Shown here: one piece after another, positions 1-64,000 of the stretch
Position numbering within the stretch: the stretch's first letter is position 1
Layout: each line of letters begins with the position of its first letter
From: Antedon mediterranea
Lineage: Eukaryota; Animalia; Echinodermata
Direction: 5' to 3'
Assembly (NCBI RefSeq): GCF_964355755.1
Contig: NC_092674.1
Coordinates: 29,760,001-29,824,000, forward strand
DNA: 64,000 nucleotides
Made by a program: the position numbers and the translations under genes
Notes under the pieces: generated by a model
Told to the model about the DNA's origin: nothing
The model's input: only the letters and a program-made list of their open reading frames with translations
Databases searched by the model: none

Positions 1-3000
1 ATCCATCCTCCAGCATCAAGATACTCTGGGACCAGCTCCAACCTCAGGTTCATCCTGCCTATGGTGTGTACTCTATTATTTCAGTATGAATAGTAAGAAT
101 TGATCATAAGATTTGTAGTGGAGCTGTAGCTTGGTGGTTAACATACTTGCCTTCCAATCTCAAGGTCTGGGGTTCAATCCTGACATGGTGCCAGAGTTGT
201 ATTGTAACTCATGACTCTTTCAACTTCACTCCCTAAGTCTCAAATGAGACTTAGTTTATAAGAATGATAAATTATAAAATATATTTATCCATCCTGTAAT
301 TGGCGAGTTACTCGATCTCTGTTGGCTGCGTATGTAAAAAAAATTTAAATATAAGATGCCAAATTGTATTTGTTGTAGGTGATGTGCCTGGCGAGCGTTC
401 ACAACGAAAATGCCAGCAGATAGAAAATATTGTTGCAGCTGTGAAAATGATTGCCAAGGCTGGAGACTATGTTGTTGACTTTTGTAGTGGTGGGGTAAGA
501 ACACTTTGTGTGCCTTATGCTCTGTCTACACTATCAAACTAGTGTGGTGAGTCCAAATATGGTAGTGATTTACCCAAATATGTTAGTGATATGACACCAT
601 TATGTCCATACATGGGCACATTATTTTTGTCATATAAAGTTTGATAGTGTAAACAGAACTTAATATTTATCCAATAGTGTGTGTCCTGAACAGTATGTGT
701 GAGCTTTCACAGCTCAATGACTAATTTGTCACCCAGTTTTTTTGTTTTTCTTTTACTTTATTGCATCGTAAACTGTGATGAAGACAAATAATTAAAATTC
801 AGAACATTTAACAGATATAATATAAAAGTAATTTGTCACTTGTTATGCTAATATGCAATTTGTTTCTTTTAGGGTCACCTTGGTATTGTCTTAGCTGCTG
901 TGTTACCAGACTGTCACATCATATTGGTTGAAAGTAAAGAAGTGTCAATCATTAAGGGTCTAAACCGAGTTAAAGAATTAGAATTGAAAAATGTTACATT
1001 CTACTTGGGAAATATTGACTACTACCATGGAAAGTTTGATATTGGGGTAAGATTATATCTTGATTTAATATAAACAAGGTTTGTTGCTTCCATTTCGTCA
1101 GGGATATACCACTAAACATCCACTTATTCAAATTAAAATGTCTACTTTTAAAAGCTGATCAATTTCACATCGCCTATCAAACTTCATAGTTCAACACACA
1201 CTGTATGGTGTATGCCCCAGTGTATGTAAACGTAGTTTTGCTAGGCAATGAATGGGGTAGTAGATTCCAAGTAGAATCCATATATCCAGTCTAGCATACA
1301 CAATTCTAGCATACACAATTATATACTGTTGTAAAGTTACAGAATACTGCCCTCTATATGATTATGCAATATTGCAACTTCCGTCTTGCGTTAGGTTTAC
1401 TGTTGGTGACAGGTTGCAAACGTTTGAAAGCTATTGCATGTGACAGAGCACCAGCTGATTTTCTGTTGCCCCAAAAAAGTATAATCATTATGCTCAACTG
1501 AATTTCCCATCGCCCCTCTCTTACATCCTGTTGTATAAGCTTATTTGAAGCCGTGAGAATTATGCATTTGTGGACATAAACAGATTGCCAACAGTTTGCA
1601 TATTCTGTGTCATATTTTTTTCGCTTCTGAACGTTTTTCCAATCAAATTTATCACTATATCTTCGATAGTGATAGAAAGAATGGAAGATTGCAAAAGAAT
1701 GTCCATGCATTGTTAAACACCATGCACTTGATCATGGTAAAAACAAGCAGGCTATATCATTACTAATGTCTGGCAGACTTCCACTCAATTCCATCCAAGA
1801 ACTAATTAATTATTCGTCAGTCATTAGCTATTAGTTTTGTTGTTGACAGATGAGTTAATGAATTTATAACAGACATTTGAATGTAAAAATAAAGTTTCAT
1901 AACAATGAATTTAAATCTGGAATTGGTGTGTTAGACTATCACAATCTAAAACAACATCTATTGATTAACATCTTTTACAGGTGTCATTGCACGCATGTGG
2001 TGTAGCAACAGATATGGTAATTACAAGATGTATCCAAAATGATGCTTCGTTCGTTTCAAGTCCTTGTTGCTATGGGGCTGTGAGGGATACGCACGTTATA
2101 ACGTATCCAAGGAGTAAAAGATTACGAGAGAAACCCCTCTGTTTTGAGGTAAATTTTGATACATCGATTGGTTTTTTATTTGTAACTCAAATGCCAACTT
2201 TAAGTCAATGGCTACCAGATGTCTCTGTGAGACGGTTATTTGAACCAGTACCAGTACCAGTACCATAATTGAAATATGCTACTCCACTAAATTATATAAT
2301 TTTCACCAGTATCATTTCTCAGGGCTCATGTTTTTTATTTAATTTTTTTTTTGTAGGATTATAGAATATTGGCTCACGCTGCTGAGCATACAACATGGGA
2401 TTTTGACAGTGACGCTGCCAAACAAGGTAATTTTTTTAAATCCTAACAAAGCGTTTGCATTTTTCTTCTGATCGTCAATTTTAAATTGGATTAAATCTTA
2501 TAAATACCTGTAAACAATAAATAAAACATTGACATAGTCATGAAAAATTAAAAATAATGCTATAAGTGATTGAACTAGTAATCTATTTTGATTTTGGTAA
2601 TTTTATAAACACAGTGTAACTGTAATATGTCCTTTGTCGTAAATTTCAAACAGATTATTTCTGAATTCTAAGAGGACAGGTTACACATGTAATTAAAACT
2701 TCCTTCCAGTTGGATGTAATCGTTGCAAGATCTAGTAATGTTTATGTAAACTCTAGTCTGCCTTTCTTACTCATTCGCCATATAGTACTGATCACGTTTG
2801 TATAATTTATAACGGAAGCAAGCATTTCCCAAAGTGCTGACTCACCCGTCCAACAAATATCAAACATATCTATTTTTTTGTCGGCTCTACAGTGTATAGA
2901 TTAAAGTTTTACAGCTTATAATTTTTAATGAAATTTATGTTCAAAATAATATTATGGAAACATGTGATTTGAATTGTTGCTTAAATGATTTTAAAGGAAA

Positions 3001-3626
3001 AACATGAATCGAAAGATAAACTAGAATGCTGTAATTGACAAGGCTGAATATAATTTCCTAACAACTCTATAAATACTTTAAATTCTGTTCTATTATTTAT
3101 ATTTCATCTGTTTTAGGTTTATGTGCCTTTCTCCTTCATTCAACATTATTTTAAAGTTAATATTTCTATTTTTATAAAGCTATTTCAACACTTTGTTGAT
3201 GTGTGATGCCCAAATATGGTAGTGATATGCCCAAATTTATGGTAGTGATATGACATCATCATGTCCATATGGGCACATCATATTTTTTGTCACATAAAGT
3301 TTGATAGTGTAGACAGAGCTTAACATACTGACCTGCGAGTTAAGAACAAAATAATCTTTATGCTTCAAAATCCATGAAAGACTATCACTACATACTTTGT
3401 GGCGTTTAAGTTTTAGTGGTGTATTTTATGTCTTATACGATTTTAAATTTACTTTTTAATTTCAGCTAAATCATGCATGGCCTGTATTGATTCTGATAGG
3501 CTTTTTTATTCTATGGAACACGGATACCAGGTGTGGATGACAACAATGGAACCATTTACATGCACTCCTAAGAACAACTTACTGATTGGTGTCAATAAAA
3601 ACAGAGCAGATAAGCTACATATATGA
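1..3626 (+). CDS. GSTCD: GST C-terminal domain-containing protein, 3' exons (class I methyltransferase-like domain); 5' part lies outside the window
   Basis: Exons <1-63, 379-494, 873-1046, 1981-2148, 2357-2426 and 3466-3626, all GT-AG and phase-consistent. The joined peptide contains VVDFCSGGGHLGIVLA, VSLHACGVATDMVI, PCCYG and MEPFTCTPKNNLLIG, matching my recollection of human GSTCD (IVDFCSGGGHVGIVLA, VALHACGVATDMVI, MEPESCSPKNNMIVG). Stop TGA at 3624-3626. Confidence 0.93.
115..259 (+). mobile_element. tRNA-derived SINE
   Basis: A-box-like TAGCTTGGTGG and B-box GGTTCAATCC, followed by a tail ending CCCTAAGTCTCAAATGAGACTTAGTTTAT. A reverse-complement copy lies at 32731-32845. Confidence 0.7.
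518..660. mobile_element. Harbinger/Tourist-like MITE family A (first of about 21 copies)
   Basis: TIR consensus AGCTCTGTCTACACTATCAAACT; about 130-150 bp. Other copies or fragments at approximately 3177-3320, 12418-12557, 16661-16731, 17190-17317, 19785-19916, 22235-22366, 28431-28582, 29058-29196, 39292-39426, 41620-41717, 43111-43261, 44813-45008, 45410-45536, 46196-46335, 47874-48033, 49884-49993, 49997-50152, 51427-51563, 62458-62597 and 62890-62970. Confidence 0.85.
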
Positions 3627-3654
3627 AGGCAAACTTTAACTTAATATTGTAGTA

Positions 3655-3765
3655 GTAAGGGAGTGGGGTGGGAGTAAGGGAGTAAGGGAGTGGGGTGGGA
3701 GTAAGGGAGTAAGGGATTGGGGTGGGAGTAAGGGAGTGGGGTGGGAGTAAGGGAGTGGGGTGGGA
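3655..3765 (+). repeat. G-rich tandem repeat (GGGAGTGGGGTGGGAGTAA / GGGAGTAA units) just after the GSTCD stop codon
   Basis: Directly visible; more than 15 runs of at least 3 G with short loops. Confidence 0.9.
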
Positions 3766-4676
3766 TAAATGGTAGTGCTGATAGTGCAGGTGTATTGCTA
3801 TTCTTTTTAAAACAGTAGCATTAATGCTATTAACTCTATCGTTCTGGTAGTATAACATTTCCTCTTCTATAAGGGCAATACACTATATAGGCCAATTGTA
3901 CACAGTTTATTTGTTTACAAAGCCAACTGAAAACAGTGCCTAGACCCATCCGTAGAAGAAGTTTGGCCAGAAAACTCAAATTTTAGCATGCGACACATTT
4001 TAATATAATATTCAATAAACAGCAATTTAAACTTTGAATACTGTTGTCATTTATTTATACAAACATTGTTTATAATGTCACCTCTTACGTTCTCGTAATA
4101 TAAATAGACATTAAATGGTGCCAATTTTAAGAATGACTATGATGAGAGTTATTTACATCTAACAAATCCTATGACATTACAATCATTTATTGATATTAGT
4201 CATGCTTGCTAGCTCAAATATGTCACAATGTTGCTTACAAATTATGTATTAAATTGTAAAACAGATTGATTGAAATTGAAATATTTTGATTAAAAAAGAT
4301 ATAAAAACAAACTACTACTCTTTTTACTTTATTCATGATTCAATTTACTTTTTATCAAATACATAAATGTCAATCTGAAATGCTTCCTGTTGTTTGTTTA
4401 ATCTACTTATGGCAATCAATTTCTAGGATAGCATTCCACACAAAACCGTTCCACATTGCATACTTCATTCGAAACATCATCGTTTATAAAAACCCATTAT
4501 TTTACACACACTGTAGCATCTCTAACATTAAACTCCCCTCAATACAAAAAAATATCTTATGAATTATAGATATATTTATTTAATATTAAAAACTCTCTTT
4601 TTCAGATTTTTTAAATGTAACATGCAGTTTATTATCGCTAACAATTTGACAGTTGCTCTTTCAGTATTGTAATATT

Positions 4677-7600
4677 TTATTTTCTGATAATGGTTGTTGC
4701 GCTGGCACGGGATAGCGTTCCAATCTTGATGTTGACTCCTGGTAATGCGTTGCCGACTTCTTTTACAATGTTCTTCCATGCTGTGTTGATGTACATATGT
4801 TTTCCTGGAAGAATAATCTTCTTGAATTTTTTGCCTTCTTGTTGCTGTAGGTGCCAATCGTCCAAAAGGTGTGGGTTGATGAACGGATCACTCTTTCCGC
4901 CAAAGGTCGTGATATTGCAAGGTAGACGATCTTTGTGACGGCATCTGTACTTCTTGCATGTCATGATGGCTGCCTCGATTGATGGTATCATTCGGCTCAT
5001 TAGACGCGAGTTGTTCAAGGTGGCTTGATCTAAGAAACTGAACTTGACGTTTTCTTGTTCCAGATTCTTTGCAACGTTGCCTCGTGAAGAAATTACTCGT
5101 CGAAGCTTTCGATATACTGATGTTGGTGCGTCTAATTCTTCTGGATGTGGATACGGCAAAGTTGGTGCGTACCATGCACTGATAAATAATTGAATAGGAC
5201 TTGAATTGAACTTTTTCATAATGTGATGGGCTGTTTCAAAAGCGATCAAAGCACCAAGGCTGTGACCAAAGAACACAAAACGATTTTTAATAAGCCGTGG
5301 AGCAAGAGCTTCGGATAGTTTTGTTACAATCTCTTGCATATCGTGTTGAGGTTTTTCTCGCTCTCTACCTTCCCATCCAGGAAACTGTAGCATGATTGTC
5401 TGAATGTTGTACTGAGCAAATAAATTCCTCCAGTGACTAAACATAGATGGGCCTCCTCCCACTGACGGGAAGCATACAACCTGTCCATGTGGTGCTGTTA
5501 TGTTGTCATCAATTCGGTACCATATCTCACCAGGTGTTGGAGAAATCGCTTGGTCAGCTCCATCGTTTTGATCTTGTTCTGTAGAGCCTGACATGATCTT
5601 TTTGTAGATGGACTGTGTGAGATTCCTCATAGTAAGGTTGTCGTTAAGGAGTTCAATAGCCACAACTGACACTCCAAAGTTCTCGTGAATTATACCGCTT
5701 AGCTCAGACGACATATGTGAATCAAGACCTAAACCGACTGGGGAAGTATCTTCAGATATATCATTAGTGATGCCAAGTCTTTGGGCAATGTGATTAGATA
5801 CTGTCTCAAATATCATGTTTGTCGCTTCAGTCGGGCTTAGAAGTCTAATTTTCATCTTTAGGTCATGTTCTGTAGCTAGAAATGTGTCTCTGTTTGAGAA
5901 CAAGTTCTTAAATATTGATAGTGTTCCTGCTGCTTCTTTGAAATGTTGAGAAAGCATCACACGATTGTTTTCGGCATACATTTTACGGTTGACTGAACCG
6001 GTCAATCCTAGCTCAGGATAATCTGTAACCAGCATGCATCCTAATCCTCTAAGAACATCTGAAGGAGAAAGACTCATCAACCCATTTTTCTCCCATTGGT
6101 CTACGTAACCTTTTCTAGCAGCGAATCCTGATGTGTTGATAACACCAGGACAAATCACAGTAGCCGGTAGCCCCATCTTCCTCCTCATGCTACAAAGAGA
6201 TGACAGAAAAGCGTTGGCAGCGCAATAGCTTCCTTGGCCGCCATTACCAATCATCTCAACAATGGATGAGAACATAACAAAGTACTTTATTGGAAGATTC
6301 ATGCGCATGCTCAGTTGATGTAATGATAGAGCGCCAAAGCCCTTCGTTGCTACAACTTCTTTCCATCTGTCTGGGTGTATTTGCCTTATAGCCATGTCAT
6401 GATAAACAGTAGCGCAATGGAAGATGCCTTCAAGTGGTAGTTCGCCATTATCTTTGATTGCACATAGAGCCTTTTCAAGATTTCCAAACCTCATTAAATC
6501 AGCTTTTAGATGAGTTATTCTGGCACCACTATCACGGAATATCTTGAATCGACTTATCGCTTCCTCTTCCGGTGTGAACCGGGAAACGACATATATGTGA
6601 CTTGCTCCGCAGTTGACCAACCATTCGATGAGTTCAAGACCAATGCCCTTTGACCCTCCAGTTACTAGATATGAAGCGTCTGGGTTGGCTTGGAAACCAA
6701 TATCTTCAAAATTTAGAGTTGCCGAAATAGTGTCTTCGTCAACACAAACGGTTGTATCATCAAGAGACGCGTGAGTGGCCTTTGCGAGTTTCGACATCTG
6801 AGCCGTTGGAATAGCAAGTGACTTGAGAGCCTGGAAGTCGTTATGAACGCTGAACATCTGCAGCAGACGAGTCATTGAATCTTGTAGTCGTACGCGCATC
6901 TGATCATACTTTCCAAGACCCATATCAATACCAATGTAGTAAATGTTTGGTGGTAGTACCCCGATTTTGCACTCGTTTTCGCCATTCTTTCCCGGAATCT
7001 GTACAATCGTACCGAATGGTTTGAGCTTGGCAATAAGTCTGTCAAGATGGTACCCATTGTCAATCATACCACCAGCAAACAGGAGGACATCAACCTCATT
7101 ATCTTGAATCATACTTTCAAAGTTATCTGGTGACGTTATAACCACACGTGAATCGCCAAGTATACCAAGAAGTTTCTCCACAGGAAATATGTTTTCATCA
7201 TTCTCCACATGGATGAAAACGTTTGCCCCTTGTTCTAACGCCAAGTGTGTCGTTGCAAGTCCGATCCTATCACTTAATGAGGACAAATAGACAATTACTG
7301 ACCCGTTTTCATTAAGTTTTAATGTATCATGAAATGCAACAAACGCGGGTAAATAGTCCTTTACAATATTAATGGCCTCAGTTGGTGTTAGGTTGCCTGG
7401 AACTGGGACAAGCTCGTTAGCTGCTGTACATATTGTCGATGTAACTACGCCATCTGCTTTGAATCCTAGAACAGTGTTTCGCGTCCTAAGCATGACGTGT
7501 ACTTCTTCTGTGCAGTGTACTATCTTCCCGGAATACAGATATCCTTGTAGGCTATTACCATCAGCTTCATCGTATTGATATTGCGCGGCAAATGCCCCGG

Positions 7601-10600
7601 CTTTTACAAGAACATCTTCAGGTCGTCTGACAAGTGGTGGATCGCTGTCCTGTTTCACCAGAAGACGTTTAGCTTTCACTGATTGTTCAATATTTACAAT
7701 CCAGTTTGATGATTGTGTTGGAGCAGAGAAGCTTGACTGTGGTTCCATAACAACTCTTGGTGCGTAAACCTCAAACGTCATCTCTCTAGGGAAGTCTGCT
7801 GAAGGTCGTCGTGGTACTCGTCTTCTCATTACAACATGATTTTCATCAGTTGGGATTGCTTTCATATAGTTGTACAGCCAAATAGCTGATTCCTCTTGAT
7901 CAATATGTGCAGGCAAGTCTATTGTGAACACTTGTAGTTCAGGATCCTCGTGCATAAGTGTCATTCCTAATGCTTGTACAGTGGATGACATCGGGTCGAT
8001 GGGGTCAATATCAAGAACTGCGTGCGCACTTCTAGTCACAAGCCATATTCTAGGCTTAACCTTTGCGTCATGTTTGCTTACAGCTTTGTAAAGGCTTATC
8101 GGGGCAATTGCGCTGATATTCTGTGCTTCATCGAAGTTTTCTTCTGTAATAGCATCTATTGACCCAAGTTCACGAACATCTAGTGTTGAAAGAACGATTA
8201 AATCGGTGACCATACCAAGAGAACGCAGTACCCGACGGAAGCGCTCATCTGAATCTGCTAAAATACGCGGGTCAAGCATACTGACAACATTTTCAACTTC
8301 TAGACGTTTCTTTAAATCAAAACAAACGCCGTTCTTGTCTTTAAATATCACTATTGCGCCTGCTTCTTCAGGGTTGTTCGGAATGTAGCTGATTGTTCGT
8401 CTGTTTTTAGATGTGGAGGCCGTTGGTATTTCGACTTCAGCCTTCTTTACGTAGACTGGAACCCATTCACGTCTCCAAAGTTGTATACTTTCATCTGGCT
8501 CTGGTGAATTCACATTTTCAAATATAAGTCTGTCGAACTGGGCGAATATTTTATGGTTGGCGGCATCAGCAACAACAATATATCCAACGGTTGTGTCTCC
8601 CTCCAACATCATCTGCACGTTAAAAACTATTCTTGTTGGTGATTTACCTTTCATTAATATTCGTTCCACAGCTCTTGGAACTTTGAACCATTTTGTGAAA
8701 CCACCGGTCTCGTTCCGTGCTCTCTGTTGCTCTTGTAACATAATGCAAAGACCAAATCCTTGGAATACGCTATCGAGGAAAGCGGGATGGAAGACAAAAT
8801 TGTCGAATTCTCGTACAAGTGTCTCTTGAGCAGTGGCGTAAACCAGTGCTTCGTTACAGTCGTGACTGAAATAAGCCTTTGTGGTGCTTTTAAAGTTGTC
8901 ACCAAGTTCAAAACCACCTTTCCATAATGTTGCATAAAACTCGTCTTTTTCCATTTCTCTTGGGCAACGTCTTCTGATATCATCTGTTGCAAGTTTTGAT
9001 TCTAACTCCTCAGTTTGTTCCAAGATGTTCACGTTCGTATTTCGTCGTTTGCCGATTGTATCAACAAGTGCACTACCGTGCAATGTCCATCCCTTTTCTG
9101 TAGGATTATAACTTCGAAGTGAAAACTTTGCCTCTTTAGATCTTAGTTCAACGGTAGTCTCCAAGGTACCTTTGACATCAGGTGTGAAGATGAATCTTTC
9201 AAAATTAACCCACCTCAGAGTGAGTATATCTGCGTCTGGTAAAACTGCACGAGCAGCTGCTAGAGCAGTTTCTGTGTGGGCTGCTGCAGGTATCACAGCA
9301 CTTCCTTGTAAGATATGATCTCTTAACCAAGGTACAGAACCAATTGTGAATTCAGAACGCCATACTTTCAAAGTACTCTCGTCATGGAAGTGAGATGTTT
9401 CCAAAGGTTTGCCCAGAAGAGGGTGATCTTTCAATGGGAACAAAAACATTTCCTTCGCTGTCTCTGTAGTAGCACTACAATGAACTCTTTGCCATGGGTA
9501 CGTCGGAAGTGACATCACCTTGTACTCTTGTTCATTGAATAACAACTCTGTTTCCAATGAGTAACCCTCTACGTGTAGTTTTGCTAGCGAGCGTAGGACA
9601 TTAACCCGATCGTCTGCTAAATCGCGCGTATCAGTTGGTCGTCTGAGAGAACCAGTAATAAAAATAGATTTTGATCTGTTTAAATTTGAGTTTATTACGT
9701 CTCTGACAGCAGGTGACAGCGATGGATGAGGACCAACCTCCAAAAAGCAATTGTATCCTTCTTGGAGAAGTTTTTCAACACCAGACATAAATTTCACTTG
9801 TCCTCTTATGTTCTTCCACCAGTAAGCCCCGGTGTTTGTGTCGTCCCTTGTAAGGTACTGATTTGTAACTGTTGACATCATCGGTATGACAGGGCTAGAT
9901 TCAAGTGATTGTCTGTTTGTACTGTTTGGAGATAGAAACTTAACTTTCTTTAAAAAGTCTTTTCGTATGTGATCTTGTTGGTAGCTGTGAAATGCGTTTG
10001 CAACGTGCAAGCGCGTACAGCGTAATCCCTCCTCACGCAGGCCATCTGCAAACGTTGTCAGTGCTTCTGTTTCACCAGACAAAACAATCTGAGTTGGACT
10101 ATTTACTGCGGCAACATCAACAACACTTACACACTCACTGCCATCAAGTCGGGTCTGGATGTCCTCTACTGAATGTAGAACTGCGACCATAGTACCACGT
10201 CCTGTAGTCTTGCGTAACTGACGACCTCTGTGGTAGATTATCTTGATGGCATCGTCTAGGGTAATCAAACCTGCTACGTGAGCTGCAGCAACTTCACCGA
10301 CACTATGACCGATGACGGCATCCGGCGTAACTCCGCGCTGGCGGTATAGTTCTGCTAAACCAATCTGGACGGCAAATATTGATGGTTGGGCAATTTCTGT
10401 GGAATAGAACATGTTTTTTATTAGATTAAGCTTCACGTATTGAACTGAATGTAAGAAGCAGTAATAGATGGTCAGGTTCAATCTACTTACCAGTAATATT
10501 GACTGTTTCCTTGTCTGTTTCTTTGGTTAGTGTGTGGACGAGTGACCACTTTGCGCCACATTTGGTCAATGCTTTGTCGATACGCTGTAAAACATAGAAA

Positions 10601-13116
10601 TAGTTCCATGAATAATACTTTTAAAATGCATTAGAATTGAGTTGAAAGTTTCCCTCTACAATGACAACATAAGCGATCACCTCTCGTTATAGATCTGTCA
10701 ATTAGTACACAGAGGATAATTTCAGGAATAATGAAAAACACTGAATGTTTTAATTGGACATACCTTGATGACATTTCGGAAAGTTGGTTCATCTTCCATC
10801 AGATTTCTTGCCATTCCCCACCACTGTGTGCCCATACCAGAGAACACAAACACCAGACGGTGCCCTGATGTCCCATCTGCCATCTTTCCTTCCACAACAT
10901 TAGTAGCAGCTCTAGGATCATGGTCAAGTTTCAGTCTGATTTGGTCAACAGCTTCTCTGGCAGATCTAGCAATGATACCCATCCTGTATTGATGATGGTA
11001 CGACCGGACAGATGCTGTGTAAAGAGAATTTGTGAACGCCCGGTGGTCGTTACCTATTGTATTGTTCAAGTATGTTACCCAGTCATCCAGTCGTTTCAAT
11101 AGCGCATCTTTATTGGCAGCAGAAAGAAATAGTATTCTTGGTTCTGGGGTATCGAGGGTATTGTGCACTTCAATGCGGTGTGATGGATCTGGTATTCTAG
11201 GCCCATAATATGGAAATGCTTCCATTACAATGTGAGCGTTTGCACCTCCAAAGCCAAAGGAACTGCAACCTGCAAGTCGTTTCTTTACCTTAGGCCAGCG
11301 TGTCAGTTCTGTCGGTACGCGTAAATTCAGTCCCTCAAAATCAACTGCTTCGTTTCCTTCCCGAAAATGGACAGCTTTTGGAATTTGTTCAAAGTATAAG
11401 CTAAGAGCAGTTTTGATTACCCCTGATACGCCAGAAGCTCCTTCCGAATGTCCTATGTTGGATTTGACTGACGCCATGTAAAGAGGCGGTTGATCAGGCC
11501 GTCTATTTAACCCCATAGCTTGACCGATTGCATTCGCTTCGGTTTTATCACCAATCTGGGTGCCGGTGCCGTGCGCTTCAACATATTGAACTTCTTCTGG
11601 GTGTACCTTAGCGTTCAAGTACGCCGACTCAATAAGTGCAACCTGGGCCTCAAAGCTTGGGTTGGCAATACCGGGAGTACGTCCATCGTTGCACAAGGAT
11701 CCACCACGTATCACACTGTATATCCTATCGCCATCATTTAACGCTCTTTGTAATGATTTCAAGATTACAACCCCAGCGCCCTCTGCTCTAGCGTATCCGT
11801 CGGCTGACTTGTCAAAGCTTTTACATTTTCCATCTGGTGACAACATACCGGCTTGACAGAAGCCGATACTTGTTACAGGCATGAGTGAAATATTGGCGCC
11901 ACCTGCCACCGCCATGTCACAGTCACCTGATCGTATAGCTTCGCAGGCAAGATGAACAGAGTACATAGAAGAAGAGCATGCGGTATCAATCACATAACTG
12001 GGGCCGTGGAAATCAAATTCATACGAAATTCTATTTGCAGCCATCGCGGAATTAATGCCAGAGTTTGTATACTGATTAATGTTTTCATTGGGTATGCTTG
12101 TCAGTATTCCGTACTCGCTGGCTGTCAGTCCAATATAAACGCCTGTATTTGAACCTCGCGCAGACGATGCTGGTATTCCCGCGTTTTCTAAAGATTCCCA
12201 AACAACTTCCAGTAGAAGACGAACTTGTGGATCAAGATGATTTGCCTCCTCTAAATTAAAAAAATAGAAATTTATTCAGTTTTAGTTGGTTTTGAAATTT
12301 AAAAATAAAAAAAAAACTTGAAAGTTCGTAACAGTATAGGCAAAGTAAAATTATTGAGTGATTTTGCTATATTAAGAGAAATCATGTACTTAGGTTTGGG
12401 TGCTGACGTGAACCTTAAGCTCTGTCTACATTATCAAACTTTTTGTGACAAAAAAATCTGATGTGTCCATATATGAACATGATGATGTCATATCACTACC
12501 ATATTTAGGCATTTCACCACTATATCGACTCTAGTTTGACAGTGTTGAGACAGGGCTTTGCTTCCCCATTAATTTTACTTGTTTTTCACAGCGCTTCGAG
12601 ACTGTTTTTTGCGCTTTATGAATTTAAAACCATTAAATGAATATTGCGAAGTAGAAGTCTCTTTCAAATGATTGTGATTAAACTATGCTACCTTAAATGT
12701 TTGTACAATTTACCTGGTGACATCTTGAAGAACTGTCTGTCAAACTTGAGAGGATCCTGTGTCAAATATCCGCCATTTTTGTTGTACATTTTTCCGGGAA
12801 TTTTTTTGCCTGGATACAAGAAATAAGATGTGTCGAACCTGTCGTCTGGTGGAGGAATCGAACAATCTAGTCCTTTGGCCAACATATCCCAAAACTTGGC
12901 AACAGTGTCCACACCATTGGCATATCGACACCCAATTCCAACAATGGCTATTTTTCTATCAAGGCTTAGTGTCGGGTCATGGCTTGGACTCTGACCTCGT
13001 TTTGGTCTTGCTCCTTCTTCAAACTTCATATTGTAGGATGATTTTGACCGTACTGGAAAGCTGAGCGCGCGACGCCGTCTCAGCGTACTCGAGCTGTAAT
13101 GTTCAATATGCTCCAT
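4677..13116 (-). CDS. Iterative type I polyketide synthase, about 2567 aa: KS-AT-DH-structural KR-degenerate ER-KR-ACP-TE
   Basis: Coding exons 13116-12714, 12250-10764, 10584-10491 and 10396-4677 (7704 nt, in frame, GT-AG). KS: IAIVGIGCR, DPQVRLLLE, DTACSSS, EAHGTGT, KSNIGHSE. AT: VFVFSGMGTQW, GHSVG, NAFHS. DH: HPLLG, DHILQGSAVIP, LDSVFQ. KR: YLVTGGSKGIG, GQGSYCAAN. ACP: LGLDSH. TE: GHSLG, GGKSD, GKH. Confidence 0.95.
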
Positions 13117-15012
13117 GTTGTTTCCACAATTAAAACTTGCGGTGAATTAGCAGTTCTGAGGGAAAATAAACAACAGTGTAATATATAAACAAACATTTTG
13201 CAAGAATTGTAATTTGAAAATGGCATTTCATGATCTGTTATATTACATCTGTGTCATCACCGATGATACATCGCCTTGACATTTCAGTGTCAAAGTTCAT
13301 CAAACAGCTATGTTAATATTTAATTTACATCATCAGTTGTAGTCAATCTTACCGGTATTTAAATAATTGAAAGAAATGTATACAAATAATAAAACATGCA
13401 TATTACCGTATAGGCCTACTATAATAAGCATACACATACAGACGAATAAAATATATGTACGCGCTGTTAACCTCTGGCAGGGAACGTAAGTCGAAAGGAT
13501 TACCGTAAACAATTAGCATCACGGTGTCGATGCGATGGTCGAATCCCTGTGTCTATTTTGAGGTCTGGACTCTGACAAGCAGACACACAGACAGACAGAC
13601 ACATACTATGATAGACGGAAGTCCGATAAGCCTTGGACTTACGCCAAGGTATATTGACAGAATAAGTTCGAGAAACAAGCATAACTTAGCTACTTACTTA
13701 AAACTACTGTAGTTTTTTTTAAAGATTAATGCATATGTTCCACTAGATACGCACACAAAAATAATCAATGCCGGCTAATTTTGTTCACACTAACATGCCT
13801 TTCACGTTAAGCTCACAATATTGTGGAGTTCGATGACAAAAAACTAATCATTTTCGTTGTACCGAAGAATACTATAATGAATATGTGATTACTATACTTA
13901 TTGATACGGCAAGACTGAAATAATACCGAAGGTATCACAACGCAGAATGATTTGTAAGCACGCGTGGTAATGATTATTGCTTAGTAGCCTTTGTTGACGC
14001 ATGTTATGCAATGACGTTAAAGATTACAATTAGTGATTAAGTTGCACTGTAATACTGTTTCAAAGTCAAAGTAAAATTCGTACAATAGATCATAGAAGTC
14101 GATGTATTGTTCTAATTTCCAATCACGGAGAGACAATAAACAGTTATGCAAGAAATATGTGACAATTAATACAGGTGATTGAATTATCTGCACTAACAAA
14201 AGATTCCATTAGTCATTGTGTAAGATATGATATTGATCTAAGTACAAACAGACGCGTGAGATGATGGTGGATATAGGCTAAGAATGTCATGCCAAGATTA
14301 TGAATTCAAAGGATGTTCTACATTTAAATATTGCCACGTAGGCTGAACTCAGCTCACTGTGAAAAGTTACTAATTTAGTACTTTATCTTAAATTGAATTT
14401 CATCATAGTTAAATATAGAGAGAGAGTATGTCAATTATACAATCTTTTGGAAACACTGCACAAGAATCCTTGAAAATACAAACTTTTTACATGACAAATT
14501 TGATCAATTTTCCTACTTTTATAAGGGAGTAATAAAAATATAGGGTAGGTGTGAGCCTAGAAAATACGGTAACATTCTTAGGCGCGGTCCAAATATTAAC
14601 TTAACTATTTACAAACTTTCAACAAGAAAACTGCAATACCAGACTATAGGCATTGTTACGTCAACCAAACGATAAATCTCTCTATTTTAAATAGGTATTA
14701 AATAGGAATACCAATCTGCGGATACTCTTTACCATTAGGTTAAGTTAAAGTCTCTGACTGAAGATATTTGTAACAATCTCTATTTTGAATCGATCTTCAC
14801 TAAGGCCTTGTAAAGTACTTAGGCCTACAGGTTCTTATACAATACCGACTTAAATTATATTTATAACGTAAAGTTGCTATAAAATCTTTGGAAAATAGTT
14901 ACCTAACTAAGTAAGTATATCATAATAAATGTTCATCGCAGTTTCATTAACAGTAATGCATCTAACCATAATATCATTAAGATTGAACGTGAATATAAAC
15001 TTTGAAACTTAC

Positions 15013-15100
15013 CTTGAATTTTCGTTAAAACCCAGAATTCGTCGATAGCTGTTCCATAACTTGCTTTCTGAATCTCAACATAAACAAAGCAAATTGCAGG
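15013..15100 (-). other. Candidate 5' UTR exon of the PKS (upstream boundary unknown)
   Basis: Strong donor AAG|GTAAGT at 15013. The ATG-containing exon has a clear acceptor (tttattttccctcag) starting at 13155, so an upstream non-coding exon is required. Confidence 0.45.
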
Positions 15101-16956
15101 TGATAAAACAAGATTAATATCTGTATAAATATCAATTTATTAGAGATTCATTTGAAGAAGTCTTAACCCGCTTGCAGGTTGTCTTCGAGTGAACGCTATT
15201 TACATCGCTCTCAGGCTCTACAACAGCATCTAATTAATTTGGTCAACAATTTCCATTTCCCGCTGACCCTGTTATGTAAAAGAACTGAAGACTTGTCTGC
15301 ATTTCCTGCCGATGACTAAACTTTGTGATTTCCAGTCGTTTCTCGCTTTCCTTTAATTTTCTGTCCATGTTTATTTAAAGAGGAAATTGAAAAGGTCCGC
15401 CTTGGCTGAATCGTTACGTTGTCTGTAACTTGAAAGTTAATGAAATAATCACAAATTAAAGACGCTGTTTACGCAACTTAAATAATAAATAGGATTCGTT
15501 ATTGACGCTTAGTGTTATTTGGAATCAGTTTTATACTATGTTATTGAACGTATGTATCTATTGGTTTTTATAAGTGTTAAACGTACTGTTCAATGTAAAT
15601 GAACTAAAAATGTGTAGATAATGTTAACAGAACAAACCATTTCTTTATAACATTAGGTATAAATGAAAGAATTAAAAACAATTTGTCATCAAGATTGAAG
15701 AAAGGTGAATAATGAAATTAGACGAAAATCATGATAACAATTGTAAAATAAAAAGGTCGAAAATGAAATTTGAAAATATTACTTCATTGATAAAGGCCGT
15801 ACAATACAATTAATTAGTTAGTTTAAAACATGGAATTTTCCTTAAACAGTGGACATAATTATCTAACAGACGAAGTATCTAAAAGTAATAATTCTTTGTT
15901 TTCAGAACAATTGCAAAGGACGCATTTTAATTGCTAACTAATGGTTTCTCTGACGTATATTATCAATGTAATGTATTCATATGGGTTCGTGATTACGTAC
16001 AATGTTTTTTAGATTGTAAACATATTTTAAACATTATTTATATCTTGATTTTATTTCGACGTTTTAAGAAGCTCTAGAGCACATACTTTGGTTAACAAGC
16101 TTGTAGTAGCGGATGTTGTGCAACACAATCAATGTAAATTCAAGGTAAAGTATTTGTAATACAATAATTAATAATATCTCTACAAGCAATAGGCCTACAC
16201 AAAGTCCGCCTAATTTAATGAATTTCTAAATACAATGATATCAAGTCTAAATTGAAATTTTCGACAACATCAAGATATCACATAGTGGTTTGCCTCTACT
16301 CTTGAATATTGTTTGCGGGAACAAGTTGGCTAAACAAGTATGATGATTAAGTAACTATATAATACGAAGTATCTTTAAAAAAAGAGAGCAGATGCTTGCC
16401 TTTCTCTGACGCAATTGTAGGCGTACTGAATGATCAGTAGGCTAATCAGGGCATAGCTACAAGTTGTTGAAAACATTTTGCGATTAAAAAAAAAAATAAC
16501 GTCTGATGTAAAGCTCGGAATACACTATAAACCTTTAAGTCAAGGTTTAGTCCAGGACTAAAGTTAGTCCTCTTTCATGAATACCATTTCGAGATAGTCC
16601 AGGACTAAATCCAGAGATAGTCCAGGACTAAAGTTAGTCCCCTTTCATGAATACGGGCCTATGTGACTAAAAAATGTGATGTGCCCATATCATACATGGA
16701 CACGATGATGTTTGATAGTGTAGACAGAGCTTTACGTCTAAAAAAACGAAAAATCGAGTATAAAAATTAAGTTTGAAATTGTAAATAGGTCACGTGATAA
16801 TATAACATTAATATTCTATTCAAGTTATCAAGTGTATTTGTGACGCAATCTTCATACCCACGTGGTTGTACATATTAAGTTGATGAGTAAAGTTAATTAC
16901 TTAATTAATTACGGTAGTTTCTGCTTTGACAGGATACGTAGATAAATGTTGTTTTA

Positions 16957-17135
16957 AGTTTGGTTCCCACTAGAACGTAACGCAAGGACGTAAACGCAAC
17001 GTAAGCGTGTTGACCAATGACAAGCGAAGTTATAGACAGTTAGCAATCACAAGCAAATAAGCCATCGCTTGTGATTGGTCAATTCACTTGCGTTGCGTTA
17101 CGTCCTTGTGTTGCGTCGCTAGTGGGAACCACGCT
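16957..17135. mobile_element. Harbinger-like MITE family B, nearly fully palindromic
   Basis: TIRs AGTTTGGTTCCCACTAG and CTAGTGGGAACCACGCT, flanked by TTA on both sides. Internal inverted arms AACGCAAGGACGTAA/TTACGTCCTTGTGTT and TTGACCAAT/ATTGGTCAA. Degenerate relatives at about 17779-18030 and 37078-37200. Confidence 0.8.
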
Positions 17136-17189
17136 TTAGGGAATAAAAAACATAACAAATACAATCATAGCCTAAGTATCTTATTCTTA

Positions 17190-17317
17190 AGCTCTGTCTA
17201 CACTATCAAACTTTATGTGATAACAAAATGTGACGTCGTGCCCATATAGGTCACATCACAACCCTATTTGGGAACGTCACACTTTTTTTTTACTAGTTTG
17301 ATAGTGTAAACAGAGCT
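17190..17317. mobile_element. MITE family A, copy with intact TTA target-site duplication
   Basis: TTA|AGCTCTGTCTACACTATCAAACT...AGTTTGATAGTGTAAACAGAGCT|TTA. Copies at 39292-39426 and 43111-43261 carry TAA/TAA. A TWA TSD is characteristic of PIF/Harbinger elements. Confidence 0.85.
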
Positions 17318-18938
17318 TTAGGGAGACCAAGTCCCCATCTCCATTAAAATAACATAGCTTTTTGGGAAGAGGGTTTAAGTGTGGTAATGCGATAGTCGAC
17401 GACAATAATAATCACGAATTTAAACATTAATTTAAGCACGATAATGTAGGCCTCCGCACGGGTACGCTGATTCTACTGTTTTCCTGTATAATACAACTAA
17501 TTACAAATGTTAGGTAATTTTCTTGAGAATAAACTTATGACGTAACTTTGACAATTATAATTAAATTTGTATTTTGACAAAAAAAGAAAGGAAACTTATC
17601 CGCATCCTCTTTCGTTTGTCTCTCGAAATAAACGAGAACATCCTTTATTAATCTCCGCAACTGCAATTGCTTTATTTATAACTATGCTATTTCTGCTTTG
17701 AAAGTTACAATAACGGAATAACGGAGTACGGAAGATGTCACACACAGCGCGCAGAGTGGTGGCTTATACGCGTTATCTCAAGCTTTCCACTTGTGTGTGT
17801 GGACGCAACGACGTACGTAGGCACAACGCAAAGTTTACCAATCACACAAGCGACAATCCGAATAATCAATCGCGTCGTGATTGGTTAGATTAATTGCGTT
17901 TTGCGCTTACGTATTGCTGGCGTTGTGTCAAAGTGGGAACTAACTTAAGTTGACCAATCACAAGCGCAGTTCAGATGATCTATCGCGTCATGATTGGTCA
18001 AATTACTTTACTCTTTTTTATTTGCTGCGCCACAATATTATGTTACAGTACTCTATAAACACAAGTACATTACAAAAATACATCGCACAGATAATAGCAA
18101 TGTAATAATGTATTTAGAAATAAACTACCTGTATTTAAAAAATATGAAAATAATATTGCATTACTATTCAACTTGGAAGGCCATTGACCCACAATTATAA
18201 CCGTATTAAAGCACTTCCTTCCCATACATTACTTTACACTATAAAATAATAAAATGTCATTAGTATTGGAAGTGTATAGGTAGGTGTACCCACAAAAGCA
18301 AATACATCCAAATCAAATCCTAATCCACACATCCCGTACATATCAATATGGGTGTGTTGAACTGCTGACTAAGCAATTTAATCGAAATACTTTGTTTGTG
18401 TATAAGTGGGTATTCGCAGGAATTCTGGTTGGCTGGTGCGTATAATAACATTGTTAGTTCACTTCTACTTGTATTGGACGACTAGGTAGACACGTGTCAT
18501 CCAGTCTACACGTCGTATAAGTACGGGTACATTCTTTTTTACATGCAAACTTCTGGGGAAAATGCTGCTGTTATCAGTCAGTGATTGGATCTCAATTTAA
18601 AATACGTACTTTTTATATTAATAACAAAGTAAAATACCATTTATCAGTTATTGACAAAATGCTATTGATTGGTTATTGATAAAATATTATTGATAACTTA
18701 TTGATAAAAAATTATTTTTAATTACTAATAATTAACATGCACGATTATTGATAACATAATATAGATATATGTTGTGCAGACTAGATAGGTAATATTCATC
18801 AAAATTATATTTTGAAATGTTAATAGAACTTTTATTTTAAAATATATTACACAATTTATAGAATATTTGCACTTTGATACAAAATAGTGATGAACTATAT
18901 CAATAGGTGTCCAATGTCGGGTGTTATACGGTCAGGGG

Positions 18939-21900
18939 TCAGATGTCCGGTGTCGATACTGTCAGTATACCTGATGTCTTCAGACAGTCAATCCCACCAT
19001 GCATCACACAAACTTTTGGGAAGTTGAGTCGAACAAGTTGAGTTGCAAACTAAAAAAGAAAGAATTGAAATATATCAGTTAGTCTAGGTTCTAGACGGGG
19101 ATTTGGCTCAGTATTAGTAAGAAGATAAATATTTTGGCACACACAGTGTGTCATACATATACTCGTGTTGGAATCTCCTAATTATGGACAAAAATTAATG
19201 GAATTTTATAAAATAAAAAGACAAAAACTACAGACTAGGGAAAGTCTATATATCAGTGTAGAGTAACAATATTATAGACTGTATCTTCTGAATAAGAAAA
19301 TTAATAATTAAAATTAAAACATTTTAATGAAGTCTCACATTTGAAGCGTTCTTTCCCCTGTTGCCCACAATGACGATCACCCTGCCTTTTTGCATGTTCA
19401 AGGCGGTCACAGCTGGACATTGGACAAGGTCACCTTCTGGGGAGAAGGCTTGGTCAAAGGGAACATTGTAACTGCCAGGAATCTGACCTCTTGCGAAACT
19501 GGACACAAACAAATTAAGGAAAATACTGAACAATAAGTACAGAAAATATTTGATTGATTAACTCAAAATTTGGTTTAATACAGAATATTGAAACTTTAGT
19601 GGTCTCGTATAAAATATACAAGAAATCAATACGTTGTCAGCACCTCATAAAAAAACATAAAAACACTTAAATAATATAATAATTCTCGACTTTCAAATAT
19701 ATTTCTGTATATAATGAAGATATGACTTATGAAAATATACAGTGATACACAAACCAAATTAAAGAATCTGATCTTTAGGGCTAAAGCTCTGTCTACACTA
19801 GTTTGACAAAAAAAGTGTAATGTGCCTAAATATGCTAGTGATATGACATCATCATGTTCATATATCGGCAAATCATATTTTTTTGTCACATAAAGTTTGA
19901 TAGCATAGAGAGAGCTTCATACAAAGCCTATGTTTAGACTCAATTTGTGGAAATACATGATTGGCTCATTTAATTTGACAGGTTAATGAATTGTGAGTGT
20001 GGACGCACTTTATACATAAAACTATACAAACAGAAAATGGCTTAATTTATATATTAACAATACAATTGAACACATAATATACAGTATAATATTCAATACA
20101 ATTGAACACATAATATACAGTATAATATTCAATACAATTGAACACATAATATACAGTATAATATTCAATACAATTGAACACATAATATACGGTATAATAT
20201 TCAGATATATTTACATTCATTATCTTTCTTACTAAGTTTTAATAAAAATAATAATTAATAAATTGGAAAGTTGTCAAGCACTATCAAATTAGAAAATTAA
20301 ACACATCCAAGAAAACAGGAAATAATCTATTAAAGTAAAATGTTTTGAACGTAGTCAATTACAAAGGATACTCTTCACTGCTACGTACATCTACAATCAG
20401 TATCATCGGCTTGCCAGATTTCGTCTTCTTTGTCGGACTGCGCGAAATCATTCCGCGGAGTCCGCATAGCTCAAGTAGATCCTCTGCTGAAATTCTTGGA
20501 CTCTTCTCGGATTTTAGATCTTGTAGGGTCATAGCATCGCGGGACTACAACCATAAACATTATTTACGTTAACATTTAAAACAGTAATTTGTATGTATTT
20601 CTTTATCTATTATCTATTTTATGTCTACAGTATGTCTACTAATATGTGTTTATCTATATATAAATTTACGTAAGGGCAAAATTCGGTAAATCGCGCCTTA
20701 CTTCTATAATTTTTACTCGATGGTATATAAAGTTGGTTCGTACTTTCGGTACTGATTTTAACCACCTGATGTAACCCTGTTTACTAATTAAATTAAGTTA
20801 GATAATAAGTTATTGACGGTTAAAACGAATTTAGGTTCCAAGATTTGCCCCAAATAGGGGTGTTTTCCGACCGTGGTATACACTGTATAATGGATGTCCG
20901 TCTTGAAAAATACCCGCCACAAAAATGCGAGGAGGCTTCGCATTTTCCTATCTCCTCCTACGATAATTGTTTTTAATAGCTGAAAACCGGTTGAACAGCT
21001 AGAGTACACCATCATAATGTTGAAGACAGGCCGATTTTCTTTAAAAAATACTATTTTGATAGATTTAATATACGATTATACAAATCTATTGATTTGCGAT
21101 GAATGGAACATCCCAATCTCTCAGTCTGCCAGAGTTTGGTTTAACACAAGTACAGTAGGTAAATTTATGAGCCCTTGGTTTAACACATACGGTAGGTAAA
21201 TATATGGGCCCTTTGAGAATAAACTTGCGAGATTGTGGATAGGCTCTACTGTTAGATATATAAACACATTATTATATACAAATAAACTTTATACTGACAG
21301 TTCTTTCTCAACGTTTGTATTAATTAATAATTACCAAATATAAACGTCGTAGTGGTGTATCGTGACATGGTACTTTAATATTTCAATCGATTATGACAGT
21401 GACAGTTTTAACTAAACTAAATAAAGAATGTTCTCTAATATAATTAGGAATCTCTTGCCATACACGGGGAAAATTAGTGTACAATGAATATTTAAAAGAA
21501 ATAAATAAATAAATAAAATAAAAAAAGTATTAAATCGCAAATGTTTTACTGTATTTAGAGGTATATTATTTATAGGCCTATAAAACATGAAAAAAATATT
21601 TCGTTACTGAGTGGATAAAGAAAATATTTAAAAATTGTTCCTCTTTGTACCTATCCGCTTTCCCATCCCTCTCAACCCTAATGTTACATACAAAACAAAA
21701 ATTGGGTTTCTTTAAATGAGTCCAAATCAAAAACTTGGACTCATTTTGTGATAAGTTTCTCCTTCGGAAGTAATTCCCAGGGTGCTAATTTTAGTTGACT
21801 ACATAAATCATCGTGTCTATTTATTCGTTTCTGTAAACGACAATGTATAGGCCTATAGTCCTGCGGTACGTACATTTGAAATCGCCAGTTTTGTTACGCT

Positions 21901-24900
21901 GAAATTACTGTGTATTCGAGAACCATCTGTGGGCACGACCTAGATGGTACGCGAGCGAAGCGAGCGTACCATCTAGTATTTACAATTTTATGAACGGTGT
22001 GATACTTACTAATTCCGAACGTGGAACATCATGACAATCCGTACTGTAGTAGGAGACAGGTTTTATTTGCGAGTAAGCACTATCAGTTGCGTGACCGCGG
22101 GGAGGATGCGCATGCTGCCGATAAGCGGCGCTTTTCGGGATTCCGCAGAATACTCTTATAGATTCTTTTACACATCTTTCAATGTCAATTTCTACAAAAT
22201 AAAAAATGTTATTGTGTAATATCACTGAGTCAAAAATGGTAGTGATACGCCTACTATGGTCCGTGGAGGGCCTAATTCGAATTTATCTACCAAAAAAAAA
22301 ATCATCATGTTCATATATGGGCACATCACATTTTTGTGTCACATGTTTGATAGTGTAGACAGAGTTTAATATCACTGAATGGATGTGATAAAACGGATGG
22401 GAAAGTGGATGTGATATGTCTGAAGGAGTTTAAAATTAGTTTGAAACTTATAATATTAAAAAATGAACTATGTAACATTATACAAACTTGATTAAATTGG
22501 ATTGTACACAAACTATATTAAGATAGAACTCAAGTTCAAAATACACCGTAATCCCTATGTGTACTGAATTAATTGAGATGTCACATCTGTCGGACAAATA
22601 TGAATATTTATATTATAAATAAATCTTACTAATATATACAGGAGACTAATTTTAGAAAACTAAATAATTATAACAAAGTATTAAGAATATTTAATAAGTT
22701 ACATTTCGGAAACACGCTAAACGTTTTGCAATTTTTGAAGTAGTTTACTCAAACTCACGTTTATCTTAATTTTACTATGCTGTCGGAAGTTCGGCAACAT
22801 TATTGACGACATCACCTTACAACACTTTGGTGTCAATCAAGGACTTACGAAAGTTTGAAAAGCTCTCGGAAAAAATCTGCATACAAAATTGAAATAAGTA
22901 TCAAAACTTACCTGGCATGTCTGAGAACAGCAAGATACATTCATTGAAGCCACTAGCAAGGAGACCAGACCTCAGCTGCTGTAAGATGGCAACACCGATG
23001 CAAAGAGGGAAAGATGAGTTGCCTAGCAACAATGTATCCCATAAATGAAAAAGCTTGTGCAATGGAAAGACATCTGAAAATGAGAAAAATTTGAAATAAT
23101 AAATAAATCTAATAATTAAAAATATTATTAAATAATAGTTAAACATAATAATAAAAGCTAAGATAATAAAGCAGATTTTTGTAAACATTATCGGCTCTAC
23201 TGACTACGACGGCATGTCAAATGTATCCATGTTACATTTGTTTAACGCATGGAGTCTGAACTATGATTTGGTTGTTAATGCCTCTCATATCCTTTTTGTT
23301 TAAACATTTATTTAATATTTTTTATTTTTGTTTTGTGTTTCATTTGTTTACTTGTTGTTATTATTGTGACAATACTATAACGATGAAAGTCAATAAATGA
23401 ATTGAATTGTTTAAAATGTTAATTTGATACTAGATAACAAGAGTTACTAACGAGCAAACATGGTAAGGAACCAAGGTATGGCGTACAGTTCTGGTATGAA
23501 GCCTATACTCTCCATGTGGTTGCTAAGCTCTGGGTCATGAAAGGTTATAAGATGTGAAAAAACAGCCAGATATTCTGAAACAAAGACAAAACAATAGAAT
23601 TACAGATAATCTGTTAAAATAAAGTGGTTATTGTTTGGCTATACAGAGTTATATGATTTAGTTTAAAATTAGCATAAATTAGCATAAATTAGCATAATAC
23701 TACTAAACATTAACATTAGTTAATCATCTTTGTAAATTCAGCAAGATTTCTAAAAAAAGAACAATAATAATAATAATACAGATAATCTGGTAAAATAAAG
23801 TTTTATTTAGTATTTGTGTATACAAATCATGGCCAGGATTTAAAAGTATAATATATATACTACATAATACTACTAAACATTAACTGTTGTTAATCATCTT
23901 TGTAAATACATACCTTGTATTACGGCTGAATTGTCCTTTAAGAAGAATTTATAGAGATATTTAGGAATAAATGCTGACAAACAGGCATATGCTAAAGCTG
24001 TTAAAAACAAACATCTGATCCATTAAAAAGTAGGAAAGTAATAAAAACTACAATAAAATACACTATTCAACTTCAATCAAGTGCAATAGTATAATATATA
24101 AGTACACTATTCAACTTCAATCAAGTGCAATAGTCTAATCTATAAGTACACTATTCAACTTCAATCAAGTGCAATAGTCTAATCTATAAGTACACTATTC
24201 AACTTCAATCAAGTGCAATAGTCTAATCTATAAGTACACTATTCAACTTCAATCAAGTGCAATAGTCAAATCTATAAGTACACTATTAAACTTCAATCAA
24301 GTGCAATAGTCTAATCTAGGCATAGTCCATTGTGAAAAGATAGATACACTATAACATGTAGTAATAATTGCATCCTAGTAAATAGTCCAATGAAATCTTA
24401 AAAATCAATGTAAAAATTAATTAAATATATTGGTTTTATTTCTATATAAACTACTGTACCTTCATTGTTAAAATTTAAGAACAAAAACGGCGCACATAGT
24501 GAATCCAGACCTAAGTTGACAAAGAATATGATAAGATATAAAAACACTACATAGTGAGAATATGATAGTATATTGTTTGAAGGTACATGGCGTAATCAAT
24601 ATGTTGAAATAAATTTAGCGGTACAAGAATATGAAAAATAAGACAGGTTGATAATTGGTGTAAGGGCTTGGAATAAATGCTTGCTTACCCTGCCAATAGA
24701 CTAAATCTGGATGTGACACCACCCAAGCCTTCAGAATCCTCTTAAACTTCAAATGTGCCACTGGAGAGGACAACAGCTCAGAGTACTGGTGACATCGAGG
24801 GATGTCCACCTCAATCTGACGGTCTGTTGATGTCATAGTATCCTTATCTATTGCGCAATACTTCTCCATGTAGTCTCCCTAAAGATAAAAGAAACAAAAA

Positions 24901-27900
24901 AGCATACCTAAATTTATACAGCATGCCTCTTTGCGTAGAAGAGCAGAACCAGATGGTAGAACCCTTAAGGGAACCAGCTGAATTAAAGCATATCGAGTAT
25001 CTCATTATTGTTATGTGGAAAGGAAGCTGAACGAAATGCATGGTACAAGCTGGGTAATGTGCAGCCGTTCACCCACAGAAAAACTACATCTCTTGTTGTT
25101 CTTACCTCAATAATAAGAAGAGCTGCCCAAATCTGGTTCCTAAACAATGGACAACTATCCACCCTGGCTTCTTTGTGGATCTTGTTGACTGTATACGGAT
25201 AACCTTTAAGAAGGCGCTCATACAGTACTACTCTATGAAACTAAAAACAAAACGTACAGATTTAAACATTTTTATTTTTTTGAAAAATAATGTACCATAC
25301 TTTGTTTGCATTGAAATTAAGTAATACGTCCATTTGATGATGGTAAAGTTAAAGTATGTCATACATACCTGATATTCTATGTCTTTTTCTCGTATGATCA
25401 GTGGCAGATTTGCTGTTTCTGATATGCTGTTGTTACTAGTTGAATGCGGTAATGATCCCATACTTTTTCTATTATAATATAACATGATGATTATTAAACA
25501 TTCATAACAGAAACAAGCAGTGATGGATCCAGGATTTTAAAATAAGGGATCAGAGCCTCAAAGTTGTAAACTGAAGTAATAATAATGTTATGTTGTTTGA
25601 TTTATAAAACGCTTATACAATCAAAAGATTGTCCCAAAGCGCTGAGAGAAAAAACAGAAAGAAATTATAAAGAAAAAAGATGGGTTTTTACTTAACCAAT
25701 GTTCTATCCTTTGCATTGTACTCTTTCAAAATTAAAATGAATGGATTTGAAGAAGAATTATAACGTCACTTGATTCAAACTTACATTACACTAATTATTA
25801 CTAATTATAATATATATAATGGAGAATTTAAATAAAGACCTATTTTTTTACGAATAAATAAACTGATATTTATATTTCTTTCTTATTCAATACATATAAG
25901 TAGAAAAGAAAAAAAAGTGGAAATCCAGAAAACAAGACAATCTTACTCATCCTCAAGAAGTGGGTAATATGCTTCTTCGTCAACATTCTGAAGACGTTCT
26001 CTCAATTGGTCCAGTGACAGAGGTATAATGGTGTCATCAAACAATGCACTGGTATCTCTTTCTAAACCAAACACGTCACCATCCACCGTAAATACACTAA
26101 AAGCAAGATAAAATAAATATCAATATGAATCTACTGTATACGCGGTTATCTCTGAGATTATTGCCAAACAGAAATACAACCATAATAAAATGCTATCTTC
26201 AAAAATCTTTTTTTGCAGAAGCATGCAAATTCCTTAGTTAAATTTGATAAATTATTAATGTTAACAAAAAAATAATACCAATATGTGCATTATTTATGCA
26301 GAAATGCTAAAAAAAAAACGTTTAAAAAAGTTAATTTTAATCATTAGTGAAAAACACAAAAAAAATTAAATAAAATCCCATGATGTAGTTATAAAAAACT
26401 GTATCAAAGATTTGTTTAGTTGTGGCGTGGCAAATGCAAGGTCATAGGTCAATTTGTGCAACAGCATGCCATGCTACAGACCTGCTACTTATATTGCTAC
26501 CATGACGATATTGCGCAACAAGTATAGCTCTAAAAAAAATAGTAATTACATAAATCAATCACAATGAGAATAAAGTTTTGATAAAAATTTAAAAAAATTA
26601 TTTTGACAAAAATTTAAAAAAAATATTTTGACAAAAAATACAAAAAACATTTTGACCCATCCAACAGATTGGAGATACACGTACAATACAGTCAACTCTC
26701 TCAATACCAAACACCTTTGGGCAGAGCATATCTAGTTTTCTGGAAAGTGTGGTATTCGGAATGTGTTTCTAACCTCAAGAAAAGTCTGGTTTTGGGAGAG
26801 TTTCCGGTTTTCAGAAATTCCGGTATTGGGAGAGTCCGTAATAACAAAAGTACTGAAATAATCTCACCTTGCTACTCCGCATATTGGTGGATGTGACCTT
26901 ATTAGGGTTTTTTTCTTAAGCTCACTTTCTAAATCTCCTCCAGCTAATCCCCATAAATAATAAACCTCATCTATTGAACGCATGGCTAAGTGATCAATAT
27001 CCTCTGTAACAAATAACATTTTATAATCAATACTTTTCTTGTATTTTCCACAAAAAACATGAAAATGAAGTTTAATAGAAAAAGATTTTGAATAGGTCTT
27101 AATAAAGTTTAGAAAAAATAAATAAATAATTATGTTTTAACTTATAAAAAGACAAAATAAAAGATTAAATTCAACCACAAACCCATTGACTGGCAGCCAA
27201 TAATTTTTACAATTTTTTTGCCAGTTTTTTCAGGTAAATAAATTTTTGTTCATAAAATTTTTAGTTTAGACATTAAAATGGCACATTCAACAACAAAATA
27301 ATTGTTAAGGACAATATATCATTAATATTCAATACTTTTATTATATTTATTCTCATTGATTTATGTAAGCAAATAATGGGTAGAAAGAAAAAGAATCCAT
27401 GTTGATACCTTTATGGTTTGTGTCTATATATTCCTCTAACTCCAGTTTTTCACATCTTATTCCTGTGTACTGGAACATTGTTTTCTGGCTTCTAAAGTCT
27501 GCATCTGCTGGCTCAAAACCTTTAAACACTGGATCTTGTAGGAGCTCACATGGTGTTGGCCTACAAAATTAGAGCCTGATTTCAGAACTTTCGTAATAAA
27601 TAAAAAAAAGTTTGTCCGTATATCTACAAATCCATTTCAGATAAGGTCTATTTTCCTTTTGAATTCTAAAATATTTTTAATCTATTCTTTTTTTTTTAAA
27701 CTGTATGTATATTGGGATATAACAATCTTAGTCATTTATTTCTTTATTCATCATCACTTACCTTTCACTGACAGAAAGTGACAAGCATCGTCTTACAATA
27801 GATTTAAGATTTTCAGGTAACATCTGTAATATAAATTAAAAAAATAATGTTATTTTCCAAAATATACACAAATTATTTATTTTGTATAAAACCTACAGTA

Positions 27901-30291
27901 CATATTTAAATTACACTCAATTTGAATGAATGGCAAGATGGAAGAATTCTTTGAAACAAAATGGAGAATTCTTTTAAATTATTATCTTATCGTATTCATC
28001 CTGTAATTGGCGAGTTTGTGCTAGCTGTGAGAAAATGAGAAATAATGATAATATCACCTAACCTGAAACTTGTTCTGAGCAGAATGGTCACTAAGAATGT
28101 TATCTAACGGATGCTGTTGTTTATCACCTTGTTTTCCTAATAACAGCACCTTAGCAATCTGTTGTTGTAAAGTATACGCAGACCACAACTCAAGGCCTAG
28201 GCATGCTTCAAGCAGTATCAGGCCTAGGGACCAAACGTCTGGCTTGGGTCCCATGTTTTTGCAAGATTTCTTTTTAACTTCAAAGCTTAGGCTCATTTTG
28301 TCTTGTGGTCGGCATACTAGTGGGCCTTGAGCAAGTACCTCTGGTGCTGTGTACTTGGGGTACCTGTGTGGTGATAAGAACTGGCTGTCACAATGGCAGA
28401 TAGGAAATTACGGAGGAAAATAGTCACATAAGTTCTGGTATGTCTACACTAACAAACTTTATGTGGCCATATATACAGTAGATATGATGATGTCATATCA
28501 CTACCATATTTAAGCATATTACTACCATATTTGGGCACATAAAACTTTTTTGTCAAACTAGTTTAATAGTGTAGATAGAGCTTTAGTAAGTAAGTGGTGA
28601 TACATAATATTTGCTCTTACAAATAATTAGATTTGTTGCAAAATCATTACTGCTGATTATTTCAAATTTGATTAATTATGTTTCTATTAGTGAACTGATA
28701 GTGACTAGTAAAACCTGATTACAAAATTTAAAATTTATATTCTTTAACACATAAACTGGTGTACATCATCTATTGATTTCTTTTTAAAGTTGGTTTCTTT
28801 AACGCTCTGTTGCAATATCAGTTGGTTGACTTACCCAATAGGAAATGTAACAGCAGAGCCAGCATCTGTTATGTAATGCATTCCATAGTTACTTAACTTC
28901 ACACTTCCCTTTAAAAAAAAAGAATCATTGAATAAAAAATATAAATGGCAATGGATTTGATGTTAAACATCTCAGCTCACTGATGAAAGATTACATGAAG
29001 CCTACACTAGCAAACTCTGAGTTTCCTCAAGTTTGCAAACTAAATTTTGCTAGTGTAAGCTCTGTCTACACTTTCAAACTAGTTTGACAAAAAAAGTGTG
29101 ATGTGTCCAAATATGGTAGTAATACGACATCATCGTGTCCATATGGACACATATCATTTTTTTTGTCACATAAAGTTTGATAGGGTAGACCGAGCTTTAC
29201 ACAGGCTTACAAACATTAGTGTACTTCTTTTCAATTTCATTAAGGATTTTTTGGGTTTTTTTTGCAATTTTTTGGTTGTTACTTCACATAAAAGTATTTG
29301 TTTGCTTACCTTGTCATCCATAAGAATGTTCTTTGGGGAAAGCAACCTGTGGACTATTCCATTTTCATTTAGGAATCTCAATCCATCTAAAATCTCAAAA
29401 GCTATTTGCAGAATTTGATGATGACTAAAAAGAAAACAATAACAACATTAGAAATATTGATTCATATTATCTATAATATAATTCTATTAATATATTGAAA
29501 GAAATATTTTATTTACACTGGTCAAAGGCTGGTCTCCTAGAGGGCCCAGTTATGATCAGTGATTGTGTGTGTACTAGTACACCAGGGTAACCCCCTACTC
29601 GTCTCAAAAGATGTTCTAGGTTCTTTAAAGTGCACATGAGCTAGATACGGTTATAGTCATTATCCGAGAAGACTTGTTCTGCCACCAGAACCATTGAGCG
29701 AGTGAGCCTCGAACCCTTGCTGATGTTATTGCTATATAACTATATTGAATAGGGAAAGCTAGTATTGTGCCGAGAGTAATTTATGTACAGTAGTTTGTAC
29801 ATACTTTGTAGGGGTTTGTTGGCTGTATGTCTCTTGCACATTATCTTCATAATATTCTGTCACAATCATTAGTCTCTCTGGGTAAAATTAAAAATGTGTT
29901 ATTTAATAGCTTCATAAAATATGAACAAAGAGATAAGTTGATCTGGTCATATTAAACATAGTTGAAATGAATTGCATGATTTGACTGTACATATTGGTGT
30001 CTGCTATGTTACTTGAAAAAGTGTTTTCTAGTGCCAATCTATTTTTTATTATATTGCAAATTTTAGGTAGAGAAGAAGTTCCTTCACCATCAACTTACCA
30101 TGTTTGCCTCTTATGACCTCTATATACTGACATAACCGTGGATGAATAATGGTCTTTAAGTACTGAAAACGTCCATATATTTTGATTGAATTTGGCGTAA
30201 GGGGGAGCCCATCAGATCCACATTGATCATGGGCATGCGAAGCAGCACAGAAAGTTGAAACACCAAGGGACGCTGAGCCTAATGCCTGCAT
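18939..30291 (-). CDS. TBCK: TBC1 domain-containing kinase (pseudokinase-TBC-rhodanese), about 908 aa
   Basis: 20 coding exons: 30291-30099, 29877-29805, 29424-29310, 28908-28835, 28363-28063, 27823-27762, 27560-27409, 27003-26868, 26096-25947, 25468-25369, 25240-25106, 24878-24689, 24510-24460, 23997-23914, 23574-23452, 23073-22912, 22191-22010, 20544-20372, 19498-19339 and 19049-18939 (2727 nt, in frame). Motifs: [19 protein letters not shown] and NYG (pseudokinase); [30 protein letters not shown] (TBC); [21 protein letters not shown] (rhodanese). Confidence 0.96.
19499..20371 (-). other. U12-type (minor spliceosome) GT-AG intron in TBCK
   Basis: Donor GA|GTATCCTTT. Branch site TTTTCCTTAAT (19523-19513) lies about 14 nt before CAG, with little polypyrimidine tract. 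Splicing restores the SEDF frame. Confidence 0.9.
20058..20202. repeat. 36-bp minisatellite, 4 copies
   Basis: Unit CAATACAATTGAACACATAATATACAGTATAATATT at 20058, 20094, 20130 and 20166. Confidence 0.95.
20714..21978 (+). mobile_element. Putative Helentron-associated (HINE/DINE-like) non-autonomous element
   Basis: Left end TACTCGATGGTA is inverted to right end TACCATCTAGTA (11/12). A terminal 13-bp perfect hairpin CTAGATGGTACGC-GAGCGAAGCGA-GCGTACCATCTAG spans 21940-21976. Flanks are T-rich with no obvious TSD. Confidence 0.6.
24059..24318. repeat. 44-bp minisatellite, about 6 copies
   Basis: Unit TACACTATTCAACTTCAATCAAGTGCAATAGTCTAATCTATAAG, head-to-tail, no spacers. Confidence 0.95.
26689..26840. 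mobile_element. Tc1/mariner-pogo-type MITE family C
   Basis: TA|CAGTCAACTCTC(C/T)CAATACC...GGTATTGGGAGAGT(TGACTG)|TA. Other copies at about 40866-41022, 54148-54302, 55473-55645 and 61148-61316. Confidence 0.8.
29520..29720 (-). mobile_element. Probable tRNA-derived SINE (degenerate)
   Basis: GC-richer island in an AT-rich intron. Minus-strand B-box-like GGTTCGAGGC, followed by GTGCACTTTAAAGAACC, which resembles conserved SINE central domains. Confidence 0.4.
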
Positions 30292-30299
30292 TCTGAAAA

Positions 30300-31212
30300 A
30301 CAAATCAATTTAAAATATTTTAAAAATGACCATGTTTAGCTAGCTCTGCTATTGCTAAGTATAATTAATATTGTTTTCATTAAAAGTCTTCTTGCCAATG
30401 TGATACAATGAATTTTATGCACCACCACACAACTTGCTTAACTAGGCTCTGCCTACCCCGCACCGGGCTAATTAATAAGCAGGTGCCCCACCCATCCAGC
30501 CAGCAGGAGCCGGTTAAAGATAAGTAGTAGGTAGTAGTGCGAAGGATCTAGGCCTAGGCCTAGAAGTTAGGCCTAGGCCTACGCCTAGCATTTTTCTGGT
30601 ATTACTTCAATCAATTAAATAGGTGAAATAAATAAATTAGCAGCTTTAGTATTTTAATATACATATACATTGAATGCTTTCAACGTCAAAGACACCAAAT
30701 TTCATTAATTTAATCCGTTTTTTCGCCGTCGATGGGCGCTTCCATGTTTGTTGTTGTAATGATTTATGAGGGCGTTCTTTGTTTTTTAGTATTGAACTTT
30801 GAACTTGGAACAGGGAATTACCGGTACACGTTGTTTGGTCTCGTTTTCTCTCTCTATATAGTAATAAGACTGATTGTAAGAACATATTTTGGTATTTTTA
30901 TCGGAATGTTAGTTGTTTTTCTGATATTTTATGCAATCAAATATATTATGTGTTAACTAGTCTAAATGTACTTTAATATTATTAACTTTTTGCTAGAGTA
31001 AGCCTCGACTGCTTTCTCTAGCAAGAATGTCATTCCATACTGCACATTCCATCAGTCGATCACTGCAAGAGGTCAGTTCAGTGGGGTGGCTTTCATAATC
31101 CAGCCAGCACAGCCACAGCTATTTCGTGGAAAAGCCTTGCTACTAGGGTTTAGACCGTTTGGCTTTTTACCAATCTGAGATTGATCTTCCATCTAATCTA
31201 CCTACTTTTCAG
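30300..31212. promoter_or_regulatory. Bidirectional promoter / 5' UTR region shared by TBCK and AIMP1
   Basis: Divergent ATGs at 30291 (-) and 31259 (+), about 970 bp apart. Both ATG exons begin with splice acceptors, so both first exons must start in or near this interval. Confidence 0.7.
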
Positions 31213-31258
31213 GTTTTTATTGAGGTCTGCTGCTGCAAGAAGACTGAATCTAAGAAGT

Positions 31259-34200
31259 ATGGCAAGTGCAGAGGTAAAGCAAAGACTAGAACAAAGGTCA
31301 CGGGAGGCAGATCAACTGATAGCACAGCTGAAACAACAAGTGGACAACCTGAGAACATGTGCAGGTAGTGTGACAACATATCCTTTGCAATATTATTTAA
31401 TTCTTTGTTATTGCATTATTGAATTGCTAATATGTTTTTTTTTTCTTTTCTAGTTGCAGCATCTGGTGGTAGCTCATTAGAAAAAGAAAATGCCGATCTG
31501 CGATTGAAAGTTGACAGTCTGAAGGCAAAGTTAATTGACCTGGAAGAAAGAAATGGATGTATGTATAACAACCCACAAATTTGTCTTGTCTTTATAGTAT
31601 AATAGATTTTAAACAATCTAAAATCAGTGGTTTGTAATTAGTTAAATTATTGCATTTTAGTATAATAATTTTACTAATTGGCAATTTATTAGACAGTTAA
31701 TTACTTTTCAGGATTTCTCACCAAAAAATTGGTAATTTAACACCATTGTAATCAAACTTTGCTTAAACTTGTTTATTTATAGCGGTGCAAGTCAGTCTAC
31801 CGAATGTAAAAGTTAATGCTGCACCAACTGTTACTACCTCACCAGTTGCTAAGGAACAGCCGCCATCCATAGCCCAGCCTAAAAAGGCGGCGGAAGCAAA
31901 ACCAAAGAAAGAGAAAAAAGGTACAGTCAAGATTAATGTAGCTTTGATTGATAGTAAAATGACCATAATTTTAATTTTATTAAATCTAAACCAGTACATT
32001 GTTTTTAAAAAAAATATAATTATAGAAAAGAAAGGCAGTGGAACGCCTCAAGAAAAGAAAGAAGATGTTCCCGTAACGATATCAATGATGGATCTTCGAA
32101 TCGGCAAAATTGTAGATGTGAAAAAGCACCCTGATGCAGACTCATTGTACGTTGAAGTGATTGAATGCGGTGAACAAGTTCCCCGGACGGTAGTCTCCGG
32201 GCTAGTGAAGCATGTACCTATTGAAGAGGTGAGAAACTGCAGGGCTTGCTAACTTGTATGGGATGTGCAAAGATATGATATATAGAATACACTGCTGTAG
32301 CCACCAGCATGGTTGGTAAGGTTTCAACCTGACCACTTTTATACAGACAATTTTGAAAACACTGTGGCTTAAACAGAGACTGTACCCTTTTCTTGCAAAA
32401 AAAAACCACACCACTTTATTTTTTGTGGCTACATCACTGAAATATAACTACAATATTAACTGTCAAACCTTGTATAGTTCAATGTACAATTACTAGCTTT
32501 CTCTCATCTTTTAGATGCAAGACCGTACCGTAATTATTTGCTGTAATTTGAAACCAGCTAAGATGCGTGGAATTCTAAGCCAAGCAATGGTGATGTGTGC
32601 AAGTGGTGATACAATAGAATTAATCACTCCCCCTGCTGGAAGTGTTCCAGGCGATCGTATAAGCTTTGATGGTTACCCTCGTAAGTTACAAATATTAAAT
32701 ATTTTTAATGCAACTAAAATTAATTTAAAAATAAACTAAGTCTCATTTGAGGCTTAGGGAGTGGAGTTGAAAGAGTTTTGAGTTACAATCCTGGCACTAG
32801 GTCAGGATTGAACCGTGGGATTGCAATAACCACCAGCTCCACTACCTGTGACAACCCTGGCACTAGGTAAGAATTTGAAAATAAAACTAGATTTGAACTC
32901 GTCACTTTGACGAGTTCGGGTTATCCGCGCATACGCAACATGCACGTACTTTAAACTATATGAACCTCGACAATTATTATGCCATCCTTTGACATGAAAT
33001 AAAAATGTTTACAGTGCTGAATTGTACCTATTATGTAGCATACACCATATTACAGTATTTTACAGAATAAACTGTATATATGTTATATACAGTGTAGCAT
33101 AGACGGAATTACGAGACCCATCTTTTAAATCCAATTATTAACATGATGACATCATCAAATTGACATATAAAGATAACCACTTTAGAAGATAATTATCTAA
33201 ATAATTACATTAAAACAAATTTGAAGAATTTTGGGAACGTAAAAGTGAGATGCGCTCTCGTTTAAACGCAATGAACTTTGACGCAAGAGATGAAAATATG
33301 ACTTTTTTAATTCAACTGGCCATATGATGACGTCACAACATCTGATTGGCAAAATATTCACATCAATTCATATCTACAATCCAATAGCTTCCAGAAAACG
33401 TTTTAATCATGATTATCACTTTTTAATCTGACGAGCTATAACAGATTGTTATTTACTGTAAAGATGAAAATAAGTGACCCAAGTTATTTACGTTTTTAGA
33501 CATGATGACGTCATAACAATTTTAAAAATTGTAAATCATGTGAAAGATAATTGATTGACCTAGACAAAATAAAAAAATTGAGTGAAATGGAATACGGATA
33601 AGTAGAGATGCGCTCTATTAAATTTGACGAGCTATGACGAAAGAGAAAAAAATCCTATTTTTATATTTGGGTGGCCATACGATGACGTCACAATGTCCGG
33701 TTAGCAATATTAATGCACGATTCGATATCTACAACTTATCAACTTCCAGAATATGTAATTTTAAAAATGTTCACCACGTAGTTTAGAATTTATGACTGTT
33801 TAAAAAAATGTCTAATTTTGACGAATTTTTGAAGTTTTTCATCAAAAACGTGCCTAAATTGTTCAATTCTACGTGCTCGTATGACGTGATTTTAAGTGGA
33901 AATTGATTGAAAATTGATAAATTTACTAGAAAAGGCTGAAATAACAAAAATCAAGCAAAAAAAAGACGTTTTTGCGCTACGTGCGCACGCGCGCGTAAAA
34001 AAATTGCGAACGCGTGGGAATTTTCCAAATGCTCAAAATGACATGAAACGCGTAGAAAGTTGATTAGAAATTCAATTTTCGCATTTTGAAATTTTAAGCT
34101 TGGCTGCACATCTACAGCTATAGGTCAATCTTATGACAAAGTTATACAATCTTATGTTGGCCAGAATTAGAGATATGCGACCAACAAAATTCGTGGAAAG

Positions 34201-34519
34201 AAAGAAGAACATAGAAAAAAAAAAAAAAAAAGATCCTGACAATAACAAGGGGTTATCCGCCAAGTGCGGATAACCAATAAATAAACTCCACATTCCACTC
34301 CACTCCACTTTCACATTAATTTCACTAATGTTATTTGTGTTTGTTACAGTCGGTGATTTTCCACCTCAAATGAACCCAAAGAAGAAGATCCTGGAACAGA
34401 TTCTGGCAGATCTATTTACAGACGAGAATAAAGTAGCAACTTACAAGGGAGTTCCGTGGAAGGTTGAAGGAAAAGGGATCTGTGTAGCGCCAACGATGGC
34501 CAAGACCAAAATCAAATAA
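31259..34519 (+). CDS. AIMP1: Aminoacyl-tRNA synthetase complex-interacting multifunctional protein 1 (p43/EMAP II), about 295 aa
   Basis: Exons 31259-31364, 31454-31558, 31783-31920, 32026-32228, 32515-32680 and 34350-34519 (888 nt). N-terminal coiled coil RLEQRSREADQLIAQLKQQV. EMAPII OB fold: DLRIGKI, KHPDADSLYVE, PRTVVSGLV, CNLKPAKMRGILSQAMVMCAS, NPKKKI, ATYKGVPW. Confidence 0.96.
32731..32845 (-). mobile_element. tRNA-derived SINE, same family as 115-259
   Basis: Reverse complement aligns with 115-259 (GTAGTGGAGCTG...GGTTCAATCCTGAC...CTCCCTAAG...CAAATGAGACTTAGTTTAT). Confidence 0.75.
32885..34278 (-). mobile_element. Helentron-associated non-autonomous element (HINE/DINE-1-like), about 1.4 kb, in AIMP1 intron 5
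   Basis: On the minus strand the 5' end is the palindrome GGTTATCCGC-ACTTG-GCGGATAACC. The 3' end has subTIR GCGGATAACC, then a perfect 10-bp stem-loop GAACTCGTCA-AAG-TGACGAGTTC, then AAATCTAG-TTTT. T-rich insertion site, no TSD, no transposase ORF. Confidence 0.8.
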
Positions 34520-35024
34520 ACAATGACAAATATGAATACTGTGTAGTATTCCATATATCTCTTTAAATCTTCTATTTTATTTTTGTGTATGTAGTAGATG
34601 ATGGTTATAATCTATAAATTTTTTCATTCATATCTGCAGTAAATAAAAATAAATCAAATCAAACAAATTCCTACGATTAAAGATTTCCACAATACAGTTG
34701 TGTTTATGGTACAGTATTATACAAATTTTAGTCATTTTTGCATGCTTTTGTGGTGATGCTTTGTTTTATACATTTATTGTTAGGTGTGTTGAGACTGTAA
34801 TTTTACTGTTTGTCTAATATCTTTGGAAGTAGATAATATCTCCTATTAATAATTTAATAGAGTTACTGTATTATATTTTCTCTTCTGAATAAATAACATT
34901 TAAATGAACAGAAACAAAAATGTTTGTATCATTTGATAATGTTTTTATTGCACACATTACAATGTAACAAAAGAACAGAATACATTTTACATGCTTATCA
35001 CATGAACCCAAAACATGCAGCCAA

Positions 35025-35205
35025 GACCACACGCCGCTGCCCCTAAAACCAGGCAGTTTAAACCACACTACTTTTGCTTTGGGTCTTTCAATCACACGCC
35101 ACAGCCACTAAAACCATGCAGTTCAAACCACATGCTACCCTCGCATTGGGTCTTTCAAACACACGCTGCAGCCCCTACCACCAGGCTTTTTAAACCACAC
35201 ACTAC
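35025..35205. repeat. Degenerate tandem repeat of about 65 bp, about 3 copies
   Basis: Recurring CACACGC..CAGCC.CTAAAACCA.GCAGTT.AAACCACA...TTGGGTCTTTCAA. Confidence 0.7.
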
Positions 35206-38200
35206 CTCTGCTTTTTCCCATAGTATAAAGAGTATCAAAACATATGCCAATACTACTATTTCCTACAGTATTACATTTTATATTTGTAGAGAAAGTGTAC
35301 TGTCTCATAGCTCAGTATAACTGTACTAACAATATAGGCCTGGACTACACCATAAAATATATGCATACAAATTATGCAAATATAGTATTCAAACAAAAAA
35401 CGAGGATACACAATAATCATATATAGAAAAATTGGATGCAAATATAATATTACGGATATGGTTGCCGCATAGAAGCATAGGGAGCATAACGTTTTTCTCG
35501 CCGAAACAAAATTATTTTCCAATAAATAAAAGAGATTTTTCTCTCTCCGGACACTGCCTTTTTGTAGCATTACTCTTTATAAGGACACACTTCAATTTTT
35601 TTCTCACTGCAAATTGTTCTTCTATATTGTCTGTAACAAGCTATGTTCGCAATCTACAGTATGTCATCACGTACCTATCAAACTCAACATGCACCATCCA
35701 TTAATGGATATATAATCATTCTCAATACGTTCTATCCAAAGACAGACAAATCGATCATTTTTTCCCAGACAATTTTTAAATCTCTCCCTTGTTTTTATCA
35801 TATGCATGCAAGCAATTAATCCATACGATAATATAACTATCCTGAGAACTATTATTATCGCCGATTAAACTACATCAAGTAAATTTATTGTGCGCATCCA
35901 GGAAGTTGTGACGTGCTTGCTTCCTCCCCACCTCGACACTGTTCTGGTGGTTACCAGGTCCAAGCGACGACCGACGACACATTAATTGATCTGACCTAGG
36001 TTGACCCTAGGTCATCAGTTATCGCAAATCGAAAGCACCCTAATATCACAAGAATAATACTCTTCTTTGTTATTCATACGTTAGGCCTTAATGCAATAGA
36101 ACCATTTGATTGTTCCTCTTACCAGGATATGGTTAACTGTGAAGTGTGATATATAGATATAGAAATAAACACTTTAAATAGATGCAACAAAAGTATACAA
36201 AATACAAGAAAGGGCGTACAAAATAATAGGACTTAAATGCTGCAGTAATCATAACACAACAAGGTACAGTACAATAAGAGACCATGTTAAAATGATTCTA
36301 CTGCAGTAACTACTATTTTGTTAACTCTTTAAACTTGTTTATGAAAATATTTAGCAGGCTTTTTGGGGGAAATTATTACAGAGTTTATTTCGGTGACTGC
36401 CTCATAAGCTTAGTACATAATAAACTGATATATATTTTATTACTGTATATGTTTTTATAGATTTTAATAAGAATGACTTTATTACTTTATAATTGTAATT
36501 GCAATATAAACCATTGGCTACAAATGTTACACATGGTATGGTGGTTTGTTGAAATAAAGTGATATACATTTAAACAAATTAAAATAGCCAAAGTGGTTTG
36601 TTTGAAATAAATTTGAACAAACTCAAATTATTTGATATTGCAGTAAAAAATGGAGGTACTACTGCAGTAAACATGTAGTCACTGCAGTATTGTAGGTTTG
36701 ACATGATCTCTAAAACTTATGCAAAGTCATAGTAATAATACATAGTATCAATTAATCGTACAAATATAATTATTTTTAACAGAAACTTAACAAAATAATA
36801 ACTAAACATATTATCTTTAATAAGCACCATTGTAAACCTTTAAAAATAAAAACTCAACCACAAATATGTTTAATACGCTAATTGGGAAACAAAACATTCT
36901 ATAATGTAATTTAATCAAACCTATATTTGGTATGCATGAACAGTTGCAATGGATTGTTTTATTTTGATCATCAATTCATTAATTAATATTATACTTTTTA
37001 AATTAAATGTTCAATTTCTAACATCTTTTACAGAATTTCTTTTCAAGCCTGTTCCTTAAAAAAAACGGTTTCGTAAAAGCTTGGTTCTTACTTGAACGCA
37101 ACTTAACAACGTAGGTGTAACGCAAGTGAGCTGAGAAATCAGGTGATCTATCACACCATGATTTTTCAAATGCGATGCGATTACGTCTTTTTGTTGCATC
37201 CAATATTTTTAATCTTTAATTTTGAGTCCCAAAACAAAACATTAATTTGCAATGGTCTTGCTAAAGAGACAGCTGTGTAGTCTAAAGCCGTAATCGCACT
37301 GCACTTTTTTATTTGGCAACACCAACCAAATAGCAAGTTTAATTATAATATATAATATACTGTGTGAACAGGCCAGTAAATTTTCCCTGAGCAGCGAGTA
37401 ACTTTCGCAGAGAATCCAACTTGTACAACAAACTAAGTGCGAATACGGCTTAACATAACATACTGTATATTTTTAACATAATTTCTTCTGGTGTAAAACA
37501 TACAAAATAAGAATTTAGTCTCGATAAAGAAAAACATGATTTTTTACAGTCCATTATCTTTCAATGATTAAGAGTGTACAAAGATTTCTGTAAACAGAAT
37601 GAACAATTTAATTAAAATGGTCTAAAATCAAGGTGCTTTCTTATTTCTTGAGATATTTTGGTTCAAATCTATTTTGAATGTTAACCTGTAAATGTATACC
37701 GTAAATTGATTAAAAAAACTAAATGCCAATTAATTATAATAATATCGTTGTAAAATTGATTATTAAATTGATAAATCTGTTTAAATACTATAAATTGAGT
37801 TAACACACGTCTATGTAGCTATCTTACATATATGGAAACAATATTCTCATATTTTGTTTCTGGGGCAGCTTTCTAAAAGACTTCACTACAAGAGATAACA
37901 AGAACTATGTTTTATAATGTTGTATTATACATCATTAGCAGCATAAACTTAGCCTCTTATATATTCTAACATTTATTAGAATAGTAAATAATATAAAAAT
38001 AAATTTTCTTAAATACTCCCTTTTTTCTCTTAATTCTTTTGTGAGGATAAGTTTCAAGTGTATTTCCGATATTGATGTACATGTTCGCAAACTGACACAC
38101 CTTGATGACTCGTCGTTGGAATGTTGATCATTCTCTTGGTAGAATTCACACATATTGCACACAAGTGGCAAATACGCGTGTGAAATCCTCACATTTGCCA

Positions 38201-38411
38201 CGTACGTGTTGCTTGACTGGACGAAAAGTTACTGGGAATATGTGTTCTTTGCACACAGGTCTCATCAGATCTGTGTGAGCATGCTGTATTTTCATGTGAT
38301 CCAACATTTTAGAATCATTGTTAATCTGATCACTCTGCCGTACTGTTTGTATACACGTTTTGCCATCCATACAGATATTCAGATTCATACAACATTTTTT
38401 TTTAATCTATG

Positions 38412-38687
38412 TGATGTATGAAAATATGCTGCGCTCAGAAATCCAAATGCACATATCATGATGTATGAACATATGCTGCGCTCAGAAATCCAAATGCACA
38501 TATCATGATGAATGAACATATGCTGCGCTCAGAAATCCAAATGCACATATCATAATGTATGAAAATATGCTGCGCTCAGAAATCCAAATGCACATATCAT
38601 GATGAATGAACATATGCTGCGCTCAGAAATCCAAATGCACATATCATGATGAATGAACATATGCTGCGTTCAGAATCCAAATGCACA
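38412..38687. repeat. 47-bp minisatellite, about 6 copies, in the probable FBXW7 3' UTR
   Basis: Unit TGATGTATGAA(A/C)ATATGCTGCGCTCAGAAATCCAAATGCACATATCA, lying about 200 bp beyond the FBXW7 stop. Confidence 0.95.
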
Positions 38688-38887
38688 CAAATATATGGGC
38701 TGGGGTGTATCAATATGAAGATAACATTGGTGATTTGCAAACGGATGATACTTTTTCTGATTATCGTGTGTTTGTTGTTGTGAAAATAGTATTTTAATAC
38801 TCAAAGTATACATTGTTTTCCTATCAGTTGTGGATCTCTGTTCAGTTTTTGTCCTTGTGTGCGCACCATATGCGCACAAGGCTAATT

Positions 38888-41800
38888 TCAGAGTTTATGA
38901 TCAGCGTCAAAATCCAAGACTAACAGTTTTGTTTCTTCTGTCCCATTTCTGCTCCCTACTGCACAAATGAGTTTTGTGTGATTTGAGCGTACGCGCCATA
39001 CAACGCCGCCACTACCACCACTGTCTAACGTTACAAGGTTGCGAATAAATTCGCCAGTGTTCAAATCCCAGAGTTTCACTGTTCCGTCATCGGAACTCGT
39101 TATGACAAATTTTTTGTTGAATTGTAAACAAGTAACAGCGCTCTGATGTTTATTTTGTCCTGAATAGAAAAACATATATAAAATGATTGAATCAAAGGGG
39201 AAGTACAAGAAAAATACAAATATCTAATTCACTGTTTCTATTGATAAATGACAGTCAAATATGGATATGCCATTCATTTCCAGATGTGTAAAGCTCTGTC
39301 TACACCATCAAACTTTATGCGACAAACAAATGTGATGTGCCAATATATGGACATGATGACATCACTACCATATTTGGGGACATTACACTTTTTTTGTCAA
39401 ACTAGTTTGATAGTGTAGACAGAGCTTAATAAACATTTCCTTCAAAGTAATTTTGTTTTACCTTGTAATGTTTGAAGGCAGCGACCAGTAGTTATATCCC
39501 ATATCTTAACAGTTGAATCAGCATTGCCGGACACTAGTATATTGTCCTTCAGCTCCATGCCACTGGTCAAGGACTGATGACCCATCAGAGTGTGCTTACA
39601 TTCTCCTGACTCAACATCCCATACACGTATTGACGTGTCTAACGAACCACTCACCACATGAATACCGTCAAACTAAAAATAAAATATCAATTAGAATGGA
39701 TCTCCCACGCACCTAGATTAACATGTGGAGTTGTGGCTTGCTGGTTATAATGGCTACCAATCCAAGATTCCTGGGTTCCAGTCCTGTCAGTGTCAGGATT
39801 TTTTTTTCTAATGACAAATTATAACTCAACTCCCAAAGACTTTGTTTATGTAGAGCATCTTGTGTATATGTTTGTCTTGTGAACAGGATTACCACCTTTA
39901 AGAAGGATAGTGAATGAATTCGCTTATGGTTATCTTTGGCAATTTGCCTAAATGTATAAAAACAAAACAGTAGCCAGTGCTACATTTAATGTTTAGTTTT
40001 CTCCTACCTGTAATGAATACACCCTATTTGTATGACCTGAGAGAGTATGTAGACACTCTTCTGTGTCCGGATTCCAAACACGAACCATATAATCATAAGC
40101 ACCACTGACCACACGCCGGCCATCATACTGGACACAACGGACAGCTGCTAAATGACCCATTAGGACATGTAAGCACTGACCAGTCTCAATGTCCCAAACG
40201 CGTAGAGTTGCATCTCTTGAACCACTAACAACTCTGTAAGAAAAACGTTACAAAAAAAATAAAATTGAAATTTATTGAAGATAATATTTGTTTTAAAATA
40301 AGCTCTACAATATTGCTTACGACCTCTGACCTATTGTTACTTACTTGTTACCACTTAGTGACATGCACCGAACCGTTGAAGTGTGACCATATAATGTGTG
40401 GATGCACTGGCCCGTGTCTGCGTTCCATACTTTTAATGTTCTGTCTGTTGAACCACTGATTATAATATTATTGGCCATTTCTGATGACCAAACTCCACCA
40501 GTGTGTCCAACAAGTGTGCGTAAACACTAAGGATAAAGTTTAAAACCATAGTATTTAATACAGTGTAGATATGTTACAATGCGTTAAGTAGCCTAACCAG
40601 TAACCGTAACTCTCACTCACTTAATGTGTCTAGTTTTTAAGTTACTTCATTTTGTAAGTTGTCAGTAATATGTGTAATAGAGCAAGACAATCATATTTAT
40701 ACTTAATTTCTCTGTAAGTAAATGGGAAATGAAACTATTATGTCAATAAATGTACTATTTTGAAACATATTAATATGTTCTATCGGGAAATATTTCATAA
40801 TACAGCACAATGGACCACTACATCACCAGTTTTTTGTTTTCTTCAGTTCTCCTTTAAATTGTATACGGTCAAATAATTGGGCTGGCCAAATATGTCCGGA
40901 AAGTCTGGTATTCAAAATCTGTTTTTAATGGTAAAGAGAAATTTGGAAACTTTTGGACTTCGAGGAAAGTCTGGTAATGGGAGAGTTTCCGGTTTTCAGT
41001 CCAGTATTGGAAGAGTTGACTGTATACGATTTTGCACATTTTGGCCTGGATGCTTCACCTACAGCCAAACCCAGTATAGTTAAGCTGCAAAGGGAATCAA
41101 TGCACCAATTACGGACTAAGTAACTGTTAAATTAAGATAAGATTGTTGACATACCTTGCCTGTGGATGCTGACCATACTTTTAAGGTGTTATCATCAGAA
41201 CCACTCACAATCCTCTGACCATTGAATTGTAAACATGTGATCACATGATCATCGTGACCTTTGAGCACCTGATGAGATAAATGACCTTTGATGTTAATTA
41301 TGGTAAACAAGTAAATAATTGAATATCAAGGTTCTGTGACCCTAAATTTTAGATTTTGCAAAGCTAACTATTTTGTAGCCTTTAATTTTAATGAAATTAA
41401 TATTAATTTAAATAATTGCAGTGTTATTAATAGTACAGTAAACGCTCCTAGAACAACTAACCAGTTTGTCTGTGTCTGGTTCTCTACCCTACTTTATGAA
41501 ATAAATTGGGACTTTTATTTTTGGAGAGTTTCTATTTTTAAGTTCAGACTAATTTCAGGAGATTAAATTAAAACGTAAAGCTTTTAACAGATTGCTATAA
41601 GTTTCCAACTGTTAAATACGAGCTCTGTGTACGGTATACACCATCAAAAAAGTGTGCTCAAATATGGTAGTGATATGCCCAAATATGGTAGTGGTATGAC
41701 ATAGTGTAGACAGAGCTTTATAGTTTAAGGATAGAATTATATATAACTTCAAAGCAGGAAGCAAATTCTCTGTAAATATATTACAATGCCAATTCAAAAT

Positions 41801-44800
41801 GCGACTCCCACAATTGTCTAAATATCTAAAATTGAACCTATCTAAAACATAACCTTGTATTTCTGAATAAAAACAAAAATTGTATGAATAATTCCATAAT
41901 ATACAAAGACTGTAGGATAAAATACAAGCCACTTAACAAGGAATAGCCTACTTTGATTAGCTAAATGGAATTCATAATGGGTGAATATAAATTGCCATAT
42001 TAACATTAGTTAAGGCATACACCACTACTAACCTTTTTTGGACGAATTTCTGCAAACCGCCAGTTGTACTCAATCTGATGATGTCTAAGGTACGCGCTCT
42101 TCCACGGACTTCTTGGCACACCCGAGTTTGACCGCCTCCTCGTCTGTTTACCATTGACTTCAGCAATACCAGCTTCCCGACATTTTTCGCGCCATAATAG
42201 GTTGTCTTCGCAGAGAATACGCCAATACTGGCAAGTTTGTGCAGCACGTAACAGATCTCTAGGTTCAAGGAAGGCTAGTACATATAGTGCGAGCTACAGA
42301 TAAACAAAAATAATTTACAAATTAATATAAGACAGTTATTTGTGTTGTTTCTAATAAACATTTATTATAGGATGTAATTATCATAAATAAAGACAAAATA
42401 AGAACAATATTTACTAAAGATTTCATAAGGTTATGGGAAATTCAAATATTATACCATTGTTATCATTTCCTACCTACAGTATTTATTAAGTCAATATAGC
42501 TGAGATACTAAATTATATGCTGTGTACTTTCAGGACTTGTAACAATGGGGAAATCCCCTGATATGCTTCACTGATTCCCTGGCATAAACCTTATATTACA
42601 CATTCAACATTCAGTTGACTAAACTTGAAGGTGAATCACGTTTCAGTTCATATGTACTTTAGGGTTTCACTTTTAGTGACAAATATATTCTACTTTAATA
42701 TTTAAATATAATTCAAGCCATTATCAAATACTGTAGATTTGTGTATGAATAGAAGTACAGAAATAATTGTACATGAGTAATTCAATTCACTTGTATACTG
42801 TAATCATTGAAAGCTTTCCCTTACATTGATAAATTTGTATTTTATATTGGTCCAAAATCAACATAGTCACTAAGCACAGACTGCTAATGACAAAATATGT
42901 AACAATTTCCTAACAATAACATACACATTGTTAATTACCATAGGTTTAAATAAAGGATTAATACAACATTTGTAGGCCTACAGTTTGTTGACAGTAGATC
43001 ATTATTGGAAAATGTGAATAAATTAAATACTTCCTCAAAATTTATTATGCAATAATCTATCATGTTGTGTTTCAATATTATTCATTTCCTTTTCTACTTG
43101 GTCTTTCTAAAGCTCTATCCACACTATCAAATTTTATCGGACAAAAACATGTGATGTGCCCATATCATGATGATGTCACTACCATCTTTGGGCATATCAC
43201 TACCATATTTAGAAACATCACACTTTATTTGTCAAACTAGTTTTATAGTGTAGACAGAGCTTAATTGTTTATCAAAGATTCACCAGATAAACAATATAAA
43301 ACACGAATTTCAAAATAGAGACAGGGTGTACGTACATTCCAACATTATATTGTAGAACTAAACATTGCAAAGTAGGTCGTCCAATCTGACCTTTTTCCCA
43401 GTAAATATCTAATTTCCATAGGAACAGTAGATACTCAAAAACTAATTACAATTGTCTATATGTTACGACAAACATATTGACTATAGTATCAGGTTGCTCA
43501 GAGCTTGGTTAGTTTGATTTTTGTTTTCTAAAGATCATAGGGTGAACGCAAAGGTCAATTATTGCCTTGTTGCAGAATTATAATTGTATGTTTACTATTC
43601 ACTCACAATCTCTTCTTCTCTAAATTCTAGACTTCCTACAGTAACTATTGTACAGTAAGGTTTATTAAAATATTCCATGTTATAATTGTCATGTACAATA
43701 TACAATATACAGTAGGAAGGGTTTGTCAAAATATTTTTGTATGTTTTAACAACAAATCTGATTGCATAATTTAATTTAATACATTTTTATTTATACAGAA
43801 ATGTCTTCCCATTATCCTTTTCACATGAATGGATTTTACACACACTGTTCATAGCATTTATTTACATACACAGTACTCTGATATAAAAGATAACATACAA
43901 AGCATTCTCATACAACATTCTCACCCCTGAGGACATAAAAGATGATAACATACAAAGCATTCTCATACAACATTCTCACCCCTGAGGACATAAAAGATGA
44001 TAACATACAAAGCATTCTCATACAACATTCTCACCCCTGAGGACGATCAACGCATATTGATCAAAACGTTGAGAAACTCAACAGTTCTTTTCAGAACTAA
44101 TATAGTGGTGTACCGCAAACTTTACAGTATATCAAGCAATAACAAAATAATATGAGGTCAGAGTTTGAAGGCAGATGCACTGGAAGAAGATGAAAAAAAA
44201 AACATCTTGTGCTGCACTGTGACAATCCCTATCTGTTGGAAGGTTATTTCTCATCATATTGTACACTTGTGTGGGATACATGTAAACATTTATAATCAGT
44301 CAAAATAAAGTTGTTTTTGTGTGCACAGTATTGAACCTACATACTGTAATCTAAACAAGTGAAAAGGATCATAAACAACATAATATTATTTACATTATAT
44401 GATAACAGAGAGAATATAAGATGATGTATGCAACCTTTGTCATAGCTAGATTTATTATTACATAACCGTTAGTAGTACCTAATGTTTGAATTAATTTTAA
44501 TTAATTTTTTAGTTGTTTAAATCAACTACTAGAAGTCAAATTATGTAAAAAATCTAAATAAACACACTAAACAATTTCACCAATTACTTTGTATATAACC
44601 ACCTTCCCCTCAAGTTTTCCTCTTTATCACTTTCTCTACTTGACTGGTGTATTTTTTTTTTTTTTTTCATATTTTTTTACTGATTTCCGTTTTTGCTTAA
44701 AACTGTGTGTGTACACTTTATACGACAATTGAGAAAGTTAATAAGCTTGTGCTATTCCATACTTTATATGTTTTACTATGTGTTTTGTTGCTGACTATAC

Positions 44801-47800
44801 CACTTGTTTCTTAGGACTTGTCTACACTACTGTATCAAACTTTATGTGACAACAAAATGTGCCCATATAAGGACATGATGGTGTCATATCACTACCATAT
44901 TTGGACATATCACTACCATATTTGGACATATCACTACCATATTTGGATATATCACTACCATATTTAGGCACATTACACTCAAACTGGTTTGATATTGTAG
45001 ACAGAGCTTAATAGAGTAAGACTAAGAGAGCTTCGATGATGAAAACCAAGAAAACTGTACTCTGTGGGTTTACAGTAAGTGCCTACTCAGGGTTTAAGAT
45101 TCAAGGCTAACTGATGATGTCATACTTAAAAGTACTGTACTGTGCTAAAAAAATTCTTGGTTGTTCATAATATTTATTCCACTATACTTTAGGAAACAAT
45201 GACATCCTTATTATTATCACCTTCAACTTTATTGGATGTTCAAGAGTATGAATAGGATTTAGATAGATAAGATATTTCAAACGGTCATTGTATATTTCAA
45301 TTAATAACCAATTTATGCTACTATAAATGGATAGCAATACCTTTTACCTATTGTATGGCATTCATTGAACTATTCATGAATACTGGGGAATCTCTTTTGC
45401 CACCCCTTAGTGTGATGTACCCAATTATGGTAGTGGTGATATGCCCAAATATGGTAGTGATGTGACCTCATCATGTCCATATATGGGTACATCACATGTT
45501 TATATCACATACAGTTTTAAAGTGTGGACAGAGCTTTAGTAAACTACAAATGTTGCTGCTGTTTCTTTTGCCAAAATTATTATTTTTTTTGCAAAAATAC
45601 AATAACAACAAATACTGTAAACATACACACACAGAAAGACTAATCAAATTTTTTGACGACCTCCTTGGTGCAGGAAGTGAAAATAGATTTGTATTTATGC
45701 TTATTTTTAGACATATTTTTGGGAAATTTGCAATGCATAAATTATGATATTAGTAATATTTAATGTCAAGTCTACCCCAGTGTTTGACAGGGCTAAACTA
45801 TTTCCCCCCCCCCCCCAAAAATCTTTATAAAAACTCATTTCCTGCATTCCAACGTTCATTGTTGTAAGGTGACATGCTTAGTAGACTCACCAGGAAATTT
45901 GTTTCATAATTTAATCTATTGTATAGCGTATATTATTATATCTTTTGAACGCTGTCAAGGTGAGAAGTTTCAAAGAAGAATATCTTTTGTCACCATTTAA
46001 TTGTGAAATTTTAGTCAAATTTTTTTAGTACTAAACTAAGGCTGACCCTGTGTCAGTTAGTACCTTTTCAGACCATACTTTAGTACCGGTTAACCAGAAT
46101 GACCTCGGGTCTAAAGGACTAAACAGCTTTCATTTATTCCTGATTCTAATAACATTTTTAGGAATTTCTTGTTCTTGAGATTTATGTTAGCGTAAAGCTC
46201 TGTCTACACTATCACTTTATCTTACAAAAAAATGTAATATGCCCATGGACAAATATATCACACATACAGTACACTACCATATTTGGGCACATCACACTTT
46301 TTTTATCTATTTAATTTGATAGTGTAGACAGAGCTTTACTGTATTAAGTACTACCAACTCTAAATAATTACCATATTATACTATGGTAGTTGTATAACCG
46401 GTTTTATATTAATATGTATACATTTTAAATTGAAATTGTTTATGGCATGCTGATCTATGTTTATACATACAGTCGACCTTCTCATTTACGTACCCCTTGG
46501 TCTGAGAGGCGTTTCGTAAATGAAAAAGTTCGTAAATGAGAAGATTGGGAAAAAAGTGCCCTCTATTAAAATCAGTGGTTAAAAACATGTCCAAACAAAT
46601 GCCCTATGTAAAACTTACTGTGCAGCATAGTACAGTAAAAGAACAAACAGTATTAAAAATACAGTTATAAAACAATTAAATTTAACATGTAAATTAACAC
46701 CTTAACTGGCAAAAAGATTGATATTTCTGCTTTTTGTTATGTTACACACATTCTCTGTACCAAAATTCCATCGTTTACTTTTATTATTGCATATTTTGAT
46801 ACCAACTGTGATTTACGAATTTGTTCTTGAAGTAATAATATCAAATCCGTTGTGGACCGCAAATATTTACATTTTTAAGCTACTATGTACTGTATGTGTG
46901 GTGTGTGTGGCCGGACAGCAAGTAAAATGGAATTCCCAGAAAAATGGCTACGCGACAACTGACAACAAAGTTTTAAAATATTAATAAATAAGGGTCAAGT
47001 GTTTTTTTATATCGTAAAAACATGCACAAGCCAAACTAAATTTATAGTATGGTCATCGTAGCTAGCCTTTCTGCAGTTCGCGATCAACCTTTGGTTTTTT
47101 CAAAACATGTGCAGGGTGCTCTCCATGCACTCCAGCAGTGGGGATGATGATCTCCTGACCACTAGCTTAGGCCTAGACTAAACGGCCTAGGCCTAGCTAA
47201 ACGGCCTAGACAACTTTTAAACTAGAAATAAATCGTGGATCGTTTTTAATAAGCTTTGCTTTAGTTATGAAGTAATTGTTTTGGGATAGTTTAATAAATT
47301 AAGAAGATAATAAATTTGTAGGTTACTTTAGGTACGTAAAAGTTTTATTATATTACTGATGACGTCATCGTTCGAACGGCGTTCGTAAAATAGAAGGTTC
47401 GTAATTGAGAAGTATGTAAATGAGAAGGTCGACTGTATATATATTTATATCTGTAATTTATTGTCAACAGTGGTATTGTTTTTATGTTTCAAACCTGTTA
47501 GTGGCGGTAATTATCGCTGTCAGTTTTGATTGAAAAATAAAAATAAAGTAAAATCGACGTCACAAAAATCATGGCACTCCATCAGAATATAAGCGACAAA
47601 AAGAACATATTCTTACCTCTCGGGGTAGTAATGATATAAAATCTCTTTGGAATTGGGGTTCAATGACCGCCATTATGTGGCGTACTTGCGATGGTTCACA
47701 TTTGCCGATTAACTCATCTAGAGCAACAAGTTTCTCTGCACCGCTCCAATTCTGCAAAGCAAAAAAGATGTGTTCAAATGGTTTTTATAGTTAGCGTAAT

Positions 47801-50399
47801 CAGGAGTGAAGAACTGACCATATTTTTTTAAATTTCTGCGAGCCCATTATACTGTATCAGAATTCATGTGTAAAGCTCTGTCTACACTATCAAACTTTAT
47901 GTGACACAAAATTTGGTAGGCTCATATATGGACATGATGATGACATATCACTACCATATTTGGGCATCACTACCATATTTGGGCACATCACACATTTTTT
48001 TTGTCAAACTAGTTTCGATACTTTACACTCAGCTTTATTGGTTCACATGTATTTTTTGTATAGTATTTTATGTCTTTAGCTCGACGATCTAAATATTCTC
48101 GTAACAAACTCGTAAAATATAATACCTGAAATATCTTCAACCAGTTAAGTAGATCAGGTGGTGGGTTGAAATGCGAGGATGACATAAAGCGCCTCCTTGT
48201 AGGACCGTCCAAACTTGATCCACCAAATCGCAAAGCGCTCGGCGTGTATCCATTTTCCAGTGCCCTAAGAAATGCACTGCAATTTAAAAAAAAACATAAT
48301 AATAATAATAAATATTTTTTTTTTCATTTCAGTTATTTATTTTCCATAATAATAAGATACTGATTTCATATCAAACGATTCAGAATTTCAAATATGCAAC
48401 GTGTTTGGACTAATTTTATAAATCATATAATTGTGGTTTTTAATAATAAAGTACTGTATGCCTCATACAAATTTCAATTTATGAACCATTTTATACAGTT
48501 TTACTACTTTCCTATAGTATTTCATTTTAATGATTATAGCTACAGAATCAATTTCAAGTGAAAATGTCCCCTGACGATGGAGGATGTCAAGAAAAATATG
48601 TAGTCTGCTATAAAGTTAGTTATCTAGTGATTCCCATATGATTATGATCTACCATATGCAGCAATGGATTAAAAATAACATTGCTTGGATATAAGATAGG
48701 AATTAGATTTATTGATTACAGTATTTCATATTTTTTCTCATGATTATGTTTGCTGCAGAGAATAATGTTACGACAATTTTTTTTTGACAACATTTCATTT
48801 AGTGAAGTCACTTTACATAGTAATGTAGTATTGCTTTGCAGATGATAAAAAAATGATACTATACAGTAAATAATGTTGGTGTGTTGGTTGGTCAGTAGGG
48901 ACATCCACCTTCTATTGTACCTTACGTTTTCCATTCCACCCAGTCTTAAGATTTTTTCAAGCCTTCTACCTTTATTATAGCACCCACTAAAACAACTCTA
49001 GAATCTAGGTACTGAAATATTCTTTTTTTCCGACCCACCCTTTTTAACACATTCCTAGACATTCACTAGGGCTAAATGTAAATCTCTATGAACATGAAAC
49101 TAACCCACATATTCCTAGATATTCACTCTAGCTAACCGTACATCTCTATGGACATACTGTAGACTAACACACTTTTCTAACATTCACTCTATAGTAGCTA
49201 ACTGTACATCTCTATGGACATGGGACAGCATATTCCAACTCTAGGTGAACACAGCAACCCATTAGAAGAAGGTTAAAGGTCAGTTTCCAAACTATCTGGT
49301 TATTTTTATAACTCCTAAGCGGATATATTAAACGCTGAATGAGGCTCTTAAAGGAGTTTTTTTCTCAAGAAATTCTTTGGTGGGGTGATTTTAGATTGTG
49401 AAGAATTTATTTTCCCAGGCAACCAAATATTTTAGGATTATGCAAAGTCTCAGAAAGGTGTAAAAAATTGAAAATGAATATTGTAAACTCTTTGCACAGC
49501 ATGAATTTATGAATATCAGACAGCTTGCTTCCAAATGTATCTCCCACTTATGGTTGATTTAAATAATGAATGTATTTTCTGTTTTGCACTGTTTGTTAGC
49601 AGCCAGCGGAAATTATGCAAACATCATTCTCTAAGGGTGCAAAAATCATTCTCATGCGTGTTTGTGGCACACTTAGTGTGAACTGTTTAAATGTCCATAA
49701 TGTTGTAGCAATAGTAAGCCATTAACTTAAACAAATGTTTACTGTACATCCTGCAATTAAGCATTATAACAACAAACACTCCATTACATCTGAACATACT
49801 GAATACCAGTAGCTAGCTATAATATTAATACAGTATGCTGACACTCTCCTAAAAATCATGGATTTTTCTTGATATGCATCAATAAAGTTCTGTCTAGTTT
49901 GCGTGGCGTGCCCAAATATGGTAGTGATATACCCAAATATGGTATGGTCAATTCACATTTTGTCACTTAAAGTTTGATAGTGTAGACAGAGCTTAAAGCT
50001 CTACACTATAAAAGTTTGTGACAAAAATTTGATGTGCCCCTTATGGACAGGATGATGTCATATCACTACTATATTTGGTCACATCACTACCATATTTGGG
50101 CACACCATACAGTATGTTTTTTGTCAAACTATTTTGATAGTGTTGACAGGCTTAAAGGTACAAGTTCTCCTCTTTTTTTAAATGTACAGATTTAAGCCCT
50201 ATACAGTAACTACTAGGCCCTAAATAAAGGGGAGATCAGTGAGCACAGGGCTACAGTACATAGGAAAGCTACATCATAACTTATATGATTTTGAAAAAAA
50301 AAACAAAGATTAAGTCTCTTACTTTTGTATCTCAGCTGAACGACATGGCTTCTTGCCTGGAGATCCCCCTTTTTCTTTAATTTCTGATTTCCGTTTCAT
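38888..50399 (-). CDS. FBXW7: F-box/WD repeat protein 7, common region (dimerisation domain, F-box, WD40 repeats)
   Basis: Exons 50399-50323 ([20 protein letters not shown]; human common exon recalled as MKRKLDHG..GKKPCK), 48276-48126, 47751-47617 ([31 protein letters not shown]), 42293-42033 ([21 protein letters not shown]), 41268-41155 ([15 protein letters not shown]), 40526-40345, 40233-40008, 39672-39462 and 39159-38888 ([27 protein letters not shown]). The phosphodegron-binding arginines in STVRCM, SGSRDAT and AAVRCV are present. Confidence 0.97.
39732..39920 (+). mobile_element. Probable degenerate tRNA-derived SINE
   Basis: A-box-like TGGCTTGCTGG and B-box-like GGTTCCAGTCC at tRNA-like spacing, inside an FBXW7 intron. 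Confidence 0.4.
43883..44044. repeat. 55-bp tandem repeat, 3 copies
   Basis: Unit ATAAAAGATGATAACATACAAAGCATTCTCATACAACATTCTCACCCCTGAGGAC. Confidence 0.9.
46470..47435. mobile_element. Non-autonomous pogo/Tigger-like DNA transposon, 966 bp
   Basis: Perfect 20-bp TIRs CAGTCGACCTTCTCATTTAC flanked by a TA duplication. Subterminal TTCGTAAATGA repeats at both ends; no transposase ORF. Confidence 0.88.
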
Positions 50400-53300
50400 C
50401 TGAAAGAAAAACCATCATTGATATATAAGACAGGTAAATGATAAGACGTCGTTACAATGTCACTGTCAATACATGTTATAATAAAACGCTAACAATCACT
50501 GACATTCTATTGCAAAAATGTGACAATCACAAATCACCATACAAAACCGTAAAAAAACGTTAAGAAATTAGGAAATCCAAAAACACTGTCTGAGTAGTAC
50601 ATACTAAGTGCATGGATATGATTAATATTTACTGTATTTATTTCTCCTTTCAATAACTATTTTATTACTTTCTTTTGTTAAAAATATTTCAATTTTGTTT
50701 TCAGATTTTTCGTTTTTCAGATCAGTTATTTTCAGATCAGTTACAAAATTTACCAACTAGATTAATAATAGACCAACATGAACAATTTTAAAGAGTGAAA
50801 ACTCAGTGTGCAGAGTTGCTTGAGAAGTTTATCAAATACCTTTTAATATCGATATTATAATTCCTGTAAACATTTCAAGCCATACTTGTCCTAAAATACA
50901 TTTTCACAGTGAATAATTTGATTTTTCTCACCCAGTTATTAGGGGAACAAGTCATATAGCCTTGAACTGTGTGAGTTCTACTCCATGGAGACATACAATG
51001 ATTTGATTTTACGAAAAATACTCGATGGTACTACAGTAATATAGTCAAGTAACTAACTGTAACTCAGCTTAGAAATACTGTATAAGCAATTCTACGATTT
51101 TAAATATATTAATTCCTTCTTTCTCCCCAATTAATAATTAAATTTATAACTAATTACATACATACATACAGGTAATGCAAGACTGGTTTTTCTTTTCATT
51201 GCAAAATGTATGATAAAGATCTATCAAATTAGTTTGACAAAAAAAGTGTGATGTTTTTAAAGCATACTTTTATTCCATCGATGTTATGCACATGTATAGA
51301 TATAGTGCCTTTTTAACTACTCTATTGAATTTTATTGTTTTATATTTTTACAAAAATGTATGTATACTATATAATATATATTTGTAAAAGGAATGAATAA
51401 ATGTGGGTGACCCCCACGAAAGAGAAAAAAAAAAGTGTGATGTGCCCATATATGGATTGGTAGTGATATGTTTAAATTTTGGCAGTGATATGACAACATC
51501 ATGTCCATATATGGTCACATCACATTTTGTTGTCACATAAAGTTTGATAGTGTAAACAGAGCTTAACATGTCATACTGTTTATTATCCAACAATGCAATG
51601 AAGAATGGATTTATACTTTAGTATAATTGTAGTAAGTCATTTTTTGTCATTTCAAACTAATGTTACTTTACTGCAAATTGTAAATTGAGCACAAAAAAAA
51701 AGAAGTCAACAAGAGAGTCAAGGCAAGATCTTTAAATTTCCTTTAAAGTATGTTCTGTGAAAGTAAGACTAGTTGTGTCTGTCCATGGGGTCTTTAGCAG
51801 ATGTGGAAAGATGAGTGTTAAGTTGTCATGTCACCAAATGCCCCGGATGTATCTTACTTCCTTCAAATTACAAATGTGAACACACACTTAATTGCCAATA
51901 GCAGTGAAGACTATCAGTAAGCATACTGTAGACTAGTAGTAGGACAATGCACCTTGCTAAGGAGTTTATGTACTTTATTCTAATTTTACAGATTTTTCTA
52001 AAACCGAAATAGACAATTTTAAGAAAATGTTTTGTAATTTATTGTTTTAATATTTTGTTGAATTGTAAGAACTTTTTGTTCACTTAGGGACAAAGATTAA
52101 GCTTTTTTTTTAGCCTTGTTTTTCAATTATAATATTTTTATGTTAACTATTTATTAGTATTCATGATTTTCTGAAGTTACACAAAACAATATGTTTAAGA
52201 TTGCATAATAAATTAAGCTCAACTATAAAAACAGTAGAGTATACAATACTGTACAACATTACATTTTATAACTATACTATTTTATTATTATTATTCTATC
52301 TATATTTTATGTAAATAAATACATACACCTATTAAACAATAAAATAAAAATATTAAATGAAAGGAGCATAATCGGATAAAAATTCAAATCAAATTTAATC
52401 AATCAAAATTTATTTATGATCCTGTACATGTACAATAAAGTCAGTTTTAATGATCTCACCAATTATCTAATAAAAGTTACCAATTTCATGGTTATTTGAT
52501 AGTTTCCTAGCAATTTGGTTTATAACTCAATTTAAACATCGCATGAAGGCTTATGTTGGCCTACTGTAGTAGATATACAGTAAAATGTAATTATGTTAAA
52601 TGGCATTGGCATCTAACCCATACATTCCACAGGGTTATTTTGGGTTAAAACTAGACCTCCTTGACGAGTGTAAAATTATTAAAAATCTGTGGCAAGTAAA
52701 ATTAATATTAAAACTGAAGTTATGATGTTGACCTCTAACCTACTCTCTACCAAAATGTTCTTTGATAAGGTTAAGAAACAAAAGAGGCCTTTGTTCTAAG
52801 CTACTTCTAATTCCTTAGCTTGGCTCCTATCAAACAATGCCTACAAACAAAGGCAGTGGGGAGTGTTGCTTGAAAATCTACCCAACAAAGGTTGTGTATT
52901 AAAACCAAACCCACCAAATGTATTTTATTAACAAAAATCAGAGACAGACTTTGTGGGGTTTAAAGGAGAGTGTAGATACTATACTTCATACATTGATTCT
53001 CATCAGGTTGAGATTTAAGGTCAAAAGGGTCATGAGAAAATTGTGAACAATAAGAACAGTATTGGAAAAGACTCAAGTTTTCACCCTTATGAGTCAAAGG
53101 TTAAAGTAGATGCTTAAAATCTTGCATTTCACACACAAATTGACCAGTATTAGGAATAAACAGTAAAATTCCTTTTTAAGGGACACCTCTGAGAGTCGAG
53201 ACAGAATAAAGTGTCCTAAGAGAAAATTCCCTGAATTGAGATCTCAAAGCAGGACTTCTGTGCTAATGGTTTAAAAACATCCCTAAATTTTGACTTAAGT

Positions 53301-53651
53301 GTATTCCTTCACTGTGGCTCAATAAAACTCAATTACCATTTACAAATTTACAGACTATATTTTTTCGTTTAACTTTAAAAATATTATAAACATTTTTTTT
53401 AACAGTTTTAATTACTTAATTTTATCAATAGTTGTGATTGTCGTAGACCTTAAAGGTATTTTAACTTACTTCTAAAGTTGTTTTAATTCTTATTGTTTTA
53501 AACATGTATGTACTGCGCCTATGAGCAATCATTGATTGGATATATGGCGCATTATAAATGCTTTTATTATTATTTAATAAGCAACATATTATAATTGACA
53601 TTATGAGTCATTGATGGGTTTACAATATGATATTAATAATAATATTCCTAC

Positions 53652-56600
53652 CTTGCTCCTTGTCTCGCATCCATCCACTTCACTACCGGATGATGCGGAC
53701 TGACGCATCGATACATCCTTGTGATTTGCAGGAGAACTCTTCTGCTCAGATGGAGTATAACTTCGTAAAGTTGATAGCCTCGTCGTTAATATAGACTGTT
53801 TATTATTAACCATATTTGACACATTGTTTGTCGTAGCACTGTGCCTGCGAGACGTGCTATGTGAACGTCCATTTTGAGGTGGGGGACGTTCTCGTTTAAA
53901 TGTTCCACATGTTAAGATAATTTTATTTAGTTCCAGCACACTGTTCCCTATTCCTGGTACTTTGGTTAAATCATAAATACTTTTATATCCATTTAGACTC
54001 TAAAAAAAAAAAAAAATAACAGAATTAGTATCATAGGTATTAATAGATCATGTCAGAAAAGCTTACATTTCATAACCTAAACCTCAGCATTTATAACTAA
54101 TTATTTAAGCACATACTGATACCAAATGTTATATCATAATACTACTACAGTCAACTCTCCCAATACCAGACTCTCTGAAAAACATTTCTTGTGGACTCCT
54201 AAATTTCTTTTATACCATTAAAAACCCATTAAGGATACCACACTTTCCGCAAAACCAGACATATTTTGCCGCCTCAATGTCCAGTATAGGGAAAGTTGAC
54301 TGTACAGGTACCACATAGATAGATACTACATAGAAGTTCCCACCAAAACTTTGTCGGCAGACTATCAATTTTAGGGTATAATTTCAAAAAGGTGTACTGA
54401 TTGCAGTAAATTAAAAGCATTTAAATCTATTCTCACAAAACTTTAGTGCCTTAACCAAATTTTTATTTCCTTGAACTTCTGAATGCTTAAACAAACCTAG
54501 GAAAGCAAATAATTCAAGTACAATACTCTTTTCTAGACATTAATACACAAACTACTATAAAACCTATTGACCCGATATCACAAAAAGACTTGAGAAAGAA
54601 GATTTACCCAACGACCTACATTTTGAATGTCGTTAAGTTCGCTAAATAAACTCAGACAGGTAATCCAACGATTGATTCCTTTTACTTCCAATCAGTTGCA
54701 TAATTAAACATTAACAATATAGAATATTATATTATTATTATTATATTACAGTCAACCTTCCCTAAATCAGACAAGTGTTAATGGCCAAATGTCTGGTTTT
54801 CAGATTATCTCAATTGGAAGACTGATGTTACAATATGAATTGCACAATGGGGCTTGCCATATTTATTTAGTAGGCTGGTCATAAATTTGTTTTTTGCTAA
54901 ATTTATAATATGAATGTAACAATCATGTATTTGTGCTTGAAGGGGGGTCGCTGTTTATCGCTTTTGCTCACACAATTGCAACTCTAGACTATATTATTAT
55001 TTAAGTACAGTAATTGTAAGATGTTGTATGAAAGACGGTTTTGCAATAATTTTGGAAATACTACTGTACTCTCTGTAGCCTACAGTACTTGTTTCCTTAT
55101 TTAATCTAAACTTGAAATTGTTTATTCTTTCTAGGGTTGCCATTGTTACCTAGGTACAGTTATTGAAAATTGGAGCAAAGGTCATTGACATTTTAGATAG
55201 GAGGTCATCAATACCTTTATTTAAACTCTTTAGAAATATGACCAGGACACAACTGTTTGGAAGAATATTAAGCGGTCCTTCATAATTTATTATATAGAGT
55301 AGAGTACATACAGACACTTTTGTTATATTGATCATAGAGTACATATAGTACAGACACTGTTGTTATAGAGTACATACAGTACAGACACTGTTGTTACAGT
55401 ATAACATTCAATCAAAGATTGTTTACCATGTACAGTACAGAAAATCCTTTCAAAAAAGATTCAGTATCAATACAGTCAACTCTCTTTATAAAAACAAGAC
55501 TTTTCTCGAGGTCTATAAAAAGGTCCCAAAATAATTTTTAACCATTAAAAACACATTCAAAATACTGCACAGCTACTGTGGAATACTTTCTGGAAAACCC
55601 AACCATATTAGGCTAGCCCAAAGGTGTCCGGTATTGGGGAGTTGATAAATACTTTTAATAGTTTCAACTGTGGTAATCTGGTTACCTTATTATATATAGG
55701 GCAAAAGTGAATCTAATTGTATTCAACAAGGACTATGAGTAAATACAGTAGTAAACCTCAAATTACCTCTATTATAACCACAGGCTATACATGTAGGAAA
55801 ACCATTGGATATCAAGGATACATATAAAAAATAATAAATAAATAAGGCCAAGAAATAATATTTAGTCATCAAATATATAGGAACCCTATCAACATCATCC
55901 CTTTCAGAAACCACAATACCTATAGTGTTTGTATGTCCTTGAAGAAAGCATCATATCCTATCCTGTTTAGCCACTAAACCCAGTACTGTTGTATACTGTA
56001 CTTTGTATTATTACATTTTCCCAAGCACTAAACTACAGGTATAAATAATATGGTGGTAAACTATATTATCACATGGAGTAATATTACTCCATGCTTATCC
56101 CAACAAAGTACCTACTGTACGGTATTCATTCATGACTGTTTTCCCTATAATAACTTTGTTTTCTAATGTACAATGCTTACTGTACAAACATATTCAATAA
56201 AAAGCTTGTTTTACAGTAAATATCTGCACTTTAACAACACCATAATATTCTTATATTTTGTCTCCAAGTAGGAATACTTTAGCAAACTCTGTACCGTGAT
56301 TCTTTATAACCTCACACTATTGTATGTGTCATGAAAGGTTACAGACAAATCTGTACAACTTCAATTTTTTCAAATTAAAAATCATAGTTTTTAATTGGCT
56401 GCCAACGAGCTACTATTGTCTTATACTGGTAATTATTAAGGAAGATTACAAACAGGAAACAAACCATATAACTAATACTGTTGATATGTCTGAAAGTAAT
56501 TTACGCTTTAATTACTCAATAGAATATTTACACAATATTAATCGACTCAAGGTACAATTTTTTTTAAATACAAACAAGGACATTATATAATAGATGATGT

Positions 56601-57133
56601 TGGAATATTTGTGCTTCATTTGATGCAGGACAATTCATTCTGAGCATGCTCACAAACACATTGAGAGCATACGAAGAATTAGTGTTTTTACTGTGTCGTG
56701 TTTTCTTGAATTCATAACACAGCAATACAAACAAACAGCACAAAAACACATTGTGACGAGCAATGTGTTCTTGGTAAAATGTAACTGTTAAGCTTTTATA
56801 AGCAAAATTATAAATAATCTCATTTTTTTGGCCAAATTAAATAAGCTGATTTAAAAATAAAACTAGAAGTATTTCTATATTTACACGCCTTGAGTACTGT
56901 ATGTGCGCTATATAAATCTAAATTATTATTCCTATTCAAAGTTGGATTTTATTCATCAGTTTTTATATTTTGGAATGGAAGACAAACAACATGTTTTAAT
57001 AATATGCATGAAATATTAGAAAGCCTACAATTCTTGTTTCCAGTATAGCTTCCGCTCTTGACCGTCCAACACCGACCAATCTGGACAAGGTATCTACAGA
57101 AGCTGTGTTTATATCAATCAGCCTTGTCACCAT
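53652..57133 (-). CDS. FBXW7: Two upstream coding exons encoding a ComEA-like (HhH)2 domain plus a Ser/Thr/Arg-rich linker; predicted N-terminus of FBXW7 (full product about 693 aa)
   Basis: Exon 57133-57029: MVTRLIDINTASVDTLSRLVGVGRSRAEAILETRI (AAAATGG start, upstream in-frame stop, donor GTAGGC). Exon 53999-53652: SLNGYKSIYDLTKVPGIGNSVLELNKIILTC...CETRSK (long T-tract acceptor, donor AAG|GTAGGA). Both joins and the join to the 50399 acceptor are phase 0. Confidence 0.75.
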
Positions 57134-57922
57134 TTTGCATATTCCTCAATCCTATAAAAGGACATCTGAAAAAAATATGAAAACATTTTTATAAAACAAA
57201 ATTTTCAGACTGTATTTCTTAATCCTGCAATAGGAATTAGACGTTTGGAAAAACCAGATGAAAAATAAAAGAATAAAAATTTATGAAATAAAACGTGATG
57301 AATTATTATTGATGTCATACTTGACAACACTAATCTCAAGCATGTCTGGTATTTTTCACTGTACATTGTAATTTTAAAAAGTCAACGATTAGGAAATCAA
57401 AGAAAAGGAACAGTAATAATTATGAAATATTCAAGTATTATTTCATTTAATTCAAGAAGATCACTGTTGTCTAGATATGAATGAAATAGAGTGTTTTAAA
57501 GCAATGTTTGCAGTACAAACTGTTTTGTAAACAAAACATGAACATTCAATCATCCATACTTTTGAATTGAAGTTTGTATCGAATAAAATCAATCAGTCAT
57601 TATCAACAACTCCATCTGAACGCGACCATCAACAATTCAAGTCAAGACTGGTTTGAAAAAAAAACAACGATAGGTGACTAGGATAGGATTTCGTAAAACG
57701 ATCTCTCTGTTCTGTTTGAATTGTGTGCGGAGTGTATGTAGAGAGACACTGGACCCCACCGACATCGCCAGCCCTTTCTTCGTCCGTACAACGTAGGCCT
57801 ATCTCGCTTCGTTGACACAACTTTAATTTAGGTAATTTTCATACTTTAGTTGCTTAAATATTGTAGTAAAAATGTTCAGATAATAACAATTTATTGTCTG
57901 AGAACTAATCTGAGTTACTTAC

Positions 57923-58050
57923 CAAACTTAAAATTAGATTTCCTTCTAATTAAGACGAATTTTCAGAAGTCATTTTTGACACGAAATAATTTCGTCGTCG
58001 CGCTCCTGCATTGTTATAGTTTTTTTTTTCTCGCCCTCCTTGAACTACGC
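57923..58050 (-). other. Candidate 5' UTR exon of the HhH-FBXW7 transcript (upstream boundary unknown)
   Basis: Donor TTG|GTAAGT at 57923 in a CpG-richer stretch. The ATG exon has an acceptor (ttttttttcag) at 57165. Confidence 0.45.
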
Positions 58051-58364
58051 CCCCACATGTCATTAAGCAGAAGTAGTCTCTAACCAAGCCGCTACTGACT
58101 GACACGAAATATGCATTATATTGGAAAGCAGCGTCCACGTGGTTGAATAGGCAAGCTAGCCTGGCCTACCTAGTCTAGCAGTGGTATAGTATCAACATTT
58201 ATCGTTATTTTAGCAGTCATAAACGAACATTTTTAATGTAACTCATTACACTAACACATTTAAAGTAACAATTTCTATAAATTACATTAAATATCTAACA
58301 TTTAAATATCGCATTACTACGATTTAATAGTCAGTAACCAAAGATATCACGACACTTTCAGATT

Positions 58365-58436
58365 GGGGATGTAGCTCAGTGGTAGAGCGCTTGCTTTGCA
58401 TGTAGGAGGCCCCGGGTTCAATCCCCGGCATCTCCA
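58365..58436 (+). tRNA. tRNA-Ala(TGC)
   Basis: GGGGATGTAGCTCAGTGGTAGAGCGCTTGCTTTGCATGTAGGAGGCCCCGGGTTCAATCCCCGGCATCTCCA. Cloverleaf, G3:U70 alanine identity pair, A and B boxes, T10 Pol III terminator at 58440-58449. Confidence 0.97.
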
Positions 58437-58643
58437 CAATTTTTTTTTTGTCCCTTCGATACTCAATATTTTAAGTAAATACTTACTTTATTTATTATCT
58501 TCTTTTCTACTTTTTTTGGTGAATTTGAATTTAAATTGTAATTCCTAATTGTCCTTTCTTTAATTTCCTTCAATTTAGTAAAAATACTGTAAATTTCATA
58601 TTCATACGAAACCTGTTACAAACAATACAAATCGTTTTATAAC

Positions 58644-58715
58644 GGGGATGTAGCTCAGTGGTAGAGCGCTTGCTTTGCATGTAGGAGGCCCCGGGTTCAA
58701 TCCCCGGCATCTCCA
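58644..58715 (+). tRNA. tRNA-Ala(TGC), identical second copy
   Basis: 72/72 identical to 58365-58436, followed by TTTGTTTTATTTTT. Confidence 0.97.
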
Positions 58716-61471
58716 CAATTTGTTTTATTTTTATCTGTACCTGTTTTTGATCACCGTGACAATTCAAAAAATGTCATTTAAAAATATTAATACCTGTGTA
58801 CAGGGAGTTGTTATTAGAACAACTCCCTGCTGTGTATGTACATTTTTATTTGACATATACTAGGCCTATAGGGCCTAGGTACAGTGTATAAGCGCAGCCC
58901 TCTCTTGCGGCGACTTTAACGGTATCTTCGATATTTTTCTCATCTGGAATTATGAATCTTACTTAATATAATGAAAAATAGAGATTAATAAAATATACTT
59001 TGATAGGACATTTTGTAGTTTTTATCAAGTTATTCACTCTGCAGACAATTAAAAAAGTTTTTATATAGCACTTATAAAAAGACTAAATAAACGGTTAAAT
59101 TCAACGAAAAATAGAAGTTATGACAAGTATTCTTCTATAATATTTAAGCCCATCGCACGCCTCCATATTTTTTCACGCTGCTGCTCTAGCCCGCTACGTC
59201 CCATTAGGACTACTCAATCAGAAACTAAAGCAAGCAGCAGTTATAGTTCTAAGGACGACAGTTTTGCGAAAATGGAAACTCCACTATAATTTATTGATTC
59301 CAGCTGCTACAGTAGACCCAAAAAACGTCTGCGAAAAGAGTCTATTAGGACATGTCATGTACAAATCCCAAAGCATTTCTGGTATATTCACTGTCAGATA
59401 TTCATTGAATTATTATCAAAACAGTTCATTAAAGTTTGTGTTTGTAATAGGATACTTCACACTTGAAATATCTAGGGATATGAAGTGACCCCCAGACTTG
59501 ACCTTAGCAATAAAATTAACTAAAGTGACAGAAATTGAGTATTCACTTCTGTAACGAAGGAGAAAAGAAACCCAAAAACCATTGTCTGACAGCAGACAAT
59601 TTAAGTATTTGTTGCTTTAAATTACATTTTTTTAGGTAAAATAACTATTATGTGACAATAAAATGACACATTCAAAAACATTTGAAATAAAAAATATTTT
59701 TCAAAAAGCAAGCAGCGTTTTTTGTAAGAAGTATTTCTTGTCTAACTTATCTAACTGTTCAAATCGGGTTTGAGACAATATTTATACATTTTCCATTAAA
59801 ATTACTGATTTCACGCAGTTTCTGTACTTGGCAGAGGGCGCTGTTCATTTTAATTACAAACTGTGGTCTTCAAAATGCATACAAGCCTACATCTGAGATT
59901 GAGGAGGAGAACTCCACTATGATGTCTGTTTCCACGCATCCCCGGGCCATCTCCCCTCATTCTTCACGCACTCGTTATTTGCACCTCATTGTTTATAGCC
60001 TTTTTTTTTATTTAAAGGAAGTAAAAGAATTTTAAGAACACTGAAACAAATTATCCTCATAAATCGTTTTATTTCAAATTCTTTATTAAATTCTTTTCAA
60101 ATTAATAGTAAACTTTTAAAAACACATATCAATTAGAACACTTATAAATGCAACAACTTTATGAATTAATTTGATTAATTTGATCTTAAGTAAACACAAC
60201 AGAAATAATAATATAAATTATAATCATCATAATTTCGTGAGGTAATAAATATAAATTTCTAAATTTAAAAAAAAAATTATTTTTATTGCTTATGAATTAA
60301 ATACACATTTATAAAGAAAAATGAAAATTATTATTACATTATTTGGAGGTGTGGGCTTTCAACATCTGCTAATAGTATTTCTTGTTAGTCAATCAAATGT
60401 AGCCACAACTTACTCTCCCCCCCCCCCCACCCCCTCTCCCGCCTCCCTACATCTCTTCTGAAATTCACACATTGCATGACGGTGCCAAAACAGTATAATA
60501 CATATATCTTTTATCTAACAGTTTTATTTTCATTATCATAATTTCTAATTTTTTCTTTATCATGAATAATTATATTTATAAATATTATTTTCATAATTCT
60601 GGTTCATGATTACAAATAAATACTGTTTTAGTCCAAACTATCAATATCATAATCACATGATCATAATTTATATCGTCATTATCACTTAATTAATCATTAT
60701 CATTGGTTTGCATCATTGCACTTTCTAATTTCAAATATTTACTGTCGTCGAAATTGTCATAAACTTTTATTCCATTATAACAAATAAGAAATGAAATATA
60801 TCAGGCATACAAAACACACACATAGAAAAAGAATTGCAAATGTCTATACAAAATCACACCTATAACTATATTAATAATATAAAACCTAAACTGTTTAATT
60901 TTCTAATAACAAAATGAACTAATATCTTGGTTGCTATGATACAGTACTGTGATGGACTAATACTGACCTGACTTAGTAAAAGAAGACAAATATTTTGGTA
61001 ACCTCTGACCTGTAATATTTAACCTCTGACCTGTACCAAATAATAAGTAAATACTGTACAAGCTTATAAAATGCCACAATATTGATTAATATATAGCACA
61101 CATATGTTTGTGAGATGGATTGATTGGAGAGGTTGGAAATTCAAGTACATTCAACTCTCCCAATACCGGACTCTCTGAAAACCAGAAACTCTTCCAATAA
61201 TAGAGTCCAAACAGTCTCAAATTTAATTTGACCATTATGAACCATTCCGAATACCAGACTTTCCGGAAAATCAGACATATTTGGCCAGCCCAAAGGTGTC
61301 TAGGGAGAGTTGACTGTACCTTGTTGTCAAGAAATACAAAAAAAACTTTTATTTAATCAACTACATTAATGAGAACAGTACAACACTGGTGCTGATGTGA
61401 GAATTACATAATCAAAAGGTCATTTTTTTACACGTTTTTGTATAATATATTTAATACAAGCTATGAAGGGT

Positions 61472-63803
61472 TTAGAGAAGAAGCAATGCACCACAGGAGG
61501 CGCATGTCACAGCGTCGTCTGAATTACTGACAGAACATGATGGACAAAGATTCTCACACGGCGATAACGACCTCCGTGTTCTCCACACTCTATCCTGTCT
61601 GGCTGCCATCGCACTTGCTTTGATAGTCTGCTCTTTAGCTGGGTTTTTCCCGCCAACTGCTTGTGAAGATTCTGTGTGCGAACTGATACTACTATTAGAG
61701 CTGCTGGAACAAACCTTCTGTTTGGCATGACCTCCTTCGCTAGATTTCGCCGTCTTTCTTTGGTTACTGGTCTTCTCCGAGACGTGGTTTCTCGTTGAGG
61801 TTTGAGTGCGATCACTTCCTGTATGACCTGAGCTTTCTCCTGAACCGTCAGATCGAGGTTCATCCGATGATTGCTGTTGAGGTCTAGAACGCGAGTTACA
61901 TTTGGAACATGCGTGATTGCGATGGCAGGAATGAGAGTTACCTGCGCAACGACTACATCTGTAGCTGGTTTCTGATGACAGAAGAGCACGGAGAACGTCT
62001 GGACTGTTATGGGTGGCTTCTACACTCTCTTCTTGATTCGGAACACCGTCGGTTGGTGATTGCTGCGAGCTACCAGCCAAATAAACAAAACTGTGACCTT
62101 GAGGGCGTTTGTAACATCGTCTTGCACTTGCAGATTCTGCAACACAATCTCGACAAAACACTCGTGAACATTTCTTGCATTTGACAAAGAATGTACTACT
62201 TTTGGTGGCACAGTTGAAGACTGAACACTTAAGTTCCCTTGTGTACCTAAGATGAAACAAAATTGAAATTTAATTAGGTGCTTAAGTTGAAAATTAAGAT
62301 TACGGATTACTACCTGCATCCTGTGAAACCAATTTAATGCACATGTGTTTCAAAGGTCAATAAGCTAACTAAAATCATATTTTTTATATTCAATCATTCT
62401 ACATGCAAACATAGTTGTACAGGGGTGTTGAGGAAAAGCCATTTTGTGACATGCTAAAGCTCTGTCTACACTATCAAACTAGTTTGACAAAAAAAGTGTG
62501 ATGTGCCCAAATATGGTAGTGCTATGACATCATCATGTCCATATATAGGCACATCACATTTTGTTATCACATCAAGTTTTATTGTGTGGACAGAGCTTTA
62601 ACCAACCCCCATCATCTTCTGTAAAATTTTCTACACATAATTTTCATCAATATTTCAACAGTGAAAGCAACTACTAACCCAGAGGATGACTTTTGACTGT
62701 GTTGGTGACACCGCCTCCTTACTGGCGACACTTCTTCTGAGGTGGACTGAGCTGTTGCGCCCTCTGTTTGATTACCTAAATAAAGTCAACAATTAAATAT
62801 TTTTAGCGATTGCTAAATAAAAATAAATAAAAAACACATTTTTCTAAAATTCAGAAAATTTCAATTGAACTGATCAATTCAATCAATCAAATATGGTAGT
62901 GATATCACATCATCATGTCCATATATGGGCACATTAATTTTTTTTTTTTAACATAAAGTTTGACAGAGCTTTAAATGAGTAAAACAATTTTGGACTGTAC
63001 CATTATTTGCAGGGTTATCCTGCATGACAGACAGAATTTCCCTTGCTGAAAGTGAAACAGTTGTGCCAGCATCTCTATTGCTCTGGCCAGCCCAGTTGCC
63101 AGCATTCGGCCAAGCCGATCGTAGCGGCAGCTCAATCTCCATATCACTAATGTCACTGAGGTCAGGACTCTCTGTGGTTGATGAATTGTTTTCGCGGGCT
63201 GCTACCGAAAACGGAAGAGGCATGTATGGGTAGGAGCGTCGATCTACCAGAATAAAAAAATTGTTGGTGTTATCGCAAAAATATATTGGGTGTAAGCATA
63301 TAAATTTCTCCTCTATGAATATGTAATGTAACAATTGAATTGTGATCTGAGAGCTTCAAAAGAGCTAAAATTGTTTATGTTATTTTTACTTGTGTGTCTG
63401 CCGCCTTTTGTTTTGATTTTCTTTGCAACACCCTGCATGGCTAATGGTTTATATCTCATTTACATACTCATGAATTTAACACGAATACCCTAAAAACTTT
63501 TACATAAAATTACCTCTTATAGTGCAGTGGCGCAAGAAAGGGTGACATCCCAAATTTCTTCCCCCTTCCTCTATTGCTAGTGCTTCCCTCAGTTGGCTCC
63601 CTCTAAGACTAGTTGACCGCGAATGCATTGCACGTTGTGTAGTTCTGGTTGTTGAGGCTACCGTTGTTGATGTGGTTGTTGCAGCATTTGATGACTGACC
63701 AGTAGTTGTAGGTCTTGCTACCTCCTCTGTTCTAGTGCTATCAACATTCGTGTCATCATTCTCCAAGACCATCACATCTTCTGGTTGTATACTTCTTCGA
63801 GAT
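61472..63803 (-). CDS. 3' exons of a probable SPATA2/Tamo-like zinc-finger protein (5' part outside the window)
   Basis: Exons 63803-63514, 63243-63001, 62775-62679 and 62246-61472, phase-consistent. CSVFNC..CKKCSRVFCRDCV..CYKRPQGHSF resembles the C-terminal finger of human SPATA2 as I recall it (CTQCSKVSCDACL..CYKKSELHKF). Terminal zinc ribbon CPSCSVSN..CASC. The N-terminal PUB domain is not visible. Confidence 0.6.
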
Positions 63804-64000
63804 CTTAACAAAAAACGGAAATAACATTTAAAATTCAACCGATATCTTTACTATATTATCTCCTGCTACATTTCATTTTATTTTCATTTCCATTTCATCA
63901 ATTCACTTCCAGCCCATTTTACAATAAAAAATCTTGTTCATTTTCGGACATGCAGAAGCGTCTTTATTAAATGATTTAGCTAAATATAATGCAAAAAATA

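What the first reader, a model, noticed from the sequence alone, without database searches (positions are those of the whole stretch)
53652..57133. FBXW7 appears fused to an N-terminal ComEA-like tandem helix-hairpin-helix DNA-binding domain
Seen: two exons join to give MVTRLIDINTASVDTLSRLVGVGRSRAEAILETRI|SLNGYKSIYDLTKVPGIGNSVLELNKIILTC. The ORF track misses the first exon and only partly shows the second. The peptide follows the ComEA/HHH_3 pattern (ININTAS-EEL--LPGIG---A-AII-YR---G-FKS-EDL--V-GIG---LE) with both GhG hairpins (GVG, GIG). After about 85 aa of low-complexity linker it splices in phase 0 to the MKRK exon, with no other gene in between. Established: vertebrate FBXW7 alpha/beta/gamma differ only in first exons joined to this MKRK exon, which set localisation, and none has an HhH domain. 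(HhH)2 folds bind DNA non-specifically (ComEA, EEPD1, KIF22/Kid). Inference: this is an SCF substrate receptor that tethers itself to DNA, which could suit chromatin-bound substrates (Myc, Notch-ICD, Jun) or DNA breaks. I know of no described HhH-F-box-WD40 architecture but cannot exclude one in automated annotations.
Basis: partly seen in the sequence, partly recalled or inferred. Interest (0 to 1): 0.92.

Follow-up and report, generated by a model that had tools for sequence, protein, structure and literature searches.

The report
FBXW7's forgotten DNA-binding head
The feather-star version of the tumour-suppressor ubiquitin-ligase adaptor FBXW7 begins with a helix-hairpin-helix domain predicted to grip DNA; many invertebrates and a little-noticed vertebrate sister gene share this form, and the ordinary vertebrate gene likely keeps a relic of it just ahead of its start codon.

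Summary
Eleven GT-AG exons give a 693-aa protein identical to Antedon mediterranea XP_071951593.1: ComEA-type (HhH)2 (HHH_3, E 4.5e-14), disordered linker, D-domain, F-box, WD40. A contig from a probable RNA run stops at both ends of exon 2, and its length matches splicing onward into the F-box exon. The head is not a crinoid novelty: of the 120 FBXW7 relatives listed, 38 carry it, from all five echinoderm classes, a hemichordate, amphioxus, a nemertean and a second jawed-vertebrate clade beside RRP8 (sharks, amphibians, reptiles, birds; no mammal seen). Locust and scorpion lack it. None of 72 canonical FBXW7 rows has it whole, but the 23 codons before the alpha Met plus the first residues align gap-free with hairpin 2, at the same exon offset, with the hairpin glycines lost; a published table gives this human leader a coding-like signature. 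ComEA's essential DNA-binding lysine is kept (R26); DNA binding itself is untested.

The parts
57029..57133 (-). Coding exon 1, aa 1-35: first HhH motif (GVG hairpin, R26, R34)
   Evidence: (HHH_3 5-34, E 1.5e-8)
53652..53999 (-). Coding exon 2, aa 36-151: second HhH motif (GIG hairpin, to C66) and start of the disordered linker; counterpart of the vertebrate FBXW7 alpha exon (inferred)
   Evidence: (X1 contig 5 aligns exactly here)
50323..50399 (-). Exon 3, aa 152-177: the MKRK exon common to all vertebrate isoforms
48126..48276 (-). Exon 4, aa 177-227: end of linker, start of the dimerisation (D) region
47617..47751 (-). Exon 5, aa 228-272: D region and start of the F-box
42033..42293 (-). 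Exon 6, aa 273-359: F-box and linker helix
   Evidence: (F-box-like E 4.8e-12)
41155..41268 (-). Exon 7, WD40 propeller
40345..40526 (-). Exon 8, WD40 propeller (degron arginine R450)
40008..40233 (-). Exon 9, WD40 propeller (degron arginines R464, R490)
39462..39672 (-). Exon 10, WD40 propeller
38888..39159 (-). Exon 11, end of WD40 and stop codon
   Evidence: (X1 contig 1)

Best explanation
This is the crinoid FBXW7 gene, whose spliced product carries a ComEA-type tandem helix-hairpin-helix domain on a long disordered tether ahead of the D-domain, F-box and WD40 propeller, and the domain likely binds the DNA backbone without sequence preference and so would hold the SCF ligase near chromatin. 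Shown: exon structure, domain, fold match, conservation, intact phosphodegron arginines. Inferred: the form is ancestral to protostomes and deuterostomes; D-domain dimerisation would present two weak DNA-binding heads, and a tether of about 145 residues would let the propeller reach DNA-bound phosphorylated substrates (Myc, Jun, Notch-ICD type) or proteins at breaks. Inferred history: after a duplication in early vertebrates one copy (beside RRP8) kept the head; canonical FBXW7 lost the hairpin-1 exon and its alpha start codon arose inside the last helix of hairpin 2, leaving 23 constrained codons in today's leader; arthropods lost the head separately.
For: Splicing: X1 contig 5 (845 nt) = 30 nt + exon 2 + 467 nt, and 467 = 77+151+135+104, ending at CDS 920; contig 1 starts at CDS 922; the one base between (42189) is a third codon position, and a contig of run X3 also begins at 42190. 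Unnamed Logan proteins on 2.5-5.6 kb contigs hold head and propeller in one ORF in a sea-urchin-clade row, six rows of the Holothuria cluster, a row grouping with Lineus and rows of the chicken cluster. Range: 38 of 120 listed relatives have the whole head (16 invertebrate, 22 vertebrate paralogue rows), 0 of 72 canonical rows. Selection: identity to Antedon over aa 4-66 is 44-60% in non-crinoid invertebrates and 38-48% in the vertebrate paralogue, against 4-17% in the linker. Fold: pLDDT 84.5, best Foldseek hit ComEA 8dss (TM 0.79, 1.4 A); profile hits ComEA, EEPD1, KIF22. R26 aligns to the lysine that by spacing is B. subtilis K164 and V. cholerae K63, each needed for DNA binding (PMC9747964, PMC3879209), and is R or K in 14 of 14 aligned heads. 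Tree: two jawed-vertebrate clades, 100/99 each. Relic: in 15 of 15 protein-by-profile tests the in-register window is the best of 141-282 windows and at most 10 of 10,000 shuffles reach it; human FBXW7 is among 60 genes with positive PhyloCSF upstream of the AUG (25 codons, score 52; supplement of PMC9789052).
Against: No binding experiment exists. The ComEA hairpin-2 lysine K193 is non-basic in 10 of 10 invertebrate heads, K197 is L59, K199 is basic in 5 of 14, and 7 of the 14 heads carry no net positive charge; the vertebrate paralogue has GIT, not GIG, in hairpin 2. EEPD1's two (HhH)2 domains alone do not bind DNA stably (PMC12988330). The same fold occurs in photosystem II PsbU, not known to me as a DNA binder. 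X1 is only guessed to be RNA and the joints were not displayed; they are deduced from contig lengths. The relic's profile-profile probability is only 28% (E 6e-4). Range rests on the best 120 of 970 hits; no cnidarian, sponge, mollusc, annelid, lamprey or monotreme was examined by name.
Confidence: 0.68

Rival explanations
1. The head is real and ancient but works as a protein-, RNA- or poly(ADP-ribose)-binding module, or as a folded cap that controls localisation or self-ubiquitination, rather than as a DNA tether.
For: Few basic residues at hairpin 2 and near-neutral charge in invertebrates; invariant N60 and C66 are family-specific; the fold is also used by PsbU and TEFM, and XPF/ERCC1 use related HhH domains to dimerise (PMC12988330 passage); the relic half, which has lost its hairpin glycines, is still almost invariant from pike to mammals, so part of the constraint is not about DNA.
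Against: Hairpin 1 GhG, R/K26 and R34 are kept in 14 of 14; the vertebrate paralogue has an even more basic hairpin 1 (RRR/RKR, K+R 12-15).
Confidence: 0.2
2. The head binds DNA but its job is narrow: recruitment to breaks or stalled forks for repair signalling, not general access to chromatin-bound transcription factors.
For: Human FBXW7 goes to damage sites through WD40-PAR binding, is retained through its alpha N-terminus (S26) and ubiquitinates XRCC4 (PMC6486556 passages); EEPD1, a close animal relative of the domain, protects reversed forks (PMC12988330).
Against: ComEA-type domains bind plain dsDNA; nothing in the sequence points to end or fork preference.
Confidence: 0.1
3. The HhH exons are a separate small gene or a mis-joined gene model.
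For: Gene models in birds and a lizard do join the paralogue to its neighbour RRP8 (P0025, P0033, P0045, P0085), so wrong joins occur near this family.
Against: Same architecture in 38 proteins across four phyla, in short unnamed contigs with a single ORF, and in run X1.
Confidence: 0.02

Closest known systems
FBXW7 / Fbw7 / Archipelago / SEL-10 / Cdc4 (SCF phosphodegron receptor)
   Same: MKRK exon, D region, F-box, WD40 propeller 89% identical to canonical vertebrate FBXW7 over aa 360-688, three degron arginines at the human spacing.
   Different: Folded (HhH)2 head in place of the wholly disordered alpha N-terminus described for human FBXW7 (PMC5574586 passage); published domain maps list only D, F-box and WD40 (PMC12475580 passage).
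ComEA DNA receptor (Pfam HHH_3)
   Same: Same two-hairpin fold (TM 0.79, 1.4 A to 8dss), same length, key lysine position kept.
   Different: Intracellular and fused to a ubiquitin-ligase adaptor; lacks most hairpin-2 lysines; split by a phase-0 intron.
EEPD1 and KIF22 (HhH)2 domains
   Same: Animal proteins with the same domain on flexible tethers; EEPD1 domain 1 scores 53 bits against 57-58 for ComEA, KIF22 33. EEPD1 also needs dimerisation for DNA binding (PMC12988330).
   Different: One domain per chain; partner is F-box/WD40. Whether the head came from an EEPD1-like animal gene or elsewhere is unresolved.
DDB2 in CRL4 (a cullin-ligase receptor that binds DNA)
   Same: Precedent for a substrate receptor that holds its ligase on DNA (PMC6486556 passage).
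   Different: DDB2 uses the propeller itself on damaged DNA; here a separate non-specific domain would do it and leave the propeller free for phosphodegrons.

Membership tests
FBXW7 (SCF-Fbw7 receptor) | F-box followed by WD40 propeller | tested here: met
FBXW7 (SCF-Fbw7 receptor) | Orthology: groups with FBXW7 of other animals | tested here: met
   (no non-FBXW7 outgroup in the tree; 85-92% WD40 identity)
FBXW7 (SCF-Fbw7 receptor) | Three phosphodegron-binding arginines (human R465/R479/R505, numbers recalled) | tested here: met
   R450, R464, R490, same motifs as canonical P0035
FBXW7 (SCF-Fbw7 receptor) | D (dimerisation) domain before the F-box | tested here: met
   three helices at 219-256; 74-95% identity over aa 216-312; dimerisation itself not tested
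FBXW7 (SCF-Fbw7 receptor) | Ubiquitinates phosphorylated substrates with Skp1-Cul1 | not testable with these tools
   needs biochemistry
ComEA-type (HhH)2 domain (HHH_3) | Profile match above the curated cut-off | tested here: met
   52.7 and 54.8 bits against 27 for P0001, P0002
ComEA-type (HhH)2 domain (HHH_3) | Two GhG hairpins in the ComEA fold | tested here: met
   GVG 21-23, GIG 51-53
ComEA-type (HhH)2 domain (HHH_3) | Essential basic residue after hairpin 1 | tested here: met
   R26, R/K in 14 of 14
ComEA-type (HhH)2 domain (HHH_3) | Basic residues after hairpin 2 (B. subtilis K193, K197, K199) | tested here: inconclusive
   S55, L59, K61 in Antedon; K193A and K197A have only 2-4-fold effects in B. 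subtilis
ComEA-type (HhH)2 domain (HHH_3) | Non-specific dsDNA binding | not testable with these tools
   needs EMSA or similar
Vertebrate whole-genome-duplication pair (FBXW7 and the RRP8-linked paralogue) | Duplication before the shark/bony-vertebrate split | tested here: met
   both clades hold cartilaginous fish and tetrapods, 100/99 each
Vertebrate whole-genome-duplication pair (FBXW7 and the RRP8-linked paralogue) | Both copies lie in paralogous chromosome blocks | not testable with these tools
   no vertebrate genomes held; human 4q31.3/11p15.4 paralogy (DCHS2/1, TRIM2/3, ARFIP1/2) is recalled

The most novel reading that the evidence does not exclude
The ancestral animal Fbw7 ligase was a DNA-anchored E3. 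Non-mammalian jawed vertebrates still run such an enzyme under a gene that annotation hides as 'FBXW7-like' or 'RRP8 isoform', mammals lost it, and the leader of the human tumour suppressor FBXW7-alpha encodes a translated remnant of the domain, read from a non-AUG start or from a conserved cysteine-rich upstream exon, which makes an unrecognised longer isoform whose extension has a new function.
Probability: 0.4. Interest if true: 0.92.

Novelty: new variant of a known kind. Interest (0 to 1): 0.8.

Why it matters
FBXW7 is one of the most studied tumour suppressors and its main substrates act on chromatin, yet it is described as having no folded DNA-binding part. A DNA-binding head conserved from nemerteans to birds gives a direct test of whether ligase tethering to DNA shapes turnover of Myc, Jun or Notch-ICD, with natural plus/minus pairs in one genome (chicken, amphibians, sharks). 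It offers an origin for the alpha start codon and an explanation for the coding-like signal in the human FBXW7 leader, and it warns that chicken and other non-mammalian 'FBXW7' records can be the other gene.

Tried and rejected
No whole genome is held for this window, so copy number and other HhH genes in the species were not checked. The run search listed no holder on record as RNA; X2, X3 and X5 cover introns and show no splicing, and the joint table was filled by a repeat, so no junction row for the gene was shown. A word-index search with aa 1-70 found only the two crinoids among 34 candidates: too insensitive, and overturned. The search of 1.84 billion representatives with the head profile returned multi-HhH proteins in its best 150, none with an FBXW7 core: no use for range or origin. 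The Atlas gave FBXW7 clusters and bacterial ComEA-like clusters and did not show which carry both parts. A relic of hairpin 1 upstream of the canonical alpha exon: 0 of 24 distinct upstream peptides scored positive in register (best -4.9; best anywhere 1.4, against 79-85 for true heads); a look-alike in lizard row P0065 was rejected. dN/dS was not run: no second DNA sequence. Scan notes: 0 by words, 5 unrelated bacterial WD40 notes by sequence. Recent transfer from bacteria was considered and not supported: intron inside the domain, wide animal range, and EEPD1 scores close to ComEA.

Full report
Observation. Exon 1 matches the first half of Pfam HHH_3 (E 1.5e-8) and exon 2 the second half weakly (E 0.22). 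Exon 2 retrieves two proteins among 154 candidates: P0001, 100% identical (Antedon mediterranea, XP_071951593.1), and P0002 from Anneissia japonica, both 693 aa and named only 'FBXW7-like'. A script found an 11-exon GT-AG chain that gives P0001 letter for letter. HHH_3 scores 52.7 and 54.8 bits on the two proteins, cut-off 27. The nearest upstream gene ends near 61470, so nothing else claims these exons.

Is it spliced on to the F-box? Five runs hold the stretch, none on record as RNA; four were laid. X2, X3 and X5 run through introns. X1 (a guessed RNA run) has an 845-nt contig that aligns to exactly 53652-53999 at its positions 468-815. The 30 letters on one side fit the end of exon 1, where a second X1 contig from intron 1 also stops 30 letters in. 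The 467 letters on the other side equal exons 3, 4 and 5 plus 104 nt of the F-box exon and end at CDS 920. The X1 contig from the last exon, counted back, starts at CDS 922. The one base left, 42189, is a third codon position, and an X3 contig also begins at 42190. This is what a spliced transcript broken at a silent polymorphism would give. The joints themselves were not displayed, so this is a deduction from lengths. X1 also has intronic contigs at depth 4-10, against 25-26 for the two spliced ones.

Range. A search with aa 150-400 found 970 proteins at E<=1e-20 and listed 120. With a head profile and a core classification: 16 of 19 invertebrate rows have the whole head (Antedon, Anneissia, Amphiura, Lytechinus, Strongylocentrotus, Asterias, Patiria, Acanthaster, Apostichopus, Glandiceps, Branchiostoma twice, Lineus, three unnamed Logan rows). 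The three without are a Priapulus model that starts at MKRK and two Logan rows whose clusters hold locust and scorpion proteins. A second vertebrate group has 22 rows with the whole head, 4 with its second half joined to RRP8 sequence and 3 short models without it. None of 72 canonical rows has the whole head. A tree of 59 of the 120 rows (from MKRK onward, or the last 545 aa) gives two jawed-vertebrate clades, each 100/99 and each with cartilaginous fish and tetrapods; deeper nodes are weaker and there is no outgroup. No mammal or teleost row fell in the second clade; that human has one FBXW7 is recalled. Chicken members of that clade are named plain 'FBXW7' and many bird members 'RRP8 isoform'. 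Presence in a nemertean and in deuterostomes places the head in their common ancestor (inference). Logan rows on 2.5-5.6 kb contigs carry head and propeller in one ORF, which for a gene with this many introns means spliced RNA (inference).

Selection and fold. Identity to Antedon over aa 4-66 is 79% in Anneissia, 44-60% in the other invertebrates and 38-48% in the vertebrate paralogue; over the linker it is 63% and 4-17% (35 rows). AlphaFold2 folds the head at pLDDT 84.5; Foldseek ranks ComEA first (8dss, TM 0.79, 1.4 A), then a Thermus ComEA-like protein, Tex, PsbU and KIF22. The full model has a confident head, disorder over 74-217, then D region, F-box and propeller. By sequence the closest solved domains are ComEA (57.7, 56.6 bits) and EEPD1 domain 1 (53.2), so origin is open. 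In that alignment R26 faces the lysine whose spacing to three later lysines (29, 33, 35) identifies it as B. subtilis K164; K164A nearly abolishes transformation and the Geobacillus equivalent loses DNA binding, whereas K193A and K197A cost 2-4-fold (PMC9747964, passages). V. cholerae K63 and R71 sit at the same offsets from the hairpin as R26 and R34 (PMC3879209, passages). R/K26, G21, G23 and R34 are kept in 14 of 14 aligned heads. Against: position 55 (K193) is non-basic in all 10 invertebrates, 7 of 14 heads have no net positive charge, and EEPD1's (HhH)2 pair alone does not bind DNA stably but needs the dimer (PMC12988330, passages). FBXW7 dimerises through its D region (PMC1802738, abstract in the listing), which would supply the same avidity.

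The relic. Forty-eight canonical rows are extended upstream of the alpha Met. Thirty different 8-mers precede one nearly invariant 23-residue segment, which marks an exon start 23 codons before the Met. Crinoid exon 2 starts 23 codons before L59, and the RRP8-joined models of the paralogue switch at the same residue. The segment plus the first nine alpha residues aligns without gaps to hairpin 2: for 5 proteins and 3 profiles, including an invertebrate-only one, it is the best of 141-282 windows every time and 0-10 of 10,000 shuffles reach its score; hhalign gives E 6e-4 but probability only 28%. The hairpin glycines are gone, so it should not bind DNA. No trace of hairpin 1 was found in 24 upstream peptides. 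One upstream peptide, cysteine-rich, recurs from sawfish and pike to lizards, birds, bats and sheep and would supply an in-frame AUG. The human alpha leader is treated as non-coding (PMC3498124, passages), yet FBXW7 is in the 60-gene PhyloSET table of PMC9789052 (25 codons, PhyloCSF 52, ribosome-profiling and proteomics cells empty; one supplement row; not named in the main text; 2 of its files were not searched).

Mechanism. Shown: structure of the gene, the domain, its conservation. Inferred: weak non-specific DNA binding through hairpin 1, doubled by dimerisation, with a long tether that lets the propeller catch phosphorylated DNA-bound substrates. Human FBXW7 reaches damage sites by other means, WD40-PAR binding and S26 phosphorylation (PMC6486556, passages), which may be what replaced the head. 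I put 0.68 on the DNA tether, 0.2 on a non-DNA role, 0.1 on a repair-only role and 0.02 on artefact.

In print? Ten searches of the held library. FBXW7 with helix-hairpin-helix gave one unrelated paper (listing only); F-box, WD40, HhH, SCF and domain architecture together gave none. Passages of PMC12475580, PMC10970066, PMC2446394, PMC12045569 and PMC5574586 showed no such domain or paralogue; PMC9178385 has no mention of the gene and the searched supplements of PMC3105428 none. Subscription journals are mostly missing from the library. The architecture is visible in precomputed Pfam hits on RefSeq proteins, so it is catalogued by machines but, as far as these searches reach, undescribed.

Verdict. 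Real feature; new variant of a known kind; interest 0.8, carried by the wide conservation, the overlooked vertebrate paralogue and the relic in the canonical gene, and held back by the lack of any binding test.

Noticed in passing
window 4677-13146, minus strand: A three-exon animal type I polyketide synthase (KS, AT, DH, KR, C-terminal thioesterase; about 2,500 aa); a candidate for crinoid pigment synthesis (recalled link, untested).
   Followed up: partly
window 300-2268 (+), 19324-30309 (-), 31147-34519 (+): Exons of a methyltransferase gene (GSTCD-like), a kinase/TBC gene (TBCK-like) and a tRNA-binding gene (AIMP1-like), the last two head to head. The human genes are neighbours on 4q24, the same arm as FBXW7 (names and synteny recalled).
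   Followed up: partly
proteins P0026, P0054, P0067, P0107, P0115, P0119: A cysteine-rich alternative first exon of canonical FBXW7, conserved from cartilaginous fish to mammals and spliced in frame to the alpha exon; it looks like a palmitoylation signal and would make a fourth, longer isoform.
   Followed up: partly
proteins P0018, P0023, P0070, P0102: The vertebrate paralogue has a second conserved motif just before MKRK (aromatic run, then ERWIDY-like), absent from the canonical and invertebrate rows shown.
   Followed up: no
window 57118-57140, minus strand: An out-of-frame ATG 7 nt upstream of the start codon opens a short overlapping ORF; several AG acceptors lie at 57150-57230, so a non-coding first exon further upstream is likely.
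   Followed up: no
window 61472-63847, minus strand: 3' exons of an upstream gene ending in a RanBP-type zinc ribbon (weak Pfam hits); not part of FBXW7.
   Followed up: no
window 58-59 kb: Two tRNA-Ala(TGC) genes on the plus strand upstream of FBXW7.
   Followed up: no
window 39300-39430, 47870-48010, 51430-51570 and others: A short, very high-copy interspersed repeat fills several introns and dominates the depth tables.
   Followed up: no
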